Origin: Massalongia carnosa
Taxonomy: Eukaryota
DNA length: 64,000 nt
Assembly (NCBI GenBank): GCA_965645245.1
Contig: OZ287077.1
Location: 1,302,001-1,366,000 of the forward strand
Direction of reading: 5' to 3'
In this document: in pieces, positions 1-64,000 of the stretch
Layout: each line of letters opens with the position of its first letter
Position numbering within the stretch: position 1 is the stretch's first letter
Program-made: the position numbers and the translations under genes
Notes under the pieces: generated by a model
What the model saw: the letters and a program-made list of their open reading frames with translations, nothing else
The model's database searches: none
What the model was told of the DNA's origin: nothing

Positions 1-87
1 CCTGCGTCAATCCGACAATCTCCTGGGAGTCGGGGACTATGTCGTCCATCGGGGTGCTTTGGGAACGGGTGTTCGTCATTGGGAAAA

Positions 88-225
88 AGCACCGACAGCG
101 AGGTAGGGGCACCGAGGACAACGTGAGGTCGACGACGAGTCAGTGAGATGGGAAAAGCAGCAAGCACTGACAGCGAGGTAGGGGCACCGAGACAACGTGG
201 GGTCGACGACGAGTCAGTGAGATGG
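88..225. repeat. Two-copy ~75-bp tandem repeat, upstream of a minus-strand ATG (77-79) whose frame runs off the window edge
   Basis: agcac(c/t)gacagcgaggtaggggcaccgag..gtcgacgacgagtcagtgagatgg occurs at ~88-151 and ~163-225. Confidence 0.75.
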
Positions 226-678
226 ATGAGGCCGAGTGAGAAGAAGTGGATGAGGAAAGAATTTTCAGAGGGTGATTCTTAATTTACTTTGACTCAGGGG
301 CCTCACGTGACATAGAACCATCTCATATACCAAAGGTCCTGTTTCAGATTAATCAGAATAGGAAGTCTCCTATTGTCTTACATTGCATTAAAATTTATCT
401 TTATTGAAAAAAGCAAAAAAAAACTTTCATTATTTTCACCTATTGTAGTGTCTGGTAAAGGGTTAAATAAGACTTACTGCCTTAGCGAGGAACGGTCTAT
501 TTTAACCCGATTAGGATTTATTTGACGCGTTATAGTCAAATAAATAGGGATAGGAAAGAAAGAGTCATTTGACCAGTAAACAAACAGGTGTAAATTCTAT
601 TCTGACTAGTACGTCCGGGGAAAGTCAGAATAAATTATTTGGTGGCGATAAAAGGGATATTGCAAAGGCAAAAACACT

Positions 679-2337
679 ATGCTCAATCGAAGATTTAACC
701 CGATAGGTCATAGACCAAATCGATTGATACCAACAACTCCTCCCCCAGGCCCCCCTCCACAACATCTATGGGTCCCCCCGAGTACTCCCCCGTGCCCCCC
801 CCGAACCGACTCCCCCACGCCATCTTCGGTAGCGATAATTGGGAGCAACCCCCTAACCGTAGAATCCACGGAGGCCATGGACCAAACGCGAGAATTTTCG
901 TCCGCACCGTCCACACCCACCCCAAAAACGAAAACTTTTGTCGCGCCATCTGGTGAATTCAGTACCAATCTGCCCAAGCCATCATTGAATTCTGATATTC
1001 GACTGAGTCCACCAATTAAACGCAACAAAAGACGAACATTTGACGAACATTCGATTGAGAGTCAAGAAGTCATCAATCGATCAAAATCGATTCAACTATT
1101 GAATACGGCAAAAAATGCATTATTAGAGTCATTCGTAATAGATCAAAACCCCGAAACGGCTATGGTCATCGATCACGTCAATTCTCTACTGGCAAAGAAA
1201 TCGATCAAGCCAAAAGCAACGTTAGAAATGATTGATTGGAAATTGAATAGGGTGCTAGAACAAACTAGCCAAATTCCAGAAACAAAGAGACAATCGGTGC
1301 ATCCTATACAGACAAAATCGAAGGGAAATTCAAATGGAAATTCGAATTTGACTCAAAACGTCAACCCAGAAATTCGGAGCGAAACCGCCGGAGTCCCAGG
1401 GCCGCAGGTCAACGATACAGCTAGAACATGGAGCCAAATGCTCGGAAAAGCGACTGTCAATTCCGAAAATTGGACTACCGTTCCTCGATCCAAAAAAACA
1501 AACAAGAACAACAAAAATAATTCGAATGCGAACAAATTCGATAATACTGACGATTTCAAGGCGATCAAATCTCGACAATTGATAATCACACCGAAAGCTC
1601 AAATCGGCGATATCGATTCACTGTTGCTTCGAAACCAAATCAATTCGCTTTTTAAAGACGCGAAATTGACTATCGTTGTTAACACGGTCGAAAAGTCCAA
1701 AACGGGTCAAAACATCGTTCTGACTACTAGTCCTGATAACACTGCTGAAGATTTATTAAACAATAAATCAATATGGGAGCATTTATTCGACCCACGAACA
1801 GTTCGAAAGGACGAATCGTGGTTCAAAGTCGTCGCACACGGTGTAAATATTGCAACATTTGATGAAAACATGCAATATTTGCAAGACGAAATTCAAAAGT
1901 TCAATTCGAACATGCAATTATGCGATGTTCCCAGATGGCTAGCACGTGATCGTCATAACAAGATCAAATCATCCGTTGTTTTGACATTCAATGATCGAAA
2001 TATGGCCTTGAACGCGTTAAAAGGAGTCAATATCGCGGGCCGACATTGTGACACGGAAATATTTACCTCCGTTCGTCCAAACACACAATGCATTAATTGT
2101 CAAAAATATGGACACAAGCATTATCAATGCAAAAGTCAAGCGAAATGCAGCATATGTGCGCAAAACCATGAAACACGCAATCATGAATGCACAACATGCA
2201 AGTCAAAAATTGCTTGTGCACACGCCGTCGTCAAATGCGCGAATTGCAACAAGAATCATCAATCCAATGATGAAAATTGTGAAATGGTTATATCGTTAAA
2301 TGTTCGAAAATCGACTGACGAATTAGCCGCTTTGTAA
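679..2337 (+). CDS. LINE ORF1 (gag-like nucleic-acid-binding protein, 552 aa)
   Basis: Intact ORF with Pro-rich N-terminus and C-terminal Cys/His knuckles (CINCQKYGHKHYQC, CSICAQNH, CANCNKNH). Stop overlaps the ORF2 start (TAATG). Confidence 0.92.
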   Translation: MLNRRFNPIGHRPNRLIPTTPPPGPPPQHLWVPPSTPPCPPRTDSPTPSSVAIIGSNPLTVESTEAMDQTREFSSAPSTPTPKTKTFVAPSGEFSTNLPKPSLNSDIRLSPPIKRNKRRTFDEHSIESQEVINRSKSIQLLNTAKNALLESFVIDQNPETAMVIDHVNSLLAKKSIKPKATLEMIDWKLNRVLEQTSQIPETKRQSVHPIQTKSKGNSNGNSNLTQNVNPEIRSETAGVPGPQVNDTARTWSQMLGKATVNSENWTTVPRSKKTNKNNKNNSNANKFDNTDDFKAIKSRQLIITPKAQIGDIDSLLLRNQINSLFKDAKLTIVVNTVEKSKTGQNIVLTTSPDNTAEDLLNNKSIWEHLFDPRTVRKDESWFKVVAHGVNIATFDENMQYLQDEIQKFNSNMQLCDVPRWLARDRHNKIKSSVVLTFNDRNMALNALKGVNIAGRHCDTEIFTSVRPNTQCINCQKYGHKHYQCKSQAKCSICAQNHETRNHECTTCKSKIACAHAVVKCANCNKNHQSNDENCEMVISLNVRKSTDELAAL

Positions 2338-5300
2338 TGGCAGGACAGCATTCGTTGACAAACATCGAAAATACACAAAATGTTAAATTTATTCAACATA
2401 ATTGTGCAAAGTCAACGAATGCAATGATATCGTGTTTGGAATATGCTTTATCAAATCAAATTGATATTGTTTTGTTTCAGGAACCATGGACACGAGATCA
2501 AAAAACAATATCACATCCGTCATTTACATGTATTATGCCAAAAATAGCGACTTATCGCTCGAGAGTAGCTATATTTGTCACAAATGGCAATTCCAAACTG
2601 CAATGCATGCCTAGAACGGATCTTATTGACCATTCCGATATGCAAATTATTGAAATTACAATTGATGAAGTTCGAAAAGTGCAGATTTTCAATATTTATA
2701 ACGAAAAAAGTCAAAGTGATCGAGAAACATACACGATCGATCGACTTTTAATCCAATTACAACCAAAATCAACTGATCAATTCGTCATCTGTGGAGATTT
2801 CAATGCACATCATAACTGGTGGAATTCGAAAATTCAACAAGCAATTCGATCAGAAAATCTTGTCAAATGGTTGAAATTAAACAGGTGTAGCTTGATAAAC
2901 ACACCTGACTTATGTACATACTACGCCCATTCTGGAAGTTCTTCATCTGTTATTGATTTAACTTTTGCAAATTCTAAAATCGAAAATGCAATTACAAATT
3001 GGTCAATCGATGAAAACGCAGTCACAGGTTCTGATCATGAAGTCATCCGATTTGAACTAATCGCATCTTTCAAAAACTTGACGTCACATGCAACCGCATT
3101 ATCGAATAAATACAATTGTAATAAAGCTGATTGGAATAAATTCGCGAAGTATCTAGACGAAAATTCAACCATCTACGAATCACAAGTTCAAAGTTTATTG
3201 AATAATCATCAATTCGACGAATCAGCGATATAGTTGCAAAACGTTATCAAAAACGCGGCTGAAATGTTTATTCCGAAAACGAAAATTTGTGCAAAATCGA
3301 AAAATTGGTGGTCGCATGATTTAACTGAACTTCGAAAAACCATGTGCAGACATCGTCGAGAATGGAAGAATTATCCGTCCGATTTTAGTCATCGGACGTT
3401 TAAACATAGTCGAATCGAGTATTTTCATGCAATTCGAAAAGCAAAACAACAAACATGGTTGACTTTTCTTGAAAATGCAGCAAATAAAGATGTATTTACC
3501 GCGTATAAATACACTAAACCGCGAATATTCGAAAAAATACCGCCGATTCTACATGAAAACAAGCTAAATGTTCAGTTTGATGACAAATGCGATGCATTTG
3601 TGTCAGCAATGTATACAAAAAACCCATTTATTGACGATAATGAGGAAGATTTATCAAATCAAGACAGCGTAAATGATGATAATTGGCCAGATTTGACCGA
3701 AAACGAGTTGAAAAATGCGATTAGTTTATTTAATCCGAAGAAAGCATGTGGACCTGATGCAATCAATTTTACAATTGTTCAAAAATCGTTTCAATCGTTG
3801 AAAAACGTGTTTTTCATGATTTATTCGAAATTCATTCGAATCGGTTATCACCCGTTATGCTGGCGGACAGGACTCGGTGCAGTTCTGAAAAAACCTAATA
3901 AATCGGACTATTCGTTTCCAAAATCATATCGAATTATCACATTATTAAATTGTCTTGGTAAAATTGCTGAGAAAATCGTTGCAAATCGACTAGCCTACTT
4001 CGGCGAAAATTCGAATTTACTCGATATCGAACAGATGGGCGGACGCAAAAATCATTCTGCAATTGACGCAGTAATGAACGTTGTTCATGATATTGAAATT
4101 GCAAATAGAAATAAAAACGTCTTATCATGTTTATTACTCGATGTCAAAGGCGCATTTGACTATGTCTCGATTAATCAACTGCTAAATGTTATGAAAAAGC
4201 TGAAATTATCTCGCATAATAATTCAATGGGTCAAGCATTTCATGACAAAGCGATCGATCAATTTGATATTTGATGAAAATTTAAGCAAAACATATTATGT
4301 CGAATCAGGAATTCCACAAGGCTCACCAATCTCGCCTATTCTATTTCTGATTTACATTCGTCACTTGTTTCCGAAAATACGAATGAAATTCAATGCACAT
4401 TCTCCCAGTTTTATTGACGATGTTGCAATATATGTCGAAAATAAAACTGCAAAACAGAATTGCAAAGAAATCGAAATCATAGTCAAAACGGCCTTTGATT
4501 GGGCCGCATCGAATAATGTCAAATTTGATGACGATAAATCCGAGCTGATTCACTTCGAAAAGACAAGAAATGTATCGAAAGATACATTGGAATTACCAAA
4601 CGGGACAGTACTAGAACCGAAAAATGTAGTCAAATGGTTGGGCGTCTGGTTAGACCGAAAACTAAATTTCAAAAAACACGTCGAAACGCGGATCTCTTCT
4701 GCGAATCGATCGTTTTTTGCAATTCAGAATTTGATGAAATCCGAATGGGGTCTGAAACCGACCGCATCCAGACAGCTCTATATGTCATGCATTATTCCTA
4801 TTTCGGACTACGGCTCAGAAATTTGGTATAATGGTCAAAAGAAATATGAAAAACTATTTCAGAACCTACAAAATCAAATGATTCGAAAGATTTTAGGAAC
4901 TTTCAAAACCACACCTATTCAGGCGATGGAAATTGAATCACATGTTTTACCAGTTAAACTTCGATTATTAATGAAAAATCAAAAATACGCAATTCGATTA
5001 TTGAAGATTGCCGAAAATAACCCTATTTGTCAAAGAATTCCAAACACATATTCGATAAATTTCGAAAATATCGGTTTTGACACAAGTTTATGGAACAACA
5101 AATATGCCGAATGGAACGAAGACGAAAAACAAACAAATAAACGACATCCTAGTCAGCTTATTCGCGTTCTTCATTCCGTTTCCAATATAGTTCACAAAAC
5201 TGATGAATTTGAACAATCAAATCATTTTATTAAACCTTGGAAATCGCCTTGCAAAATCAAATTTCAAATCGAAAATACAAAGGAATCTGCTAAATCAAGT

Positions 5301-6350
5301 TATTATTCGACCTTATCCAAAATTAAATCAATGAACTCCGATAAATCCCGAGTTTTACTTTATACAGATGGATCGAAAATCGAATTTGCAACGTCTGCAG
5401 TCACATTTGCGCCAGTTATAAGGAATTGGAGTAATATTATCAATAATTTTAATCGATTTATCGAAAAAGATTGTCTGATCAAGTATCATACGATTTCGAA
5501 AAGCTGGAAATTAAGCAAAAAGTCAAGCATTAAAAATGCTGAACTGCATGCGATTTTACAAGCAATGAAATGGGTCTATAAATTGTCGAATACTAATATT
5601 TTATCGAACTTAGAAAAAACGATTTGGATTTTTTCTGATAGTATAAACGCGATAAACGAAATTCAGAACTTGACAAATCATATTTTCGCCAGACAAATTC
5701 GAAAGCTCGCAAAAATCTTATTTGAAAGCAATTTTCAGGTGATTTTGCAATGGGTTCCGAGTCATTCAAATATTACCGAAAACGAAATTGCAGACAAAAT
5801 AGCAAAGACGGGCCATAATCAAATCCTAGTCGAGTCCTCGGCGATAACATTTGATATTGTAAAAGATCAAATAAATCAAAATATGCTAACCACATGGACG
5901 AATCAATGGCAACAATGCAAATCAAAAGGCAAATACTACGAGAAATTCGTAATGAAACCTGGCATATCGAGATTTTATTATTTATCAAACAACTGTTCCA
6001 AATTGATATTTGCTACTATTATGCAATTAAAATTCGGACACGGCCATTTTCGATCTTATTTACAGCGATTGAAAGATTATAATTCGTCAAAATGCACAAA
6101 TCGATGCAATCAACGACAAACGCCAGAACACTTGTTATTGAATTGCATTCACTATTTCGATGAAATTCAAAACATGAAACAAAATATCGATACTACCATC
6201 AACTTGAATATGTTGTTTAATACAAAAATCGGAAATGACATTTTGATTAAATTCATTGTCAATAACAAAATCGCGACAAGAAAATGGATACTAGGTCAGC
6301 TTGATGACGAGATTTTCGAAACTGGAGGTTGGGGAGAGATCGAACAGTAA
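2337..6350 (+). pseudogene. LINE ORF2 (APE endonuclease, RT, RNase H, CCHC) with a single in-frame TAG at 3231-3233
   Basis: Motifs FQEPW, GDFNAHH, IDLTF, GSDH; LLDVKGAFD, GIPQGSPISP, FIDD; YTDGS, AEL, FSDS, NEIAD. Copy A2 has TAT at the stop position. Confidence 0.92.
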
Positions 6351-6438
6351 AATCAGAAACGATTTATGCTGAAACATTCACGAACTTACAAAGACAAATT
6401 TTAAAATCGATATTCTTCGATTACTATAGGTTGTTACT

Positions 6439-7222
6439 GAATGGGCCAGCAAGATGCTAAACAACGAAGCCCCAGCCGCAATACCGCCGCCGCCCCGACC
6501 CTGGTCAGGACCCGACCCTGTCCGTCTCGAGAAATACATCACGGCACGCCGAATTATCGTAAAGCACGCAAAGACCATTACATTACGAATCAAGGAGCGT
6601 TGGGAGACCAGGTGGAAGGCGTATCAGGACCGCGTTCCCTACCCAACAGAGGCACAGCTCGGACCACTCAACAGAACTAGATTGAAGATTCATGACAACT
6701 TGATGAAGGCGGAAAGCGCGCTAACAACGCAAATCCGCACTGAGAAAATAGGTTTGGCAAACTTCCTGTTCAATCGTCGGGTTCCGGGAGCTATGACTCC
6801 AGCTTGCTCGTGTGGCTGGCAGAAACAGACTGCCAAACACATCATATTACACTGCAGACTAATCGAAGGCAGATATGAGCTGCTCAGACAATTGGGCACC
6901 CACGACTACCGGACGATTACGCGTTCGTCGAAAATGCTGAAAAAGCTAACTGCATGGATAATAAAAGCAAACTTGGTAACACAGTTCTCACTAGCATCGC
7001 AAATGTTATACGAGATATAACTTCTCATTTTCGTCAAGGATTCCAAAGAAAAACGATCACAGAGAGCAGCCTGTTGCCAGCGAGGCTCCGGAGGTAGTGC
7101 GTAGTCTACGGGGTTTTTATTCCCAAGAAGGGTTTTCCTTGTATGATAAACATAGACAGCCCGCATGGGCCGGCCTTCGGCCGGTGTCATATCGGAATAA
7201 GAATAAATCAATCAATCAATCA
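6439..7222 (+). mobile_element. 5'-truncated LINE of a second family (related to LINE-D) with (AATC)n tail, inserted in the A1 3' UTR
   Basis: 13-bp TSD ATAGGTTGTTACT at 6426-6438 and 7223-7235. ORF2 C-terminus to 7020 with CSCGW..KHIILHC. Confidence 0.93.
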
Positions 7223-7380
7223 ATAGGTTGTTACTAACACGGAGTAAAAATGGGGAAAAATTGACAATACATAGATGGGTTATAAAGGGTTGATTTATTT
7301 GTAATATAGAAACATATCCTAAAATAGTTTAGTGTCATAACCTTAGGTTGAATACACTTAATGAATAAATAAAAAAAAAA

Positions 7381-7782
7381 GCAGGTTCATTAGACCTAAC
7401 GCAGGTTCATTGGAACTACCGCGGATTCATTGGACCTACCGCGGGTTCGTTGGACCTACCACAGCTTCATTAGTCAGTGCGCGCTGTTCCAACCTTTCTC
7501 GATGCGGTTAGATCAAGTACGGCTCCGCCTCCGATCTTCGAAACCATAATTACCCGGTTCCCATTAGGTGTCTTCGTATTAACTTAGGAAAGGAGATGAA
7601 TAGGAGACATCGAAGATCAAGGAAACAAAGGGGTAAGGAGGTGAGGAACAGATATAAAAGAAGGGGTCGAGTCTCGAAAGTTCTGGCTCCTTGTCCGACG
7701 TCTTGAATAGCCAATCTAGCCTAGCTGTAGCTATAGACTCAGTCAATTAGAAAGCTTGACCATCCAATCCAGTCCCTTGACA
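7381..7782. mobile_element. Probable truncated LTR with a 20-bp minisatellite (~4.5 copies, 7381-7470)
   Basis: gcRggttcattggacctacc repeats, TATAAAAG at ~7653, terminus ..ccttgaca resembling other LTR ends here. No TSD or left end. Confidence 0.5.
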
Positions 7783-8965
7783 ATTTGTATGCCCATTTTA
7801 TTGCTTGTAGTATCGCATAAAGTTTAACGTTTTTAACGCTTGACTGTTTGTTTAATTTCCAGCTTTTCGAAATCGTATGATGTTTGAGGAGACAATAATC
7901 TTTTTCGGTAAAACGATTGAATTTATCGGTGAAATTGTTCCAATTTCGCATATTTGGTGCAAATGTGACAGCGGAAGTTGAAAACTCGCTTTTTGATCCA
8001 TCGGTATAGAGTAACACCCGCGATTTATCTGCGTTTATTGATTGATTTTTTGATAAAGTCGAATAATAACTTGACTTTGCTGTTTCTTTTGATCTTTCGA
8101 TTTGGAACTTGATTTTACAAGACGGCTTCCATGGTTTGCTGAAATTATTTACTGATTCGAATTCATCAGTTTTGTGAACTATATCCGCAACGGAATGACG
8201 AATACGGATAAGCTGCCTAGGATGAGGTTTACTCGATTTTTTCTCGTCTTCGTTCCATTCAGCATATCTGTTGTTCCATAAACTAGTGTCAAAACCGATG
8301 TTTTCGAATTTCACCGAATAGGTACTTGGAATTCTTTGACAAATAGGATTATTTTCGGCAATCTTCAATAATCGAATTGCGTATTTTTTATTTTTCATCA
8401 ACAATCGTAGCTTGGCTTGTGAAATATGCGATTCAATTTCCATCACCTGAACAGGCGTGGTTTTGAATGTGCCTAAAATCTTTCGAATCATTCGATTTGC
8501 AGATTCTGAAATAGCTTTTCATATTTCTTTTGACTATTATACCAGATTTCTGAGCCATAGTCCGAAATAGGAATAATGCATGACAAATAGAGCTCTCTGC
8601 ATGCAGTTAACTTTAGTCCCCATTCAGACTTCATCAAATTTTGAATTGCGAAAAACGATCGATTTGCAGAAGCAATTCGCGTTTCGAGGTGTTTTTTGTA
8701 ATTTAGTTTTCGGTCTAACAAGACTCCTAACCATTTGACAGAATTTTTGGGTTCTAATATTATCCCGTTTGGTAATTGCACTTTGTCTTTTGATGCATTT
8801 CTTGACTTTTCGAAGTGGATCAACCCAGATTTGTCGTTATCAAATTTGACATTATTCGTTGCTGCCCACTCAAAAGTTGTTTTGACGATAATTTCGCTTT
8901 CTTTGCAATTCTGTTTGGCAGTTTTATTTTCGACATATATTCCGAGATCGTCTATAAAGTTAGGT

Positions 8966-9376
8966 TTTTTTATTTTTTTATTCATTAAGTGTATTCAACC
9001 TAAGGTTATGACACTAAACTATTTTAGGATATTTTTCTATATTACAAATAAATCAACCCTTTATAACCAATCTATGTATCGTCAATTTTTCCCTATTTTT
9101 ACTCCGTGTTAGTAACAACCTATAGTAATCGAATAATATCGATTTTACAATTTGTCTTTGTAAGTTCGTGAATGTTTCAGCATAAATCGTTTCTGATTTT
9201 ACTGTTCGATCTCTCCCCAACTTCCAGTTTCGAAAATCTCGTCATCAAGCTGACCTAGTATCCATTTTCTAGTCGAGATTTTGTTATTGACAATGGATTT
9301 AATAAAAACATCATTTTCGATTTTTCTATTAAACCACATATTCAAGTTAATCGTAGTATCAACATTTTGTTTCATG
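8966..9376 (-). mobile_element. Extra LINE-A 3'-end fragment (ORF2 end, 3' UTR, A-tail) in tandem with copy A2
   Basis: Reverse complement of the ETGGWGEIEQ-stop region and 3' UTR, A-rich tail at ~8966-8980. Confidence 0.92.
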
Positions 9377-12111
9377 TTTTTTTATTTATTTTTTTATTTA
9401 TTCATTGAGTGTATTCAACCTAAGGTTATGACACTAAACTATTTTAAGATATATTTCTATAATACAAATAAATCAACCCTTTATAACCCATCTATGAATC
9501 TTCAATTTTTCCCCGTTTTTACTCCGTGTTAGTAACAACCTATAGTAATCGAATTTTCGATTTTACAATTTGTCTTTGTAAAGTTCGTAAGTGTTTCAGC
9601 ATAAATCAATTCTGATTTTACTGTTCGATCTCTTCCCAACCTCCCGTTTCGACAATTTCGTCTTCTAGCTGACCTAGTATCCATTTTCTAGTAACGATTT
9701 TGTTTTTGGCTGTTTCATGTTTTGAATTTTATCGAAATAGTGAATGCAATTCAATAAGAAGTGTTCTGGCGTTTGTCGTGGATTGTATCGATTTGTGCAT
9801 TTTGACGAGTTATAATCTTTCAATCGCTGTAAATATGATCCAAAATAGCCGTGTCCGAATTTTAATTGCATAATAGTAGCAAATATCAATTTGGAACAGC
9901 TGTTTGATAAATAAGAAAATCTCGATATGACAGGTTTCATTTCGAATTTCTCGTAGTATTTGCCTTTTGATTTGCATTGTTGCCATTGATTCCTCCATGT
10001 GGTTAGCATATTTTGATTTATTTGATCCTTTACATAATCAAATGTTATCGCCGAGGACTCGACTAGGATTTGATTATGGCCCGTCTTTGCTATTTTGTCT
10101 GCAATTTCGTTTTCGGTAATATTTGAATGACTCGGAATCCATTGCAAAATGACCTGATAATTGCTTTCAAATAAGAGTTTTGCGAGCTTTCGAATTTGTC
10201 TGGCGAAAATATGATTTGAAAAGTTCTGAATTTCGTTTATCGCGTTTATACTATCAGAAAAAATCCAAATAGTTTTTTCTAAGTTCGATAAAATATTAGT
10301 ATTCGACAATTTATAGACCCATTTCATTGCTTGTAAAATCGCATGCAGTTCAGCATTTTTAATGCTTGTTGACTGTTTGCTTAATTTCCAGCTTTTCGAA
10401 ATAGTATGATAATTGGCCAGACAATCTTTTTCGATAAATCGATTAAAACTATTGATAATATTACTCCAATTCCTTATAATTGGCGCAAATGTGACTGCAG
10501 ACGTTGCAAATTCGATTTTCGATCTATCTGTATAAAGTAAAAGTCGTGATTTATCGGAGTTTATTGATTTAATTTGGATAAGGTCGAATAATAACTTGAT
10601 TTAGCAGATTCCTTTGTTTTTTTCGATTTGAAATTCGATTTTGCACAGCGATTTCCAAGGTTTAATAAAATGATTTGATTGTTCAAATTCATCAGTTTTG
10701 TGAACTATGTCGGGAACTAAATTAAGAACGCGAATAAGCTGACTAGGATGTCGTTTATTTGCTTGTTTTTCGTCTTCGTTTCATTCGGCATATTTGTTTT
10801 TCCATAAACTAGTGTCAAAACCGATATTTTCGAATTTTATCGAATATGTGTTTGGAATTCTTTGACAAATAGGGTTATTTTCGGCAATCTTCAATAATCG
10901 AATTGCGTATTTTTGATTTTTCATTAATAATCGAAGTTTAACTGGTAAAATATGTGATTCAATTTCCATCGCCCGTATAGGTGTGGTTTTGAAAGTTCCT
11001 AAAATCTTTCGAATAATTCGATTTTATAGGTTCTGAAATAGTTTTTCATATTTCTTTGGACCATTATACCAAATTTCTGAGCCGTAGTCCGAAATAGGAA
11101 TAATGCATGACAAATAGAGCTGCCTACATGCGGTCGGTTTCAGAGCCCATTCGGATTTCATCAAATTCTGAATTGCAAAAAACGATCGATTCGCAGAAGA
11201 GATCCGCGTTTCGACGTGTTTTTTGAAATTTAGTTTTCGGTCTAACCAGACGCCCAACCGTTTGACTACATTTTTCGGTTCTAGTACTGTCCCGTTTGGT
11301 AATTCCAATGTGTCTTTCGATACATTTCTTGTCTTTTCGAAGTGAATCAGCTCGGATTTATCGTCATCAAATTTGACATTATTCGATACGGCCCTATCAA
11401 AGGCTGTTTTGACTATGATTTCGATTTCTTTGCAATTTTGTTTTGCAGTTTTATTTTCGACATATATTGCAACATCGTCAATAAAACTGGGAGAATTTGC
11501 ATTGAATTTCATTCTTATTTTCGGAAACAAGTGACGAATGTAAATCAGAAATAGAATAGGCGAGATTGGTGAGCCTTGTGGAATTCCTGATTCGACATAA
11601 TATGTTTTGCTTTTATTTTCATCAAATATCAAATTGATCGATCGTTTTGTCATGAAATGCTTGACCCCATTGAATTATTATGCGAGATAATTTCAGCTTT
11701 TTCATGACATTTAGAAGTTGATTAATCGAGACAAAGTAAAATGCGCCTTTGACATCGAGTAATAAACATGATAAGACGTTTTTATTTCTATTTGCAATTT
11801 CAATAGTATGAACAACGTTCATTACTGCGTCAATTGCAGAATGATTTTTGCGTCCGCCCATTAGTTCGATATCGAGTAAATTCGAATTTTCGCCGAAGTA
11901 GGCTAGTCGATTTGCAACGATTTTCTCAGCAATTTTACCAAGACAATTTAGTAATATGATAATTCGATATGATTTTGGAAGCGAATAGTCTGATTTATTA
12001 GGTTTTTTCAGAACTGCACCGAGTCCTGTCCGCCAGCATAACGGGTGATAACCGATTCGAATGAATTTCGAATAAATCATGAAAAACACGTTTTTCAACG
12101 ATTGAAACGAT

Positions 12112-15100
12112 ACATTTGCAAAAAATTATCAAAAACGCGGCTGAAATGTTTATTCCGAAAACAAAAATATGTGCAAAATCGAAAAATTGGTGGTCGCAAG
12201 ATTTAACCGAACTTCGAAAAATCATGTGCAGGCATCGTCGAGAATGGAAGAATTATCCGTCCGATTTTAGTCATCGGACGTTTAAACATAGTCGAATTGA
12301 GTATTTTCATGCAATTCGAAAAGCAAAACAACAAACCTGGTTGACTTTTCTAGAAAATGCAGCGAATAAAGACGTGTTTACCGCGTATAAATATACTAAA
12401 CCGCGCATATTCGAAAAAATACCGCCGATTCTACATGAAAATAAGCTTAATGTTCAGTTTGATGACAAATGCGATGCGTTTGTGTCAGCAATGTACACAA
12501 AAAACCCATTTATAGACGATAATGTCGAAGATTTACCAAATCAAGACAGCGAAAATGATGATAATTGGCCAGATTTGACCGAAAACGAGCTGCAAAATGC
12601 GATTAATTTATTTAATCCGAAGAAAGCATGTGGACCTGATGCAATCAATTTTACAATTGTTCAAAAATCGTTTCAATCGTTGAAAAACGTGTTTTTCATG
12701 ATTTATTCGAAATTCATTCGAATCGGTTATCACCCGTTATGCTGGCGGACAGGACTCGGTGCAGTTCTGAAAAAACCTAATAAATCAGACTATTCGCTAC
12801 CAAAATCATATCGAATTATCACATTACTAAATTGTCTTGGTAAAATTGCTGAGAAAATCGTTGCAAATCGACTAGCCTACTTCGGCGAAAATTCGAATTT
12901 ACTAGATATCGAACAGATGGGCGGACGCAAAAATCATTCTGCAATTGACGCAGTAATGAACGTCGTTCATGATATCGAAATTGCGAATCGAAATAAAAGC
13001 GTTTTATCCTGTTTATTACTCGATGTCAAAGGCGCATTTGACTTTGTCTCGATTAATCAACTGCTAAATGTCATGAAAAAGCTGAAATTATCTCGCATAA
13101 TAATTCAATGGGTCAAGCATTTCATGACAAAACGATCGATCAATTTGATATTCGATGAAAACAAAAGCAAAACATATTATGTCGAATCAGGAATTCCACA
13201 AGGTTCACCAATCTCGCCTATTCTATTTCTGATTTACATTCGTCACTTGTTTCCGAAAATACGAATGAAATTTAATGCACATTCTCCCAGTTTTATTGAC
13301 GATGTTGCAATATATGTCGAAAATAAAACTGCAAAACAAAATTGCAAAGAAATCGAAATCATAGTCAAAACAGCTTTTGATTGGGCCGCATCGAATAACG
13401 TCAAATTTGATGACGATAAATCCGAGCTGATTCACTTCGAAAAGACAAGAAATGTATCGAAAGACACATTGGAATTACCAAACGGGACAGTACTAGAACC
13501 GAAAAATGTAGTCAAATGGTTGGGCGTCTGGTTAGACCGGAAACTGAATTTCAAAAAACACGTCGAAACGCGAATCTCTTCTGCGAATCGATCGTTTTTT
13601 GCAATTCAGAATTTGATGAAATCCGAATGGGGTCTGAAACCGACAGCATGCAGACAGCTCTATTTGTCATGCATTATTCCTATTTCGGACTATGGCTCAG
13701 AAATTTGGTATAATGGTCAAAAGAAATATGAAAAACTATTTCAGAACCTACAAAATCGAATGATTCGAAAGATTTTAGGAACTTTCAAAACCACACCTAT
13801 TCAGGCGATGGAAATTGAATCACATGTTTTACCAGTTAAACTTCGATTATTAATGAAAAATCAAAAATACGCAATTCGATTATTGAAGATTGCCGAAAAT
13901 AACCCTATTTGTCAAAGAATTCCAAATACATATTCGATAAAATTCGAAAACATCGGTTTTGACACTAGTTTATGGAACAACAAATATGCCGAATGGAACG
14001 AAGACGAAAAACAAACAAATAAACGACATCCTAGTCAGCTCATTCGCGTTCTTCATTCCGTTTCCAACATAGTTCACAAAACTGATGAGTTTGAACAATC
14101 AAATCATTTTATTAAACCTTGGAAATCGCCGTGCAAAATCGAATTCCAAATCGAAAATACAAAGGAATCTGCTAAATCAAGTTATTATTCGACCTTATCC
14201 AAAATTCAATCAATGAACTCCGATAAATCCCGAGTTTTACTTTATACGGATGGATCAAAAATCGAATTTGCAACGTCTGCAGTCACATTTGCGCCAATTA
14301 TGAGGAATTGGAGTAGTATTATCAATAATTTTGATCGATTTATCGAAAAAGATTGTCTGATCAAGTATCATACGATTTCGAAAAGCTGGAAATTAAGCAA
14401 ACAGTCAAGCATTAAAAATGCTGAACTGCATGCAATTTTACAAGCAATGAAATGGGTCTATAAATTGTCTAATACTAATATTTTATCGAACTTGGAAAAA
14501 ACGATTTGGATTTTTTCTGATAGTATAAACGCGATAAACGAAATTCATAACTCGACAAATCATATTTTCGCAAGACAAATTCGAAAGCTCGCAAAACGCT
14601 TATTTGAAAGCAATTATCAGGTGATTTTGCAATGGGTTCCGAGTCATTCGAATATTACCGAAAACGAAATTGCAGACAAAATAGCAAAGACGGGCCATAA
14701 TCAAATCCTAGTCGAGTCCTCGGCTATAACATTTGATTATGTAAAAGATCAAATAAATCAAAATATGCTAACCACATGGACGAATCAATGGCAACAATGC
14801 AAATCAAAAGGCAAATACTACGAGAAATTCGAAATGAAACCTGCCATATCGAGATTTTATTATTTATCAAACAACTGTTCCAAATTGATATTTGCTACTA
14901 TTATGCAATTAAAATTCGGACACGGCTATTTTCGATCATATTTACATCGATTGAAAGATTATAATTCGTCAAAATGCTCAAATCGATGCAATCAACGACA
15001 AACGCCAGAACACTTGTTATTGAATTGCATTCACTATTTCGATGAAATTCAAAACATGAAACAAACCATCGATACTACGATCAACTTGAATATGTTGTTT

Positions 15101-15466
15101 AATACAAAAATCGGAAATGACATTTTGATTAAATTCATTGTCAATAAAAAAATCGCGACTAGAAAATGGATACTAGGTCAGCTTGATGACGAGATTTTCG
15201 AAACTGGAGGTTGGGGAGAGATCGAACAGTAAAATCAGAAACGATTTATGCTGAAACAGTTACGAACTTACAAAGATAAATTGTAAAATCGATATTTTTC
15301 GGTTACTATAGGTTGTTACTAACACGGAGTAAAAATGGGGAAAAATTGACGATACATAGATGGGTTATAAAGGGTTGATTTATTTGTAATATAGAAACAT
15401 ATCCTAAAATAGTTTAGTGTCATAACCTTAGGTTGAATACACTTAATGAATAAATAAAATAAAAAA
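12112..15466 (+). mobile_element. LINE-A copy A3: 5'-truncated, open RT-RNase H frame (12116-15232), inserted antisense into A2
   Basis: 15-bp TSD AACGATTGAAACGAT at 12097-12111 and 15467-15481. Complete 3' UTR and tail. Confidence 0.95.
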
Positions 15467-18400
15467 AACGATTGAAACGATTTTTGAACAATTGTAAAAT
15501 TGATTGCATCAGGTCCACATGCTTTTTTAGGATTAAATAAACTAATCGCATTTTTCAACTCGTTTTCGGTCAAATCTGGCCAATTATCATAATTTTCGCT
15601 GTCTTGATTTGATAAATCTTCCTCATTATCGTCAATAAATGGGTTTTTTGTATACATTGCTGACACAAATGCATCGCATTTGTCATCAAACTGAAAATTT
15701 AGCTTGTTTTCATGTAGAATCGGGGGTATTTTTTCGAATATGCGCGGTTTAGTGTATTTATACGTGGTAAATACATCTTTATTTGCTGCATTTTCTAGAA
15801 AAGTCAACCATGTTTGTTGTTTTGCTATTCGAATTGCATGAAAATACTCGATTCGACTATGTTTAAACGTCCGATGACTAAAATCGGACAGATAATTCTT
15901 CCATTCTCGACGATGTCTGCACATGGTTTTTCGAAGTTCAGTTAAATCTTGCGACCACCAATTTTTCGATTTTGCACATATTTTTGTTTTCGGAATAAAC
16001 ATTTCAGCCGCGTTTTTGATAACGTTTTGCAAATATATCGCTGATTCGTCGAATTGATAATTATTCAATAAACTTTAAACTTGTGATTCGTAGATAGTTG
16101 AATTTTCGTCTAGATACTTCGTGAATTATTCCAATCGGCTTTATTGCAATTGTATTTATTCGATAATGCGGTTGCATGTGACGTCAAATTTTTGAAAGAT
16201 GCGATTATTTCAAATCGGATGACTTCATGATCTGAACCTGTGACTGCGTTTTCATCGATTGACCAATTTGTAATTGCATTTTCGATTTTAGAATTTGCAA
16301 AAGTTAAATCAATATGAGATGAAGAACTTCCAGCATGGGCGTAGTATGTACCTAAGTTAGGTGTGTTTATCAAACTACACCTGTTTAATTTCAACCATTT
16401 TACAAGATTTTCTGATCGAATTGCTTGTTGAATTTTCGAATTCCACCAGGTATGATGTGCATTGAAATCTCCGCAGATGACGAATTGATCAGTTGATTTA
16501 GGTTGTAATTAGATTAAAAGTCGATCGATCGTGTATGTTTCTCTATCACTTTGACTTTTTTTGTTATAAATATTGAAAATCTGCACTTTTCGAACTTCAT
16601 CAATTGTAATATCAGTAATTTGCATATCGGAATCGTCAATAAGATCCGTTCTAGGCGTGCATTGCAGTTTGGGATTGCCTTTTGTGAAAAATATAGCTAC
16701 TCTCGATCGATAAGTCGCTATTTTCGGCATAATACATGTAAATGACGGAAGTGATATTGTTTTTTGATCTCGTGTCCATGGTTCCTGAAACAAAACAATA
16801 AATATCAATTTGATTTTTTAAAGCATATTCCAAACACGATATCATTGCATTCGTTGACTTTGCACAATTATGTTGAATAATTTTAACATTTTGTGTATTT
16901 TCGATGTTTGTCAACGAATGCTGTCCTGCCATTACAAAGCGGCTAGTTCGTCAGTTGATTTTCGAACATTTAACGATATAACCATTTCACAATTTTCATC
17001 AATGGATTTGATGATTCTTGTTGCAATTCGCGCATTTGACGACGACGTGTGCAAAAGCAATTTTTTGACTTGCATGTTGTGCATTCATGATTGGTGTTTC
17101 ATGGTTTTGGGCACATATGTTGCATTTCGCTTGACTTTTGCATTGATAATGCTTGTGTCCAAATTTTTGACAATTAATGCATTGTTTGTTCGGACGAACG
17201 TAGGTAAATATTTCCGTGTCACAATGTCGGCCCGCGATATTGACTCCTTTTAACGCGTTCAAGGCCATATTTCGATCATTGAATGTCAAAACAACGGATG
17301 ATTTGATCTTGTTATGACGATCACGTGCTAGCCATCTGGGAACATCGCATAATTGCAAGTTCGAATTGAACTTTTTAATTTCGTCTAGCAAATATGGCAT
17401 GTTTTCATCAAATGTTACAATATTTACACCGTGTGCGACGACTTTGAACCACGATTCGTCCTTTCGAACTGTTCGTGGGTCGAATAAATGCTCCCATATT
17501 GATTTATTGTTCAATAAATCTTCAGCAGTGTTATCAGGACTAGTAGTCAGAACGATGTTTTGACCTGTTTTGGACTTTTCGACCGTGTTAACAACGATAT
17601 TCAATTTCGCGTCTTTAAAAAGCGAATTGATTTGGTTTCGAAGCAACAGTGAATCGATATCGCCGATTTGAGCTTTCGGTGTGGTTATCAATCGTCGAGA
17701 TTTGATCGCCTTGAAATTGTTAGTATTATCGAATTTGTTCGCATTCGAATTATTGTTGTTGTTCTTGTTTGTTTTTTTGGATCGAGGAACGGTAGTCCAA
17801 TTTTCGGAATTGACAGACACTTTTCCGAGCATTTGGCTCCATGTTCTAGCTGTATGGTTGACCTGCGGCCCTGGGACTCCGGCGGTTTCGCTCCGAATTT
17901 CAGGTTTGACGTTTTTAGTCAAATTCGAATTTCCATTTGAATTTCCCTTCGATTTTGTCTGTACAGGATGCACCGATTGTCTTTTTGTTTCTGGAATTTG
18001 GCTAGTTTGTTCTAGCACCCTATTCAATTTCCAATCAATCGTTTCTAACGTTGCTTTTTGCTTGATCGATTTCTTTGCCAGTAGAGAATTGACGTGATCG
18101 ATGACCATAGCCGTTTCAAGGTTTTGATCTATTACGAATGAGTCCAATAATGCATTTTTTGCCGTATTCAATAGTTGAATCTATTTTGATCGATTGATGA
18201 CTTCTTGACTTTCAATCGAATGTTCGTCTTTTGTTGCGTTTAATTGGTGGACTCAGTCGAATATCAGAATTCAATGATGGCATGGGCAGATTAGTACTGA
18301 ATTCACCAGATGGCGCGACAAAAGATTTCCCTTTGGGGGTAGGTGTGGACGGTACGGACGAAAATTCTCGCGTTTGGTCCATGGCCTCCGTGGATTCTAC

Positions 18401-18532
18401 GGTTAGGGGGTTGCTCCCAATTATCGCTACGAAGATGGCGTGGGGGAGTCGGTTCGGGGGGGGCCCGGTGGAGTACTCAGGGGGACCCATAGATGTTGTG
18501 GAGGGGGGCCTGGGGGAGGAGTTGTTGGTATC

Positions 18533-18848
18533 TGTTACAGCGCCGCCGTATAAGGCTGATTATTACTAAGCCTGATGAATCAGCGGTGCTGAACACAGTC
18601 ATACTATAGTCAGGTCAAGCGATGACTAATGGGACGGGACAGAATGTCTGAGCCCACGGAGGAACGTCCGCCCTTAGTTGACATAGTTGGCAGAGTACTA
18701 AAGAAACTCGACCTCGACTATTCCCACTGATCTATATAATATGGTGTTAGGCCCACCTAGATAGATCATTTTACAATTTAACTACTCCGTACTAAACTGT
18801 TCTACTCTTAACCAACTACACTACTCCTAGTCCAGAGTCACTCTCACA
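18533..18848. mobile_element. Solo LTR (316 bp) in A2 ORF1
   Basis: TGTTAC..CTCACA termini, 5-bp TSD GTATC/GTCTC. Removing it restores ggtatc|aatcgat as in A1. Confidence 0.88.
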
Positions 18849-21163
18849 GTCTCAATCGATTTGGTCTATGATCTATCGGGTAAAATCTTCGATTGAGCAC
18901 AGTGTTTTTGCCTTTGCAATATCCCTTTTATCGCCACCAAATAATTTATTCTGACTTTCCCCGGACGTACTAGTCAGAATAGAATTTACATCTGTTTACT
19001 GGTCAAATGACTCTTTCTTTCCTATCCCTATTTATTTGACTGAGGCGTCAAATAAATCGTAATCGGGTTAAAATAGACCGTTCCTCGCTAAGGCAGTAAG
19101 TCTTATTTAACCCTTAACCAGAGACTAAAATAGGTGAAAATAATGAAATTTATTTTTATTTTTTGTCAATAAAGATAGATTTTAATGCAATGTAAGACAA
19201 TAGGAGACTTCCTATTCTGATTAATCTGAAACAGGACCTTTGGTATAATCCTATTCCAGACGTTTTTCCCCTTCTTTTCAGTGATCTGTTGACCGGCAGT
19301 TTAACGAAGATCTATAAAGCCGAAAATGGAATGTGCAAAAATTATACGTGAAATATGCTATGAATATTTGTGCTTGCGGAAGTTCCCGTAACCTTAAATG
19401 AGGAATGAACTTATAGAAGACTTTGACGTCGCGACAGTTGTTGTACAGTCCCGCGAGAGTAGATATTTTTTGTAGATAATTTTTATAGTAATAATTGAAG
19501 GTCATGCGACAACAGAACAGAAGAAAACAAGAAAAAAAGAGCGATTTTTGGTGATGTTGTTGGTATTTGTTGTTTTTTCCAACTTCTAGAGCGCGCTTTA
19601 TCACGTCGGTCGCGTGCGACCAGCAGAAAAACTCTGCTGGAGCTTTGCTAGAGCTCTCCTACACTCAATCTGAGAGCGTTTTTGCTCTGGAGAAGCTCAA
19701 ATGACTGAGAAATAGAGGCTCAATTGACTGTTAAAGTTATAGTGTATCAAAAGTTGCGGTACTTGTGTTTCTTGTTGTTGTTGTTGCTTTATAAAGCTAG
19801 GTGAATGAGCATTGAATTTCATTCGTATTTTCGGAAACAAGTAACGAATATAAATCAGAAATAGAATTGGCGAAATAGGTGAACCTTGTGGAATTCCAGA
19901 TTCGATATAGTACGTTTTACTTTTGTGTTCATCGAATATCAAATTGATCGATCGTTTTGTCATAAAATGCTTGACCCATTGAATAACTATGCGAGATAAA
20001 TGCAGCTTTTTCATGACATTTAGCAATTGATTAATCGAAACAAAGTCAAATGCTCCTTTGACATCGAGTAATAGACATGATAAAACGTTTTTGTTTCGGT
20101 TTGCGATTTCGATATCATGAACGACGTTTATTACCGCATCGATTGCAGAATGATTTTTGCGTCCGCCCATTTGTTCGGTATCTAACAAGCTCGAATTTTC
20201 GCCGAGGTAGGCTAGTCGATTAGCAACTATTTTCTCCGCAATTTTACAAAGACAATTCAGTAATGTAATAATTCGATATGATTTTGGCAGCGAGTAGTCT
20301 GGTTTATTAGGTTTTTTTAAAACTGCACCGAGTCCTGTTCACCAGCATAACGGGTGATAACCGATTTGTATAAATTTAGAATAAATAGTAAAAAACACGT
20401 TTTTCAATGTTTGAAACGATTTTTGAACTATTGTGAAATTGATTGCATTAGGTCCACATGATTTCTTTGGATTAAACAAACTAATCGCATTTTGCAATTC
20501 ATTTTCGGTTAATTCGGCCAATTGTTGTCATTTTCGCTGTCTTGATTCGTTAAATCTTCAATATTATCGTCCGTGAACGGGTTTCTTGTGTACATTGCTG
20601 ACACAAACTCATCGCATTTGTAGTCGAATTGAACATTTAACTTGTTTTCATATTGAATAGGTGCTATTTTTTCAAACATGTGCGGTTTAGTGTATTTATA
20701 AGCTGTAAACACCTCTTTATTCGCTGCGTTTTCGAGGAAAGCCAACCAAGTTTGCTCTTTCGCTTTTCAAATTGCATGAAAGTACTCGATTCGACTATGT
20801 CTAAATGTTTGATGACTAAAATAGGACGGATTATTCTTCCATTCTCGACGATGTCTATACATGATTTTTCGAAGTCCGGTTAAATCTTGTGACCACCAAT
20901 TTTTCGATTTTGCGCATATTTTTGTCTTCGGAATAAACATTTCAGCCGCGTTTTTGATAACGTTTTGCAAATATAACGCTGATTTATCAAATTGATAATT
21001 GTTCAATAGACTTTGTATTTGGGACTCGTAGTTTATTGCATTTTCGTCTAGAAAGTTAACGAATTTATCCCAATCGGTTTTATTGCAGTTGTATTTGTTT
21101 TTACTCCGTGTTAGTAACAACTAATAGTAATCGAATTACCGCTCACACCAAAGACCACCTATC

Positions 21164-24100
21164 GAAACACAAGTACCGCAACTTTTGATACTCTAAAACT
21201 TTCACAGTCAATTGAAAATCTCTTTTTCAGTCATTTGAGCTCCTCCAGAGCAAAAACGGACTCAGATTGAGTGTAGGAGAGCTCTAGCAAAGCTCCAGCA
21301 GAGATTTTCTGCTGGTCGCACGCGACAGACGTGATAAAGCGCGCTCAAGAAGTTATAAAAAACAACAAATACCAACAATATCACCAAAAATCGCTCTTTT
21401 TTCTCACTTTCTTCTGTTCTGTTGTCGCATTACCCTCAATTATTACTACAAGAATTATCTACAAAAAATATCTACTGTCGCGGTACTGTACAACAACTGT
21501 CGCGACGACCAACTTTTTTGAAGTTCATTTCTCATTTAAGGTTACGGGAACTTCCGCAAGCTCAAATATTCACAGTATATTTCACGTATAATTTCTGCAT
21601 ATACCATTTTAGGCTTTATCGATCTCCATTGAACGGCCGGTCAACAGATCACTGAAAAGAAGGGGAAAAACGTCTGGAATAGGATTATACCAAAGATCCT
21701 ATTTCAGATTAATCAGAATAGGAAGTCTCTTATTATCTTACCTTGCCTTAGATCTATTTTTATCGCAAAAAAGCAAAAAAAAACCTTTCATTATTTTCAA
21801 CTATTGTAGTGTCTGGTAAAGGGTTAAATAAGATTTACTGCCTAAGCGAGGAACGGTCTATTTTAACCCGATTAGGATTTATTTGACGAGTTATTGTCAT
21901 ACAAATAGGGATAGGAAAGCAAGAGTCGTTAGACCTGTAAATTGGTGTAAATTTCTATTCTGATTAGTACGTCCGGGGAACATCAGAATAAATTATTTGG
22001 TGGTGATAAAAGGGATATTGAAAAGGCATATCGATTTATTTATTAAATCATGTTCAATCCGGTACTCCCTAGGACTCGACGAATTATATCGAGAGCCTCC
22101 CCGGGAACACCCCTGAGCACTCCTCAAAACCCTCCCCAAATGGAATCTCCGGGGCTCTCGTCAGTAGGACTTATAGAAAAATCGCCTGTACTTGACGAGC
22201 CTATGGATCAATCACATGAATATTCGTCCGCCCCGACTACGCCGACCCCAAAAGCAACCAAATTCCCATCTGGACAATTTACTACCAATCTACCCATGCC
22301 ATCGTTAAATTCTAATATAGAATTAAGCCCGCCCATCAAACGTAACAAACGAAAAACATTCGACGAACGAGTAGAGGAAAGCCAAGAAGCAATCAATCGA
22401 GCACAATCGATTGGATTACTCAAAACGGCTAAAACCGCGTTATTGAAGTCATTTGTCTTAGATCAAAATCCAGAAACAGCAATAGTCATTGATAATGTCA
22501 ATTCCTTATTGACAAAAAAATCAATTAATATCAAAACAACACTAGACATGATGAATTGGAAATTGGACAAGGTAATTGATCAGACTAGTAATCGAACCTC
22601 AGAAACAACGCGAAAATCGACTCGGGTTCAACAAGTCAATATGACTGAAAATCCAAATAAAGTCGTCAACACGAACGCACGAAAGGAAACCGCCGGGGTT
22701 ACGAGTACAAAGGTCAATAACACGCCTCCATCCTGGAGTCAAATGCTTGGAAAAGCAACTGCGAATTCCGAAAATTGGACCACTGTTTCCAGATCGAAAA
22801 ATTCGAGTCAAACCTCGAACAAACTCGACAAAACCGACGAATTAAATGCAATCAAACTCAGACGACTGATAATTACACCAAAAATTCAAATCGGCGATAT
22901 CGACTCATTGAAACTTCGAGATCAAATCAACGCGCAATTCAGCAACGCGAAGTTAGATATCGTAATCAACACGGTCGAAAAATCGAAAACCGGTCAGAAT
23001 ATCGTTCTCACTACTAGTTCGAAAAACACTGCTGCAGAATTGTTGGAAAACAAATCTATATGGGAACATATGTTCGATGCACAAAGAATTCGAAAAGACG
23101 AATCCTGGTTTAAAGTGATCGCACATGGAGTAAATATTGCAACGTTTGATCAAAATATGCAATTTTTGCAAAATGAAATCCAGAAATTCAACCTTAAGAT
23201 GGAATTGTGCGATTTACCCAGATGGCTAGCGCGAGATCGCGAAAATAAAGTCAATTCTTCGGTCGTTTTGACTTTTAACGATCGAAATCAGGCCTTAAAC
23301 GCGTTAAAAGGCGTAAATATCGCGGGAAAACACTGTGACACGGAAATATTTACTTCCGTTCGTCCGAATACACAATGTATTAATTGTCAAAAATTCGGAC
23401 ACAAGCATTATCAGTGTCGAAACAAATCAAAATGCAATATTTGTGCACAAAATCATGAAACACGTAATCATGAATGCATAACATGCAAATCGAAAACTGC
23501 GTGTGCACACGTTGTTGTGAAATGTGCAAACTGCAATAAAAATCATCAATCAAATGATGAACATTGTGAAATGTTTACTATATTAAATCCACGAAAATCG
23601 GCTGACGAATTATCCGCCTTATAATGGCAGGACAGCATTCGTTGGCAAATATAGAAAATACTCACAATGTCAAATTTATTCAACACAACTGTGGAAGGTC
23701 AACGAATGCAATGATTTCGTGTTTGGAATATGCTTTATCAAATCAAATTGATATTGTTTTGTTTCAGGAACCATGGACACGAGATCAAAAAACAATATCA
23801 CATCCGTCATTTACATGCATTATGCCGAAAATAGCAACTTATCGCTCGAGAGTAGCTATATTTGTCACAAAATGCAATCCCAAACTGCAATGCACGCCTA
23901 GAACGGATCTTATTGACGATTCCGATATGCAAATTATTGAAATTACAATTGATGAAGTTCGAAAAGTGCAGATTTTCAATATTTATAACGAAAAAAGTCA
24001 AAATGATCGAGAAACATACACGATCGATCGACTTTTAATCAAATATCAACCTACATCAACTAATCAATTTATCATATGTGGAGATTTCAATGCACATCAT

Positions 24101-24222
24101 AACTGGTGGAATTCGAAAATTCAACATGCAATTCGATCAGAAAATTTAGTCAAATGGTTGAAAATAAACAAATGTAGTTTGATAAACACACCTGATTTAT
24201 GCACATTCTACGCCCATTCTGG
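21164..24222 (+). mobile_element. LINE-A copy A4: complete 5' UTR, divergent ORF1, 3'-truncated within the endonuclease
   Basis: 5' UTR homologous to A2 starting at gaaacacaagtaccgc. TAATG junction at 23622-23626. Homology stops after ..YAHSG. Confidence 0.92.
22050..23624 (+). CDS. LINE ORF1 variant (524 aa)
   Basis: Intact ORF, homologous to 679-2337 with the same Cys/His knuckles. Confidence 0.9.
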   Translation: MFNPVLPRTRRIISRASPGTPLSTPQNPPQMESPGLSSVGLIEKSPVLDEPMDQSHEYSSAPTTPTPKATKFPSGQFTTNLPMPSLNSNIELSPPIKRNKRKTFDERVEESQEAINRAQSIGLLKTAKTALLKSFVLDQNPETAIVIDNVNSLLTKKSINIKTTLDMMNWKLDKVIDQTSNRTSETTRKSTRVQQVNMTENPNKVVNTNARKETAGVTSTKVNNTPPSWSQMLGKATANSENWTTVSRSKNSSQTSNKLDKTDELNAIKLRRLIITPKIQIGDIDSLKLRDQINAQFSNAKLDIVINTVEKSKTGQNIVLTTSSKNTAAELLENKSIWEHMFDAQRIRKDESWFKVIAHGVNIATFDQNMQFLQNEIQKFNLKMELCDLPRWLARDRENKVNSSVVLTFNDRNQALNALKGVNIAGKHCDTEIFTSVRPNTQCINCQKFGHKHYQCRNKSKCNICAQNHETRNHECITCKSKTACAHVVVKCANCNKNHQSNDEHCEMFTILNPRKSADELSAL

Positions 24223-24555
24223 GATTCCGTCCTTTGATTTTTCGAATGTGGTTTCAGAATAGGGTTTCATTGAGAGTATTCAAGGCTTGCATCGACCGAC
24301 TATGGTGTCTTTCTGAGTTTATAATGTGCCTTCCCTCGTGATTGAGCAGGCTTCAGGTCTACGAGATCCAACGATCAGCTTGCCACCTTCTCCACTCTTA
24401 TGATACAATGGAAAAGCTTGATAGTAAACGATCTTGCACTCGAGAGCAATGCAGTTAAATATCATTTCCTAAACAGTGCTCCTGATATTCTGAGCTCTTT
24501 TCACCGCTGAATATCAGAACTCGATACAGATAAGACTCGAGACGGACGAGCCTAC

Positions 24556-25611
24556 ACCATCGGTCCTCCTCCTTCTACACCATCGGTCCTCACCACGGAG
24601 ACGCCAAAGGCCTCACCGTGGGGCGACCGTCAAACATAGATTTGCTCCTATCTCTTCGCATCAAAACAATGCTAATTTAACGCGTTCACACGCGTCGCAG
24701 ACGTACGTACGGAAGAGGATACGAAGGCCAACCGCCGGGGGGTAGAATGCGCGCGTCCCTGCACCATGCTTCTAAGGGTTCAAGTCCCTTCATGCAGTCA
24801 TCAGCTGGAAGAAGATGTGGACCAAAGGAGCCGCATCATCCCCCACCCGGGCACAGTCGACACGCGTTCTAGCTCCTGAGAGTTCAAGTCTCCCCATGCA
24901 GTCATCAGCTGGGATCAACAGAACGCGTAAAGGCACCGGGGCGAATGCTGTCACCTCAAGAAAACTCCATCTCGGAGCAGAATAACAATATCCCATTTAA
25001 TAGGCCCGGCCTGTTAAATAAAATCGAGGAAAACAAAGTCACAAAACACATAGTCATCAATCACACGTTGTACAAAGCACACAGTCACAAAGCACACAGT
25101 CACAAACATACAGTCACAAACACACAGTCACAAAAAACACAGTCACAAAAAACACAGTCACAAACCAATAACACGTCCCTGTGAAGGGGGTTCTGCGGGG
25201 GCTCGTTAAGACAGATCTGCACCCCGTTAATATCGGAGTACATATTTTTAGAGGTTCAAGTCCTTTCTAGCAGTCATCAGCTGAAAATAATGTATTTTGA
25301 CACGGGCATGGTGTGGATTTGACACGGGTAGACCTCGATGGATCACAAAACGAATGAAAAGAGTTCAGCGGAACTTCGTTAATATTGTTCTCGAAGACCT
25401 CGTTAATAAGATTTTCATAGACCTCGTTAACAACGTTCGGTCATACTCTTAAAGGTTCAAGTCCTTTCATGCAGTCATCGGCTGAGAGCTAAAGACGTAC
25501 GACACGGGTCAGCTATGTCTATCACACGGGTCTCCTTCGTCTACAACACGGAGCCCTCCGGCTGAAAGAAATAAAACATATAGACACATAGTGTAGGGTC
25601 ACACCCTACAC
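24556..25611 (+). repeat. Unclassified non-coding dispersed element (copy X1) with four T-loop/B-box hairpin modules and a CACAGTCACAAA minisatellite
   Basis: 24556-25291 is homologous in inverse orientation to 56375-56743 plus 63300-63612. Right boundary uncertain. Confidence 0.75.
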
Positions 25612-26307
25612 GATACAAGGGATTTGGGTTATGAAAACCATCCGATTGATGGCTACCGTGAGCAACACGGCCCGAACCGGAGTCGTACCGGGGATGGTGG
25701 AGGCAACCTAGTCATCAAATAGGACACCCTTGGGACAAGAAGAGGGCAATATACGAGGAACCCGTTAATTGATAACAGTCTAGGCCCTGAGCTAATAGAC
25801 GAATTTCAAACGAGCACCCCTCCGAGTTGTCCTCGACTTGTTTTGGTTAGTAGGGACGGAAAATCGATACTATACTGCCTGGTCAGGAGCATAGCTGTCG
25901 AAATCCCTGCGAGACATGGTCGGTTCATAAACGGGAGACCTTTATGAATAACGCGAAGTGGGCGTAAAAAACCCGTGAGGCGTGGTATGCAATGGCGGCC
26001 ACCGTACGGAGACCGTCTGCATAGCCCGAGAGGACAGTATGCGCATGTCGGTGTATATAGAGCAGGGAATGTCTATCTCGCTCGTAACGAGACCCCGTCG
26101 GTTCGCCGGCGCATGGGCTACGGCTAGACTCGCCCTTGATATATGCTTAAGGAGTAAACTGGGTTTGACCTGGGCGAAAGGGACGTCGTTCACCCCAATC
26201 GTAGAATTCATCAATAGTCTTGGGCCGTAAAACGCACCAGTGAGATGAACGAAAACTGGGATAGAGACTTCACGAAGGAGATGTCAACTCTATTTTATCA
26301 TTCTTAG

Positions 26308-29300
26308 CCTGGTTGACTTTTCTAGAAAATGCAGCGAATAAAGACGTGTTTACCGCGTATAAATATACTAAACCGCGCATATTCGAAAAAATACCGCCGA
26401 TTCTACATGAAAACAAGCTAAATGTTCAGTTTGATGACAAATGCGATGCATTTGTGTCAGCAATGTATACAAAAAACCCATTTATTGACGATAATGAGGA
26501 AGATTTATCAAATCAAGACAGCGTAAATGATGATAATTGGCCAGATTTGACCGAAAACGAGTTGAAAAATGCGATTAGTTTATTTAATCCGAAGAAAGCA
26601 TGTGGACCTGATGCAATCAATTTTACAATTGTTCAAAAATCGTTTCAATCGTTGAAAAACGTGTTTTTCATGATTTATTCGAAATTCATTCGAATCGGTT
26701 ATCACCCGTTATGCTGGCGGACAGGACTCGGTGCAGTTCTGAAAAAACCTAATAAATCGGACTATTCGTTTCCAAAATCATATCGAATTATCACATTATT
26801 AAATTGTCTTGGTAAAATTGCTGAGAAAATCGTTGCAAATCGACTAGCCTACTTCGGCGAAAATTCGAATTTACTCGATATCGAACAGATGGGCGGACGC
26901 AAAAATCATTCTGCAATTGACGCAGTAATGAACGTTGTTCATGATATTGAAATTGCAAATAGAAATAAAAACGTCTTATCATGTTTATTACTCGATGTCA
27001 AAGGCGCATTTGACTTTGTCTCGATTAATCAACTGCTAAATGTTATGAAAAAGCTGAAATTATCTCGCATAATAATTCAATGGGTCAAGCATTTCATGAC
27101 AAAGCGATCGATCAATTTGATATTTGATGAAAATTTAAGCAAAACATATTATGTCGAATCAGGAATTCCACAAGGCTCACCAATCTCGCCTATTCTATTT
27201 CTGATTTACATTCGTCACTTGTTTCCGAAAATACGAATGAAATTCAATGCACATTCTCCCAGTTTTATTGACGATGTTGCAATATATGTCGAAAATAAAA
27301 CTGCAAAACAGAATTGCAAAGAAATCGAAATCATAGTCAAAACGGCCTTTGATTGGGCCGCATCGAATAATGTCAAATTTGATGACGATAAATCCGAGCT
27401 GATTCACTTCGAAAAGACAAGAAATGTATCGAAAGACACATTGGAATTACCAAACGGGACAGTACTAGAACCGAAAAATGTAGTCAAATGGTTGGGCGTC
27501 TGGTTAGACCGAAAACTAAATTTCAAAAAACACGTCGAAACGCGGATCTCTTCTGCGAATCGATCGTTTTTTGCAATTCAGAATTTGATGAAATCCGAAT
27601 GGGGTCTGAAACCGACCGCATGCAGACAGCTCTATATGTCATGCATTATTCCTATTTCGGACTACGGCTCAGAAATTTGGTATAATGGTCAAAAGAAATA
27701 TGAAAAACTATTTCAGAACCTACAAAATCAAATGATTCGAAAGATTTTAGGAACTTTCAAAACCACACCTATTCAGGCGATGGAAATTGAATCACATGTT
27801 TTACCAGTTAAACTTCGATTATTAATGAAAAATCAAAAATACGCAATTCGATTATTGAAGATTGCCGAAAATAACCCTATTTGTCAAAGAATTCCAAACA
27901 CATATTCGATAAAATTCGAAAATATCGGTTTTGACACAAGTTTATGGAACAACAAATATGCCGAATGGAACGAAGACGAAAAACAAACAAATAAACGTCA
28001 TCCTAGTCAGCTTATTCGCGTTCTTCATTCCGTTTCCGATATAGTTCACAAAACTGATGAATTTGAACAATCAAATCATTTTATTAAACCTTGGAAATCG
28101 CCTTGCAAAATCAAATTTCAAATCGAAAATACAAAGGAATCTGCTAAATCAAGTTATTATTCGACCTTATCCAAAATTAAATCAATGAACTCCGATAAAT
28201 CCCGAGTTTTACTTTATACAGATGGATCGAAAATCGAATTTGCAACGTCTGCAGTCACATTTGCGCCAATTATGAGGAATTGGAGTAGTATTATCAATAA
28301 TTTTGATCGATTTATCGAAAAAGATTGTCTGATCAAGTATCATACGATTTCGAAAAGCTGGAAATTAAGCAAACAGTCAAGCATTAAAAATGCTGAACTG
28401 CATGCAATTTTACAAGCAATGAAATGGGTCTATAAATTGTCTAATACTAATATTTTATCGAACTTGGAAAAAACGATTTGGATTTTTTCTGATAGTATAA
28501 ACGCGATAAACGAAATTCAGAACTTGAAAAATCATATTTTCGCAAGACAAATTCGAAAGCTCGCAAAACGCTTATTTGAAAGCAATTATCAGGTGATTTT
28601 GCAATGGGTTCCGAGTCATTCGAATATTACCGAAAACGAAATTGCAGACAAAATAGCAAAGACGGGCCATAATCAAATCCTAGTCGAGTCCTCGGCTATA
28701 ACATTTGATTATGTAAAAGATCAAATAAATCAAAATATGCTAACCACATGGACGAATCAATGGCAACAATGCAAATCAAAAGGCAAATACTACGAGAAAT
28801 TCGAAATGAAACCTGGCATATCGAGATTTTATTATTTATCAAACAACTGTTCCAAATTGATATTTGCTACTATTATGCAATTAAAATTCGGACACGGCTA
28901 TTTTCGATCATATTTACATCGATTGAAAGATTATAATTCGTCAAAATGCTCAAATCGATGCAATCAACGACAAACGCCAGAACACTTGTTATTGAATTGC
29001 ATTCACTATTTCGATGAAATTCAAAACATGAAACAAACCATCGATACTACGATCAACTTGAATATGTTGTTTAATACAAAAATCGGAAATGACATTTTGA
29101 TTAAATTCATTGTCAATAACAAAATCGCGACTAGAAAATGGATACTAGGTCAGCTTGATGACGAGATTTTCGAAACTGGAGGTTGGGGAGAGATCGAACA
29201 GTAAAATCAGAAACGATTTATGCTGAAACATTCACGAACTTACAAAGACAAATTTTAAAATCGATATTCTTCGATTACTATAGGTTGTTACTAACACGGA

Positions 29301-29443
29301 GTAAAAATGGGGAAAAATTGACAATACATAGATGGGTTATAAAGGGTTGATTTATTTGTAATATAGAAACATATCCTAAAATAGTTTAGTGTCATAACCT
29401 TAGGTTGAATACACTTAATGAATAAATAAAAAAAAAAAAAAAA
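26308..29443 (+). mobile_element. LINE-A copy A5: 5'-truncated, open RT-RNase H frame (26313-29204)
   Basis: Near-identical to A1/A3, with 3' UTR and poly(A). Confidence 0.95.
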
Positions 29444-29762
29444 ACAAAATCGCGACTAAAAAATGGATACTAGGTCAGCTTGATGACGAGATTTTCGAAA
29501 CTGGAGGTTGGGGAGAGATCGAACAGTAAAATCAGATACGATTTATGCTGAAACATTCACGAACTTATAAAGACAAATTTTAAAATCGATATTCTTCGAT
29601 TACTATAGGTTGTTACTAACACGGAGTAAAAATGGGGAAAAATTGACAATAAATAGATGGGTTATAAAGGGTTGATTTATTTGTAATATAGAAACATATC
29701 CTAAAATAGTTTAGTGTCATAACCTTAGGTTGAATACACTTAATGAATAAATAAATAAAAAT
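29444..29762 (+). mobile_element. Extra LINE-A 3'-end fragment in tandem with A5
   Basis: Repeats ~29118-29430, ending aatgaataaataaataaaa. Confidence 0.93.
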
Positions 29763-32700
29763 ACGTGACAGTCAGGGGGAGGAAGAAAGACACTCTACAG
29801 CTAGCGAAAACTGTGTCAGTAGATTAGTCCGCATAAGCCAGCGAGCGGAGGCTCGTAAGCCCTTTTCGGTGGTCAGAAGGCGGCGATAATCCTTCGTTCC
29901 GGCGTCTCTGCACATGTTGCTTCGGCCGTTAACAAACCTGGGACAGCTGAGTAGCACATACTTGAGCGTCTGGCGTACCCATCCATAGCTTCACGCCGGC
30001 GAAGCGAACGTGGGAACTCGACGAGAGAAGCGATAATCCGCCAAGCCAATACGCTCAGTACGTATTTGAATGATGAGGCTGCTTTCGGATTTGCTGAAGT
30101 TCTTATGTAATCCCAGTCTCTTTATCGAAAGACCCTCAGTAAGCGCAGCGTAGGGATAACGTTGATAAGCCGCCTGATACGCGCTCCAGGTCTGTTTCCA
30201 CTGATTGTTGAAGATCTTGGCTAGCCCTCTGTCCGTCGGAGTGTTCTCTATCATGTCAGCAGGCCGGACTCGAGCAATCTGCCTCGTATACCAGTCACGC
30301 TTACGCTGAGCCGGCGTAGCGTTGAGGGCGCGCCGTCGTCTACCGCGCGAGGCAGTCAGCTTGCGCTTGATCGTCTCACAGAAAGCGGAGATGCGTTAAT
30401 CGTGTTCATGTTCTTTAAGACGTCGTCGTGCCTTCGCCTGCAAGTGAGCTAGATGTAGCTGAATTGGAGAAACGTGAGTTTCGGCTTCGATGATGATTTG
30501 CGGAGTAGCGCGAAATCCTCCGCTTATCACTCGCAGACACTCTCGCTGTATGTCACCGAGCTATTTTTCGATCCTCTGCGTGCCGTCGGGACGGCCGTAT
30601 GGTGAATGCCAGACGGTAGAGCCAAAGGTAATCGCCGGTCGCACGACGGCGCTATATACGTGTCTCGCCTTCGTAAAGCACGCTCCCCACGTAGAAGCCG
30701 TAAGCCTAGATAATGCCAAGGTCTCTGTAGCTATTTTCCCCTGTATGAACTTTAGATGAGGGTCCCATTTAAGCTTGGAGTCGATCTGAATTCCAAGCAC
30801 TCGTACCGACGGCGAAGGCGTCTTGTCTACGCCTCCTATGCACACGGCAGCCGTCATGTCGAAGCGACGATCATTTCTGGCGAGATGTAGGAGCTCGTAT
30901 TTAGCAGGCGCGAAGTGCGCTCTATGACGTCTAGCCCACAGCTCGCACATCTCATGAGCACGTTCTAAAGCTCGACAGTTACTCGCAGTCGAGGTGCCGT
31001 ATGCCAATATATTGATGTCGTCAATAAACCCCAACGCGGTGACTTTGAGTCGAAATCGCTCTAGCTCCTCCAAAATATCTGCGTTGTAAAAAATGTAGAG
31101 AATAGGCGACACTGGCGACCCCTGCGGTATACCGGCATGAACAAGGCGCATCGAAGACGTCTGACCGCCGATTGTCAGTGTGGACCTTCTTTGCTGTAAA
31201 AAGCTGCCGACCCATGCTACGATCCATTCAGGAATTTTTCTCTTGCGCAGATTGTGCAGCATTCTCTCCGCCGAGACGTGATCAAAGGCACCGGCCACAT
31301 CAATGCTCAAAAGCTTGGCCACATTGTCTGACCCAATGTTCCACACCGTGTGTACCTGTTCGGTAAGGAGTTTAAGCGCCGTTTCACAGGATCTTTGTCG
31401 TCGTCCTCCCATCTGAGACTCAGGAAGCAGATTGTGGGTCTCCGCAATAGCGGTGATGCGTTTAGTTATGATCGATTCCAAGACCTTCCTAAGCGTATTC
31501 AGAAGCTCGATAGGTCTATAGGCCTTAGCGAGAGTGTAGTTCGGCTTGTTCGGCTTCTTGATTGCAATAGTGTGAGCCTCGCGAAAGCAGAGTGGGTGAT
31601 ACCCCTGCTCTGCGCAGGCGCGAAACAGAAGGACCAACGTGGGCAGTATCGACTTGATCAGAAGCTTGAGTATTCTATTCGGTATTCCGTCGGGGCCCGG
31701 AGCAGAGTCCGGCTTACAACGCTTGATTACTGCCTCTATATCCTCGCCTGTGATAAGAGACTCCGTTTCTGCGACAGCGGGAGGGTAGCGATACGTCGTC
31801 GTGTCGCTGAGGTCTGCCGCGTTTGCATTGGGGAAGAACATGTCAGAGAGAAGAGACGTCTTTTCGTCGAATGTGGACGCAGTAACTGCTGTGCCGTCCG
31901 AAAGCGTGTGAGTCAGATCTGGCACCTTGGGAATGTCTCGCGGTAAGTGACTGCGCGTACGAGCCCATCGAGCAAGACTCCATATGCCTTCGGACGCAGA
32001 CGTCATCTCTGCTAAGGTTCTTCTGAAGCCGAGCTTCTTCTCCTTGGTGATGATCTTCTTCTTTTTATCCGCCGATTTGAGATACCTGCGCCATGTCGCC
32101 TCTGTCTTCCACCTCGTCCACTCGCTTCTTCGACGTCGAGTCTCCGCCACAGCGACAGCGCAACGCTCGTTCCAGAAGGGTTTGGAGACGGGGCAGGGAG
32201 CCGTCCAGGGAATGGTCTCATTTATCACGTCAATAATGGCGGACTATAGTCGATTCGCTAAGTCGTCTATGGCTTGCGGGGTACGCAGCCACTCCGTGAC
32301 TACAGGTAGACGAAGACTTTTCGCCAGATTTTCTTCGTCGGCTCGCTTCCATACTCTCTTGTGACGTTTCACGCTCAGCTCCACCTCTAGCGTCAGCTTG
32401 GTAGAGACGGGTATGTGATCGGACGATTGGTTCATCTCCGGACGGGTGTGACAGTGCAGCAGACTGTGTCTCAGGGAGTCGGTCATGAACACTAGGTCTA
32501 TCGTGCTCGTGGATCTGCGTGCCTCCCAAGTGACAGAGCCACTAGGTAGAGTGAGCTGCATAGACGCCGCACGAACGACGTCGAGAAGCTGGTTGGCCGC
32601 TTGATGTTGTGTAGGCCTGGAGGGGCCACTCCACAGAGGGGGATGCAGATTAAAGTCTCCCAGCAAGATGTGTTCCTCTTTATCCCGCTCATGAATCTTT

Positions 32701-34019
32701 CGTCTCACCGCCTCCACGCTTTCGAGTAGCTGGCGAAGAGAATGCGAGTCGGGTGATTGACTGTAGACGTTATATATATTGATGTATCGTGGCTTATTAC
32801 TCGCAGATATTCTTAGTCTCATTATGCACACGTCCGGCGTAAGGAAGTCCACAGCCCAAGAATTGACATCCAATCTTTTATTAATATAGAAACACGCACC
32901 TATATTCTCATTCGACATAAACGCAAGATGAAAGCCGGAATTGAACGAATTTTACGACGTGCAAACGGTGGGGTTGCGCCATGGTTCCTGAATAGCTAAG
33001 ACGTCATACTCCTCTATTCTCTTGTCCGCCAGTAGAGGGGTCATGACCCCGTTCTTGCTCTTTCTGATGTTATACTGTAATATTGAAAGAGATGTTTGTC
33101 CTGCCATTACTGGGTATTTCGGGAGACTTTGCCGCTGATTCTGTAAAGCGGCGGGCGGCCGCGCTTCGGCTTGGGCTGTGGCTGCATCTGCGAATGCGCC
33201 TTCGGCGCCGGAGGAGGCAAAAGGTAACGAAGGTGTGTAAAGGCGCTGTCAGGCCTATGAGAAGACGAGACCGGCTGTGAGTCAGGTACAACCGACACGC
33301 TGGCTCTGCGCCTAGTAGGAGATGGCGAGGAGCCTTCTCCAGGTCCCTGCGAGTATGCCCTCTTGCCATGTGTAGAGGGGAGAGCCGGAAAGCTGTTGGT
33401 GACTGTATTAATGTCGAGGTTCATAATCGTGGAGCCGTCCTGAGTAAACTCGTTCGGCTCCTCGGGCTCGGGGGTTGGCGAGCGGCTTCGATCACGCACT
33501 GCCTGATGACGTGTTGGCGCAGGTGTATGAGACGTCGGGTCGCCGGCGTTATTGCGTCGTTCTACTGTCTGACTTTGTCGAGGAAGGACAACCGCCTCCG
33601 TCTCGACATGCCACGTTGGTCGGTTTTTCCAGATGCCATTCAGGCGCTCCTTCTCCTCTTTTCGGACGGGGCAGAGGTGAGAGCACGCCAGATGATTCCC
33701 GCCGCACATGGCGCACTTGCGTCGATCCGCAGGCGCTTTGCATGCTTGCGAGCGATGTCCTTGAGCGCAGCCTGCGCATCGAAGGGCGTTCTTGCATGCG
33801 GTGCCCGTATGTCCGTACTTCTGGCAGTGAAAGCACTATTTTAGATGACAGTTCTTATCGAAGTACTCACATATTCTATGCGAGTAATCCTACAAAGACC
33901 CTCTTTAATCAGTCTCTTTGCCGTCTCTGCGGTGGCTACTTCAACTATTAGCGAGGAGTGAATCTTGGCTTCTGAAACTGCCCTTTTTGTCCATGCAATG
34001 CGGCAGATCTGCAGTCCCG

Positions 34020-34307
34020 TGTCAGGTCACACACGTCCTGACATAAGCGAATCGGTAGTTATAACCGATCTCCGATCTCTGACTAGGACACGGCTTGTGT
34101 TCGTAATCTTCTTTTCATTGTACCAATCATAATCACTGTAATTAAATCAACGGACTGGTGACCCTAAGAAGTGGGGCTATAGGATAAAGACCTGATCGCC
34201 CACTTCTTTCGAGGGGTCACTGATCAATTTATTGATTTACCACTCTCTATTCGTACATTCATCACGAATCCATATAGTAGTCACGCTGTTAGACTTGACC
34301 CCTTACA
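34020..34307. mobile_element. Solo LTR (288 bp) in LINE-C ORF1
   Basis: TGTCAGG..CCTTACA termini, TSD TCCCG. Confidence 0.9.
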
Positions 34308-34801
34308 TCCCGGATGAAGCTGCTCATTCTGTTTCTCTCTACTCTTGATGGTAGCTTGTGCGTTAACTATGTCGACGTTGTCTACGCGCACCCTATGCGC
34401 TAACATAGCGAGTTTGCGTCGCACTATATACGCTGAGTCCGCAAGCCCTTTATGTAGCTGTTTATCCATCTCTATTCTAGCCTTAGCTTCTATCGTGCAC
34501 GCCAGCAGCTCCAAGTCGCCGCTTGGGAGGCGTCGCACCGCCAGTACATCGCCGGTCTTCTCCTCGATAGTCTTGATTCTGTCCATAAGTGCCTTGTTCG
34601 ACAAGGCTTTGATTCCGACTTTCTCTGCGTAGTTCCTGAACTTGATCAGAACGGACTTTCTTCTCTTTATCTCCTCCAGCTGTCGTTGCTGCTCTATTAC
34701 GGAGTTGTGCGTCGCCGTCGTGTTGCTGTCGTTTCTGCTACTTCCCGCGGACGCTACCGCGGCGTAGCTCTTGACTGCTGCCGTCGTCTTGGTCGTGTTC
34801 G

Positions 34802-35339
34802 TGTCAGGGCATAGAAGGAATAAGGGCTAAGCTAACTAAGCGGGGCTTAGTTCTACGGCTAGGCTTAGTCATATGGAAAGCAGTTGGTCTACGTTACGCG
34901 GCTGTTATCTACTGCCGAGAGTATAGTACGAGCGATCGAGATATACGAGGATGCTCGTACGATTAGTGAGCGGATGGTACGATACAGTCAGCACAGTGTC
35001 CACGATACAGTCAGCACAGTGTCTACGATACAGTCAGCACAGTGTCTACGATACAGTCAGCACAGTGTCCACGATGCAGTCAGCAGAGTGTTTAGCCGGC
35101 TTATCCGGTAGGAGTAATGGGCGGTCAAGATAGTTACAGTATCAAGGGCCCAGAGGGTCAAGGGCTTCGGTCCGGGTATATAAGGAGGCTGCTCGAGGGA
35201 GATGTAATCTTCAACGATTAGTCTTCCGCTTTACCTACATACTTCTTTTAGTATATTAGTATAGCAAATCATTAGTGTCTTCACATTGTCACATATCCCT
35301 AGGCCTGGTGTCTGATAATCGCCAGGTCTGACTCTTACA
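34802..35339. mobile_element. Solo LTR (538 bp) in LINE-C ORF1, with a 23-bp minisatellite at ~34979-35090
   Basis: TGTCAG..CTTACA termini, TSD GTTCG, repeat unit acgatacagtcagcacagtgtc(c/t), TATATAA at ~35177. Confidence 0.92.
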
Positions 35340-35741
35340 GTTCGCTTCTATGCACGTTAATTGCTGTGAATCAGCTGAATATCATTGCGTAGCTCGCTCT
35401 CCGGAAGCGTGAGAAAGTGAATCAACTCCTTTGCTTCTTGTAGCAGTGTCAAGATCTCTGATCCCTTAATTATCTCTCTGGATTTGTCGCGTAGCTGTTT
35501 TTCAATGTCAGCTATTGCGCGTACTGCTCGGCTCGTAAGGTTTGCGCTGCTTTTCTTCTCTTGAAGTGCCCGCGCAGCGATGTCGCCACGCCGCCTACTC
35601 GGCGTCGACATAACGTCGGTACGCGTTACAAGGGAAGACGTGTTAAGAGAATAGATAGATGTGAGAGTCAAATCAATAATAGTAGCCTAGATTGTGGTTG
35701 TCGATTGTTATTCAAATAACCCTTAAACCGATATTGTAGGT

Positions 35742-36260
35742 TCGATTAAAGATTATAATTCGTCAAAATGCACAAATCGATGCAATCAACGACAAACGCC
35801 AGAACACTTGTTATCGAATTGCATTTACTATTTAGATGAAATTCAAAACATGAAACTTAATTTCGATACTACGATGAACTTGAATATGTTGTTTAAAACA
35901 AAAATCGGAAATGAAATTTTAATTAAATTTATTGTCAATAACAAAATCGCGACTAGAAAATGGATACTAGGACAGCTTGATGACGAAATTGTCGAAACTG
36001 GAGGTTGGGGAGAGATCGAACAGTAAAATCAGAAATGATTTATGCTGAAATATTTACGAACTTATAAAGACAAATCGTAAAATCGATAATTTTTCGATTA
36101 CTAAAGGTTGTTACTAATACGGAGTAAAAACGGGGAAAAATTGACGATACATAGATGGGTTATAAAGGGTTGATTTATTTGTATTATAGAAACATATCCT
36201 AAAATAGCTTAGTGTCATAACCTTAGGTTGAATACACTAAATAAATAAATAAAATAAAAA
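35742..36260 (+). mobile_element. LINE-A copy A6, short 5'-truncated
   Basis: ORF2 C-terminus ETGGWGEIEQ, 3' UTR and A-rich tail. Confidence 0.93.
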
Positions 36261-37762
36261 GTAGATCGATCGTGCTAAACGTGTTTCTTGCTTCCCATGT
36301 TACGGTACCTTTCCGCAATGTTAGCGAGAGATTGAATTCATCGATAATATCTAACAATTAATCAGCTGCAGCATGTTGTGTGGGTCTTGAAGGACCGTTC
36401 TAAAATGGATAATGCAGATCGAAATCACCAAGCAGGATATAATGCACGCCTTGGGTTAGCATGCTCGGAGCGGTCGATAGACTGGAGTGGCTGTCAGTAG
36501 ACGAATAGGAGGCAGGGGAGGGCTTGTATACGTTGTGTATATGGATCACCTCCGCTACGCCTTCGGTGCATGTTTCTATTTTTAGCGTGCACATTTCGGC
36601 CGAGGAAAATTCTACTTCCCAGCTATCAATGTCTATTGAATCGTTGATGTAGAAGCACACTCTGGTGTCGCCTCCTGGGCGGTATAGAAGGTGAAAGCCA
36701 CTTTGATATGAACTGAGCGATGTGGGGGCGGATGGGTTGCGCCACGGCTCCTGTATTGCAATGATATTATAGTCCTAGGTATTTGTGTCTGCTAAGAGGG
36801 GTATCATAGTACTCACTCTGTCATTTCTGATATTATACTACAATATCGAGAGGGATTGTGTTCCTCATAGGATTTTCATTGTTTGGACAACTGTGACTAG
36901 GGTAGCCTGGGTACCTGTCGTTGCAACGGATTCTGCGTGCGGTCTACCTAGCACTTGTTTTGCTAAGGCTTTGATCATGTTTTCAGGATTCATAATACCT
37001 ATATTAGCCTATTTTGATACTTGTTCTCCTCGGGGGAAGCCCGGTAATATATCGGCTGAGAGCCCCGCGTTGTACATTTTCTTTTCTTGCCGTTCACAAT
37101 CTTCCACGTTGACGAAAGTTCGTTCGTTTGAGTAGCTGCAAGTGTCGGCGCTCCTTGAAACTGGAATGAGGGCGACTGTGACTCGCTTGTGTATAGTGGA
37201 GCGCGATTTTACATAGCAATTTCAGTTTTCGCTTTTCAGCCTTTCTGATTTTGCATGCTGTAGAGCACGCCTCGTGTCCCTTCTCTCCGCATACGGCACA
37301 TCGACGGTATTGCCCCGTTGTCTCCAAGTTACATTCTTTACTTTGATGTCTACCGGCACAGTGGCCACAAGCAGCGGGATTGCGACATGATCTACCTGTG
37401 TGGCCATATTTCTGACAATTAAAGCATTGGGTCATGGTGCAACCGCGTGTAAAACGCTCACTGTCTTTTATTTCGTAGTCCTCTATCAGGCCCTCGGTGA
37501 TGATCCGGTTGGGCATCTCGGCGGTAGCGACCTCCATGTGTAGTGTGGAGTATGCTTATTTATCCCTGATGGCCTTGACTGACCAAGCTACTTCGATAAT
37601 CTTGAGGTCAGGATCAAGGTGTGCGTTGGCGGCCTGCAGGTACGCTATAGCAGTTGATTGATTGGCCACTTTTATGTTTTCCACCCTGATTCCATTTGCC
37701 CTTACCGTAAAGGTACGAGTATTTACCGCTGCGGAGGCGGCCATCATGCGGGTCCTGTCGGT
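36261..37762 (-). mobile_element. LINE-E internal fragment (ORF1 zinc knuckles plus start of endonuclease), degenerate
   Basis: QCFNCQKYGH..CGHCAGRH..CAVCGEKGH; IQEPW, IHNVY, LLGDFDLH; CAG-to-TAG stops. Confidence 0.88.
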
Positions 37763-38437
37763 CATAGATTAGTTATAAAGGGTTGATTTATCTGTATTAT
37801 AAATGTGACGAAGCGAGATAGAAAATAGATTTCTACTATTGCGCCACCTGTCCTTCCCGACCAAAAGGCACAATACTTAGTCCGCAGACTAAGCTCTATT
37901 CTACTATAAATGGGACTCCTGCTATGTTCGCTGTAGGTCCTGCCGTCCGCACCACGCTTGGTCGAACCGTTACACTACCGCCCGTCTAGCTGCGGCTAGC
38001 CCCTAGCCGCTTCCAGTTAATTTTAGCCCCTAAGAATGGGCTCTTCTTAGCGTACGGCCCTCGCCGATTCGACTTAGAGAGTTTTCATCCAACGCTTTCC
38101 CGTTTCGTCCTAGCTTCAGTCCGTCGAAGCAAGGCGAAAAAGCGAGGAATTCAGGCCAGAATCGAACTCACGACTAGTACACCGATTGATGACTAAGTAT
38201 TCTGTGACGAAGCTGTGACGAGGCGGCAACGGGGGGGCCTATTCAGGTGGTAAAGGTGGTGGCATTGCTAGCTATGACTATACTAGATAGACACAAGGAA
38301 GAAAGCATCAATTGCTGCAGAGATTTTCCATGTAACTCCCGGAACCCATTTCCTTACCTGAATGCGGTTAGCTCCCCACTAAGGCTAACGCGATACCTAA
38401 AACATTTAGCGTGTCGGGAGGTATCGCTTAGCAGAGC

Positions 38438-40766
38438 TAGGGCTTTGGAATGAAACTTTCATGAAATTTTGCCTAACCGATCGGGATGAAAGTTTCACTG
38501 CGACTTTCACGAGTGAAATTTTCATGGATGTTTTGCAGGGGGGTAGGCAGGGGGGAGGGGGGGTGCGGGGAAAGCGGAAAATAGGAACGAGGACATGCCA
38601 ACTTGAAGATACTTGATTTAGCTATTAATCTTCATACAATCTCAAGTATCTCTGAGCCTGACCGCATCTCCCTCTATCGCTTGACTTGCTGGTCGTTTCA
38701 ACGAGTTTACTGTCGCTGTTTCTTGCAGAGAGATTTCTTCCTGCAACAATCTGTCTTCCATCTCACATAGATCGTCTTCTTCTATGTCAATGCCTGCGAA
38801 TTGTAGCTTCCTTTTGATTTCTTTCGGTCGGTTAAGAGTTCTTTCATTCAGATAAATAAACATCAGCTTATCCACGTTGATCGATGCCATGGAATTTCGA
38901 GTCTTGTTCATGATCAAATTCATGACCGACCAACTTCTTTCTGCCAGCACTGAATTGCCAGGAAGCATCATTACCTTTCTGGCCAGCTTGCTAAGAATCA
39001 ATGCAAAATGCTTGCAAAAATTCCAAAACAGCTCCGGTGTCATCTGATAAGTCCAACATTCTGAGTTTGCATGAAATCCATCTTCCTGATCTCGAAAAGC
39101 AAGCCATTGTCTCATGGCAACGATGCTATCTTCAGCATTCAGATATCGAGCAAAGAATCTATGCATGATCGATAAAAAAGCATGTTCTGTAGTAACTCCG
39201 ACCACCTTTATCGTACGATTTTGCGGAAGCAGACGAGATGCAACCACATGAAGCTCTGTTATTTGACTGAGATATCTAGCTTCCCAAACGACGTGAGCAA
39301 TGTGATATAGATCCGCCTCACTGTCGCTTTCTTCTTCGGCCATCGAGAACAGATGAGAGCGAATGATATTCCAGTTATTTGTTACGGTGTATAGCTTATA
39401 TCCCTCGGCTTCGGACATGTACTGAAGTTTATGAATGGGACTCAGTATCTTTTTGACCATGGGCAGTTTCTTCCAAAAGGAATAATCGTTGACGAAACTT
39501 CCCAAAGGTTTATTTCTTCCCTGATCTATGACTGGATTCTTCTGCTGAAAATAACCCAACAAGGCCTGTTGCTTATCCAGTACTGAATTTTAAAGACCAA
39601 CCGTCGTACCCCATCTGGTGAGAACGTTGAGAACCAAGGAACGACGCTGTTTGTATGCCTTCATTTGGAATTTCCATAAACTGGCTAATTCCTTATTTGA
39701 TCCGCGAAAACTGATGACGATCAACTGAGCCTTTTCTATAACATCTGTAAAATAAGGAAATTTTAAAATGTCTCCTAACAATAGCTGCAAACCATGACTA
39801 TCGCAAGGTACGAAGAAAACATGCTTCATCTCTGCACTTTTCGAAATTTCCGTCCACATGGCTTTCATTGTAGAGCACGTGTCGGTGCAGATACAATTAA
39901 CCCTTTCAAGCTGATTGTTGGTAGCATCCCTAAATCCATTTATCACCCATTCAGCTTGTACGACTGCCGTCATTTTTTCCGCTACTCCGACATCAGCTTT
40001 TAGCTGAAATCCTCCGCCAATAGAAGTGACAGATGTGGGAACGTGACAGCAGAGATTTATTACTCGCTCTTTTCGAATGTTGGCTATCTCGTCGGTAAAA
40101 AAGCTGAGATGATTGCAAGCATTCAATTTTTGATTTATTTTGAATTTAACTGTTTCATAGGCTTCATCTAACAATCGTCCAGCCATCAGTCTGGCATGAG
40201 GGGGCTTGTATCCAGGAGAAAGAGCTTGAAATGCCGCAATAACATAGGGATTCTCGAAGTGGTTGAAGGGAAGATTTGTCATATAAACAGACATCGCCGC
40301 CTCGCGATGAGCATGAGCAATTTGACTCTGGCTAAGGGGACGAATCATGGTGGTAATGGGCAGTTGGATTGATCTAGAACTGAACGAGGCATTTTCCTTC
40401 TTTGTTATCTTCTGTTTGTAGGCATCACATTGATCTAAATGTGATAGTCCTCTTACAGCATTCTTGGTAGTCTGATGACCACAATGAATGCATTGATACT
40501 GAGGTTTTTTCAATCCCATGGTAATCACGTCTTTGAAATTCTCCTCAATTAGAGAAATTTTCTTTCTTCCACCGCGTTGAGCCATGAGTATAAAATAGGA
40601 AGATACCTTTAAATATATGAGAGTGACTATCAAAATGAGGTATCGATCTATCTACAAGATATGTATATGTGCTTAGTAATAAATTTCGAAAATTTCATGC
40701 TTGGCGCGCACACGTGATGAAATTTTCGTGCGACCTTGTCAAAATTTCGAAATTTTCAGAGCCCTA
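38438..40766 (-). mobile_element. hAT DNA transposon (2.3 kb) in the G1 3' LTR
   Basis: 8-bp TSD AGCAGAGC, TIR TAGGGCT(T/C)TG(G/A)AA. Confidence 0.93.
38642..40585 (-). pseudogene. hAT transposase (~647 aa) with one in-frame TAA at 39590-39592
   Basis: BED-like zinc finger (YQCIHC..HLDQC), FFTDE, CDSH, TRWG and C-terminal SVLAERSWS motifs. Confidence 0.88.
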
Positions 40767-40829
40767 AGCAGAGCATCTCGCGCTCACACCATGACAGTAG
40801 CTCCCCCTTCAAGGCCTGCTTCCACGCAG

Positions 40830-43800
40830 GCTTTATAGCTTTAGGACGGTGTGAGCTATCGTGGCTTGGCTGGGTATTGTTGATGAAATTCTGCCTACCC
40901 TTTCCTTGGCGTTAGTAACATACTCAGCATACTCCCAGGTGGGGTCGTTCCAGCCCGTCCATTGCACCAGGTACTTTAGGCGGTTTCGAAATTTCTTGGA
41001 GTCGAGAATTTCTTCAACCTCGTATTCTTCTTCGCCTTCGACTTCAACAGGTGGTGCAGGAGGGGGATGTGATCGGGATGAGGGTGTTGCGGCACGGGCG
41101 AGAGAAGGGATACGTGGAACACAGGATGAATTTTCATGCCGGGGGGCAGCTCGAGTTGATACGCGTATTTGCTTACCACCTTAGATATCTTGAATGGACC
41201 CAGATTTTTCCAGTCGAGCTTTCGAGCAGGTCTTTGAGTACGGATGTTCTTAGTACTCAACCATACTCGTCTCCTGCTTGGTAACTTGGTACTGGTACAC
41301 GATGTTCATTGGCTCCAGTCTCGTACCTGGCTTGCGCGAACTTCATCTCTTCCTTCAGCACGGACGAGATATCTTGCATCTTCTTGGCAAACTCCCCTGC
41401 GTTTAGACTGGCTAGGGATCGAGAGGGCTCAACCGATTCGAATCCCATTCTCGGATGAAATCCCATCTCGGCCAGGAATGGGCTGCACCCAGTCGTCTCG
41501 GACACTACATTGTTCCCTGTGAATTCTGCCATGGGTAACCAACTTGCCCAATCGTCTTGAAGATAGTCCGTGTAGCTTCGAAGGTATTGTTCCATGGAGG
41601 CGTTTACTCGCTCGGTTTGACCGTCCGTTTCTGGATGGAAGGCCGTTGATAACAGGCTCTTGATACCCGGTAGTTGACAGAGCTTTTACCAAAATTCCGA
41701 TACAAAGAGCACTCCACGATCCGATACTACGGTGCTCGGCAACCCGTGTAGTTTCCAAATATCTCGAAGAAAGAGTTCAGCCAGTTCCTGAGCATTGATC
41801 GTGGTGAGGCATGGAGAGAAGTGCCGTCGTTTCGATAGACGACCGACCACCACTAATATGGTGTCGAACCCACTACTTTCTGGAAGCCCAGTCACGAAGT
41901 CTATCGAAATATCTTACCAGCGGCGCTCCGGGACGGGTAACGGTTTCAAGACTCCCATTTTTCCTTGACGAGAGGGCTTGCTTCTTGCACAAACTTGACA
42001 ATGTTGTACGTACCTTACTATAAACTGATAGAATCGTGGCCAGTAATAGTGACGTTGCAGAAGATCAAAGGTCTTGGCTCGACCGGGATGACCAGCCACA
42101 GGGCTATCGTGAACGGACTTGCAAAGTCTCATTTTCAGGGCGTGTGAGTCCGGAACGTATATCTTTCCTCGATAGTGCAGTCGGCCATCCATCTCTGTGC
42201 ACTCTGCCAGCGAGATTTCCTTGGAGTGTCTAGCACCTGATCGTAATAATTCCAGAATTCTCATCGGAAAGAGGTCCTTTTCCAATGCTTCTTGCCATAA
42301 TTCTTCCAAGGTCTTGATTTCATCCTGATTTGAGGCGATTTCCAGAGGTTCACTTTGTTCCGAGGCTTCAACATTTTCTTCGAGAGGTTCATCTGCTAAT
42401 CCGTTCGCTAGAAGTTCAAGATTTCGAGGTTTCAAGACCACTTGATGTTGAATTTTTATCCGTGGATCATCCTCCCCCTTCGGTAGGTCTTGAGACCTTC
42501 CAGTCAGGGCGTCGGGTTTTCCACCGCTTTTCCCTGGGCGGTACATGATCTGGAAATCGAAGCGGGAGAGACACTCGGACCAGCGTGCTTGACGACGACT
42601 GAGCTGTTTCGTTGTCATGAAGTATTCGAGATTCTTATGATCAGAAATGACTTGAATGGGAAAGGCGGCTCCTTCGAGCTCGGATCTCTATTCCTCGAAA
42701 GCTCGAATGATGGCCATGAGTTCCTTGTCATAGATCTCGTAATTGATTTCCGCGGGGGCGTGTTTTTTCGAGAAGAAGGCTACAGGGCGTAGAACTCCCT
42801 CGTCATCGTACTGTGAGAATACACCCCCCACTACCCAGTCGGAAGCGTCAACTTCTACCACGATTTTCTTTTCAGGATCGAAATGCATCAGAATGAGATC
42901 GCTAACAAAAGCGTTTTTTAGCCTTTGAAACGCGGCCTCACACTCGGAGTTCCAAGAGAACACGGTCCCCTTTTTCGTCAGTTTGATCAGGGGCGAGGCA
43001 ATGGCTGAGAAACCCTTGACGAAGCGTCTATAGAAATTTGCGAAGCCCACGAAAGCTTGAATATCCTTAATGTTCTTGGGTGTTATCCAGTCCTTGATCG
43101 TCTGAACTTTTCGTGGGTCCATCTTGATTCCTTTGTCCGAAATGATAAGTCCCAGGTAAGTGGTTTCCGTGACGAAGAACTCACACTTTTCTATGTCCAG
43201 TTGCAGACCTGCGGACCTCAGAGCTTCAAGAACTTTTCTTACGTGAATCTTGTGTTCCTTCTTTGATTTACTGTATACAAGAATGTCGTCGATATAGGCG
43301 GTGCAAAAGGCATCTAAATATTCTCAAAGGACGTCGTTGATATAGTGCTGAAAGGAGCCGGGCCCCCCTGAAAGTCCGAAAGGCAATACTTCCTATTCGA
43401 AGAGACCGTACCTGGTCTTGAAAGTGGTCATCCATTCTTGCCCGCTCTGCATTCGTAGCTTGTTGAAAGCCGCGATGATGTCAAACTTAGTGAAAATCAT
43501 GGCCTTGGCAAGACGATCTAGTGTTGCTTGAATCAGTGGTATTGGATAGCGATTCTTGATCGTGATCGCGTTCAGAGCTCGATAGGCTACACAGAAACGC
43601 AGTCCTCCCGACGGTTTTCGGGCGAATAACACGGGCGAGGAGCAGGGCGAGGAGCTGGCACGAATAAATCCTTTGCCTAGGTTTTCTTTCAAGTATTTCT
43701 GCAAGACTAGTAGTTCAGGAGCTGACATCTTGTACAGCGGGCCTGACGAGGGTATGGCTCCTTCCTTGAAACGATTTTATGATCGTAGGAGCGGTGCGGG

Positions 43801-44855
43801 GGTAGTTTATCGGCTTCTTGCTTGGAGAAGACGTCTAGAAGATCGTGAAATTCCACGGGCACTATACTGGCGGGATCGATGATTTTCTTGGGCTTCAAGG
43901 ACTTGGCGATATCTTCGAGGGACGAGGCGGAGAGATTGAATTTCTCTCTCGGATTTCTGAGTTGTTCAAGGGCTTTGTCAATTTCATACATGGAAGCGGT
44001 GAAGATTTCGTTCTTCCAGTCCTTCATCAGGGTCGAGAATGGAGCGGCTCCAACCATGTAAATGCTCATAGGTGAGGGATCGGGAGATTCCGTGCAGACC
44101 GTCATTGGTCGTGCGTTCGAGATCGGTGGCTCAAGAAGTGTTCGGGATTCAGGACTTGAAGGAGCGTTTAATACACTGACTTCGAGAGTTCTAGGAGTCG
44201 AGCGAGAGACCTTGTTCTCACTAACTTTCAGTGTTTCAGGAGTTTTCATACAAGAGACCTCGTTCTTGCGTGATTCGACGGTTTTCAAGGACAGGGACGA
44301 AGCGGACTCAGGAGTCCCTTCAGATGGATCAGGAAGGCCAGAAATGACAAGAGGGACGTGTTTATTCTCTAAACACTCCTGGAAACAGTACGTGGACGAG
44401 AAGGTCAGGGTATTTTCAGTCCAGCTGACGGAGGGGTCATGAATTTGAAGCCACTTGACTCCCAGGACGACAGGATAATGACCCAGTTGGGTAACTAAGA
44501 ACGAGCCTTGCTCGGAATGACGGTTTATTCGCATCCTTGACTTGATCAGATGAGTAACTTTTCCGGCCGCCGCGGGGCGACCATCGACTACTTCGAGGAT
44601 ACGAGGACGGACAAGAGGGGTGAAAGGCAGGGAATTGTTTCGCGCGAAGGATGAATCAATGAATGCGTAGCCCGAGGCACCGCAATCAATCAGAGCATGG
44701 GTGTGTATAACTCGATTTTCCACAGAGAGTGCTATAGATATGACACAATGTCTACCGTCTAACGAATCTTCTGAGAGAGAAAAGGCTGAAATCGACACAG
44801 GGACCCCTTCTGAACGTCTTCGGGGGCGACTTAGCCCGAAGACGACGCGTTTTCC
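40830..44855 (-). pseudogene. G1 pol (protease, RT, RNase H, integrase, chromodomain), disrupted
   Basis: [57 protein letters not shown]. Confidence 0.92.
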
Positions 44856-46496
44856 GAGACCTCAGCTAGAGAGGACTCGTTCAGCCGAGAGGTTCGTGGC
44901 TTGGTTTCTCCCTTTCGAGGGCAGACGGCCGCAAAATGTCCTGACCCCCCACAGTAGCGGCACAACCCTTCGTTCATCCGACGGGTGACTTCTGCTTGAG
45001 GTAACTTACCTCTGTGTGTGGCGGAGAGGTCCATTGGCTCGGCGGCCGGAAGGGGAGACGGGGAGGCGGCGGAAGAAGAGACGGATCGGGGGAGGGCGAC
45101 TCCTCCCGACCGGGGGTTATGAGGGGGGGTCCCCACACCAGAAGAAGGTGGGGTGGACCGGGGGGAGTATGGCTTCCGGAGGGAAGCATTGACATTCCGT
45201 TGGCGGGTGTCTAGCCGTTAGAGGAGGGTCACCAGTTCGTCGAGGTCCTCGGGAGTGATTTGGGTAACCATGAGCTGCTTCAGCTCGTCACTGATGCCTT
45301 CCAGCAGAGCTGAGCGCATTGCCTCCTCGTCGAAATTGGTATCCGGGGTGTTGAGGATAGCCGAGATGTCTGCTTATAGAAAATGGCACTAACCCCAATG
45401 CGCACTAGCTATTGGAAGTATTTGGATTGGCCACCTTGGGATTTATCATCAACATCCCGCGTCTGATATTCTAGGAGACATTCGAACATTCTACAGTGGA
45501 TTGATAATGAGGCAAATATGTCAGCTTTGGAACTCCGACAAAGACGAGCTTACATATCAGCATTTGACTGACCGATCACATAGAAAGTGGGAGAATCGTG
45601 CTCAAGGCAGGCAGCGGTATATAATGGGCTATATGCCCCCATAGATAGCCTCAGTCATTTTCAATCAATCATTAGTAGCCTGCCATTGGATCAGCTTGAT
45701 CATCGCACGTACTTTTTGCTGTTGTTTCCTACTTCCACCCCTATAATCCGTAGCCTCCGCAACACGGGGCATACGCTGGAAGTCCGAGAGGTAGACATGG
45801 AATTCCTTGTTGGCCTGGCGCAGGGACCGCAGTTCCCGCTGTGCCGTGGCCTTTTTGTCCGGGTCCCCAAAGGCCCTCTCCAACATAGCCAATAACCCTG
45901 CCACATCGGGGATACTCACTTCGTTGTGAGACTTGACGTAGGGTTGCACTTGCGCCATGGCACGACCCTCTAAGCGGCTGATGGCGTACAGAAGGCCGGC
46001 TTTGGGATTCGTGAAACGGTCTTGATTCACAAAGAGCTTCAGGTTAAGCTGGGTGACCCACTCGCGCAACTCGTCCTTCTTGCCCGAGAACTTCGGGATG
46101 TCCGGCAATTTCTCTGAGCACGCCTCGCGCTGGGCGGCGGGATGATGATGATGGTCACTGATCTGCTGACGGAGGCTGGCGATGGTGGCTCGAGAGGCGA
46201 TGTTCTCGTTATTGGAGGTCTGCAACTGGCTACGGATATTATTATGCTCAGCTTCCAGAAAGTCATACTGATTTGATTTTTCCGTTAGAAAGCCCTGAAG
46301 GGTCGCTGATCGGTTGGGGGACTGAATGGCTTGATGATACCATTCATGAGGGAATTTTTGGACCGATTGACTCCAGGCCTCAATAGATGCAACATGAGGG
46401 GCGAGAGAATCCTCGTCATCGAAGCTTGGGGGGGGAAAGGCCAGGACTTGATTCGGAACGGGGCGTGGCTATCTTGGACGAGGAACTGGAAGTCAT
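44831..46496 (-). pseudogene. G1 gag, disrupted by a solo LTR, a frameshift and stops
   Basis: LPDIPKFSG, SRLEGRA, LRQ, EPMDLS and CRYCGGSGHFAAVC knuckle. Confidence 0.85.
45349..45764. mobile_element. Solo LTR (416 bp), copia-like termini, in G1 gag
   Basis: TGTTG..CAACA termini, TSD CGGGG. Confidence 0.9.
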
Positions 46497-46624
46497 ACTA
46501 AAGAGGTGAATGAGAAACGAGGAACGGAGCACCACCTGAACACGGGTGAGGTGTTCGTAATGTGACGAGGCGGCAACGGGGGGGCCTACTCAGATGGTGG
46601 TGGTGGCATTGCTAGCTATGACTA

Positions 46625-48437
46625 ACGTAATTTACCCTCATTCGGGTCAGCCCCCGATTCGGGTCAGCCACCCAATCGGGTCACCCCACCAAAAAAAAAA
46701 CCTTCGCCCTACACCAAAGAAAAATATTACATTGCGTCCACCATCCCCAAAACTAACTAAAAACACCACTATCCATCTGCATTTCCTTCCATACGGCCTT
46801 TGCGAACTTTACTTTACCATTTAAAGCATGGTACCGTTCCTTTTGTTTGGCCAATGCTTCTTCCTTCCTCTGTTTTTCCTCCGCAATCGCCTGCCCTTCA
46901 CCCACAGTCAGCACCCTCGCTTTAACACCCCCCTTTCTGGATGCTTTTTGACGTCCCTGAGCCTTTTTATCAATCAGTTCTTGATTGGTGTGTCTTAGAA
47001 TAACCCTATCAGCGACGGCATTCAAAGCAGTTGTTTTAAGCAACTCAACATGCGCGCGAAGAGATGGAGTTATACAGGATATAAGGGCATCACTGACTTC
47101 CTGGATTCGCTGCTCCGTTTGGGGGGCATCGGTGACGGTGTTTGGATAGGTAGGAGGTGTGATAGGCCTAGGCAACTTGCCTAGAACATGCCCTGGATTA
47201 AATGGGATGAGGCCTGCCCCCCGCCATGCACTCATGATGTTAGTAGCCTGTTTCCTAGCCACCTGAATAAGGCGCAAAACATCTAGCTTAGAAATAGTCA
47301 CAGCCCCGTAACGTGATTGGCTGGAAACGAGTTGTTTATAGGCCTTAGATAAAGGGCCAAAAACACCGACATCCAGGGGCTGCAATAAATGAGTTGAATG
47401 TGGTGGCAAACAAAGGGGTATGGTTTTCTCTTGGGCACAAAACTCCATAAAAGGAATGGAGACGTGACTCTCATGGCTATCTACAATTAGCATCCTATAC
47501 ATGCCTCGTTCAGGTTTTGTATGCTTATTGAACACCGTTTGCAACCAATGAAGGCCTATCTCCGCATCCGTCCAACCATTGGGACTGACCCGAACGGTAT
47601 CTGCCTTCGTCTCCATAGCATCATACCATGCAGGTTGAACTTGGGCACCTTGGAAAATGATATAAGCCGGAAGAACTGTTCCGCGGGATGATATGCACTC
47701 AATAAGAGAAACCCAGTCCCTATTTCCCGGATGCACATTGAATGGTATTGTTGTTCCTTTGATTATGACCTTCGAACTGTCTGCGATGCCCATAGCAAAG
47801 CCTTTTTCATCCATGTTGTAAGTATCTTCATCTGAAATCCCATATTTGACCAAGGTGGTCGTGTACAATTCGAACCAATCACGCAAAATTTCGGGACTAC
47901 CAGCGTCCTTTCTGGATTGATCGAGGTTTCTATTGTATTTGATTTTGAAATCGGGATGCCTTTTCAGGAACTTTTCATACCAATGACGACCCAACGGATT
48001 TTTGTCCCCTTTGGCGTTCAGGAGACTTCTGGCCATGCCTTCCAAATGTTGGATACGAGGCGGCCAACCCCATGAGGTCATCCGCTCTATCCAATCAATC
48101 AGAGCCTGTTCTTCGTGGACGGATAGCCTTTGGGCGGCTTGATAATAGTGTTTTGCGGCCCGCCTGCCTTTGAGCCGGGCCTGTAAAGTCGACTGAGGAA
48201 CTCCGTAAAGGCGCGCTATTTCCCGCTGCGAAATGCCCGGATTTATGGCTAATTCTTCGATAGCCAACTGTAATCTAGTAGCAGAGTCAAGTGTAGGCAT
48301 ATTAATGGACATTTTATCTACAATTAATAGATAAATATATAGTAGTGGTAGATAAACAGGATAGAATTTTTTTCGGTCGCTAGATTTTAATGGGGTGACC
48401 CGAATGGGGGGCTGACCCGAATGAGGGTAAATTACGT
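46625..48437 (-). mobile_element. Fot1/pogo DNA transposon P1 in the G1 5' LTR
   Basis: TA TSD, TIR ACGTAATTTACCCTCATTCGGGTCAGCCCCC with subterminal repeats. Confidence 0.95.
46753..48312 (-). CDS. Fot1/pogo transposase (519 aa, open)
   Basis: HTH N-terminus, CENP-B-like region, DDD motifs MDEKGF, IVDSH, QPLDV. Confidence 0.92.
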   Translation of the reverse strand: MSINMPTLDSATRLQLAIEELAINPGISQREIARLYGVPQSTLQARLKGRRAAKHYYQAAQRLSVHEEQALIDWIERMTSWGWPPRIQHLEGMARSLLNAKGDKNPLGRHWYEKFLKRHPDFKIKYNRNLDQSRKDAGSPEILRDWFELYTTTLVKYGISDEDTYNMDEKGFAMGIADSSKVIIKGTTIPFNVHPGNRDWVSLIECISSRGTVLPAYIIFQGAQVQPAWYDAMETKADTVRVSPNGWTDAEIGLHWLQTVFNKHTKPERGMYRMLIVDSHESHVSIPFMEFCAQEKTIPLCLPPHSTHLLQPLDVGVFGPLSKAYKQLVSSQSRYGAVTISKLDVLRLIQVARKQATNIMSAWRGAGLIPFNPGHVLGKLPRPITPPTYPNTVTDAPQTEQRIQEVSDALISCITPSLRAHVELLKTTALNAVADRVILRHTNQELIDKKAQGRQKASRKGGVKARVLTVGEGQAIAEEKQRKEEALAKQKERYHALNGKVKFAKAVWKEMQMDSGVFS

Positions 48438-48875
48438 TATACTAGATAGACAAGACGAACACAAAGAGGAAAGCATCAATTGCTGCAGAGATTTTCCATG
48501 TAATTCCCGGAACCCATTTCCTTACCTGAATGCGGTTAGCTCCCCACTAAGGCTAACGCGATACCTAAACATTTAGCGTGTCGGGAGGTATCGCTTAGCA
48601 GAGCATCTCGCGCTCACACCATGACAGAAGCGAGATAGTAAATAGATTTCTACCATTGCGCCACCTGTCCTTCCCGACCAAAAGGCACAATACTTAGTCC
48701 GCAGACCAAGCTCTATTCTAATCGTCGGCTAGTCTCTCGCTTACCTCGGCCGACTCGAGGCGTTCGCCTCTAGTCGGGGAAAGCAAAGTTCGTCTTTTCA
48801 ACTTATACACGCAAAAAATCAATCAAATAACGATGGGAATTTTTTTCTGCAAAGATCAAGCATGAAAAATGTTAT

Positions 48876-51800
48876 GATGATGATGATGATAAATTCTTAC
48901 ACCAATATGTCACCGGCCGAAGGCCGGCCCATGCGGGCGTGGTTCTATATGACTATTGTACATAAGGAAACCTTTTAAGGAATAAAAACCTAGTAACCAA
49001 AATTATCGCCTGCGGGATCCCCATGACCCCTCAGTGTACCTAAATAACGTGTATCTGTGAGGTCCTTGAAAGAAAACGGAAAAGAACGAAAGAAAAGGGG
49101 AAGAAGTCAAACCTTTCAAATGCTGTGTCGACGGGAACTATCCGTACAGCATGGTCGCTGCAATTGAAAACTGTTTTAGTATATCTGCCCGCATTAACCA
49201 TGCTGTCAGCTTTTTCAATTTTGCGGAATTTTCAATTATCGTGCGATAATTGTTAGTTTTCACTTGATTAAATAATTCATTTCTTCCGTCTATCAGCTGA
49301 CAGTGCATGATGACGTGTTTGGCCGTCTGCCTTGGCCATCCACATATGCACGCCGGTGAGTTTACATTGGGTACCCTTCGGTTGAAAAGAAAGTTGGCTA
49401 GCCCGATTTTCTCCGTGCGAATTTCCGTTGCTAGTGAACTCTCCGCTTTTGCCAAATTGCTGTGAATTTTTAATCTCTTTTTGTCAAGCGAAGCTTGTTG
49501 AGCCTCGGTGGGGAGTGGAATGCGATTTTGATAAGTCGCCCATGTTGACTTCCATATTTTCATATGATGCTCCATGAGCCGCGTATGATGTGCCCGTTGG
49601 GCCGTTCGCGCTTCTCTCAGCTCCTTGAGATATTCTGGACTGGCCTCGTACCACGGGGGCGCGGAAGGCGGTAATCTGACGGCGGCCTCTCCATTTAAAA
49701 TTGCCTTGGCCCATGTGTGTTTCAGTTCTCCGGGTGTTGGCGGCGGAGTTTTTCTTCGACCCGCTCTTTCCCGTAGCTTATTAGCTATTATCTTGCATGC
49801 GGAGTTAGCGAGTGCTTTTTGCCCCGTGATTCGTAGTCGATATCTGGCTTTAGCCTGTAGTTGATCCAAATACACATCTATTGGGGCTATGTGTGTTTCT
49901 GCCTCCAGCACCGGTATCGGGGTAGCCTTGAACGCTCCGGCGACTGTGCGTAGGCATCTGTTCTGAATGACCGCTAATTTGGACGTTATAGATTTATTTC
50001 TATTTACGTCTTTCGGGGTGTGCCAGACGATTGAACCATATGTCATGGCCGGCCGCACCACCGCCGTGTATACTTGCCTGGCCCTAGCGAACGAAGCTCC
50101 CCAGGTAGACGTGGAAATTTTTGTTAAGGCCATGCTCTGCTTGACCATCTTCTCCTGCGTTTTCCGTATGTGAGCACCCCACTTAAGTTTGGTATCTATT
50201 TGAAGACCGAGTATTCTTATATCCGCTTTTGGTTTGATTAGGCTGTTTTCTATATTAATAGTAGCCGTCATATCAAATTTCTTTGGATTTCTAGATAAAT
50301 GAATAAGCTCGTACTTAGTCGGAGCAAATAAGGATCCGTGCCGTAGAGCCCATCTTTCACATTCTCTGTGAATTCTTTCTAGCGTTCTGCAATTTTCTTG
50401 CGTGCTTTTCCCATATGCTAGTACATTGATGTCATCGACGAATCCGAGTCCGCTCGTTTTCGTGCCGGGCCTGTTACATATGTCTAGTAAATCCGCATTG
50501 TAGAACAAATACAGAATGGGAGAGATGGGTGAACCTTGCGGAATTCCGGTTCTCGCATCAAACTCGTCGGTGGTTCGTCGGTTGATCGTAAGAGTGGTCC
50601 TTCTGTTTTTCAAAAAGCATTCTATCCAGTTGGTGACCCACTGTGGAATTTTTCTTCTTCGAAGATTGTGGATCAGTCTTTGATGCGAAACCGTGTCGTA
50701 CGCGCCGGCCACGTCCATGCTGAGCAGCGTGGCAACTTTATCATTACCTTGACCCCACACTGTGTGAATCTGTTCGGTTAACAGCTCTAGTGCTGACTCG
50801 GTGGACCTTTCCCGTCTGGCTCCCATCTGGGTGCCTGGTAGTAACTCGTGCTTTTCGGCCATGTGAGTGATCTTGCTTGCCATGATGGCTTCCATCACCT
50901 TGCCTAGCGTATTCAGCAGTGCTATCGGGCGATAGGCCTTCGGCGTTTCGTAATTGTCTTTGCCCGCCTTTTTCAGCGTTATCGTATGCGCTGTTCTGAA
51001 TGCTCGCGGGTGATATCCCAGATTTACGCACGCCTGAAATAGAGGAGTTAACAACTCGGTCAGCGTCTCAGAGCACGCTTTGAGAACTCTATTGGGTATG
51101 CCATCCGGTCCAGGAGCCGTGTCGGGTTTGAGGCGTAGAATGTTCGTGAGCACCTCTTTCTTCGTTATGACTGTTGGGCACTCCGAGGCTGCCGGATAGA
51201 CCGACCCGGGTATGTCCTGTAGATCTGCCGGAGGTGGAGCAGGAAAGAAGATGCCTTTCAGCATTTCAGCCTTCTCTTCGAAGGTGTTCGCGCTGTGATT
51301 GTTGAAAGTCAGTGTTGGCATTTTTGGTGTTTCGCGCGCCTTGTGACTCTTGTCATTTGCCCATTTCGCCAGCCGCCATATGCCCTGAGATGATTCAGAC
51401 GCTTTACTGATCTCGTTTCGGAATGACAATGTTTTGGCTTTCTTGATTATCTTTTGCTTTTTGTCATTCGATTTCATGTACGTTTTCCAGTCATTGATAT
51501 TTCGAGAGGCTGTCCAAATTTTTCGAATTCTGCGTGTTTCTATCATGGCGTTGTTGCAGTCCTCGTTCCAGAATGGTTTTGCATAAGCACTAGGCCTTGC
51601 CCATGGAACGGCCGCAGATATTATTTCATGTAAGAACTTTTGTATTTTATCCGTCTGTCGATCAATCTCCTCCACTGTGTGAGGAAGTGTTATCGGGGGA
51701 GCGTTGCATTCTGCTGTTCTCAACTTTTCCATGTTCAGCAGCTTCCAGGCTCTGCGTTTTGTCTGTGTTAGCGTCTCACTTTCCAAAGAGATGCGGGAGG

Positions 51801-52245
51801 ATATCGGAATGTGATCGGATGACTGATTGAGTTCTGGTCTTGACATGCAGTGAATTAGCCTCTCTGTTAGGAATTCTGACATGAAAACCAAATCGATGGT
51901 GCTGAATGAGTTTCGGGCTTCCCATGTGACGGTTCCATTGGGCAGGGTTAGCGACAGATTGGCTTCATCGACTATATCTAGCAGCTGATCCGCGGCTGCG
52001 TGTTGCGTGGGTCTGGTGGCTCCATTCCAGAAAGGATGATGTAGATTAAAATCCCCGAGTAAGATGTGATGAGCGTCGGCGGAGAGCTGGCGTTGAGCAT
52101 CTGGGAGGGTGGAGGGGCTGTCTCTTGAAGAATATGAGGTGGGTGATGGATTATAGACGTTGTGAATGTGTATTTCCTTGTGGCTTCCGTCATTCTTGCG
52201 GGGGTGCAATATCAATGTGCATATGTCAGCGGTTGGAAATTCTAC
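48876..52245 (-). mobile_element. LINE-D: 5'-truncated LINE, open ORF2 frame (52215-49138, partial EN, RT, CCHC, no RNase H), (ATC)n tail
   Basis: 13-bp TSD TGAAAAATGTTAT at 48863-48875 and 52246-52258; GDFNLHH, FVDD, CICGW..KHVIMHC. Confidence 0.95.
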
Positions 52246-54057
52246 TGAAAAATGTTATAATAGTAGTTATACTAATAATAACCCATCTGCTCCTGAATAT
52301 CATCCTCGTCGCTGTCGTCGACATCGTCGCCTACTTCCTCTTCTATTTCAAAGGCAACGAAGTCTTTTTGTAGACCAATAGAATCACCTTCACCTATAAA
52401 TCGTAGGTTTTGATCTCCTACAGTATTCATCATAAAGATAGTTTCTGTCTCTTCCTCTTCATCATTGAATATATGAGTATCTTTTACTCCTTTCTTCGTC
52501 TTTCTTTTGGTCTCTTCCGTCTGCCAAGTAATGTCGCTCGCCTTCCAAATGGCCTCATGATCACCAATGGGATTCAACATTTCATCGGATATGCTAACTC
52601 CCTGTTTGCGAGGTCTTTAACATGTTTTATTCTGATATTTTCATTCTTTCTAGCGATAACACCTTCCGCGTGTACACTATCTCTTTTTATTCGCCATGTT
52701 CTCATGAAGTTGTTGTGTTCTCGTTTCATTTCTATCTGCTCATCTTTTGCTGTCTTTCAGCAATTGCTCGTTGCGCATCCTCCTTCGTGAGTCCTTATCC
52801 TCCGTCTGTCGAGTAATTAGGTCTTAATCACTTGCGATTAGTTGCTCTTTGTAGTAATTCATTGCTTCTTCGCTCATGATGAAGTGATAATTCGAAGTTC
52901 GTAAGCGTCGATTTGGCAACAACTTCTTTCGTATTATTCACGACTTCCTCCAACTCCTGTTCCCGGACTGGATCACTCTATTGTGTATTATCGCGAATTT
53001 TGGGTAGCCATTCAAGTAATCCTCTTTCAACATCATCGAACGTTTTAGGTTGAATTCGTGGCAATGTTGGAAGGGATAATGTTGAAAAAGAAGAAGAATT
53101 ATTCTCACTTTGCGAAGGTACAAACCTCTTTAGCTGTTCAGTGCATTTCTTCTCATTAATAGGCCACATTCTAGGATCTTTCAAAGGCAGATTGAATAGT
53201 GGATTTCTTGAATGTGTTATCTCGTATTTTGGTTAGATCTTGAGAAAATCGAGTTATTGTATACTCTACATTGAACTCCGCAATCGCTTCTTGAATGGTC
53301 ACATCATGCCAATATTTATAAGGTTGAAACACTCCTACATCAAGCGGTTGCATACAATGCGTCAAATGTGGTATCAAAGGATAAGGACGAATCTAGTTTT
53401 CATTGGCAAGGTTGATGAATTCAGGAGTAACATGACTACCGTGATTATCCATGAGCATCAACTTCCAATCACTCTCAGATCCTGCATCAGAATTTTCAAT
53501 GTAATGTTGCAGATATGTAATCTCTATTTTATCTGATATGAATCTATTTTCTGACGAAACAAGTCGAGTTCCTTTAGGCAGTTTATCTGCAAACCAATTG
53601 CTCATCATATCATGACCTTGTATGACAAGTAAAGGAGGTGGCGGATAATCACCGGCGGCGTTTATATTCTCGAAAATGGTGATAGATTTTCTATTCTCAG
53701 GACTAATAGAATAATACTCCTTTACGTCTGTTGGAACCAAAATTTCATGTCCCTTCATGCAGCCAACTCGAAAACCAGCCTCATCAAAATTGGTGATATT
53801 TCGTTTATTCTTGATATTCAGCTCTCGAAGAACCACCCGATAATCTGCGAACCATGCTTCAACGTCCTTCACTTGTCCCGCCGTATAGCGAACGACTGCT
53901 AGCGGTTTAGTCTTAATCTTATGTAAATGGTTGGATTTCCACCATGTTCTAAACCATCGCTTAGTAGGACCTTTATAATCAGCATTCTGACTTCGCTTCA
54001 GACTCTTGATCACGTTGAATATCAGTTCATGCGTCGGTTGAACACCATATGTAAGTA

Positions 54058-55838
54058 ACGTAATTGCCACCTATTCGGGCCAGCCACCTACTCGGGCCGC
54101 CCCATCAAAATCCATTGGCAACCTAATTCTTTTCCATTATCATTCATCACCACCATCCAACTATATTCAAATGAATTCAAAATTAGATGTATCAGATTCT
54201 AATACTCGTTTAGAATTAGCTGTTGAATATTTGCGGGAAAATCCTAATGTATCACAACGAGAAATGGCCCGTATTTATGACATTCCTCGATCGACGCTTC
54301 AAGCTCGTTTACGGGGGAGACAACCTGCAAAATCCTATCATCAGACTATGCAAAGACTATCCGTACAGGAGGAATAAGCACTGATTACATGGATTGAAAG
54401 AATGACTGCATGGGGCTGGCCCCCTCGAATTATATATCTTGAAGGCATGGCTAAGTATTTGATAGAGGCCAAAGGGGATCGAAAAGCGCTTGGACACCAT
54501 TGGTATAAAAACTTTTTGAACAGACATCCTGAATTCAAGTTAAAATACAATAGAAATTTGGATCAGGTCAGAAAAGACGCTAGCGACCCTGTTATCATGA
54601 AGGATTGGTTTGATTTGTACATGACCACTCGCGAGAAATACGGTGTCGCAGATGCAGATATATATAACATGGATAAAAAAGGATTTGCCATGGGCATTGC
54701 GGACAGTTCTAAGGTCAATAATAAGAGGTAATACAGCACCTTTCAATGTGCATCCAGGAAACAGGGATTGGGTCACTTTAATTGAGTGTATATCCTCTCG
54801 CGGGAGTATTCTTCCTGCTTATATCATATTTCAAGGTGCTCAGATTCAGCAAGCCTGGTATGCAGCCATTACGGATGAGAAAACAACTATTCGGGTCGGT
54901 CCCAATGGATGGGCGGACCGGGAAATAGCTTTGCATTGGTTAAAAGAAGTTTTCCATCCACAAACAAGTCGCACTCAAGGGGTTTATAGACTGCTGATTT
55001 TCGATGGGCATGACAGTCACATCACAATGGAATTCATGGAGTTCTGCGATCAAAACAAGATTGTACCCTTGTGTCTACCTCCTCATTCCACCCATCTATT
55101 GCAACCATTGGACGTGGGTATTTTTGGACCATTGAGTAAGGCCTACAAGCAATTAGTTTCCAGCAGATCTCGTTACGGGGCCGTAAACGTCTCGAAGATG
55201 GAATTTCTAAATCTAATTCAGGTCGCAAGAAAACAAGCCATGTCCACCACCAACATCCTGAGTGCCTGGCGAGGAACAGGTCTGGTTCCGTACAAACCTC
55301 AGCATGTTATAGGCAAATTACCTAGACCAGTCACTCCTCTATCTTGTCGCGACGTCAATAATGACACTCCCAAAACGACCAAACGGATTCAAGAGGCCAG
55401 CGACGTTTTGTTGACTCGTATGACTCCGTCTCTCCGCGCGCATGTTGATGTTCTAAAAATAACCGCTTTGAATGCTGTTGCTGATAGAATTATTTTACAG
55501 CATACCAATCAGGAATTGATTGCCAAACAGGATCAACGACGTCAAAAGACGTCTAGAAAAGGGCATGGAAAAGCAAAAGTGCTGACGGTGGGTAAAGAAC
55601 GGGAGTTGGTAGAGGAGAAGAGGCAAAAGGATGAAGTATTGGCCAACAAAAATGCACGATATCATGCTTTAAATGGGAAAGTGAAGTTCGCGAAGATTGC
55701 CTGGAAGGAATTGGCCATGGACAGTGATGTTTTTAGCTAGTTTTGATGTTGATAGAGGTAATGCGCTGATGGTGTTTCTCTATTTGGCGATGATGGTGAA
55801 ATTTGCGGGTGGCCGGCCCGAATAGGTGGCAATTACGT
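54058..55838 (+). mobile_element. Fot1/pogo transposon P3 (related to P1); transposase 54171-55740 with a stop at 54375 and a frameshift near 54720
   Basis: TA TSD, TIR ACGTAATTGCCACCTATTCGGGCC, protein collinear with P1. Confidence 0.94.
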
Positions 55839-57239
55839 TAACGAGCAAATGAACTCATGTATTGCTTTGATCTGATGCTTCTCCAATATCTTATTATGTC
55901 CTCCTCTCTTCTCGACTTCATTCGACGCGGCTGTTTTAAGCAAGTAAACTTTGTAAAGTGGTACGAGGAATGTCAAATATGCGAGCAGCGTATATCTTGC
56001 TTTCAAGTGGATTTTCTATTAGAAACTACTTAGCATCATTCAGACGCGTGACAGTATCATTACAATCCATGATTATGATGATAATCAATAATGAAATAGT
56101 TGATGTAGTCAAATGCGTCGTGTTGATGGAATGGAAATAAAATTGCTTTCCGCCGGACTTTGCTTTTCCCGACTAGAGGCGAACGCCTCGAGTCGGCCGA
56201 GGTAAGCGAGAGACTAGCCGACGATTACTAGAACTAGGACTCCTGCTATGTTCGCTATAGGTCCTGCCGTCCGCACCACGCTTGGTCGAACCGTTACAAT
56301 AAAAACATATCCTAAAATAGATTAGTGTCATAACCTTAGGTTGAATACACTTAATGAATAAATAAAAAAATTAAATTATTTTCAACTGATGACTGCTAGA
56401 AATGACTTGAATCTCTAAAATTATGTACTCTGATATTAACGAGATGCAGATCTGCCTTAACGAGTACCCGCAGAACCCCCTACACAGGGACGTGTTATTG
56501 ATTCGTGACAATGTGTTTTGTGACTATGTGTTTTGTAACTGTGTGTTTTGTGACTGTGTATTTATAACTATGTTTGATGAATGTATATTTTGTGACTGTA
56601 TGATTTATAAATATATGTTTTATGTCTATGTTTTGTGACCGTGCTTTCCTCGATTTTTATTTTACAGGCCGGGCCTGTTAATAGAGATATTGTTATTCCG
56701 CTCCGTAAGGGAGTTTTCTTTGAGGTGGTAGCATTCGCCTAGGTGTTATGATCTACCTAGAGACAAGTCATAGAGACACTAGGAACGAATACAATAAAGA
56801 TAAAGAAGGATAAATACAATCGACAACCAGAACCTGCTCCTATATATCCTCTACTGCGCTAGTACCCATGTGGTATAGTCGTCATGGAACCTTCTAGTAG
56901 CTGCAGGAACGAAATCGAAAGTGCCTGCGTATTCCATCTACGAATGCCCTAGGCGGTGCCAAGTACCGAGGTCGTTGTAAGGAAGCTGTCGTCGATTCTA
57001 ATCAACCGCTATTAAACCAAAATTTATCTACAAAAGAAGAAAAGAATCATTGTGCGCGACTCACGAGAAATATCTGCACCGAGTGTCGCGCTAGCCTCGC
57101 GTGCTCGCGTGCTCCCCTTCCATCTCAGCCTTATGTCAGGCTAGGACCCTGACACTATCCCCCTTCTTATTGGCGAGGTCTCCGAAGCGCTAAGTGGCAG
57201 GCGCCCTGCCAGCTAGCCTGATTCTTGATTATCATCTAT

Positions 57240-60200
57240 TTAAGTTAGATCATCTGGTGGTTTGGGTTTCTGTGGATGTTCTCGATGATATTGGAGGATT
57301 TTGTCCTTTGAATTCTTGAAGTCGGTCCATGGTTGCCAGTAAGGGTTCGCGTTCCGTTCATCCCAATTTCCAATGAAGGTTGCTTTGTACTGCACGCCGA
57401 ACTTTCTTGTTTCGCGGCAGTCTATCATTTCGAGGACTTCCCATTCTTCGTGGGCCTCCTCTTCGTCGTTTTCGGTTATGGCTATGGGCGGTCCAGGCGG
57501 TAAGACTTGTCCTGGGAATGGGTTGGAAGGTGCGAGATGTAGCTTCCACGGATGAAAGATGGGGGTAAGCCCGACGTTCTTTAACTGATCCGGGATCTCT
57601 AATTCGTATGCTTTATTGTTAATAATTCTTATTATCTTCTATGGTCCTATGTTCTTGAAGCTTAATGATCTGCTGGGTCTTTCTGAAGCAAAGTGCTTGG
57701 CGTTTACATAAACCATGCCCCCGATTTTGTATTCGGGGTGAGGTTGACGGCCTTTGTTTGCGTGTCGTGTTTGTTCTTCCTGAGCCCAGGCTAATTGATC
57801 TCGGAGCCAGGTTCGCATGGCTTCTTGCCGTTCTATGATTTTGTCAGCATGCAGTATCTCTACTTTTCCTTTTCTTTCGTATGTGCCTGGTGGTTCGATG
57901 CCACAGCGTGGGTGGAAGCCATGGTCTGCGAAGAATGGAGTCATTCCCGTTGATACATTTACATGATTGTTGGCGGCAAACTCTGCGTCTGAAAGATAAT
58001 CCATCAAGTTGTCTTGTGTGTAATTGACGTATGCTCGGAGATAATTTTTCATTACCTTGTTGGCGTTTTCGGTTTGACCGTCTGTTTCGGGATGATGTGC
58101 AGATGAGAATTTGATTCTCACCCCGTATCTTTCGCAAACTCTTTTCCATAAGTGAGCGGTTAGTTGACTACCGCGATCGTTGACTGTTGATATAGGAAAT
58201 CTGTAAGAGGAGAATAATCTCCTGGACATCGCATCCATCAGTTCATCAGTAGAGAGAGAGGTTAGTGGTTCATATAAGCGTCTTTTCGTTAAACGATCTA
58301 CTATCACTAATATGTGTTGATAGACTCTGTTTCGTCTTCGGCATTCTGGAAGGAATTCGACGAAGTCCAATGACACGTCCATCCATTTTCTATTTGGAAT
58401 GGGAAGAGGATTCAGCAGGCCTTGCTTCTTGTCGTTGTATGCTTTTGATCTTCGGCATACGGAGCAGTTAACTGCGTATCTCTTGCAGTGATCCTTCATT
58501 TCAAACCAGAAATAATTTTCTCTCATTATCTGATACATAGTTTTGTATCCCGGATGGCCCTGTAATGGTGGTTCGTGATGCTTTTTCAGTAAATGTAGCT
58601 GCAATGGCTCGTAATCTGGTACGTATAGTCTTCCTTTGACATACAGCTTGTCGTTTTCTAGTTTGAGGTCCCCCATTGCTAGCTTTATTCCTCTTTTTAT
58701 GAGGTTCAATGGGAGTTTCCTCAGTTCCTTCCTCTTTGCTACTACTATATCTTGAACTGTTTCGTCTTTTTCGTAAGCTTCTTCAATTAGTCCCTCCAAA
58801 GTCTTCGTTACTGAGCTCTCGGTCTCGTCGATCACTGATGTAGGTTCTGCGTTGGGTTCCTCCGATCTTGTTGTGTCTTCCTCGATGAATTCGCTTTGAG
58901 TATCTTGATTGTTATCGTCGTCGTCATCGTCTTTCGCTGTGTTTGCGCAGAACACGACTGCTAACGCTTTTCGTACATCGTCATCTAGTTGATGCTCTTG
59001 AAGCATCATTTGAAACTGATGTTGCTCTCTGATATCTTCGAATCCTTTCGGGAGATCTTGAGAGCGTCGAGTAAGCGTATCCGGTTTCTCTCCTTGCTTT
59101 CCCGGTCGATACATAATCTTGAAATTAAATTCGGAAAGAAATTCGGCCCATCTGGCTTGCCTTCTGTTTAGCTGCTTCGTGGTCATGAAGTGCTCTAAAT
59201 TCTTGTGATCGGTGTATACTTTAACAGGTTTATCAGGAGCAGCACTTGCAACCTCGGGGCGCCAGACTTCGAAGCTCTTTACAATAGCGAGGAGTTCCTT
59301 ATCATAAATCATATAGTTACACTCGGCAGGGGTCATCTTCTTGGAAAAATAGGCTACCGGTTTCAGTACTCCATCGTGCATTTGAGAGAGTACTCCGGCG
59401 CTGACGAAATCTGAAGAGTCAGTCTCGACCCATGTTTCCAGGGCCGGATCGTAATGTGCTAAGACGGGAGCGGTGGTGAACGCAATTTTTAAATCTTCGA
59501 AGGCCTTTTGACAATCTTCAGACCATACAAACGAATTATACTTGGTTCGTTTCTTTCCTGATTCCGTCGTTATTTGTTCGCCCTTTATTAATTCTGTTAA
59601 CGATCTCGTCCGTTGCGAAAATCTCGATATAAATCGTCGATAAAAATTCGCAAAGCCTAAAAATGCTTGCACGTCTTTTACGGAGCCTAGGGTCTCCCAT
59701 TTCAGAATTGCCTCGATTTTCTCCGAGTACATCTTTATTCCATCGGTGGTAACTATCAATCCAAGATACTTTACTTCCGTCACAGAGAATTCGCATGTGT
59801 CTATGTCCACTTGCAGTCCTTTCTCCTTCAATCGAGTTAGAACTTTTAACACTTGTTCGGAATGCTCTTCTTCCTTTTCGCTATAAATTAGGACACCGTC
59901 CAAGTACGCAGTGCAGAAGACGTCTAAGTATTCTCTGACTGTATCGTTAATGAAGCTCTGAAAGGTTCCCGGAGCGTTGCAGAGACCGAATGGCATTACC
60001 AGATATTCGAACTGACCATATCTGGTATTGAAAGCCATTAGCCATTCGTGGCCTTCCTTCATTCTCATACGATTGAAAGCGGTAATCACATCCAGTTTTG
60101 TGAACTTCTTGGCTTGTGATAGTTTTCCCAACGTTTCATTTATCAACGGTATTGGGTACCTGTTCTTGATCGTGATGGAGTTTAAGGCTCTATAATCTAC

Positions 60201-61249
60201 GCAAAATCTTAAACCACCCCCTGGTTTTCTAACTAAAAGAATGGGGGCTGCTGCGCTTGACGAACTTGGACGGATGAAGCCTTTTCCCAGATGCTCGTCG
60301 ATGTATTTTTTAACCGCTTCCAATTCTTGTTCTGATATGGGTTTATAGTTCCTTACGTACGGAGCTTCTTTTCCCGCTTCGAGATTTATCTGATGATCCT
60401 CCTTCCGGTGTTCAGGCAGTTCATCCGCCTTATGCTTCATGGAAATATCTATTACGCTGTGATAAGCTGCTGGGACTCTCTTCAACAACTCCTCTCGGGT
60501 GTATTCCGGTTTTCCCTTCATGAACTTGTCGTAATCTCCTGATGTCACTGCTCAGGTGGTATTTGCGCAGAAGGCCTTCTTTGTTTCTCGAGGAATCCAT
60601 AGATAGCCGTCGTGATCCTTCTTTCTGGCCATTCGAAAGAAGTGTTTTGCGTTGACTGGAAGAACTTCGATGTCTTCCTTAGGCTCGATCCTATTCTTAA
60701 CCTTGCTTTCCACAGCGAATTCGGTGCAAGTTATCCCTCGTGTAAGACATCCTTTTTCAAGACAATCTGATGAGTTGAACTTCATCGTTCTCTCTTTCCA
60801 ATTGATCATTGGGTTGTGCGTTTGCAGCCATCCATCCCCTAAAATGACTGCATACGCTTCTAGTTTTGCCAAATAACATAAGACTTGCTCTTCGTGATCT
60901 CCGATTTTCACGTCGATCAAGGCGGCCTTCGAGAGGAGCTGTACTACCTCTCCATTTCCCAAAGTAAGTTTCACCTTCTTATCCAATTTGAAGGTGTTCA
61001 ATTTGTGTTTACGCACAAAGGATTCGTCAATGAGTTCAGCTTCACTTCCATTATCGATAAGTAAACGGGTTTAATTCCAGCTATGCTAGTTTTAAAAACT
61101 AAATACTTGCCCTCGATTTTCTTTTCAGTATCGCGGACAGCACAAGTAGAGACCCTAATCATTTTCGTTTCAGTGTCACCGTTCCCATTTACAACCTCCT
61201 TGTTTGTAAGCCCTTGATCGCGATTTCGATCAAGGACTAGGCTTTTCCC
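57240..61249 (-). pseudogene. G2 pol (PR-RT-RH-IN-chromodomain), disrupted; RT active site reads YLDG
   Basis: LIDNGS, GLRFCVDYR, MPFGLCNAP, ETDSSD, GHPG..CSVC, DGQTE, EEWEV. Confidence 0.92.
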
Positions 61250-62752
61250 CCCTCAGATTCCGCTCCCGAATCTGTTTCTACTGTTCTCATGGTGCTCAAA
61301 TTCTTGTCCCTGTATTGAGGACAAATGGTATCGTTTCCTCGATGTCCTGATCCCCTGCATGCCCAGCATCGGCGTTGACGGGAGAGGGACTCGCGCTCGT
61401 CGTCCTTCAGCTTCTTTAGGTTTGGGTCTGGATCATACCAGGTGCCTACCCAACCGGCCGGTTTGACTATCGTTGGCATCAGTTTCGCATTCGGCCGATC
61501 ATCAGATTTCTTGGAGCTGGTTTGATTGATGGAGGATGAGGCGGACTTTCCGCCGGAGGACTGGGTTGAGGATTGTCCGCTGGAGAAGTTGCTTCGTTGG
61601 CTGGAATTCTTCGTTGCGGCTGGTTTATCGGGACGAGGAAAGTGGTGCGCCACATCTTTGCGGCGGTCTTCGATTCTTCGTGCTTCGTCAAGTAAAGGGC
61701 GGAAATCAGTAAAGACTGAACCCATAAGAGAGTTGGAGATGCTAGGCTTTAACGTTACGAGGAACTTCTCAATTCGCTCGTCAGAGTTTTGGCTTTCTGC
61801 CATAGCTTGAAGATGCGGTGATAATACTCGCTGACGCTTTCGCCCCCTTTCATGGTGACGGTGAGGAGTTCTTTCTTGGCGTCGCGACTCTGGAGGTGAA
61901 TGCCCATATAGTGCTCTATCTCTTCGAATAAAGCGTCGGCCGATACTGAGTCTCCCATATCCACTATCCAAGAGTGCATAGCCCCGAAGATCGGCGCTTC
62001 CATTTGAGACAGCGCGTAACCGACCTTTTCGTTCTCATCGGCGTAGAGGGGTGCGTCTGTCTTCAGTTTATTGCGGACGGAGTACGCCCAAGGGCTATAC
62101 TCCTCCGAGTCCTCACCTTTAAGTGGCTTGCTAGGGTTTATACCACGGGGTCGCCAATTCTGGGGGTTGGTGTTGGTGCTTCGGGTAGTAACGGTATCTT
62201 CTCGTTGATGACGTGGTGTTTCCCGTGTTTCCGCTAACTGGCGGACCAGGGAGTCTATGTCTTTCTGTAATCTCTCTTTTGCTATAGTCATTGCCTTCAA
62301 TTCGATATCTCTATGCGATAGTTCTTCTTGCGCGAGAAGGGCCTCTCGTTCGGCATCGTCTTTTTCCGTGATGAGACGTTCATGTACTTGTTTGTAACGT
62401 CTGTTGATCTTTTTGGCCTCGCCAAGCTTCTCCAGGTCGCCCTGCAAGGAGATGTATTTGTTGAATAGGGTCTTGTCGTATTCGAGCGCTCTCGCGAGGA
62501 AGTCATACCATCGGGGTCCTTCTTTCTCGTCTCGCAAGATGCTCTGCAATTCCTTCAAATTGTGTGCTGCAACGTGGGACGGATGTTCCGCGGCATCCTT
62601 CTCGTAATATGGATGATCGGAGACATCGATCTTCTGAAAAAACTTCTTTCCTTTTTCACGTCCTGCTCTTGGGGTTTTTCCCACGTCCCCTCCGTGGTTT
62701 CTTTAATCTGTTCGTTCTGAGGTAATTCGGAGTCTTCAAACGTTCCCGGCAT
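61237..62752 (-). pseudogene. G2 gag, frameshifted
   Basis: Coiled-coil region, MKGGESVSEYYHR, knuckle CWACRGSGHRGNDTIC. Confidence 0.85.
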
Positions 62753-63611
62753 GCTGCTATCCGAGCGAGACGAATGATGGGAGACGGAACGAGCGCGGGT
62801 GTTAGTTAAATGCTGGGCCGGTCTGGGCCTCTGCGGGAGGGGCTACGGCCTTTCTCGCCATCATGGGCGTTTTTGAGCTCATGACTGGATTCTGACAATG
62901 GGAAAGCTTGCTTCCCTGATTCTAAAAGTTCTGGAAGTTCTGGAATTTGGATCGGTTTGGATTCGCACAAACGATCAGTCTGGAAAGTTACTGGAACGGG
63001 TTTTCACCCTATCTGGAAGAAAGTTGCTGGAACGGGACCTCGTCCCTACTGGAAGTTCTGGAAGAAAGAATACTAATAGGTAGATAAATTGTGTAAGGAA
63101 GCTGTCGTCGATTCTAATCAACCGCTATTAAACCAAAATTTATCTACAAAAGAAGAAAAGAATCATTGTGCGCGACTCGCTAGAAATATCTGCACCGAGT
63201 GTCGCGATAGCCTCGTGTGCTCGCGTGCTCCCCTTCCATCTCAGCCTTATGTCAGGCTAGGACCCTGACAGTCGTGCCGTGTAGAATCGTGACACCAAGT
63301 ATCTATACGCGTTCTATTGATTTCAGCTGATAACTGCATAGGGAGACTTGAACTCTTAGGAGCTAGAACGCGTGTCGACTGTGCCCGGGTGGGGGATGAT
63401 GCGGCTCCTTTAATTCATATCTTCTTCCAGCTGATAACTGCAAAAAGGGACTTGAACCCTTATAAGTATAGTGCAGGGACGCGCGCATGCGACCCGCCTG
63501 CGGTAAGCCTTCGAATCTTCTTCCGTACATACGTCTGCGAAGTGTATAAAAGTGTTAAATTAGCGTCTTCATGTTAAGGACCAATAGTGTAGAATGAGGA
63601 AGACCGATAGT

Positions 63612-64000
63612 GACGATAATCAATCAAACGAGTTTGAACAGTTTGTTAAGAATACAAAGCAGATTGTTGCAAAATCAAATTTTATCGACTTTGAATTAAA
63701 GTTATTCGCAAAAGAAGAAATGATAAATTTTTACACAAAGCAATCTCTCGCAAAAGAATAAGATCTACTTATTCGAAGACGTTAGAATTCACAAAAGAGA
63801 ACACAGAACGAATTATATTCGAAAAACAAGAAAAAGAAAAAAGAAAAAGCACAACAATTGCATGAGAATCTGACGAATAAAACGTAATGTTATACACATC
63901 AAGAGAATTGTTACGCGAAAAAATAAAAGAATTCGACAAAAGCAAGTGAAAAAACTTAACAAACAAGATGTCACGATTCATCCGCATCCACTCAAGGCCA
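63612..64000 (+). pseudogene. Heavily mutated C-terminal fragment of a P2-type pogo transposase
   Basis: NTKQIVAKSNFIDFEL and MRI*RIKRNVIHIKRIVTRKNKRIR align by eye with P2 NTKEVVAKSTLTNFEL and MRTWRIKRDSVHAEGVIARKNENIR. Confidence 0.75.

Follow-up and report, generated by a model that had tools for sequence, protein, structure and literature searches.

The window analysed here is a stretch of 64,000 nucleotides from the genome of Massalongia carnosa, which comprises 52 Mb including one probable mitochondrial contig; the host is probably a filamentous fungus. Positions 1-36300 of the window are occupied by a dense LINE cluster in both orientations, with reverse transcriptase and RNase H frames of more than 1000 aa and scant sign of heavy C-to-T decay, and two short tandem repeats lie at 34978-35092 (23 bp) and 25026-25165 (about 15 bp). 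Further along, a TRIM is inserted on the minus strand in the 3' tail of a LINE-like repeat (Table 1). Its 5' LTR is divided into three pieces by two large insertions, namely a nested Gypsy element, which has its own 5-bp TSD (38209-38213 and 48627-48631) and hAT and DDE transposon insertions of its own, and a DNA transposon with DDE_1 frames, which separates the TATA-like site from the primer; the window copy is therefore dead. The three pieces sum to 171 bp and share 164 of 171 sites with the 3' LTR; the whole element, insertions included, is bounded by a 5-bp duplication. The range 37804..38213 given by the original prediction does hold part of the element, but the rest of the 5' LTR lies outside it, and the third 5' LTR piece and the tRNA-type A and B boxes had been missed.

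Table 1. Parts of the TRIM in the window and the insertions that interrupt it
Position	Strand	Feature	Remarks
37799..37803	.	TSD, 3' side of TRIM	same 5 bases as 56299-56303
37804..37974	-	3' LTR, 171 bp, TG...CA	164/171 identity with 5' LTR pieces
37872..37882	-	primer 11-mer, 3' LTR copy	predicted local RNA hairpin
37975..37987	-	polypurine tract (PPT)	TAG end adjoins 3' LTR, as in group A Gypsy
37975..38202	-	TRIM interior, 228 bp	non-coding
38137..38141	-	five-T run positioned like a tRNA-gene terminator	+142 to +146 from primer; intact in 37/40 copies
38159..38167	-	tRNA-type B box	inside 16-nt exact tRNA-Met gene match (intact copies)
38191..38201	-	candidate PBS, 11 nt	one base past LTR end
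38203..38213	-	5' LTR piece, U5 end	
38214..48626	-	nested group B type Gypsy, 8-nt self-primer	foreign to TRIM; Pfam domains, 5-bp TSD
48632..48720	-	5' LTR middle piece	U3 end, R, U5
48650..48663	-	tRNA-type A box	+37 from primer; 14-nt exact match to host tRNA-Arg(CCT) gene
48689..48699	-	predicted self-primer in 5' LTR	predicted first 11 nt of RNA
48721..56225	.	DNA transposon, 74-bp inverted ends	foreign to TRIM; TA duplication, LINE inside
56228..56298	-	5' LTR piece, U3 start	
56299..56303	.	TSD, 5' side of TRIM	

On the element strand the 5' LTR ends in CA, followed by a single G and an 11-nt PBS; there is, as the original prediction had it, no TGG. Its 11-mer coordinates were also correct: the plus-strand sequence GACTAAGTATT occurs in the window only at 38191-38201, and its complement AATACTTAGTC only at 37872-37882 and 48689-48699. 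In an intact copy (L008) the primer occupies element positions 93-103, the LTR ends at 171 and the PBS occupies 173-183 after the one G. This copy contains no ATG-started ORF of at least 30 aa on either strand, in agreement with the non-coding interior of about 228 bp that had been claimed. The PPT has two C inside and was assigned by position.

In a genome search in which the best 40 of 475 candidate places were scored, 41 matches were of 400 bases or more, or nearly so, and the exact LTR-PBS junction occurs 52 times in the genome compared with 0 for a reversed control. Thirty of these 52 junctions were read, and all 30 run into the TRIM interior and none into a gag leader. The fetched loci contain 40 distinct full-length copies of 542-575 bp (family length 571 bp), among which an exact 5-bp TSD is present in 27, one with a single-base mismatch in 5 more, an identical LTR pair in 12 and a perfect primer together with a perfect PBS in 36. 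In four of four sequencing runs compared, contigs contain parts of the TRIM, with no listed variant within the primer or PBS. The 571-bp element is a young, recently active TRIM family. Because it is multicopy, with distinct TSDs and no ATG ORF of 30 aa, it is a TRIM and not a one-off deletion of a full element, a candidate origin that the genome copy survey refutes; the further copies with different TSDs that the original prediction named as a check are present in the genome. The insertions that break the window copy would suit a one-off deletion, an artefact of assembly or an inverted repeat arising by chance, but given the number of long matches and exact junctions, the distinct TSDs and the presence of the element in all four runs compared, such an origin has a negligible probability. 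The only Rfam match (E 4) is not meaningful, two scans of metagenome contigs found no relative, and a sister-family pattern combining an AAT-type PBS with both boxes gave 40 matches, all from the 571-bp family.

Of 20,000 dinucleotide shuffles, only 3 gave complementarity of at least 11 nt between the LTR and the sequence that follows it, and 11 nt at an offset of 1 lies within the limits described for self-priming in PMC6317226, where the PBS is 0-5 nt from the LTR and at least 10 nt are complementary to the 5' LTR. For an RNA beginning at the 11-mer, the primer/PBS duplex is present in the minimum-energy fold with pair probabilities of 0.73-0.99, and the primer copy in the 3' LTR is predicted to form a local hairpin, its pairing to the PBS being below 0.01. 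The stability of the short fold is not unusual (z -1.5), whereas that of the full fold is (z -3.3). Putative flanking duplexes like those of the Tf1 pretzel can be drawn, with nominal energies of -6.9 and -9.0 kcal/mol in a pseudoknot-free model, and their geometry matches that in the group A Gypsy elements described below. Covariation between primer and PBS, suggested by the original prediction as a check, was not seen, with a compensatory primer change in 0 of 6 PBS variants.

The family combines LTRs, a PBS and a PPT with 5-bp TSDs, exists in many recent copies, lacks coding capacity and shows perfect primer/PBS complementarity. We infer self-priming from these features and from the likeness to Tf1: the TRIM probably self-primes as Tf1 does (probability of roughly 0.85), with an RNA that would start at the primer. 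Priming by a tRNA or half-tRNA of the Copia type, with some other purpose for the LTR 11-mer, is very improbable. Most fungal Helenus TRIMs are described as having anticodon-loop primers, Copia helpers and 5-bp TSDs (PMC10886601), and the host set compared consisted of 31 nuclear tRNA loci and is incomplete; within that set, however, the longest complement to the PBS is 7 nt, there is no TGG, the TRIM layout is the same as that of self-complementary Gypsy elements of this genome, and the self-complement of a second TRIM family spans 17 nt, with no tRNA match reaching 6 nt there.

In Tf1, as described in PMC7175516, bases 1-11 of the RNA anneal to the PBS, and cleavage by RNase H falls between base 11 and base 12; the RNA structure is described as a pretzel in bioRxiv 10.1101/2022.12.06.519325. 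By analogy, the TRIM would be a non-autonomous element mobilised in trans by Tf1/sushi-type Ty3/Gypsy elements, with its own RNA as primer. The 5' end of this RNA would lie at or next to the 11-mer, which would pair with the PBS inside a three-duplex structure; RNase H of the helper would then cut past base 11, the 11-mer fragment would be extended by the helper reverse transcriptase, and the cDNA would be inserted by the helper integrase. The original reading of a self-priming, non-autonomous mini-retrotransposon gains support from the multicopy state, the integrase-type TSDs and the Gypsy-like, Tf1-type layout, with the priming step itself carried over from Tf1.

The helper survey covered 37 stretches around Gypsy reverse transcriptase genes, 33 of which yielded an LTR pair. 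A TGG PBS is present in none of these 33, and the arrangement of CA, one nucleotide and an 11-nt AAT...C sequence was scored in 6. There are three different Gypsy primer sequences, each complementary to its own PBS. Group A comprises nine stretches (six with a perfect 11 nt, two with a mis-called LTR end and one with a changed PBS) and is characterised by CA, one base, AAT...C and a PPT with a TAG end; group B comprises 23 stretches and one that was mis-called, with two spacer bases and a complement of 8-9 nt. The TRIM layout fits group A, as does that of a Gypsy element at 56976-63270 of the window. This element, on the minus strand, is of the autonomous type with an 11-nt self-primer and has numerous genomic reverse transcriptase matches at 94-97% identity. 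The family of the nested Gypsy has many near-identical copies, open Pol frames of 1335 aa and a chromodomain.

No LTR sequence is common to the TRIM and any of the 33 elements, the one match being of 27 nt (E 0.027), and a helper pattern joining a G-rich PPT to the TRIM LTR start gave no match, so the helper assignment is one of layout. On that basis, Gypsy elements with an 11-nt AAT...C PBS one base past the LTR are the likeliest helpers. The Pfam Chromo domain was found in the one group B Pol protein tested and in none of three from group A, and SH3_Tf2-1 was found in all four. The proposed parasitism of chromoviruses consequently holds only in the sense of Tf1/sushi-type Gypsy elements, Pfam having recovered no chromodomain in the three group A Pol proteins.

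A pattern search for inverted junctions at the primer gave four matches, one of which is a normal copy with a point change and three of which are real fold-back copies (L007, L062 and L063), with joints inside the primer/PBS repeat at +12 to +14. The copy on contig C7 (L007:1501-2367; G000:C7:2359172-2360038) is an 867-bp palindrome with a perfect 5-bp TSD and arms identical over 400 nt. The loop consists of the LTR from +13 onward, each end of the palindrome is U5, and the U3 of a 5' LTR is missing. Those on C16 and C18 are half-palindromes of an older subfamily; the far end of the C16 copy was not found within 20 kb, and a TSD was demonstrated for C7 only. Since the C7 copy integrated as one cDNA, the primer/PBS repeat evidently pairs during reverse transcription. 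The junctions fit a template ending near the primer and are compatible with, though no proof of, an RNase H cut past base 11; a fold-back at the DNA level would be sufficient to produce them, so they do not map the RNA start. The fold-backs record a rare error of reverse transcription by which an LTR element becomes a long palindrome, which could pass for a DNA transposon. No report of palindromic LTR cDNAs was found in the literature consulted (mostly open papers, Repbase excluded).

The PBS is flanked by two tRNA-type promoter motifs, an A box in U5, which matches the A box of a host tRNA-Arg gene exactly over 14 nt, and, past the PBS, a B box in the interior at +115, where 16 nt are identical to the B-box region of a tRNA-Met gene of the host; five T follow at +142. 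The spacing from A to B is 78 nt (43-127 in host tRNA genes), and both boxes are intact and in order in 35 of 40 TRIM copies. The strict A and B patterns were picked after the motifs had been noticed; of 29 host tRNA genes, 24 conform to the A pattern and 27 to the B pattern. Applied in order, they occur in 2 of 20,000 shuffles, or 38 if the A box is loosened, and in none of the 33 Gypsy elements. A tRNA gene pattern consisting of the A box and a preceding G had no match, the true match beginning one base later. At L135 (G000:C4:350292-350382), the ARAGORN call SeC(TCA) looks like a mis-read intron-bearing Leu tRNA gene. The TRIM boxes lack kept D and T stems, which suggests a role at the DNA level, an argument that PMC10886601 makes for Helenus. 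The boxes are real motifs that most likely bind TFIIIC; few inherited variants among the copies bear on purifying selection.

The sequence upstream of the primer lacks the features seen at the predicted starts of the helpers. The TRIM has a TATA-like site at -26, G at -1 and 7 pyrimidines in the 15 upstream positions, whereas among 29 helpers, which are not independent of each other, a TATA-like site lies at -41 to -35 in 21 and nearer in none, and a pyrimidine is at -1 in all 29. Measured from the A box, the primer is 36 nt and the TATA-like site 62 nt upstream, which exceeds the distances in host tRNA genes by about 20 nt; in those genes the AT peak lies about 42 nt upstream of the A box and TATA-like sites lie at -57 to -30, with two outliers closer. 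Five-T runs are found in 0 of 29 host tRNA gene bodies and four-T runs in 5 of 29; in budding yeast, terminators of five and six T are described as frequently read through (PMC4937561).

Three ways of making the RNA can be weighed against these observations. Transcription by Pol II from the LTR, as in the helpers, is a sub-case of self-priming in which the boxes would be a relic or a TFIIIC chromatin barrier, and its chances are only slightly below even. The long distances from the primer and TATA-like site to the A box agree with it, as do the five-T run, kept in 37 of 40 copies where host tRNA gene bodies have none, and the pairing that the RNA fold predicts between the first A-box bases and the end of the LTR. 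It sits less well with the position of the TATA-like site and the G at -1 compared with the helpers, with the rarity of the ordered boxes in shuffles and their absence from the helpers, and with the second TRIM family, which has TATA at -31, A box at +27 and B box at +95 and whose 5' LTR and interior are free of five-T runs. Pol III transcription is plausible from sequence, if somewhat less so than Pol II; the family would then tentatively represent a class of fungal TRIM that joins Tf1-type self-priming to a Pol III promoter split at the 5' LTR-interior junction. Alternatively, Pol III might start at the usual distance from the A box, at about +12 to +21, giving an RNA whose 5' end lacks the 11-mer and for which the 3' LTR copy or a different molecule supplies the primer. 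Purines precede the A box by 16-25 nt (at +12, +14 and +21), and two of the three fold-back junctions switch at +13/+14, but the 3' 11-mer is predicted to be locked in its hairpin, there is no AT-rich site 30 nt upstream and no precedent was found, making a start in this interval very unlikely.

The second TRIM family came from a genome search for A and B box pairs, with A boxes having G at the fifth place left out, which gave 32 matches against 1 for the control. We read these as seven tRNA genes, two tRNA-like sequences, two unassigned matches, two variants of the first TRIM, 18 matches in copies of a larger repeat and one new TRIM. This TRIM is about 591 bp long with 186-bp LTRs (L212:1356-1946; G000:C19, about 678434-679024; relatives at L215-L244), and among the best 40 of 78 candidates scored it is represented by five long copies and many solo LTRs. 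A 5-bp TSD is present in three of the five long copies. It has no significant similarity to the first TRIM, with which it has in common only a 9-nt motif after the primer. Its LTR ends in CA, followed by one G and the PBS, for which a 17-nt LTR complement exists in three of the five copies; 0 of 5,000 shuffles exceeded 12 nt. Its A box lies in U5 and its B box past the PBS. As this family was found through its boxes, these provide no independent evidence; the independent evidence is that the box search led to a TRIM that is self-complementary and whose LTR edge separates the boxes. Split boxes in two unrelated families, together with upstream sequence unlike that of the helpers, turn Pol III transcription into a testable, if still doubtful, claim.

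Element positions 112-123 of copy L008, directly after a four-T run, form an A-box-like site with one mismatch at +20, which is the place of the true A box in the second TRIM. The larger repeat (L188, L190, L192 and 13 more loci) exceeds 3 kb, has no long ORF in the 1.5 kb read downstream, and contains the sequence GGTGACA, which resembles an LTR end, together with motifs like an A box and, weakly, a B box; in 7 of 16 copies, two alleles after the end match two alleles of an upstream motif, as a self-primer might. The outer ends of this repeat were looked for and not found. At L044/L045 (G000:C9, about 713069-714277), L218 and L228, TRIM copies are nested in one another or copies of the two TRIM families are near neighbours, and this suggests shared insertion regions.

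If the split Pol III promoter is real, no transcription would be expected from solo and 3' LTRs, and the exact 5' end needed for self-priming would come from TATA-directed initiation by Pol III. The five-T run would mostly yield an RNA of ~146 nt with primer, U5 and PBS only, which could prime minus-strand DNA in trans on read-through genomes, and the helper RNase H would have to accept uncapped RNA. Tf1-type self-priming itself, whichever polymerase makes the RNA, would mean that a gene-free parasite of retrotransposons can retain a tRNA-free priming module. As the TRIM keeps this module and drops all genes, the module, the LTR ends and the PPT would constitute a minimal Tf1-type cis set. Annotation tools that rely on a tRNA PBS would miss such elements.

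Among autonomous Tf1/sushi elements and in some plant lineages, self-priming is established or has been predicted (PMC4600332, PMC6317226, bioRxiv 2022.12.06.519325, PMC6934838). In Tf1 and Tf2 of Schizosaccharomyces pombe, members of the Tf1/sushi group, the PBS adjoins the 5' LTR and is complementary to an LTR 11-mer, as in the TRIM (PMC7175516, PMC4600332). Other members are Tj1, Tosmo1-3 and Tcry1, and self-priming has been proposed for Maggy, Skippy, Cft-1, Boty, Grasshopper, Afut1 and Tcn1. The TRIM resembles the group as described in bioRxiv 2022.12.06.519325 and PMC6934838 in the lack of a tRNA site, as judged from the 31 host tRNA loci compared, and in its drawable flanking duplexes, but differs in the absence of gag and pol, its 571-bp length, its A and B boxes and an upstream region unlike that of the helpers. 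It works like the Tf1/sushi elements but cannot be placed among them by phylogeny, as it encodes no reverse transcriptase or integrase.

The GalEa Copia elements with a Conserved Hairpin Site are, like the TRIM, fungal LTR elements without a tRNA PBS, but according to PMC5445492 their hairpin lies past the LTR and has no LTR complement, whereas the partner of the TRIM PBS is inside the LTR. All features in the TRIM definition of PMC10886601 are present in the element (less than 1 kb, two LTRs, PBS, PPT, TSD and non-coding), which differs from known TRIMs in a PBS that would pair with its own LTR instead of a tRNA. No self-priming TRIM, with or without a Pol III promoter, was found in the literature covered, mostly open papers and exclusive of Repbase. 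Helenus/TRIMp3, Cassandra and Ajax are described as having 5-bp TSDs and tRNA-type A and B boxes without a tRNA fold (Kojima 2024, PMC10886601), as does the fungal TRIM here. In the same description, both boxes of Helenus lie within each LTR, its primer is a tRNA or half-tRNA, its helpers in fungi are Copia elements, and no pairing was found between its tRNA-like LTR part and the PBS. The TRIM, in contrast, has its A box in the LTR and a strict B box in the interior, with the self-complementary PBS between them, so that the boxes are split across the LTR edge and come together only at the 5' junction. If Pol III does transcribe it, TRIMs would have recruited tRNA-type promoters in a second way, beside that of Helenus.

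Follow-up and report, generated by a model that had tools for sequence, protein, structure and literature searches.

In Neurospora and other Pezizomycotina, RIP depends on RID and DIM-2, and the order of sequence contexts given for Neurospora in the passages of PMC5496416 used here is CpA>CpT>CpG>CpC. RIP has also been reported in the lichen fungi Cladonia and Xanthoria, in passages that contain neither a mention of CpC nor a context spectrum (PMC12542154, PMC13486527). CpT-biased RIP-like signatures were found in Magnaporthe oryzae, Botrytis cinerea and Sclerotinia sclerotiorum (PMC4352252). In Zymoseptoria tritici, Dim2 was associated with mitotic C-to-T mutation at CA, with CC methylated at a lower level (3–8%) and CT almost unmethylated (PMC8016269, in the passages used). 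The chlorovirus methyltransferases M.CviPII and M.CviQIX methylate the first C of CC(D), according to the relevant part of PMC9636781. For the detection of RIP, the default cut-offs are TpA/ApT ≥ 0.89 and (CpA+TpG)/(ApC+GpT) ≤ 1.03 in the sections of PMC2621366 used here, where the letters of the second formula differ; in the same sections, RIPCAL is described as defining a CpC index, which is omitted by default, and as colouring CpC changes in alignments. No report of CpC-dominant RIP was found in the passages of the literature searched, which also includes PMC5737583, PMC13535494, PMC13297926, PMC5555474, PMC7882544, PMC7979813 and 10.1101/344036; the tables and supplements of Clutterbuck 2011 and PMC12543289 may bear on novelty.

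The window, i.e., the whole 64-kb stretch of DNA analysed here, consists of nested transposons of the LINE, Ty3, hAT, and pogo types. Scanning of 29 window ORFs revealed no host gene, and the named relatives of the window transposases belong to filamentous ascomycetes. The DNA was found in one lichen metagenome and in sequencing runs labelled as four organisms, which together with these relatives points to a lichen-associated ascomycete as host, probably the lichen-forming fungus. In an Atlas search, the matches were confined to generic Ty3 clusters, with no taxon attached. The locus under study lies at the end of the window:

63606..63981, no strand: stretch without CC or GG (dinucleotide counts, shuffles)
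63609..63968, plus strand: pogo/DDE_1 transposase relic, C-terminal coding part, family P0121–P0136 (tblastn; contigs from sequencing runs)
63871..63873, plus strand: TGA replacing a conserved Trp codon, GG to GA, CpC context (tblastn alignment)
63969..64000, plus strand: start of an LTR-like end cutting the relic; bases 1–11 match the LTR end at 63284–63294 exactly in reverse complement

A preliminary description of the sequence had reported that 63606–63981 lacks CC and GG, and counting confirmed this: the 376 bp (29% G+C) contain 0 CC and 0 GG, where the base counts predict 7.2 + 8.9 = 16, so that the depletion stands and the earlier estimate of a dozen at ~27% GC was too low. The reported abundance of CG and CA/TG was also found, with CG at 15 against 8.0 expected, CA at 30 against 24.9 and TG at 14 against 13.3 (CA+TG 44 against 38). 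Besides, GC was observed 9 times (8.0 expected), TC 17 times (11.9) and GA 37 times (27.8), with TA low at 22 (41.2) and CT at 7 (11.9). Base shuffles of the segment (n = 100,000) gave a mean CC+GG count of 15.8 and a minimum of 3. The runner-up CC/GG-free run within the window was 192 bp, and among 80 related loci (299,747 bases) a longer run than that of the relic was found in L028 alone, the next being 189 bp. These counts, shuffles and run lengths rule out chance or low complexity as the cause of the void, with the look-elsewhere caution that a 350-bp run without the dinucleotide GC is present at 9250–9600, in AT-rich LINE tails. Contigs from sequencing runs X2 and X5 showed 0 differences from the segment, which rules out an assembly or sequencing artefact. 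The RIP indices of the void were 0.68 (TpA/ApT) and 1.14 ((CpA+TpG)/(ApC+GpT)), both negative by the default cut-offs, as the preliminary description had anticipated in stating that standard indices would miss it.

The relic showed similarity to the C-terminal parts of P0121–P0136 (tblastn, best E 1e-12), proteins that contain Pfam PF03184, and thereby belongs to the pogo/DDE_1 transposases; both this identity and the TGA at the aligned Trp codon (63871) had been correctly recognised earlier. Family similarity begins at 63609 in runs X1, X2, and X5, and a loose end was found in run X1 just before 63969. Since the family match begins at 63609 and the LTR-like end at 63969, the relic corresponds to 63609–63968 and the void is the relic. 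Two frameshifts were found, one near 63697 and the other near 63838 in an A-rich tract. The 119 codons of the relic include no Pro, Gly, or Trp, where all eight relatives keep 2 Pro, 1–7 Gly, and 1–2 Trp codons. All seven Gln and all three His codons, which are targets of CpA-type change, are intact. The depth at 63621–63695 was ~8–15x the single-locus depth, a rough sign that the family has several copies. A close intact parent was absent among 17 longer proteins (24–61% identity, in short pieces), and the 80 metagenome loci gave 0 blastn hits and one weak tblastx hit.

Differences between the window and copies from the sequencing runs were tallied over all 730 bp aligned, of which the relic is a part. 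The copies in run X1 showed 40 A>G or T>C changes relative to the window against 8 in the reverse direction, with 16 transversions; the corresponding numbers were 31 against 6 for run X2 and 23 against 0 for run X5. At most of the differing positions, A or T in the window corresponds to G or C in the other copies, i.e., the directional C:G to T:A transitions of canonical RIP are present in a repeat that is multi-copy by depth. When three less mutated relatives were compared with the relic, changed sites amounted to 6/6 for CpC, 6/12 for CpT, 2/6 for CpG, and 0/6 for CpA (Fisher p 0.005) in a sample of three loose ends hand-aligned over 67 relic positions, few in number, mismatch-rich by selection and from sister subfamilies rather than the direct parent. 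The outcomes in this sample were CC>TC, GG>GA, or GG>AA, with 0 CC>CT; it was always the first C that changed. Counter-evidence comes from 14 transitions at 63570–63930, which among the matches listed comprise 6 CpA, 4 CpT, 3 CpG, and 1 CpC. The contig of run X1 across the same junctions showed 16 differences, and among the matches listed (9) five fall in the relic and none of these restores a CC or GG. This suggests a void older than the divergence of the window and run X1 alleles, with subsequent changes affecting the contexts still present. Run X6 yielded no aligned contig, which does not prove that the locus is absent there.

Outside the window, a related pattern was found in L028, a pogo element of the relic's family on a metagenome contig, with 7 CC and 23 GG against 52 and 63 expected. 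Compared with L023 (87% alike), L028 was changed at 54/84 CpC, 15/36 CpG, 22/192 CpA, and 16/209 CpT sites (contexts other than CpC pooled, 53/437). The polarity was CC>TC in 48 cases and CC>CT in 9, with 27 hits per strand, and 49/63 CpC sites were changed before position 1800 against 5/20 after it. A CpC-first process, with CpG rather than CpT as second context, is thus present in at least one other organism. As a control, the same script returned a classical CpA pattern for L016 against L001 (CpA 89/205, CpC 23/158, CC>CT 57, CC>TC 7). L016 belongs to the same pogo family on another contig, and its classical hypermutation involves CpA and CpG. Within L028:1–1800, loss of CC/GG and of CG was near-complete, with a 511-base CC/GG-free run and with CCA and CCT hit most.

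Like Neurospora RIP, the process seen in the relic changed C:G to T:A densely and directionally, affected both strands of a transposon present in several copies, ended at the borders of the element and had its target set by the 3′ neighbour. It differs in that the small sample from the relic gives the order CpC>CpT>CpG>CpA, in that TpA is low and the default indices are negative, and in that most young repeats are untouched. Because the preference for CpA over CpC that defines canonical RIP is reversed here (CpC 6/6, CpA 0/6; Gln and His codons intact), the void was not classified as canonical RIP, though it is RIP-like; the indices lie outside the 0.89 and 1.03 cut-offs. The CpT-biased signatures described in PMC4352252 are similar in showing a species-specific shift of target, two signatures per genome and CpT as a context; that survey of 10 genomes reports only CpA, CpT, and CpG signatures, with 0 occurrences of "CpC" in the main text. 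With Zymoseptoria Dim2, as described in the passages of PMC8016269 used, the relic would share methyltransferase-linked C-to-T change in repeats, and the presence or absence of this change among isolates offers a model for on/off behaviour. The Zymoseptoria mutations occur at CA, which is not the main context in the relic, and a CpA bias was found here only weakly, in young pogo copies. The chlorovirus enzymes have the first C of CC(D) as their target, and CCC is the least depleted CC triplet in the window. They belong to viral restriction-modification, are not repeat-directed, and no such gene was seen here, so that they are a precedent for the chemistry only. Decay of CpG methylation of the Masc2/DNMT5 type would deplete CpG, which is in excess in the void and has synonymous log odds of −0.32 to +0.93 across the 13 ORF sets of the window.

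The reading that we favour, with a probability of about 0.6, is that an old or episodic RIP-like C-to-T process with a preference for CpC acted here beside a weak present-day CpA bias, and that the void is its saturated footprint. Such a process would act on both strands of repeated DNA, probably directed at the repeats themselves, with the first C of CpC as its preferred target (CC to TC, GG to GA), CpT as its second, and CpA and CpG largely spared. The pogo relic would have been struck in the past until its CC and GG were exhausted. A milder form of the same pressure, filtered by purifying selection, may have stripped synonymous CpC from most of the host's transposon families. A RID- or DIM-2-type C5 cytosine methyltransferase, its preference for the 3′ neighbour shifted, is the putative agent and would mark the C that is then deaminated or directly converted. 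CpC-to-TpC change creates stops at Trp codons only, so that elements would survive mild rounds, which would explain a synonymous footprint. In the host's young copies, where changes are few and CpA is weakly favoured, this process is not the dominant one, so that it may be episodic, may have waned or may have been confined to few copies.

Could the void instead be the end state of ordinary RIP, or of context-free decay of methylated cytosine, in which CC is lost twice as fast from a Lys/Glu-rich C-terminal tract that was CC-poor originally? Changes were found in all four contexts, the neighbouring repeat X (see below) was changed CpA-first, and in Monilinia classical RIP is accompanied by CpC-to-TpT double changes (PMC8959702, in the passages used). 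However, CG and GC likewise hold two mutable bases and are not depleted, CA+TG is above and TA far below expectation, every Gln and His codon of the relic is intact, the relatives have six CC/GG within the 67 aligned positions, and classical RIP yields CC>CT, as in L016. We consider this explanation quite improbable. Both hot contexts of the relic, CpC and CpT, are dipyrimidines and the host is lichen-associated, which would fit an APOBEC-like deaminase or damage by ultraviolet light in a lichen exposed to the sun. Ultraviolet light and APOBEC3G mainly change the 3′ C of TC or CC. In the void, TC and GA are above expectation; in L028, CC>TC prevails over CC>CT; at synonymous sites in the window, C following C or T is undepleted; and light damage would not end at element borders. 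Damage or deamination of this kind is accordingly highly improbable as the cause.

The CpC-preferring process that we favour would leave its milder trace at the synonymous sites of the other elements, of which the following were considered (CpC and CpT values are log odds):

652..6350, plus strand: LINE-A, AT-rich and recently active; pol synonymous CpC −1.35, CpT −0.69; copies under purifying selection
30561..32951, minus strand: LINE-D pol; ~53% G+C in the larger ORF; synonymous CpC −1.72
38642..40651, minus strand: hAT transposase; synonymous CpC −2.05
46753..48441, minus strand: P1, young intact pogo; the sole ORF set without CpC depletion (+0.35)
49138..52254, minus strand: LINE-E pol; open frame of 1038 codons; synonymous CpC −1.25
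52275..56091, minus strand: P3, a longer member of the relic's pogo family; DNA identity to the relic 62%; synonymous CpC −1.58
56976..63270, minus strand: young Ty3 retrotransposon; terminal repeats 98% alike; pol synonymous CpC −1.22; copies elsewhere not hypermutated

In 13 ORF sets from nine families, C at the third codon position was kept before C in 242/910 cases and before other bases in 1660/3139; on the opposite strand of the same ORF sets the numbers were 127/557 before C and 1371/3226 elsewhere. The fraction of C kept at synonymous sites was 0.53 after C, 0.49 after T, and 0.39 after A, i.e., there was no loss of C after C. Since the sense and antisense strands are depleted and C after C is not, it is the first C of CpC that is targeted on either strand, a pattern that favours mutation over codon choice. 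Among sense-strand triplets, CCA was the most depleted and CCC the least; the fractions kept at synonymous sites were 0.38 and 0.23 for CCC against 0.14 for CCA. P2, the pogo that splits P3 (54056–55763), carries T at 55/232 of the CpC sites of P1, and P1 carries T at 17/182 of those of P2 (p 0.0001), with the other contexts even. The CpC-depleted families retain their Pro, Gly, and Trp codons, P3 its Pro and Gly codons among them, and the differences among LINE-A copies lie mostly at third positions, from which it follows that these families were active while under CpC pressure.

CpC log odds of −0.66 or lower were found in 12/13 window ORF sets and in 7/67 control loci (control median −0.17), the controls being pogo ORFs from 67 of the 80 metagenome loci, with no LINEs or Ty3 and with near-identical copies among them; the other 13 loci, L028 included, lack a transposase frame of 150 codons and were excluded. 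That the controls are pogo alone, that seven of them are depleted and that ORFs outside the pogo frame at the control loci show a mild CpC dip (0.478 against 0.519) would be compatible with an intrinsic codon usage of retroelement families, the relic being a lone hypermutated copy unrelated to it. This is scarcely probable, as the depletion is strand-symmetric, affects the first C only and is common to LINE, Ty3, hAT, and pogo families. The main alternative to the favoured reading is a CpC-to-TpC bias of the whole genome that is not repeat-directed (replication, repair, or constitutive CC methylation), with the relic merely old. Depletion on both strands in 12 of the 13 ORF sets, including active families under purifying selection, is what such a bias would produce. 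On the other hand, P1 is undepleted in the same window, recent changes are not CpC-rich, the non-coding repeat X beside the relic retains long runs of G and C, and the changes in L028 fall off within the element like a bounded event; we therefore regard a genome-wide bias as unlikely. P1 may be a recent arrival in the host, as it is unlike all other families here in lacking CpC depletion.

The AT-rich LINE cluster (326–36264) contains about nine nested or truncated copies (34% G+C in pol, 94–99% alike, FIDD at the RT site) and three diverged subfamily copies, with CpC and CpT depleted, CpG and CpA kept, and signs of purifying selection. The copy at 652–6350 has a TAG between endonuclease and RT, which three other copies lack. 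The AT-rich LINE-A copies were also considered as hypermutated relics, and this was ruled out since their differences are symmetric, mostly at third positions and include many transversions.

Young copies were compared as proteins of close copies (91–98% identity for P1), presumably from the same assembly, with at most 15 members per cluster and amino-acid changes only; open frames are favoured in such sets, which should help CpC-type copies rather than hide them. C-to-T changes amounted to 6/891 at CpA and 2/1253 at CpC in the P1 family, to 6/302 and 3/361 in the P2 family, and to 13/985 and 6/1544 in four further pogo clusters. Per 1000 sites, the values for CpC, CpA, CpT, and CpG were 20, 18, 17, and 14 in Ty3 and 12, 11, 9, and 6 in LINE-A copies, the latter with 81 transversions. 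In LINE-A, P1, and Ty3, transversions about equal or exceed C-to-T changes, so that the transition excess that canonical RIP leaves in most copies is absent. Pooling the young copies of P1, P2, and Ty3 gave 43/3481 for CpC and 107/8638 for other contexts (odds ratio 1.0). A lack of CC enrichment genome-wide is the outcome that the preliminary description had named as speaking against its proposal, and it is what these copies show. The 28 residue-aligned stops in window elements were 9 of CpA type, 5 of CpG type, and 2 of CpC type, with 12 unclassified.

The relic is adjoined by a copy of repeat X, which is split by the LTR element:

56368..56743, minus strand: repeat X copy, left half; against the copy at 24934–25298, CpA 9/58, CpC 7/32, CpG 3/22, CpT 3/37
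56739..56743, plus strand: left target-site copy, CTAGG (sequence comparison)
63295..63299, plus strand: right target-site copy, CCAAG; differences in CpA and CpT context if the original was CCAGG
63300..63612, minus strand: repeat X copy, right half, adjoining the relic; CpA 13/35, CpC 4/37; runs of G and C kept

Over the whole split copy, C-to-T changes were found at 22/93 CpA, 11/69 CpC, 6/64 CpG, and 4/69 CpT sites, a spectrum that agrees only loosely with canonical RIP. With this spectrum, the young copies and CpT as a strong second context in the relic, the CC preference claimed earlier is not supported as a present-day genome-wide process; what stands is that the void arose by C-to-T change in one direction, with the first C of CpC as target, and is bounded by the multi-copy relic. 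Of the four side examples offered in support, three (four changes) were in CpC context. The fourth (CTCCGA>CTCTGA) was shown to be in CpG context, and the diverged target-site pair, which had been taken to fit a CC process, differs at CpA- and CpT-context sites; neither was accepted as CpC evidence. Repeat X (63300–63612, 56368–56743, 24555–25500) is a high-copy and apparently non-coding repeat with short internal sub-repeats, and its summed depth in run X2 reached ~300x that of a single locus. The LTR with nested young Ty3 that interrupts it (56744–63294) has a second 11-base end of the same type at 63969 in opposite orientation. Sequencing runs labelled as four organisms contain 30–67% of the sampled words of 56000–64000, which may reflect a young Ty3 in common, closely related organisms, or mixed samples under different labels.

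More broadly, and tentatively, some lichen-associated and soil fungi may possess a repeat-directed mutator with a cytosine methyltransferase that recognises CC by its first C; alternately active and silent in the course of evolution, it would operate alongside ordinary CpA RIP and reshape living transposon families. If so, LINE-A, LINE-D, hAT, and Ty3, stripped of synonymous CpC, would be a record of host defence in living elements that default RIP indices do not see. As RIP surveys use CpA-based indices, a CpC-preferring variant would be recorded as "no RIP", and the extent of genome defence in these fungi would be underestimated. Target choice and C-to-T conversion by RID and DIM-2 could be tested directly with a natural enzyme whose neighbour preference is the opposite, and with the synonymous-site test such pressure could be dated and mapped even in transposon families that are still active. 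The contribution of the window lies in the synonymous-site signal in active families, its contrast with young copies, and L028.

Besides L028, P0132 from another contig was compared with P0126 over 44 sites of Pro and Gly, of which 12 carry a CpC-diagnostic change, with 0 in the reverse direction. P0132 is a 578-residue transposase with an open frame and many Pro-to-Ser and Gly-to-Glu/Asp replacements, as CpC-type change predicts.
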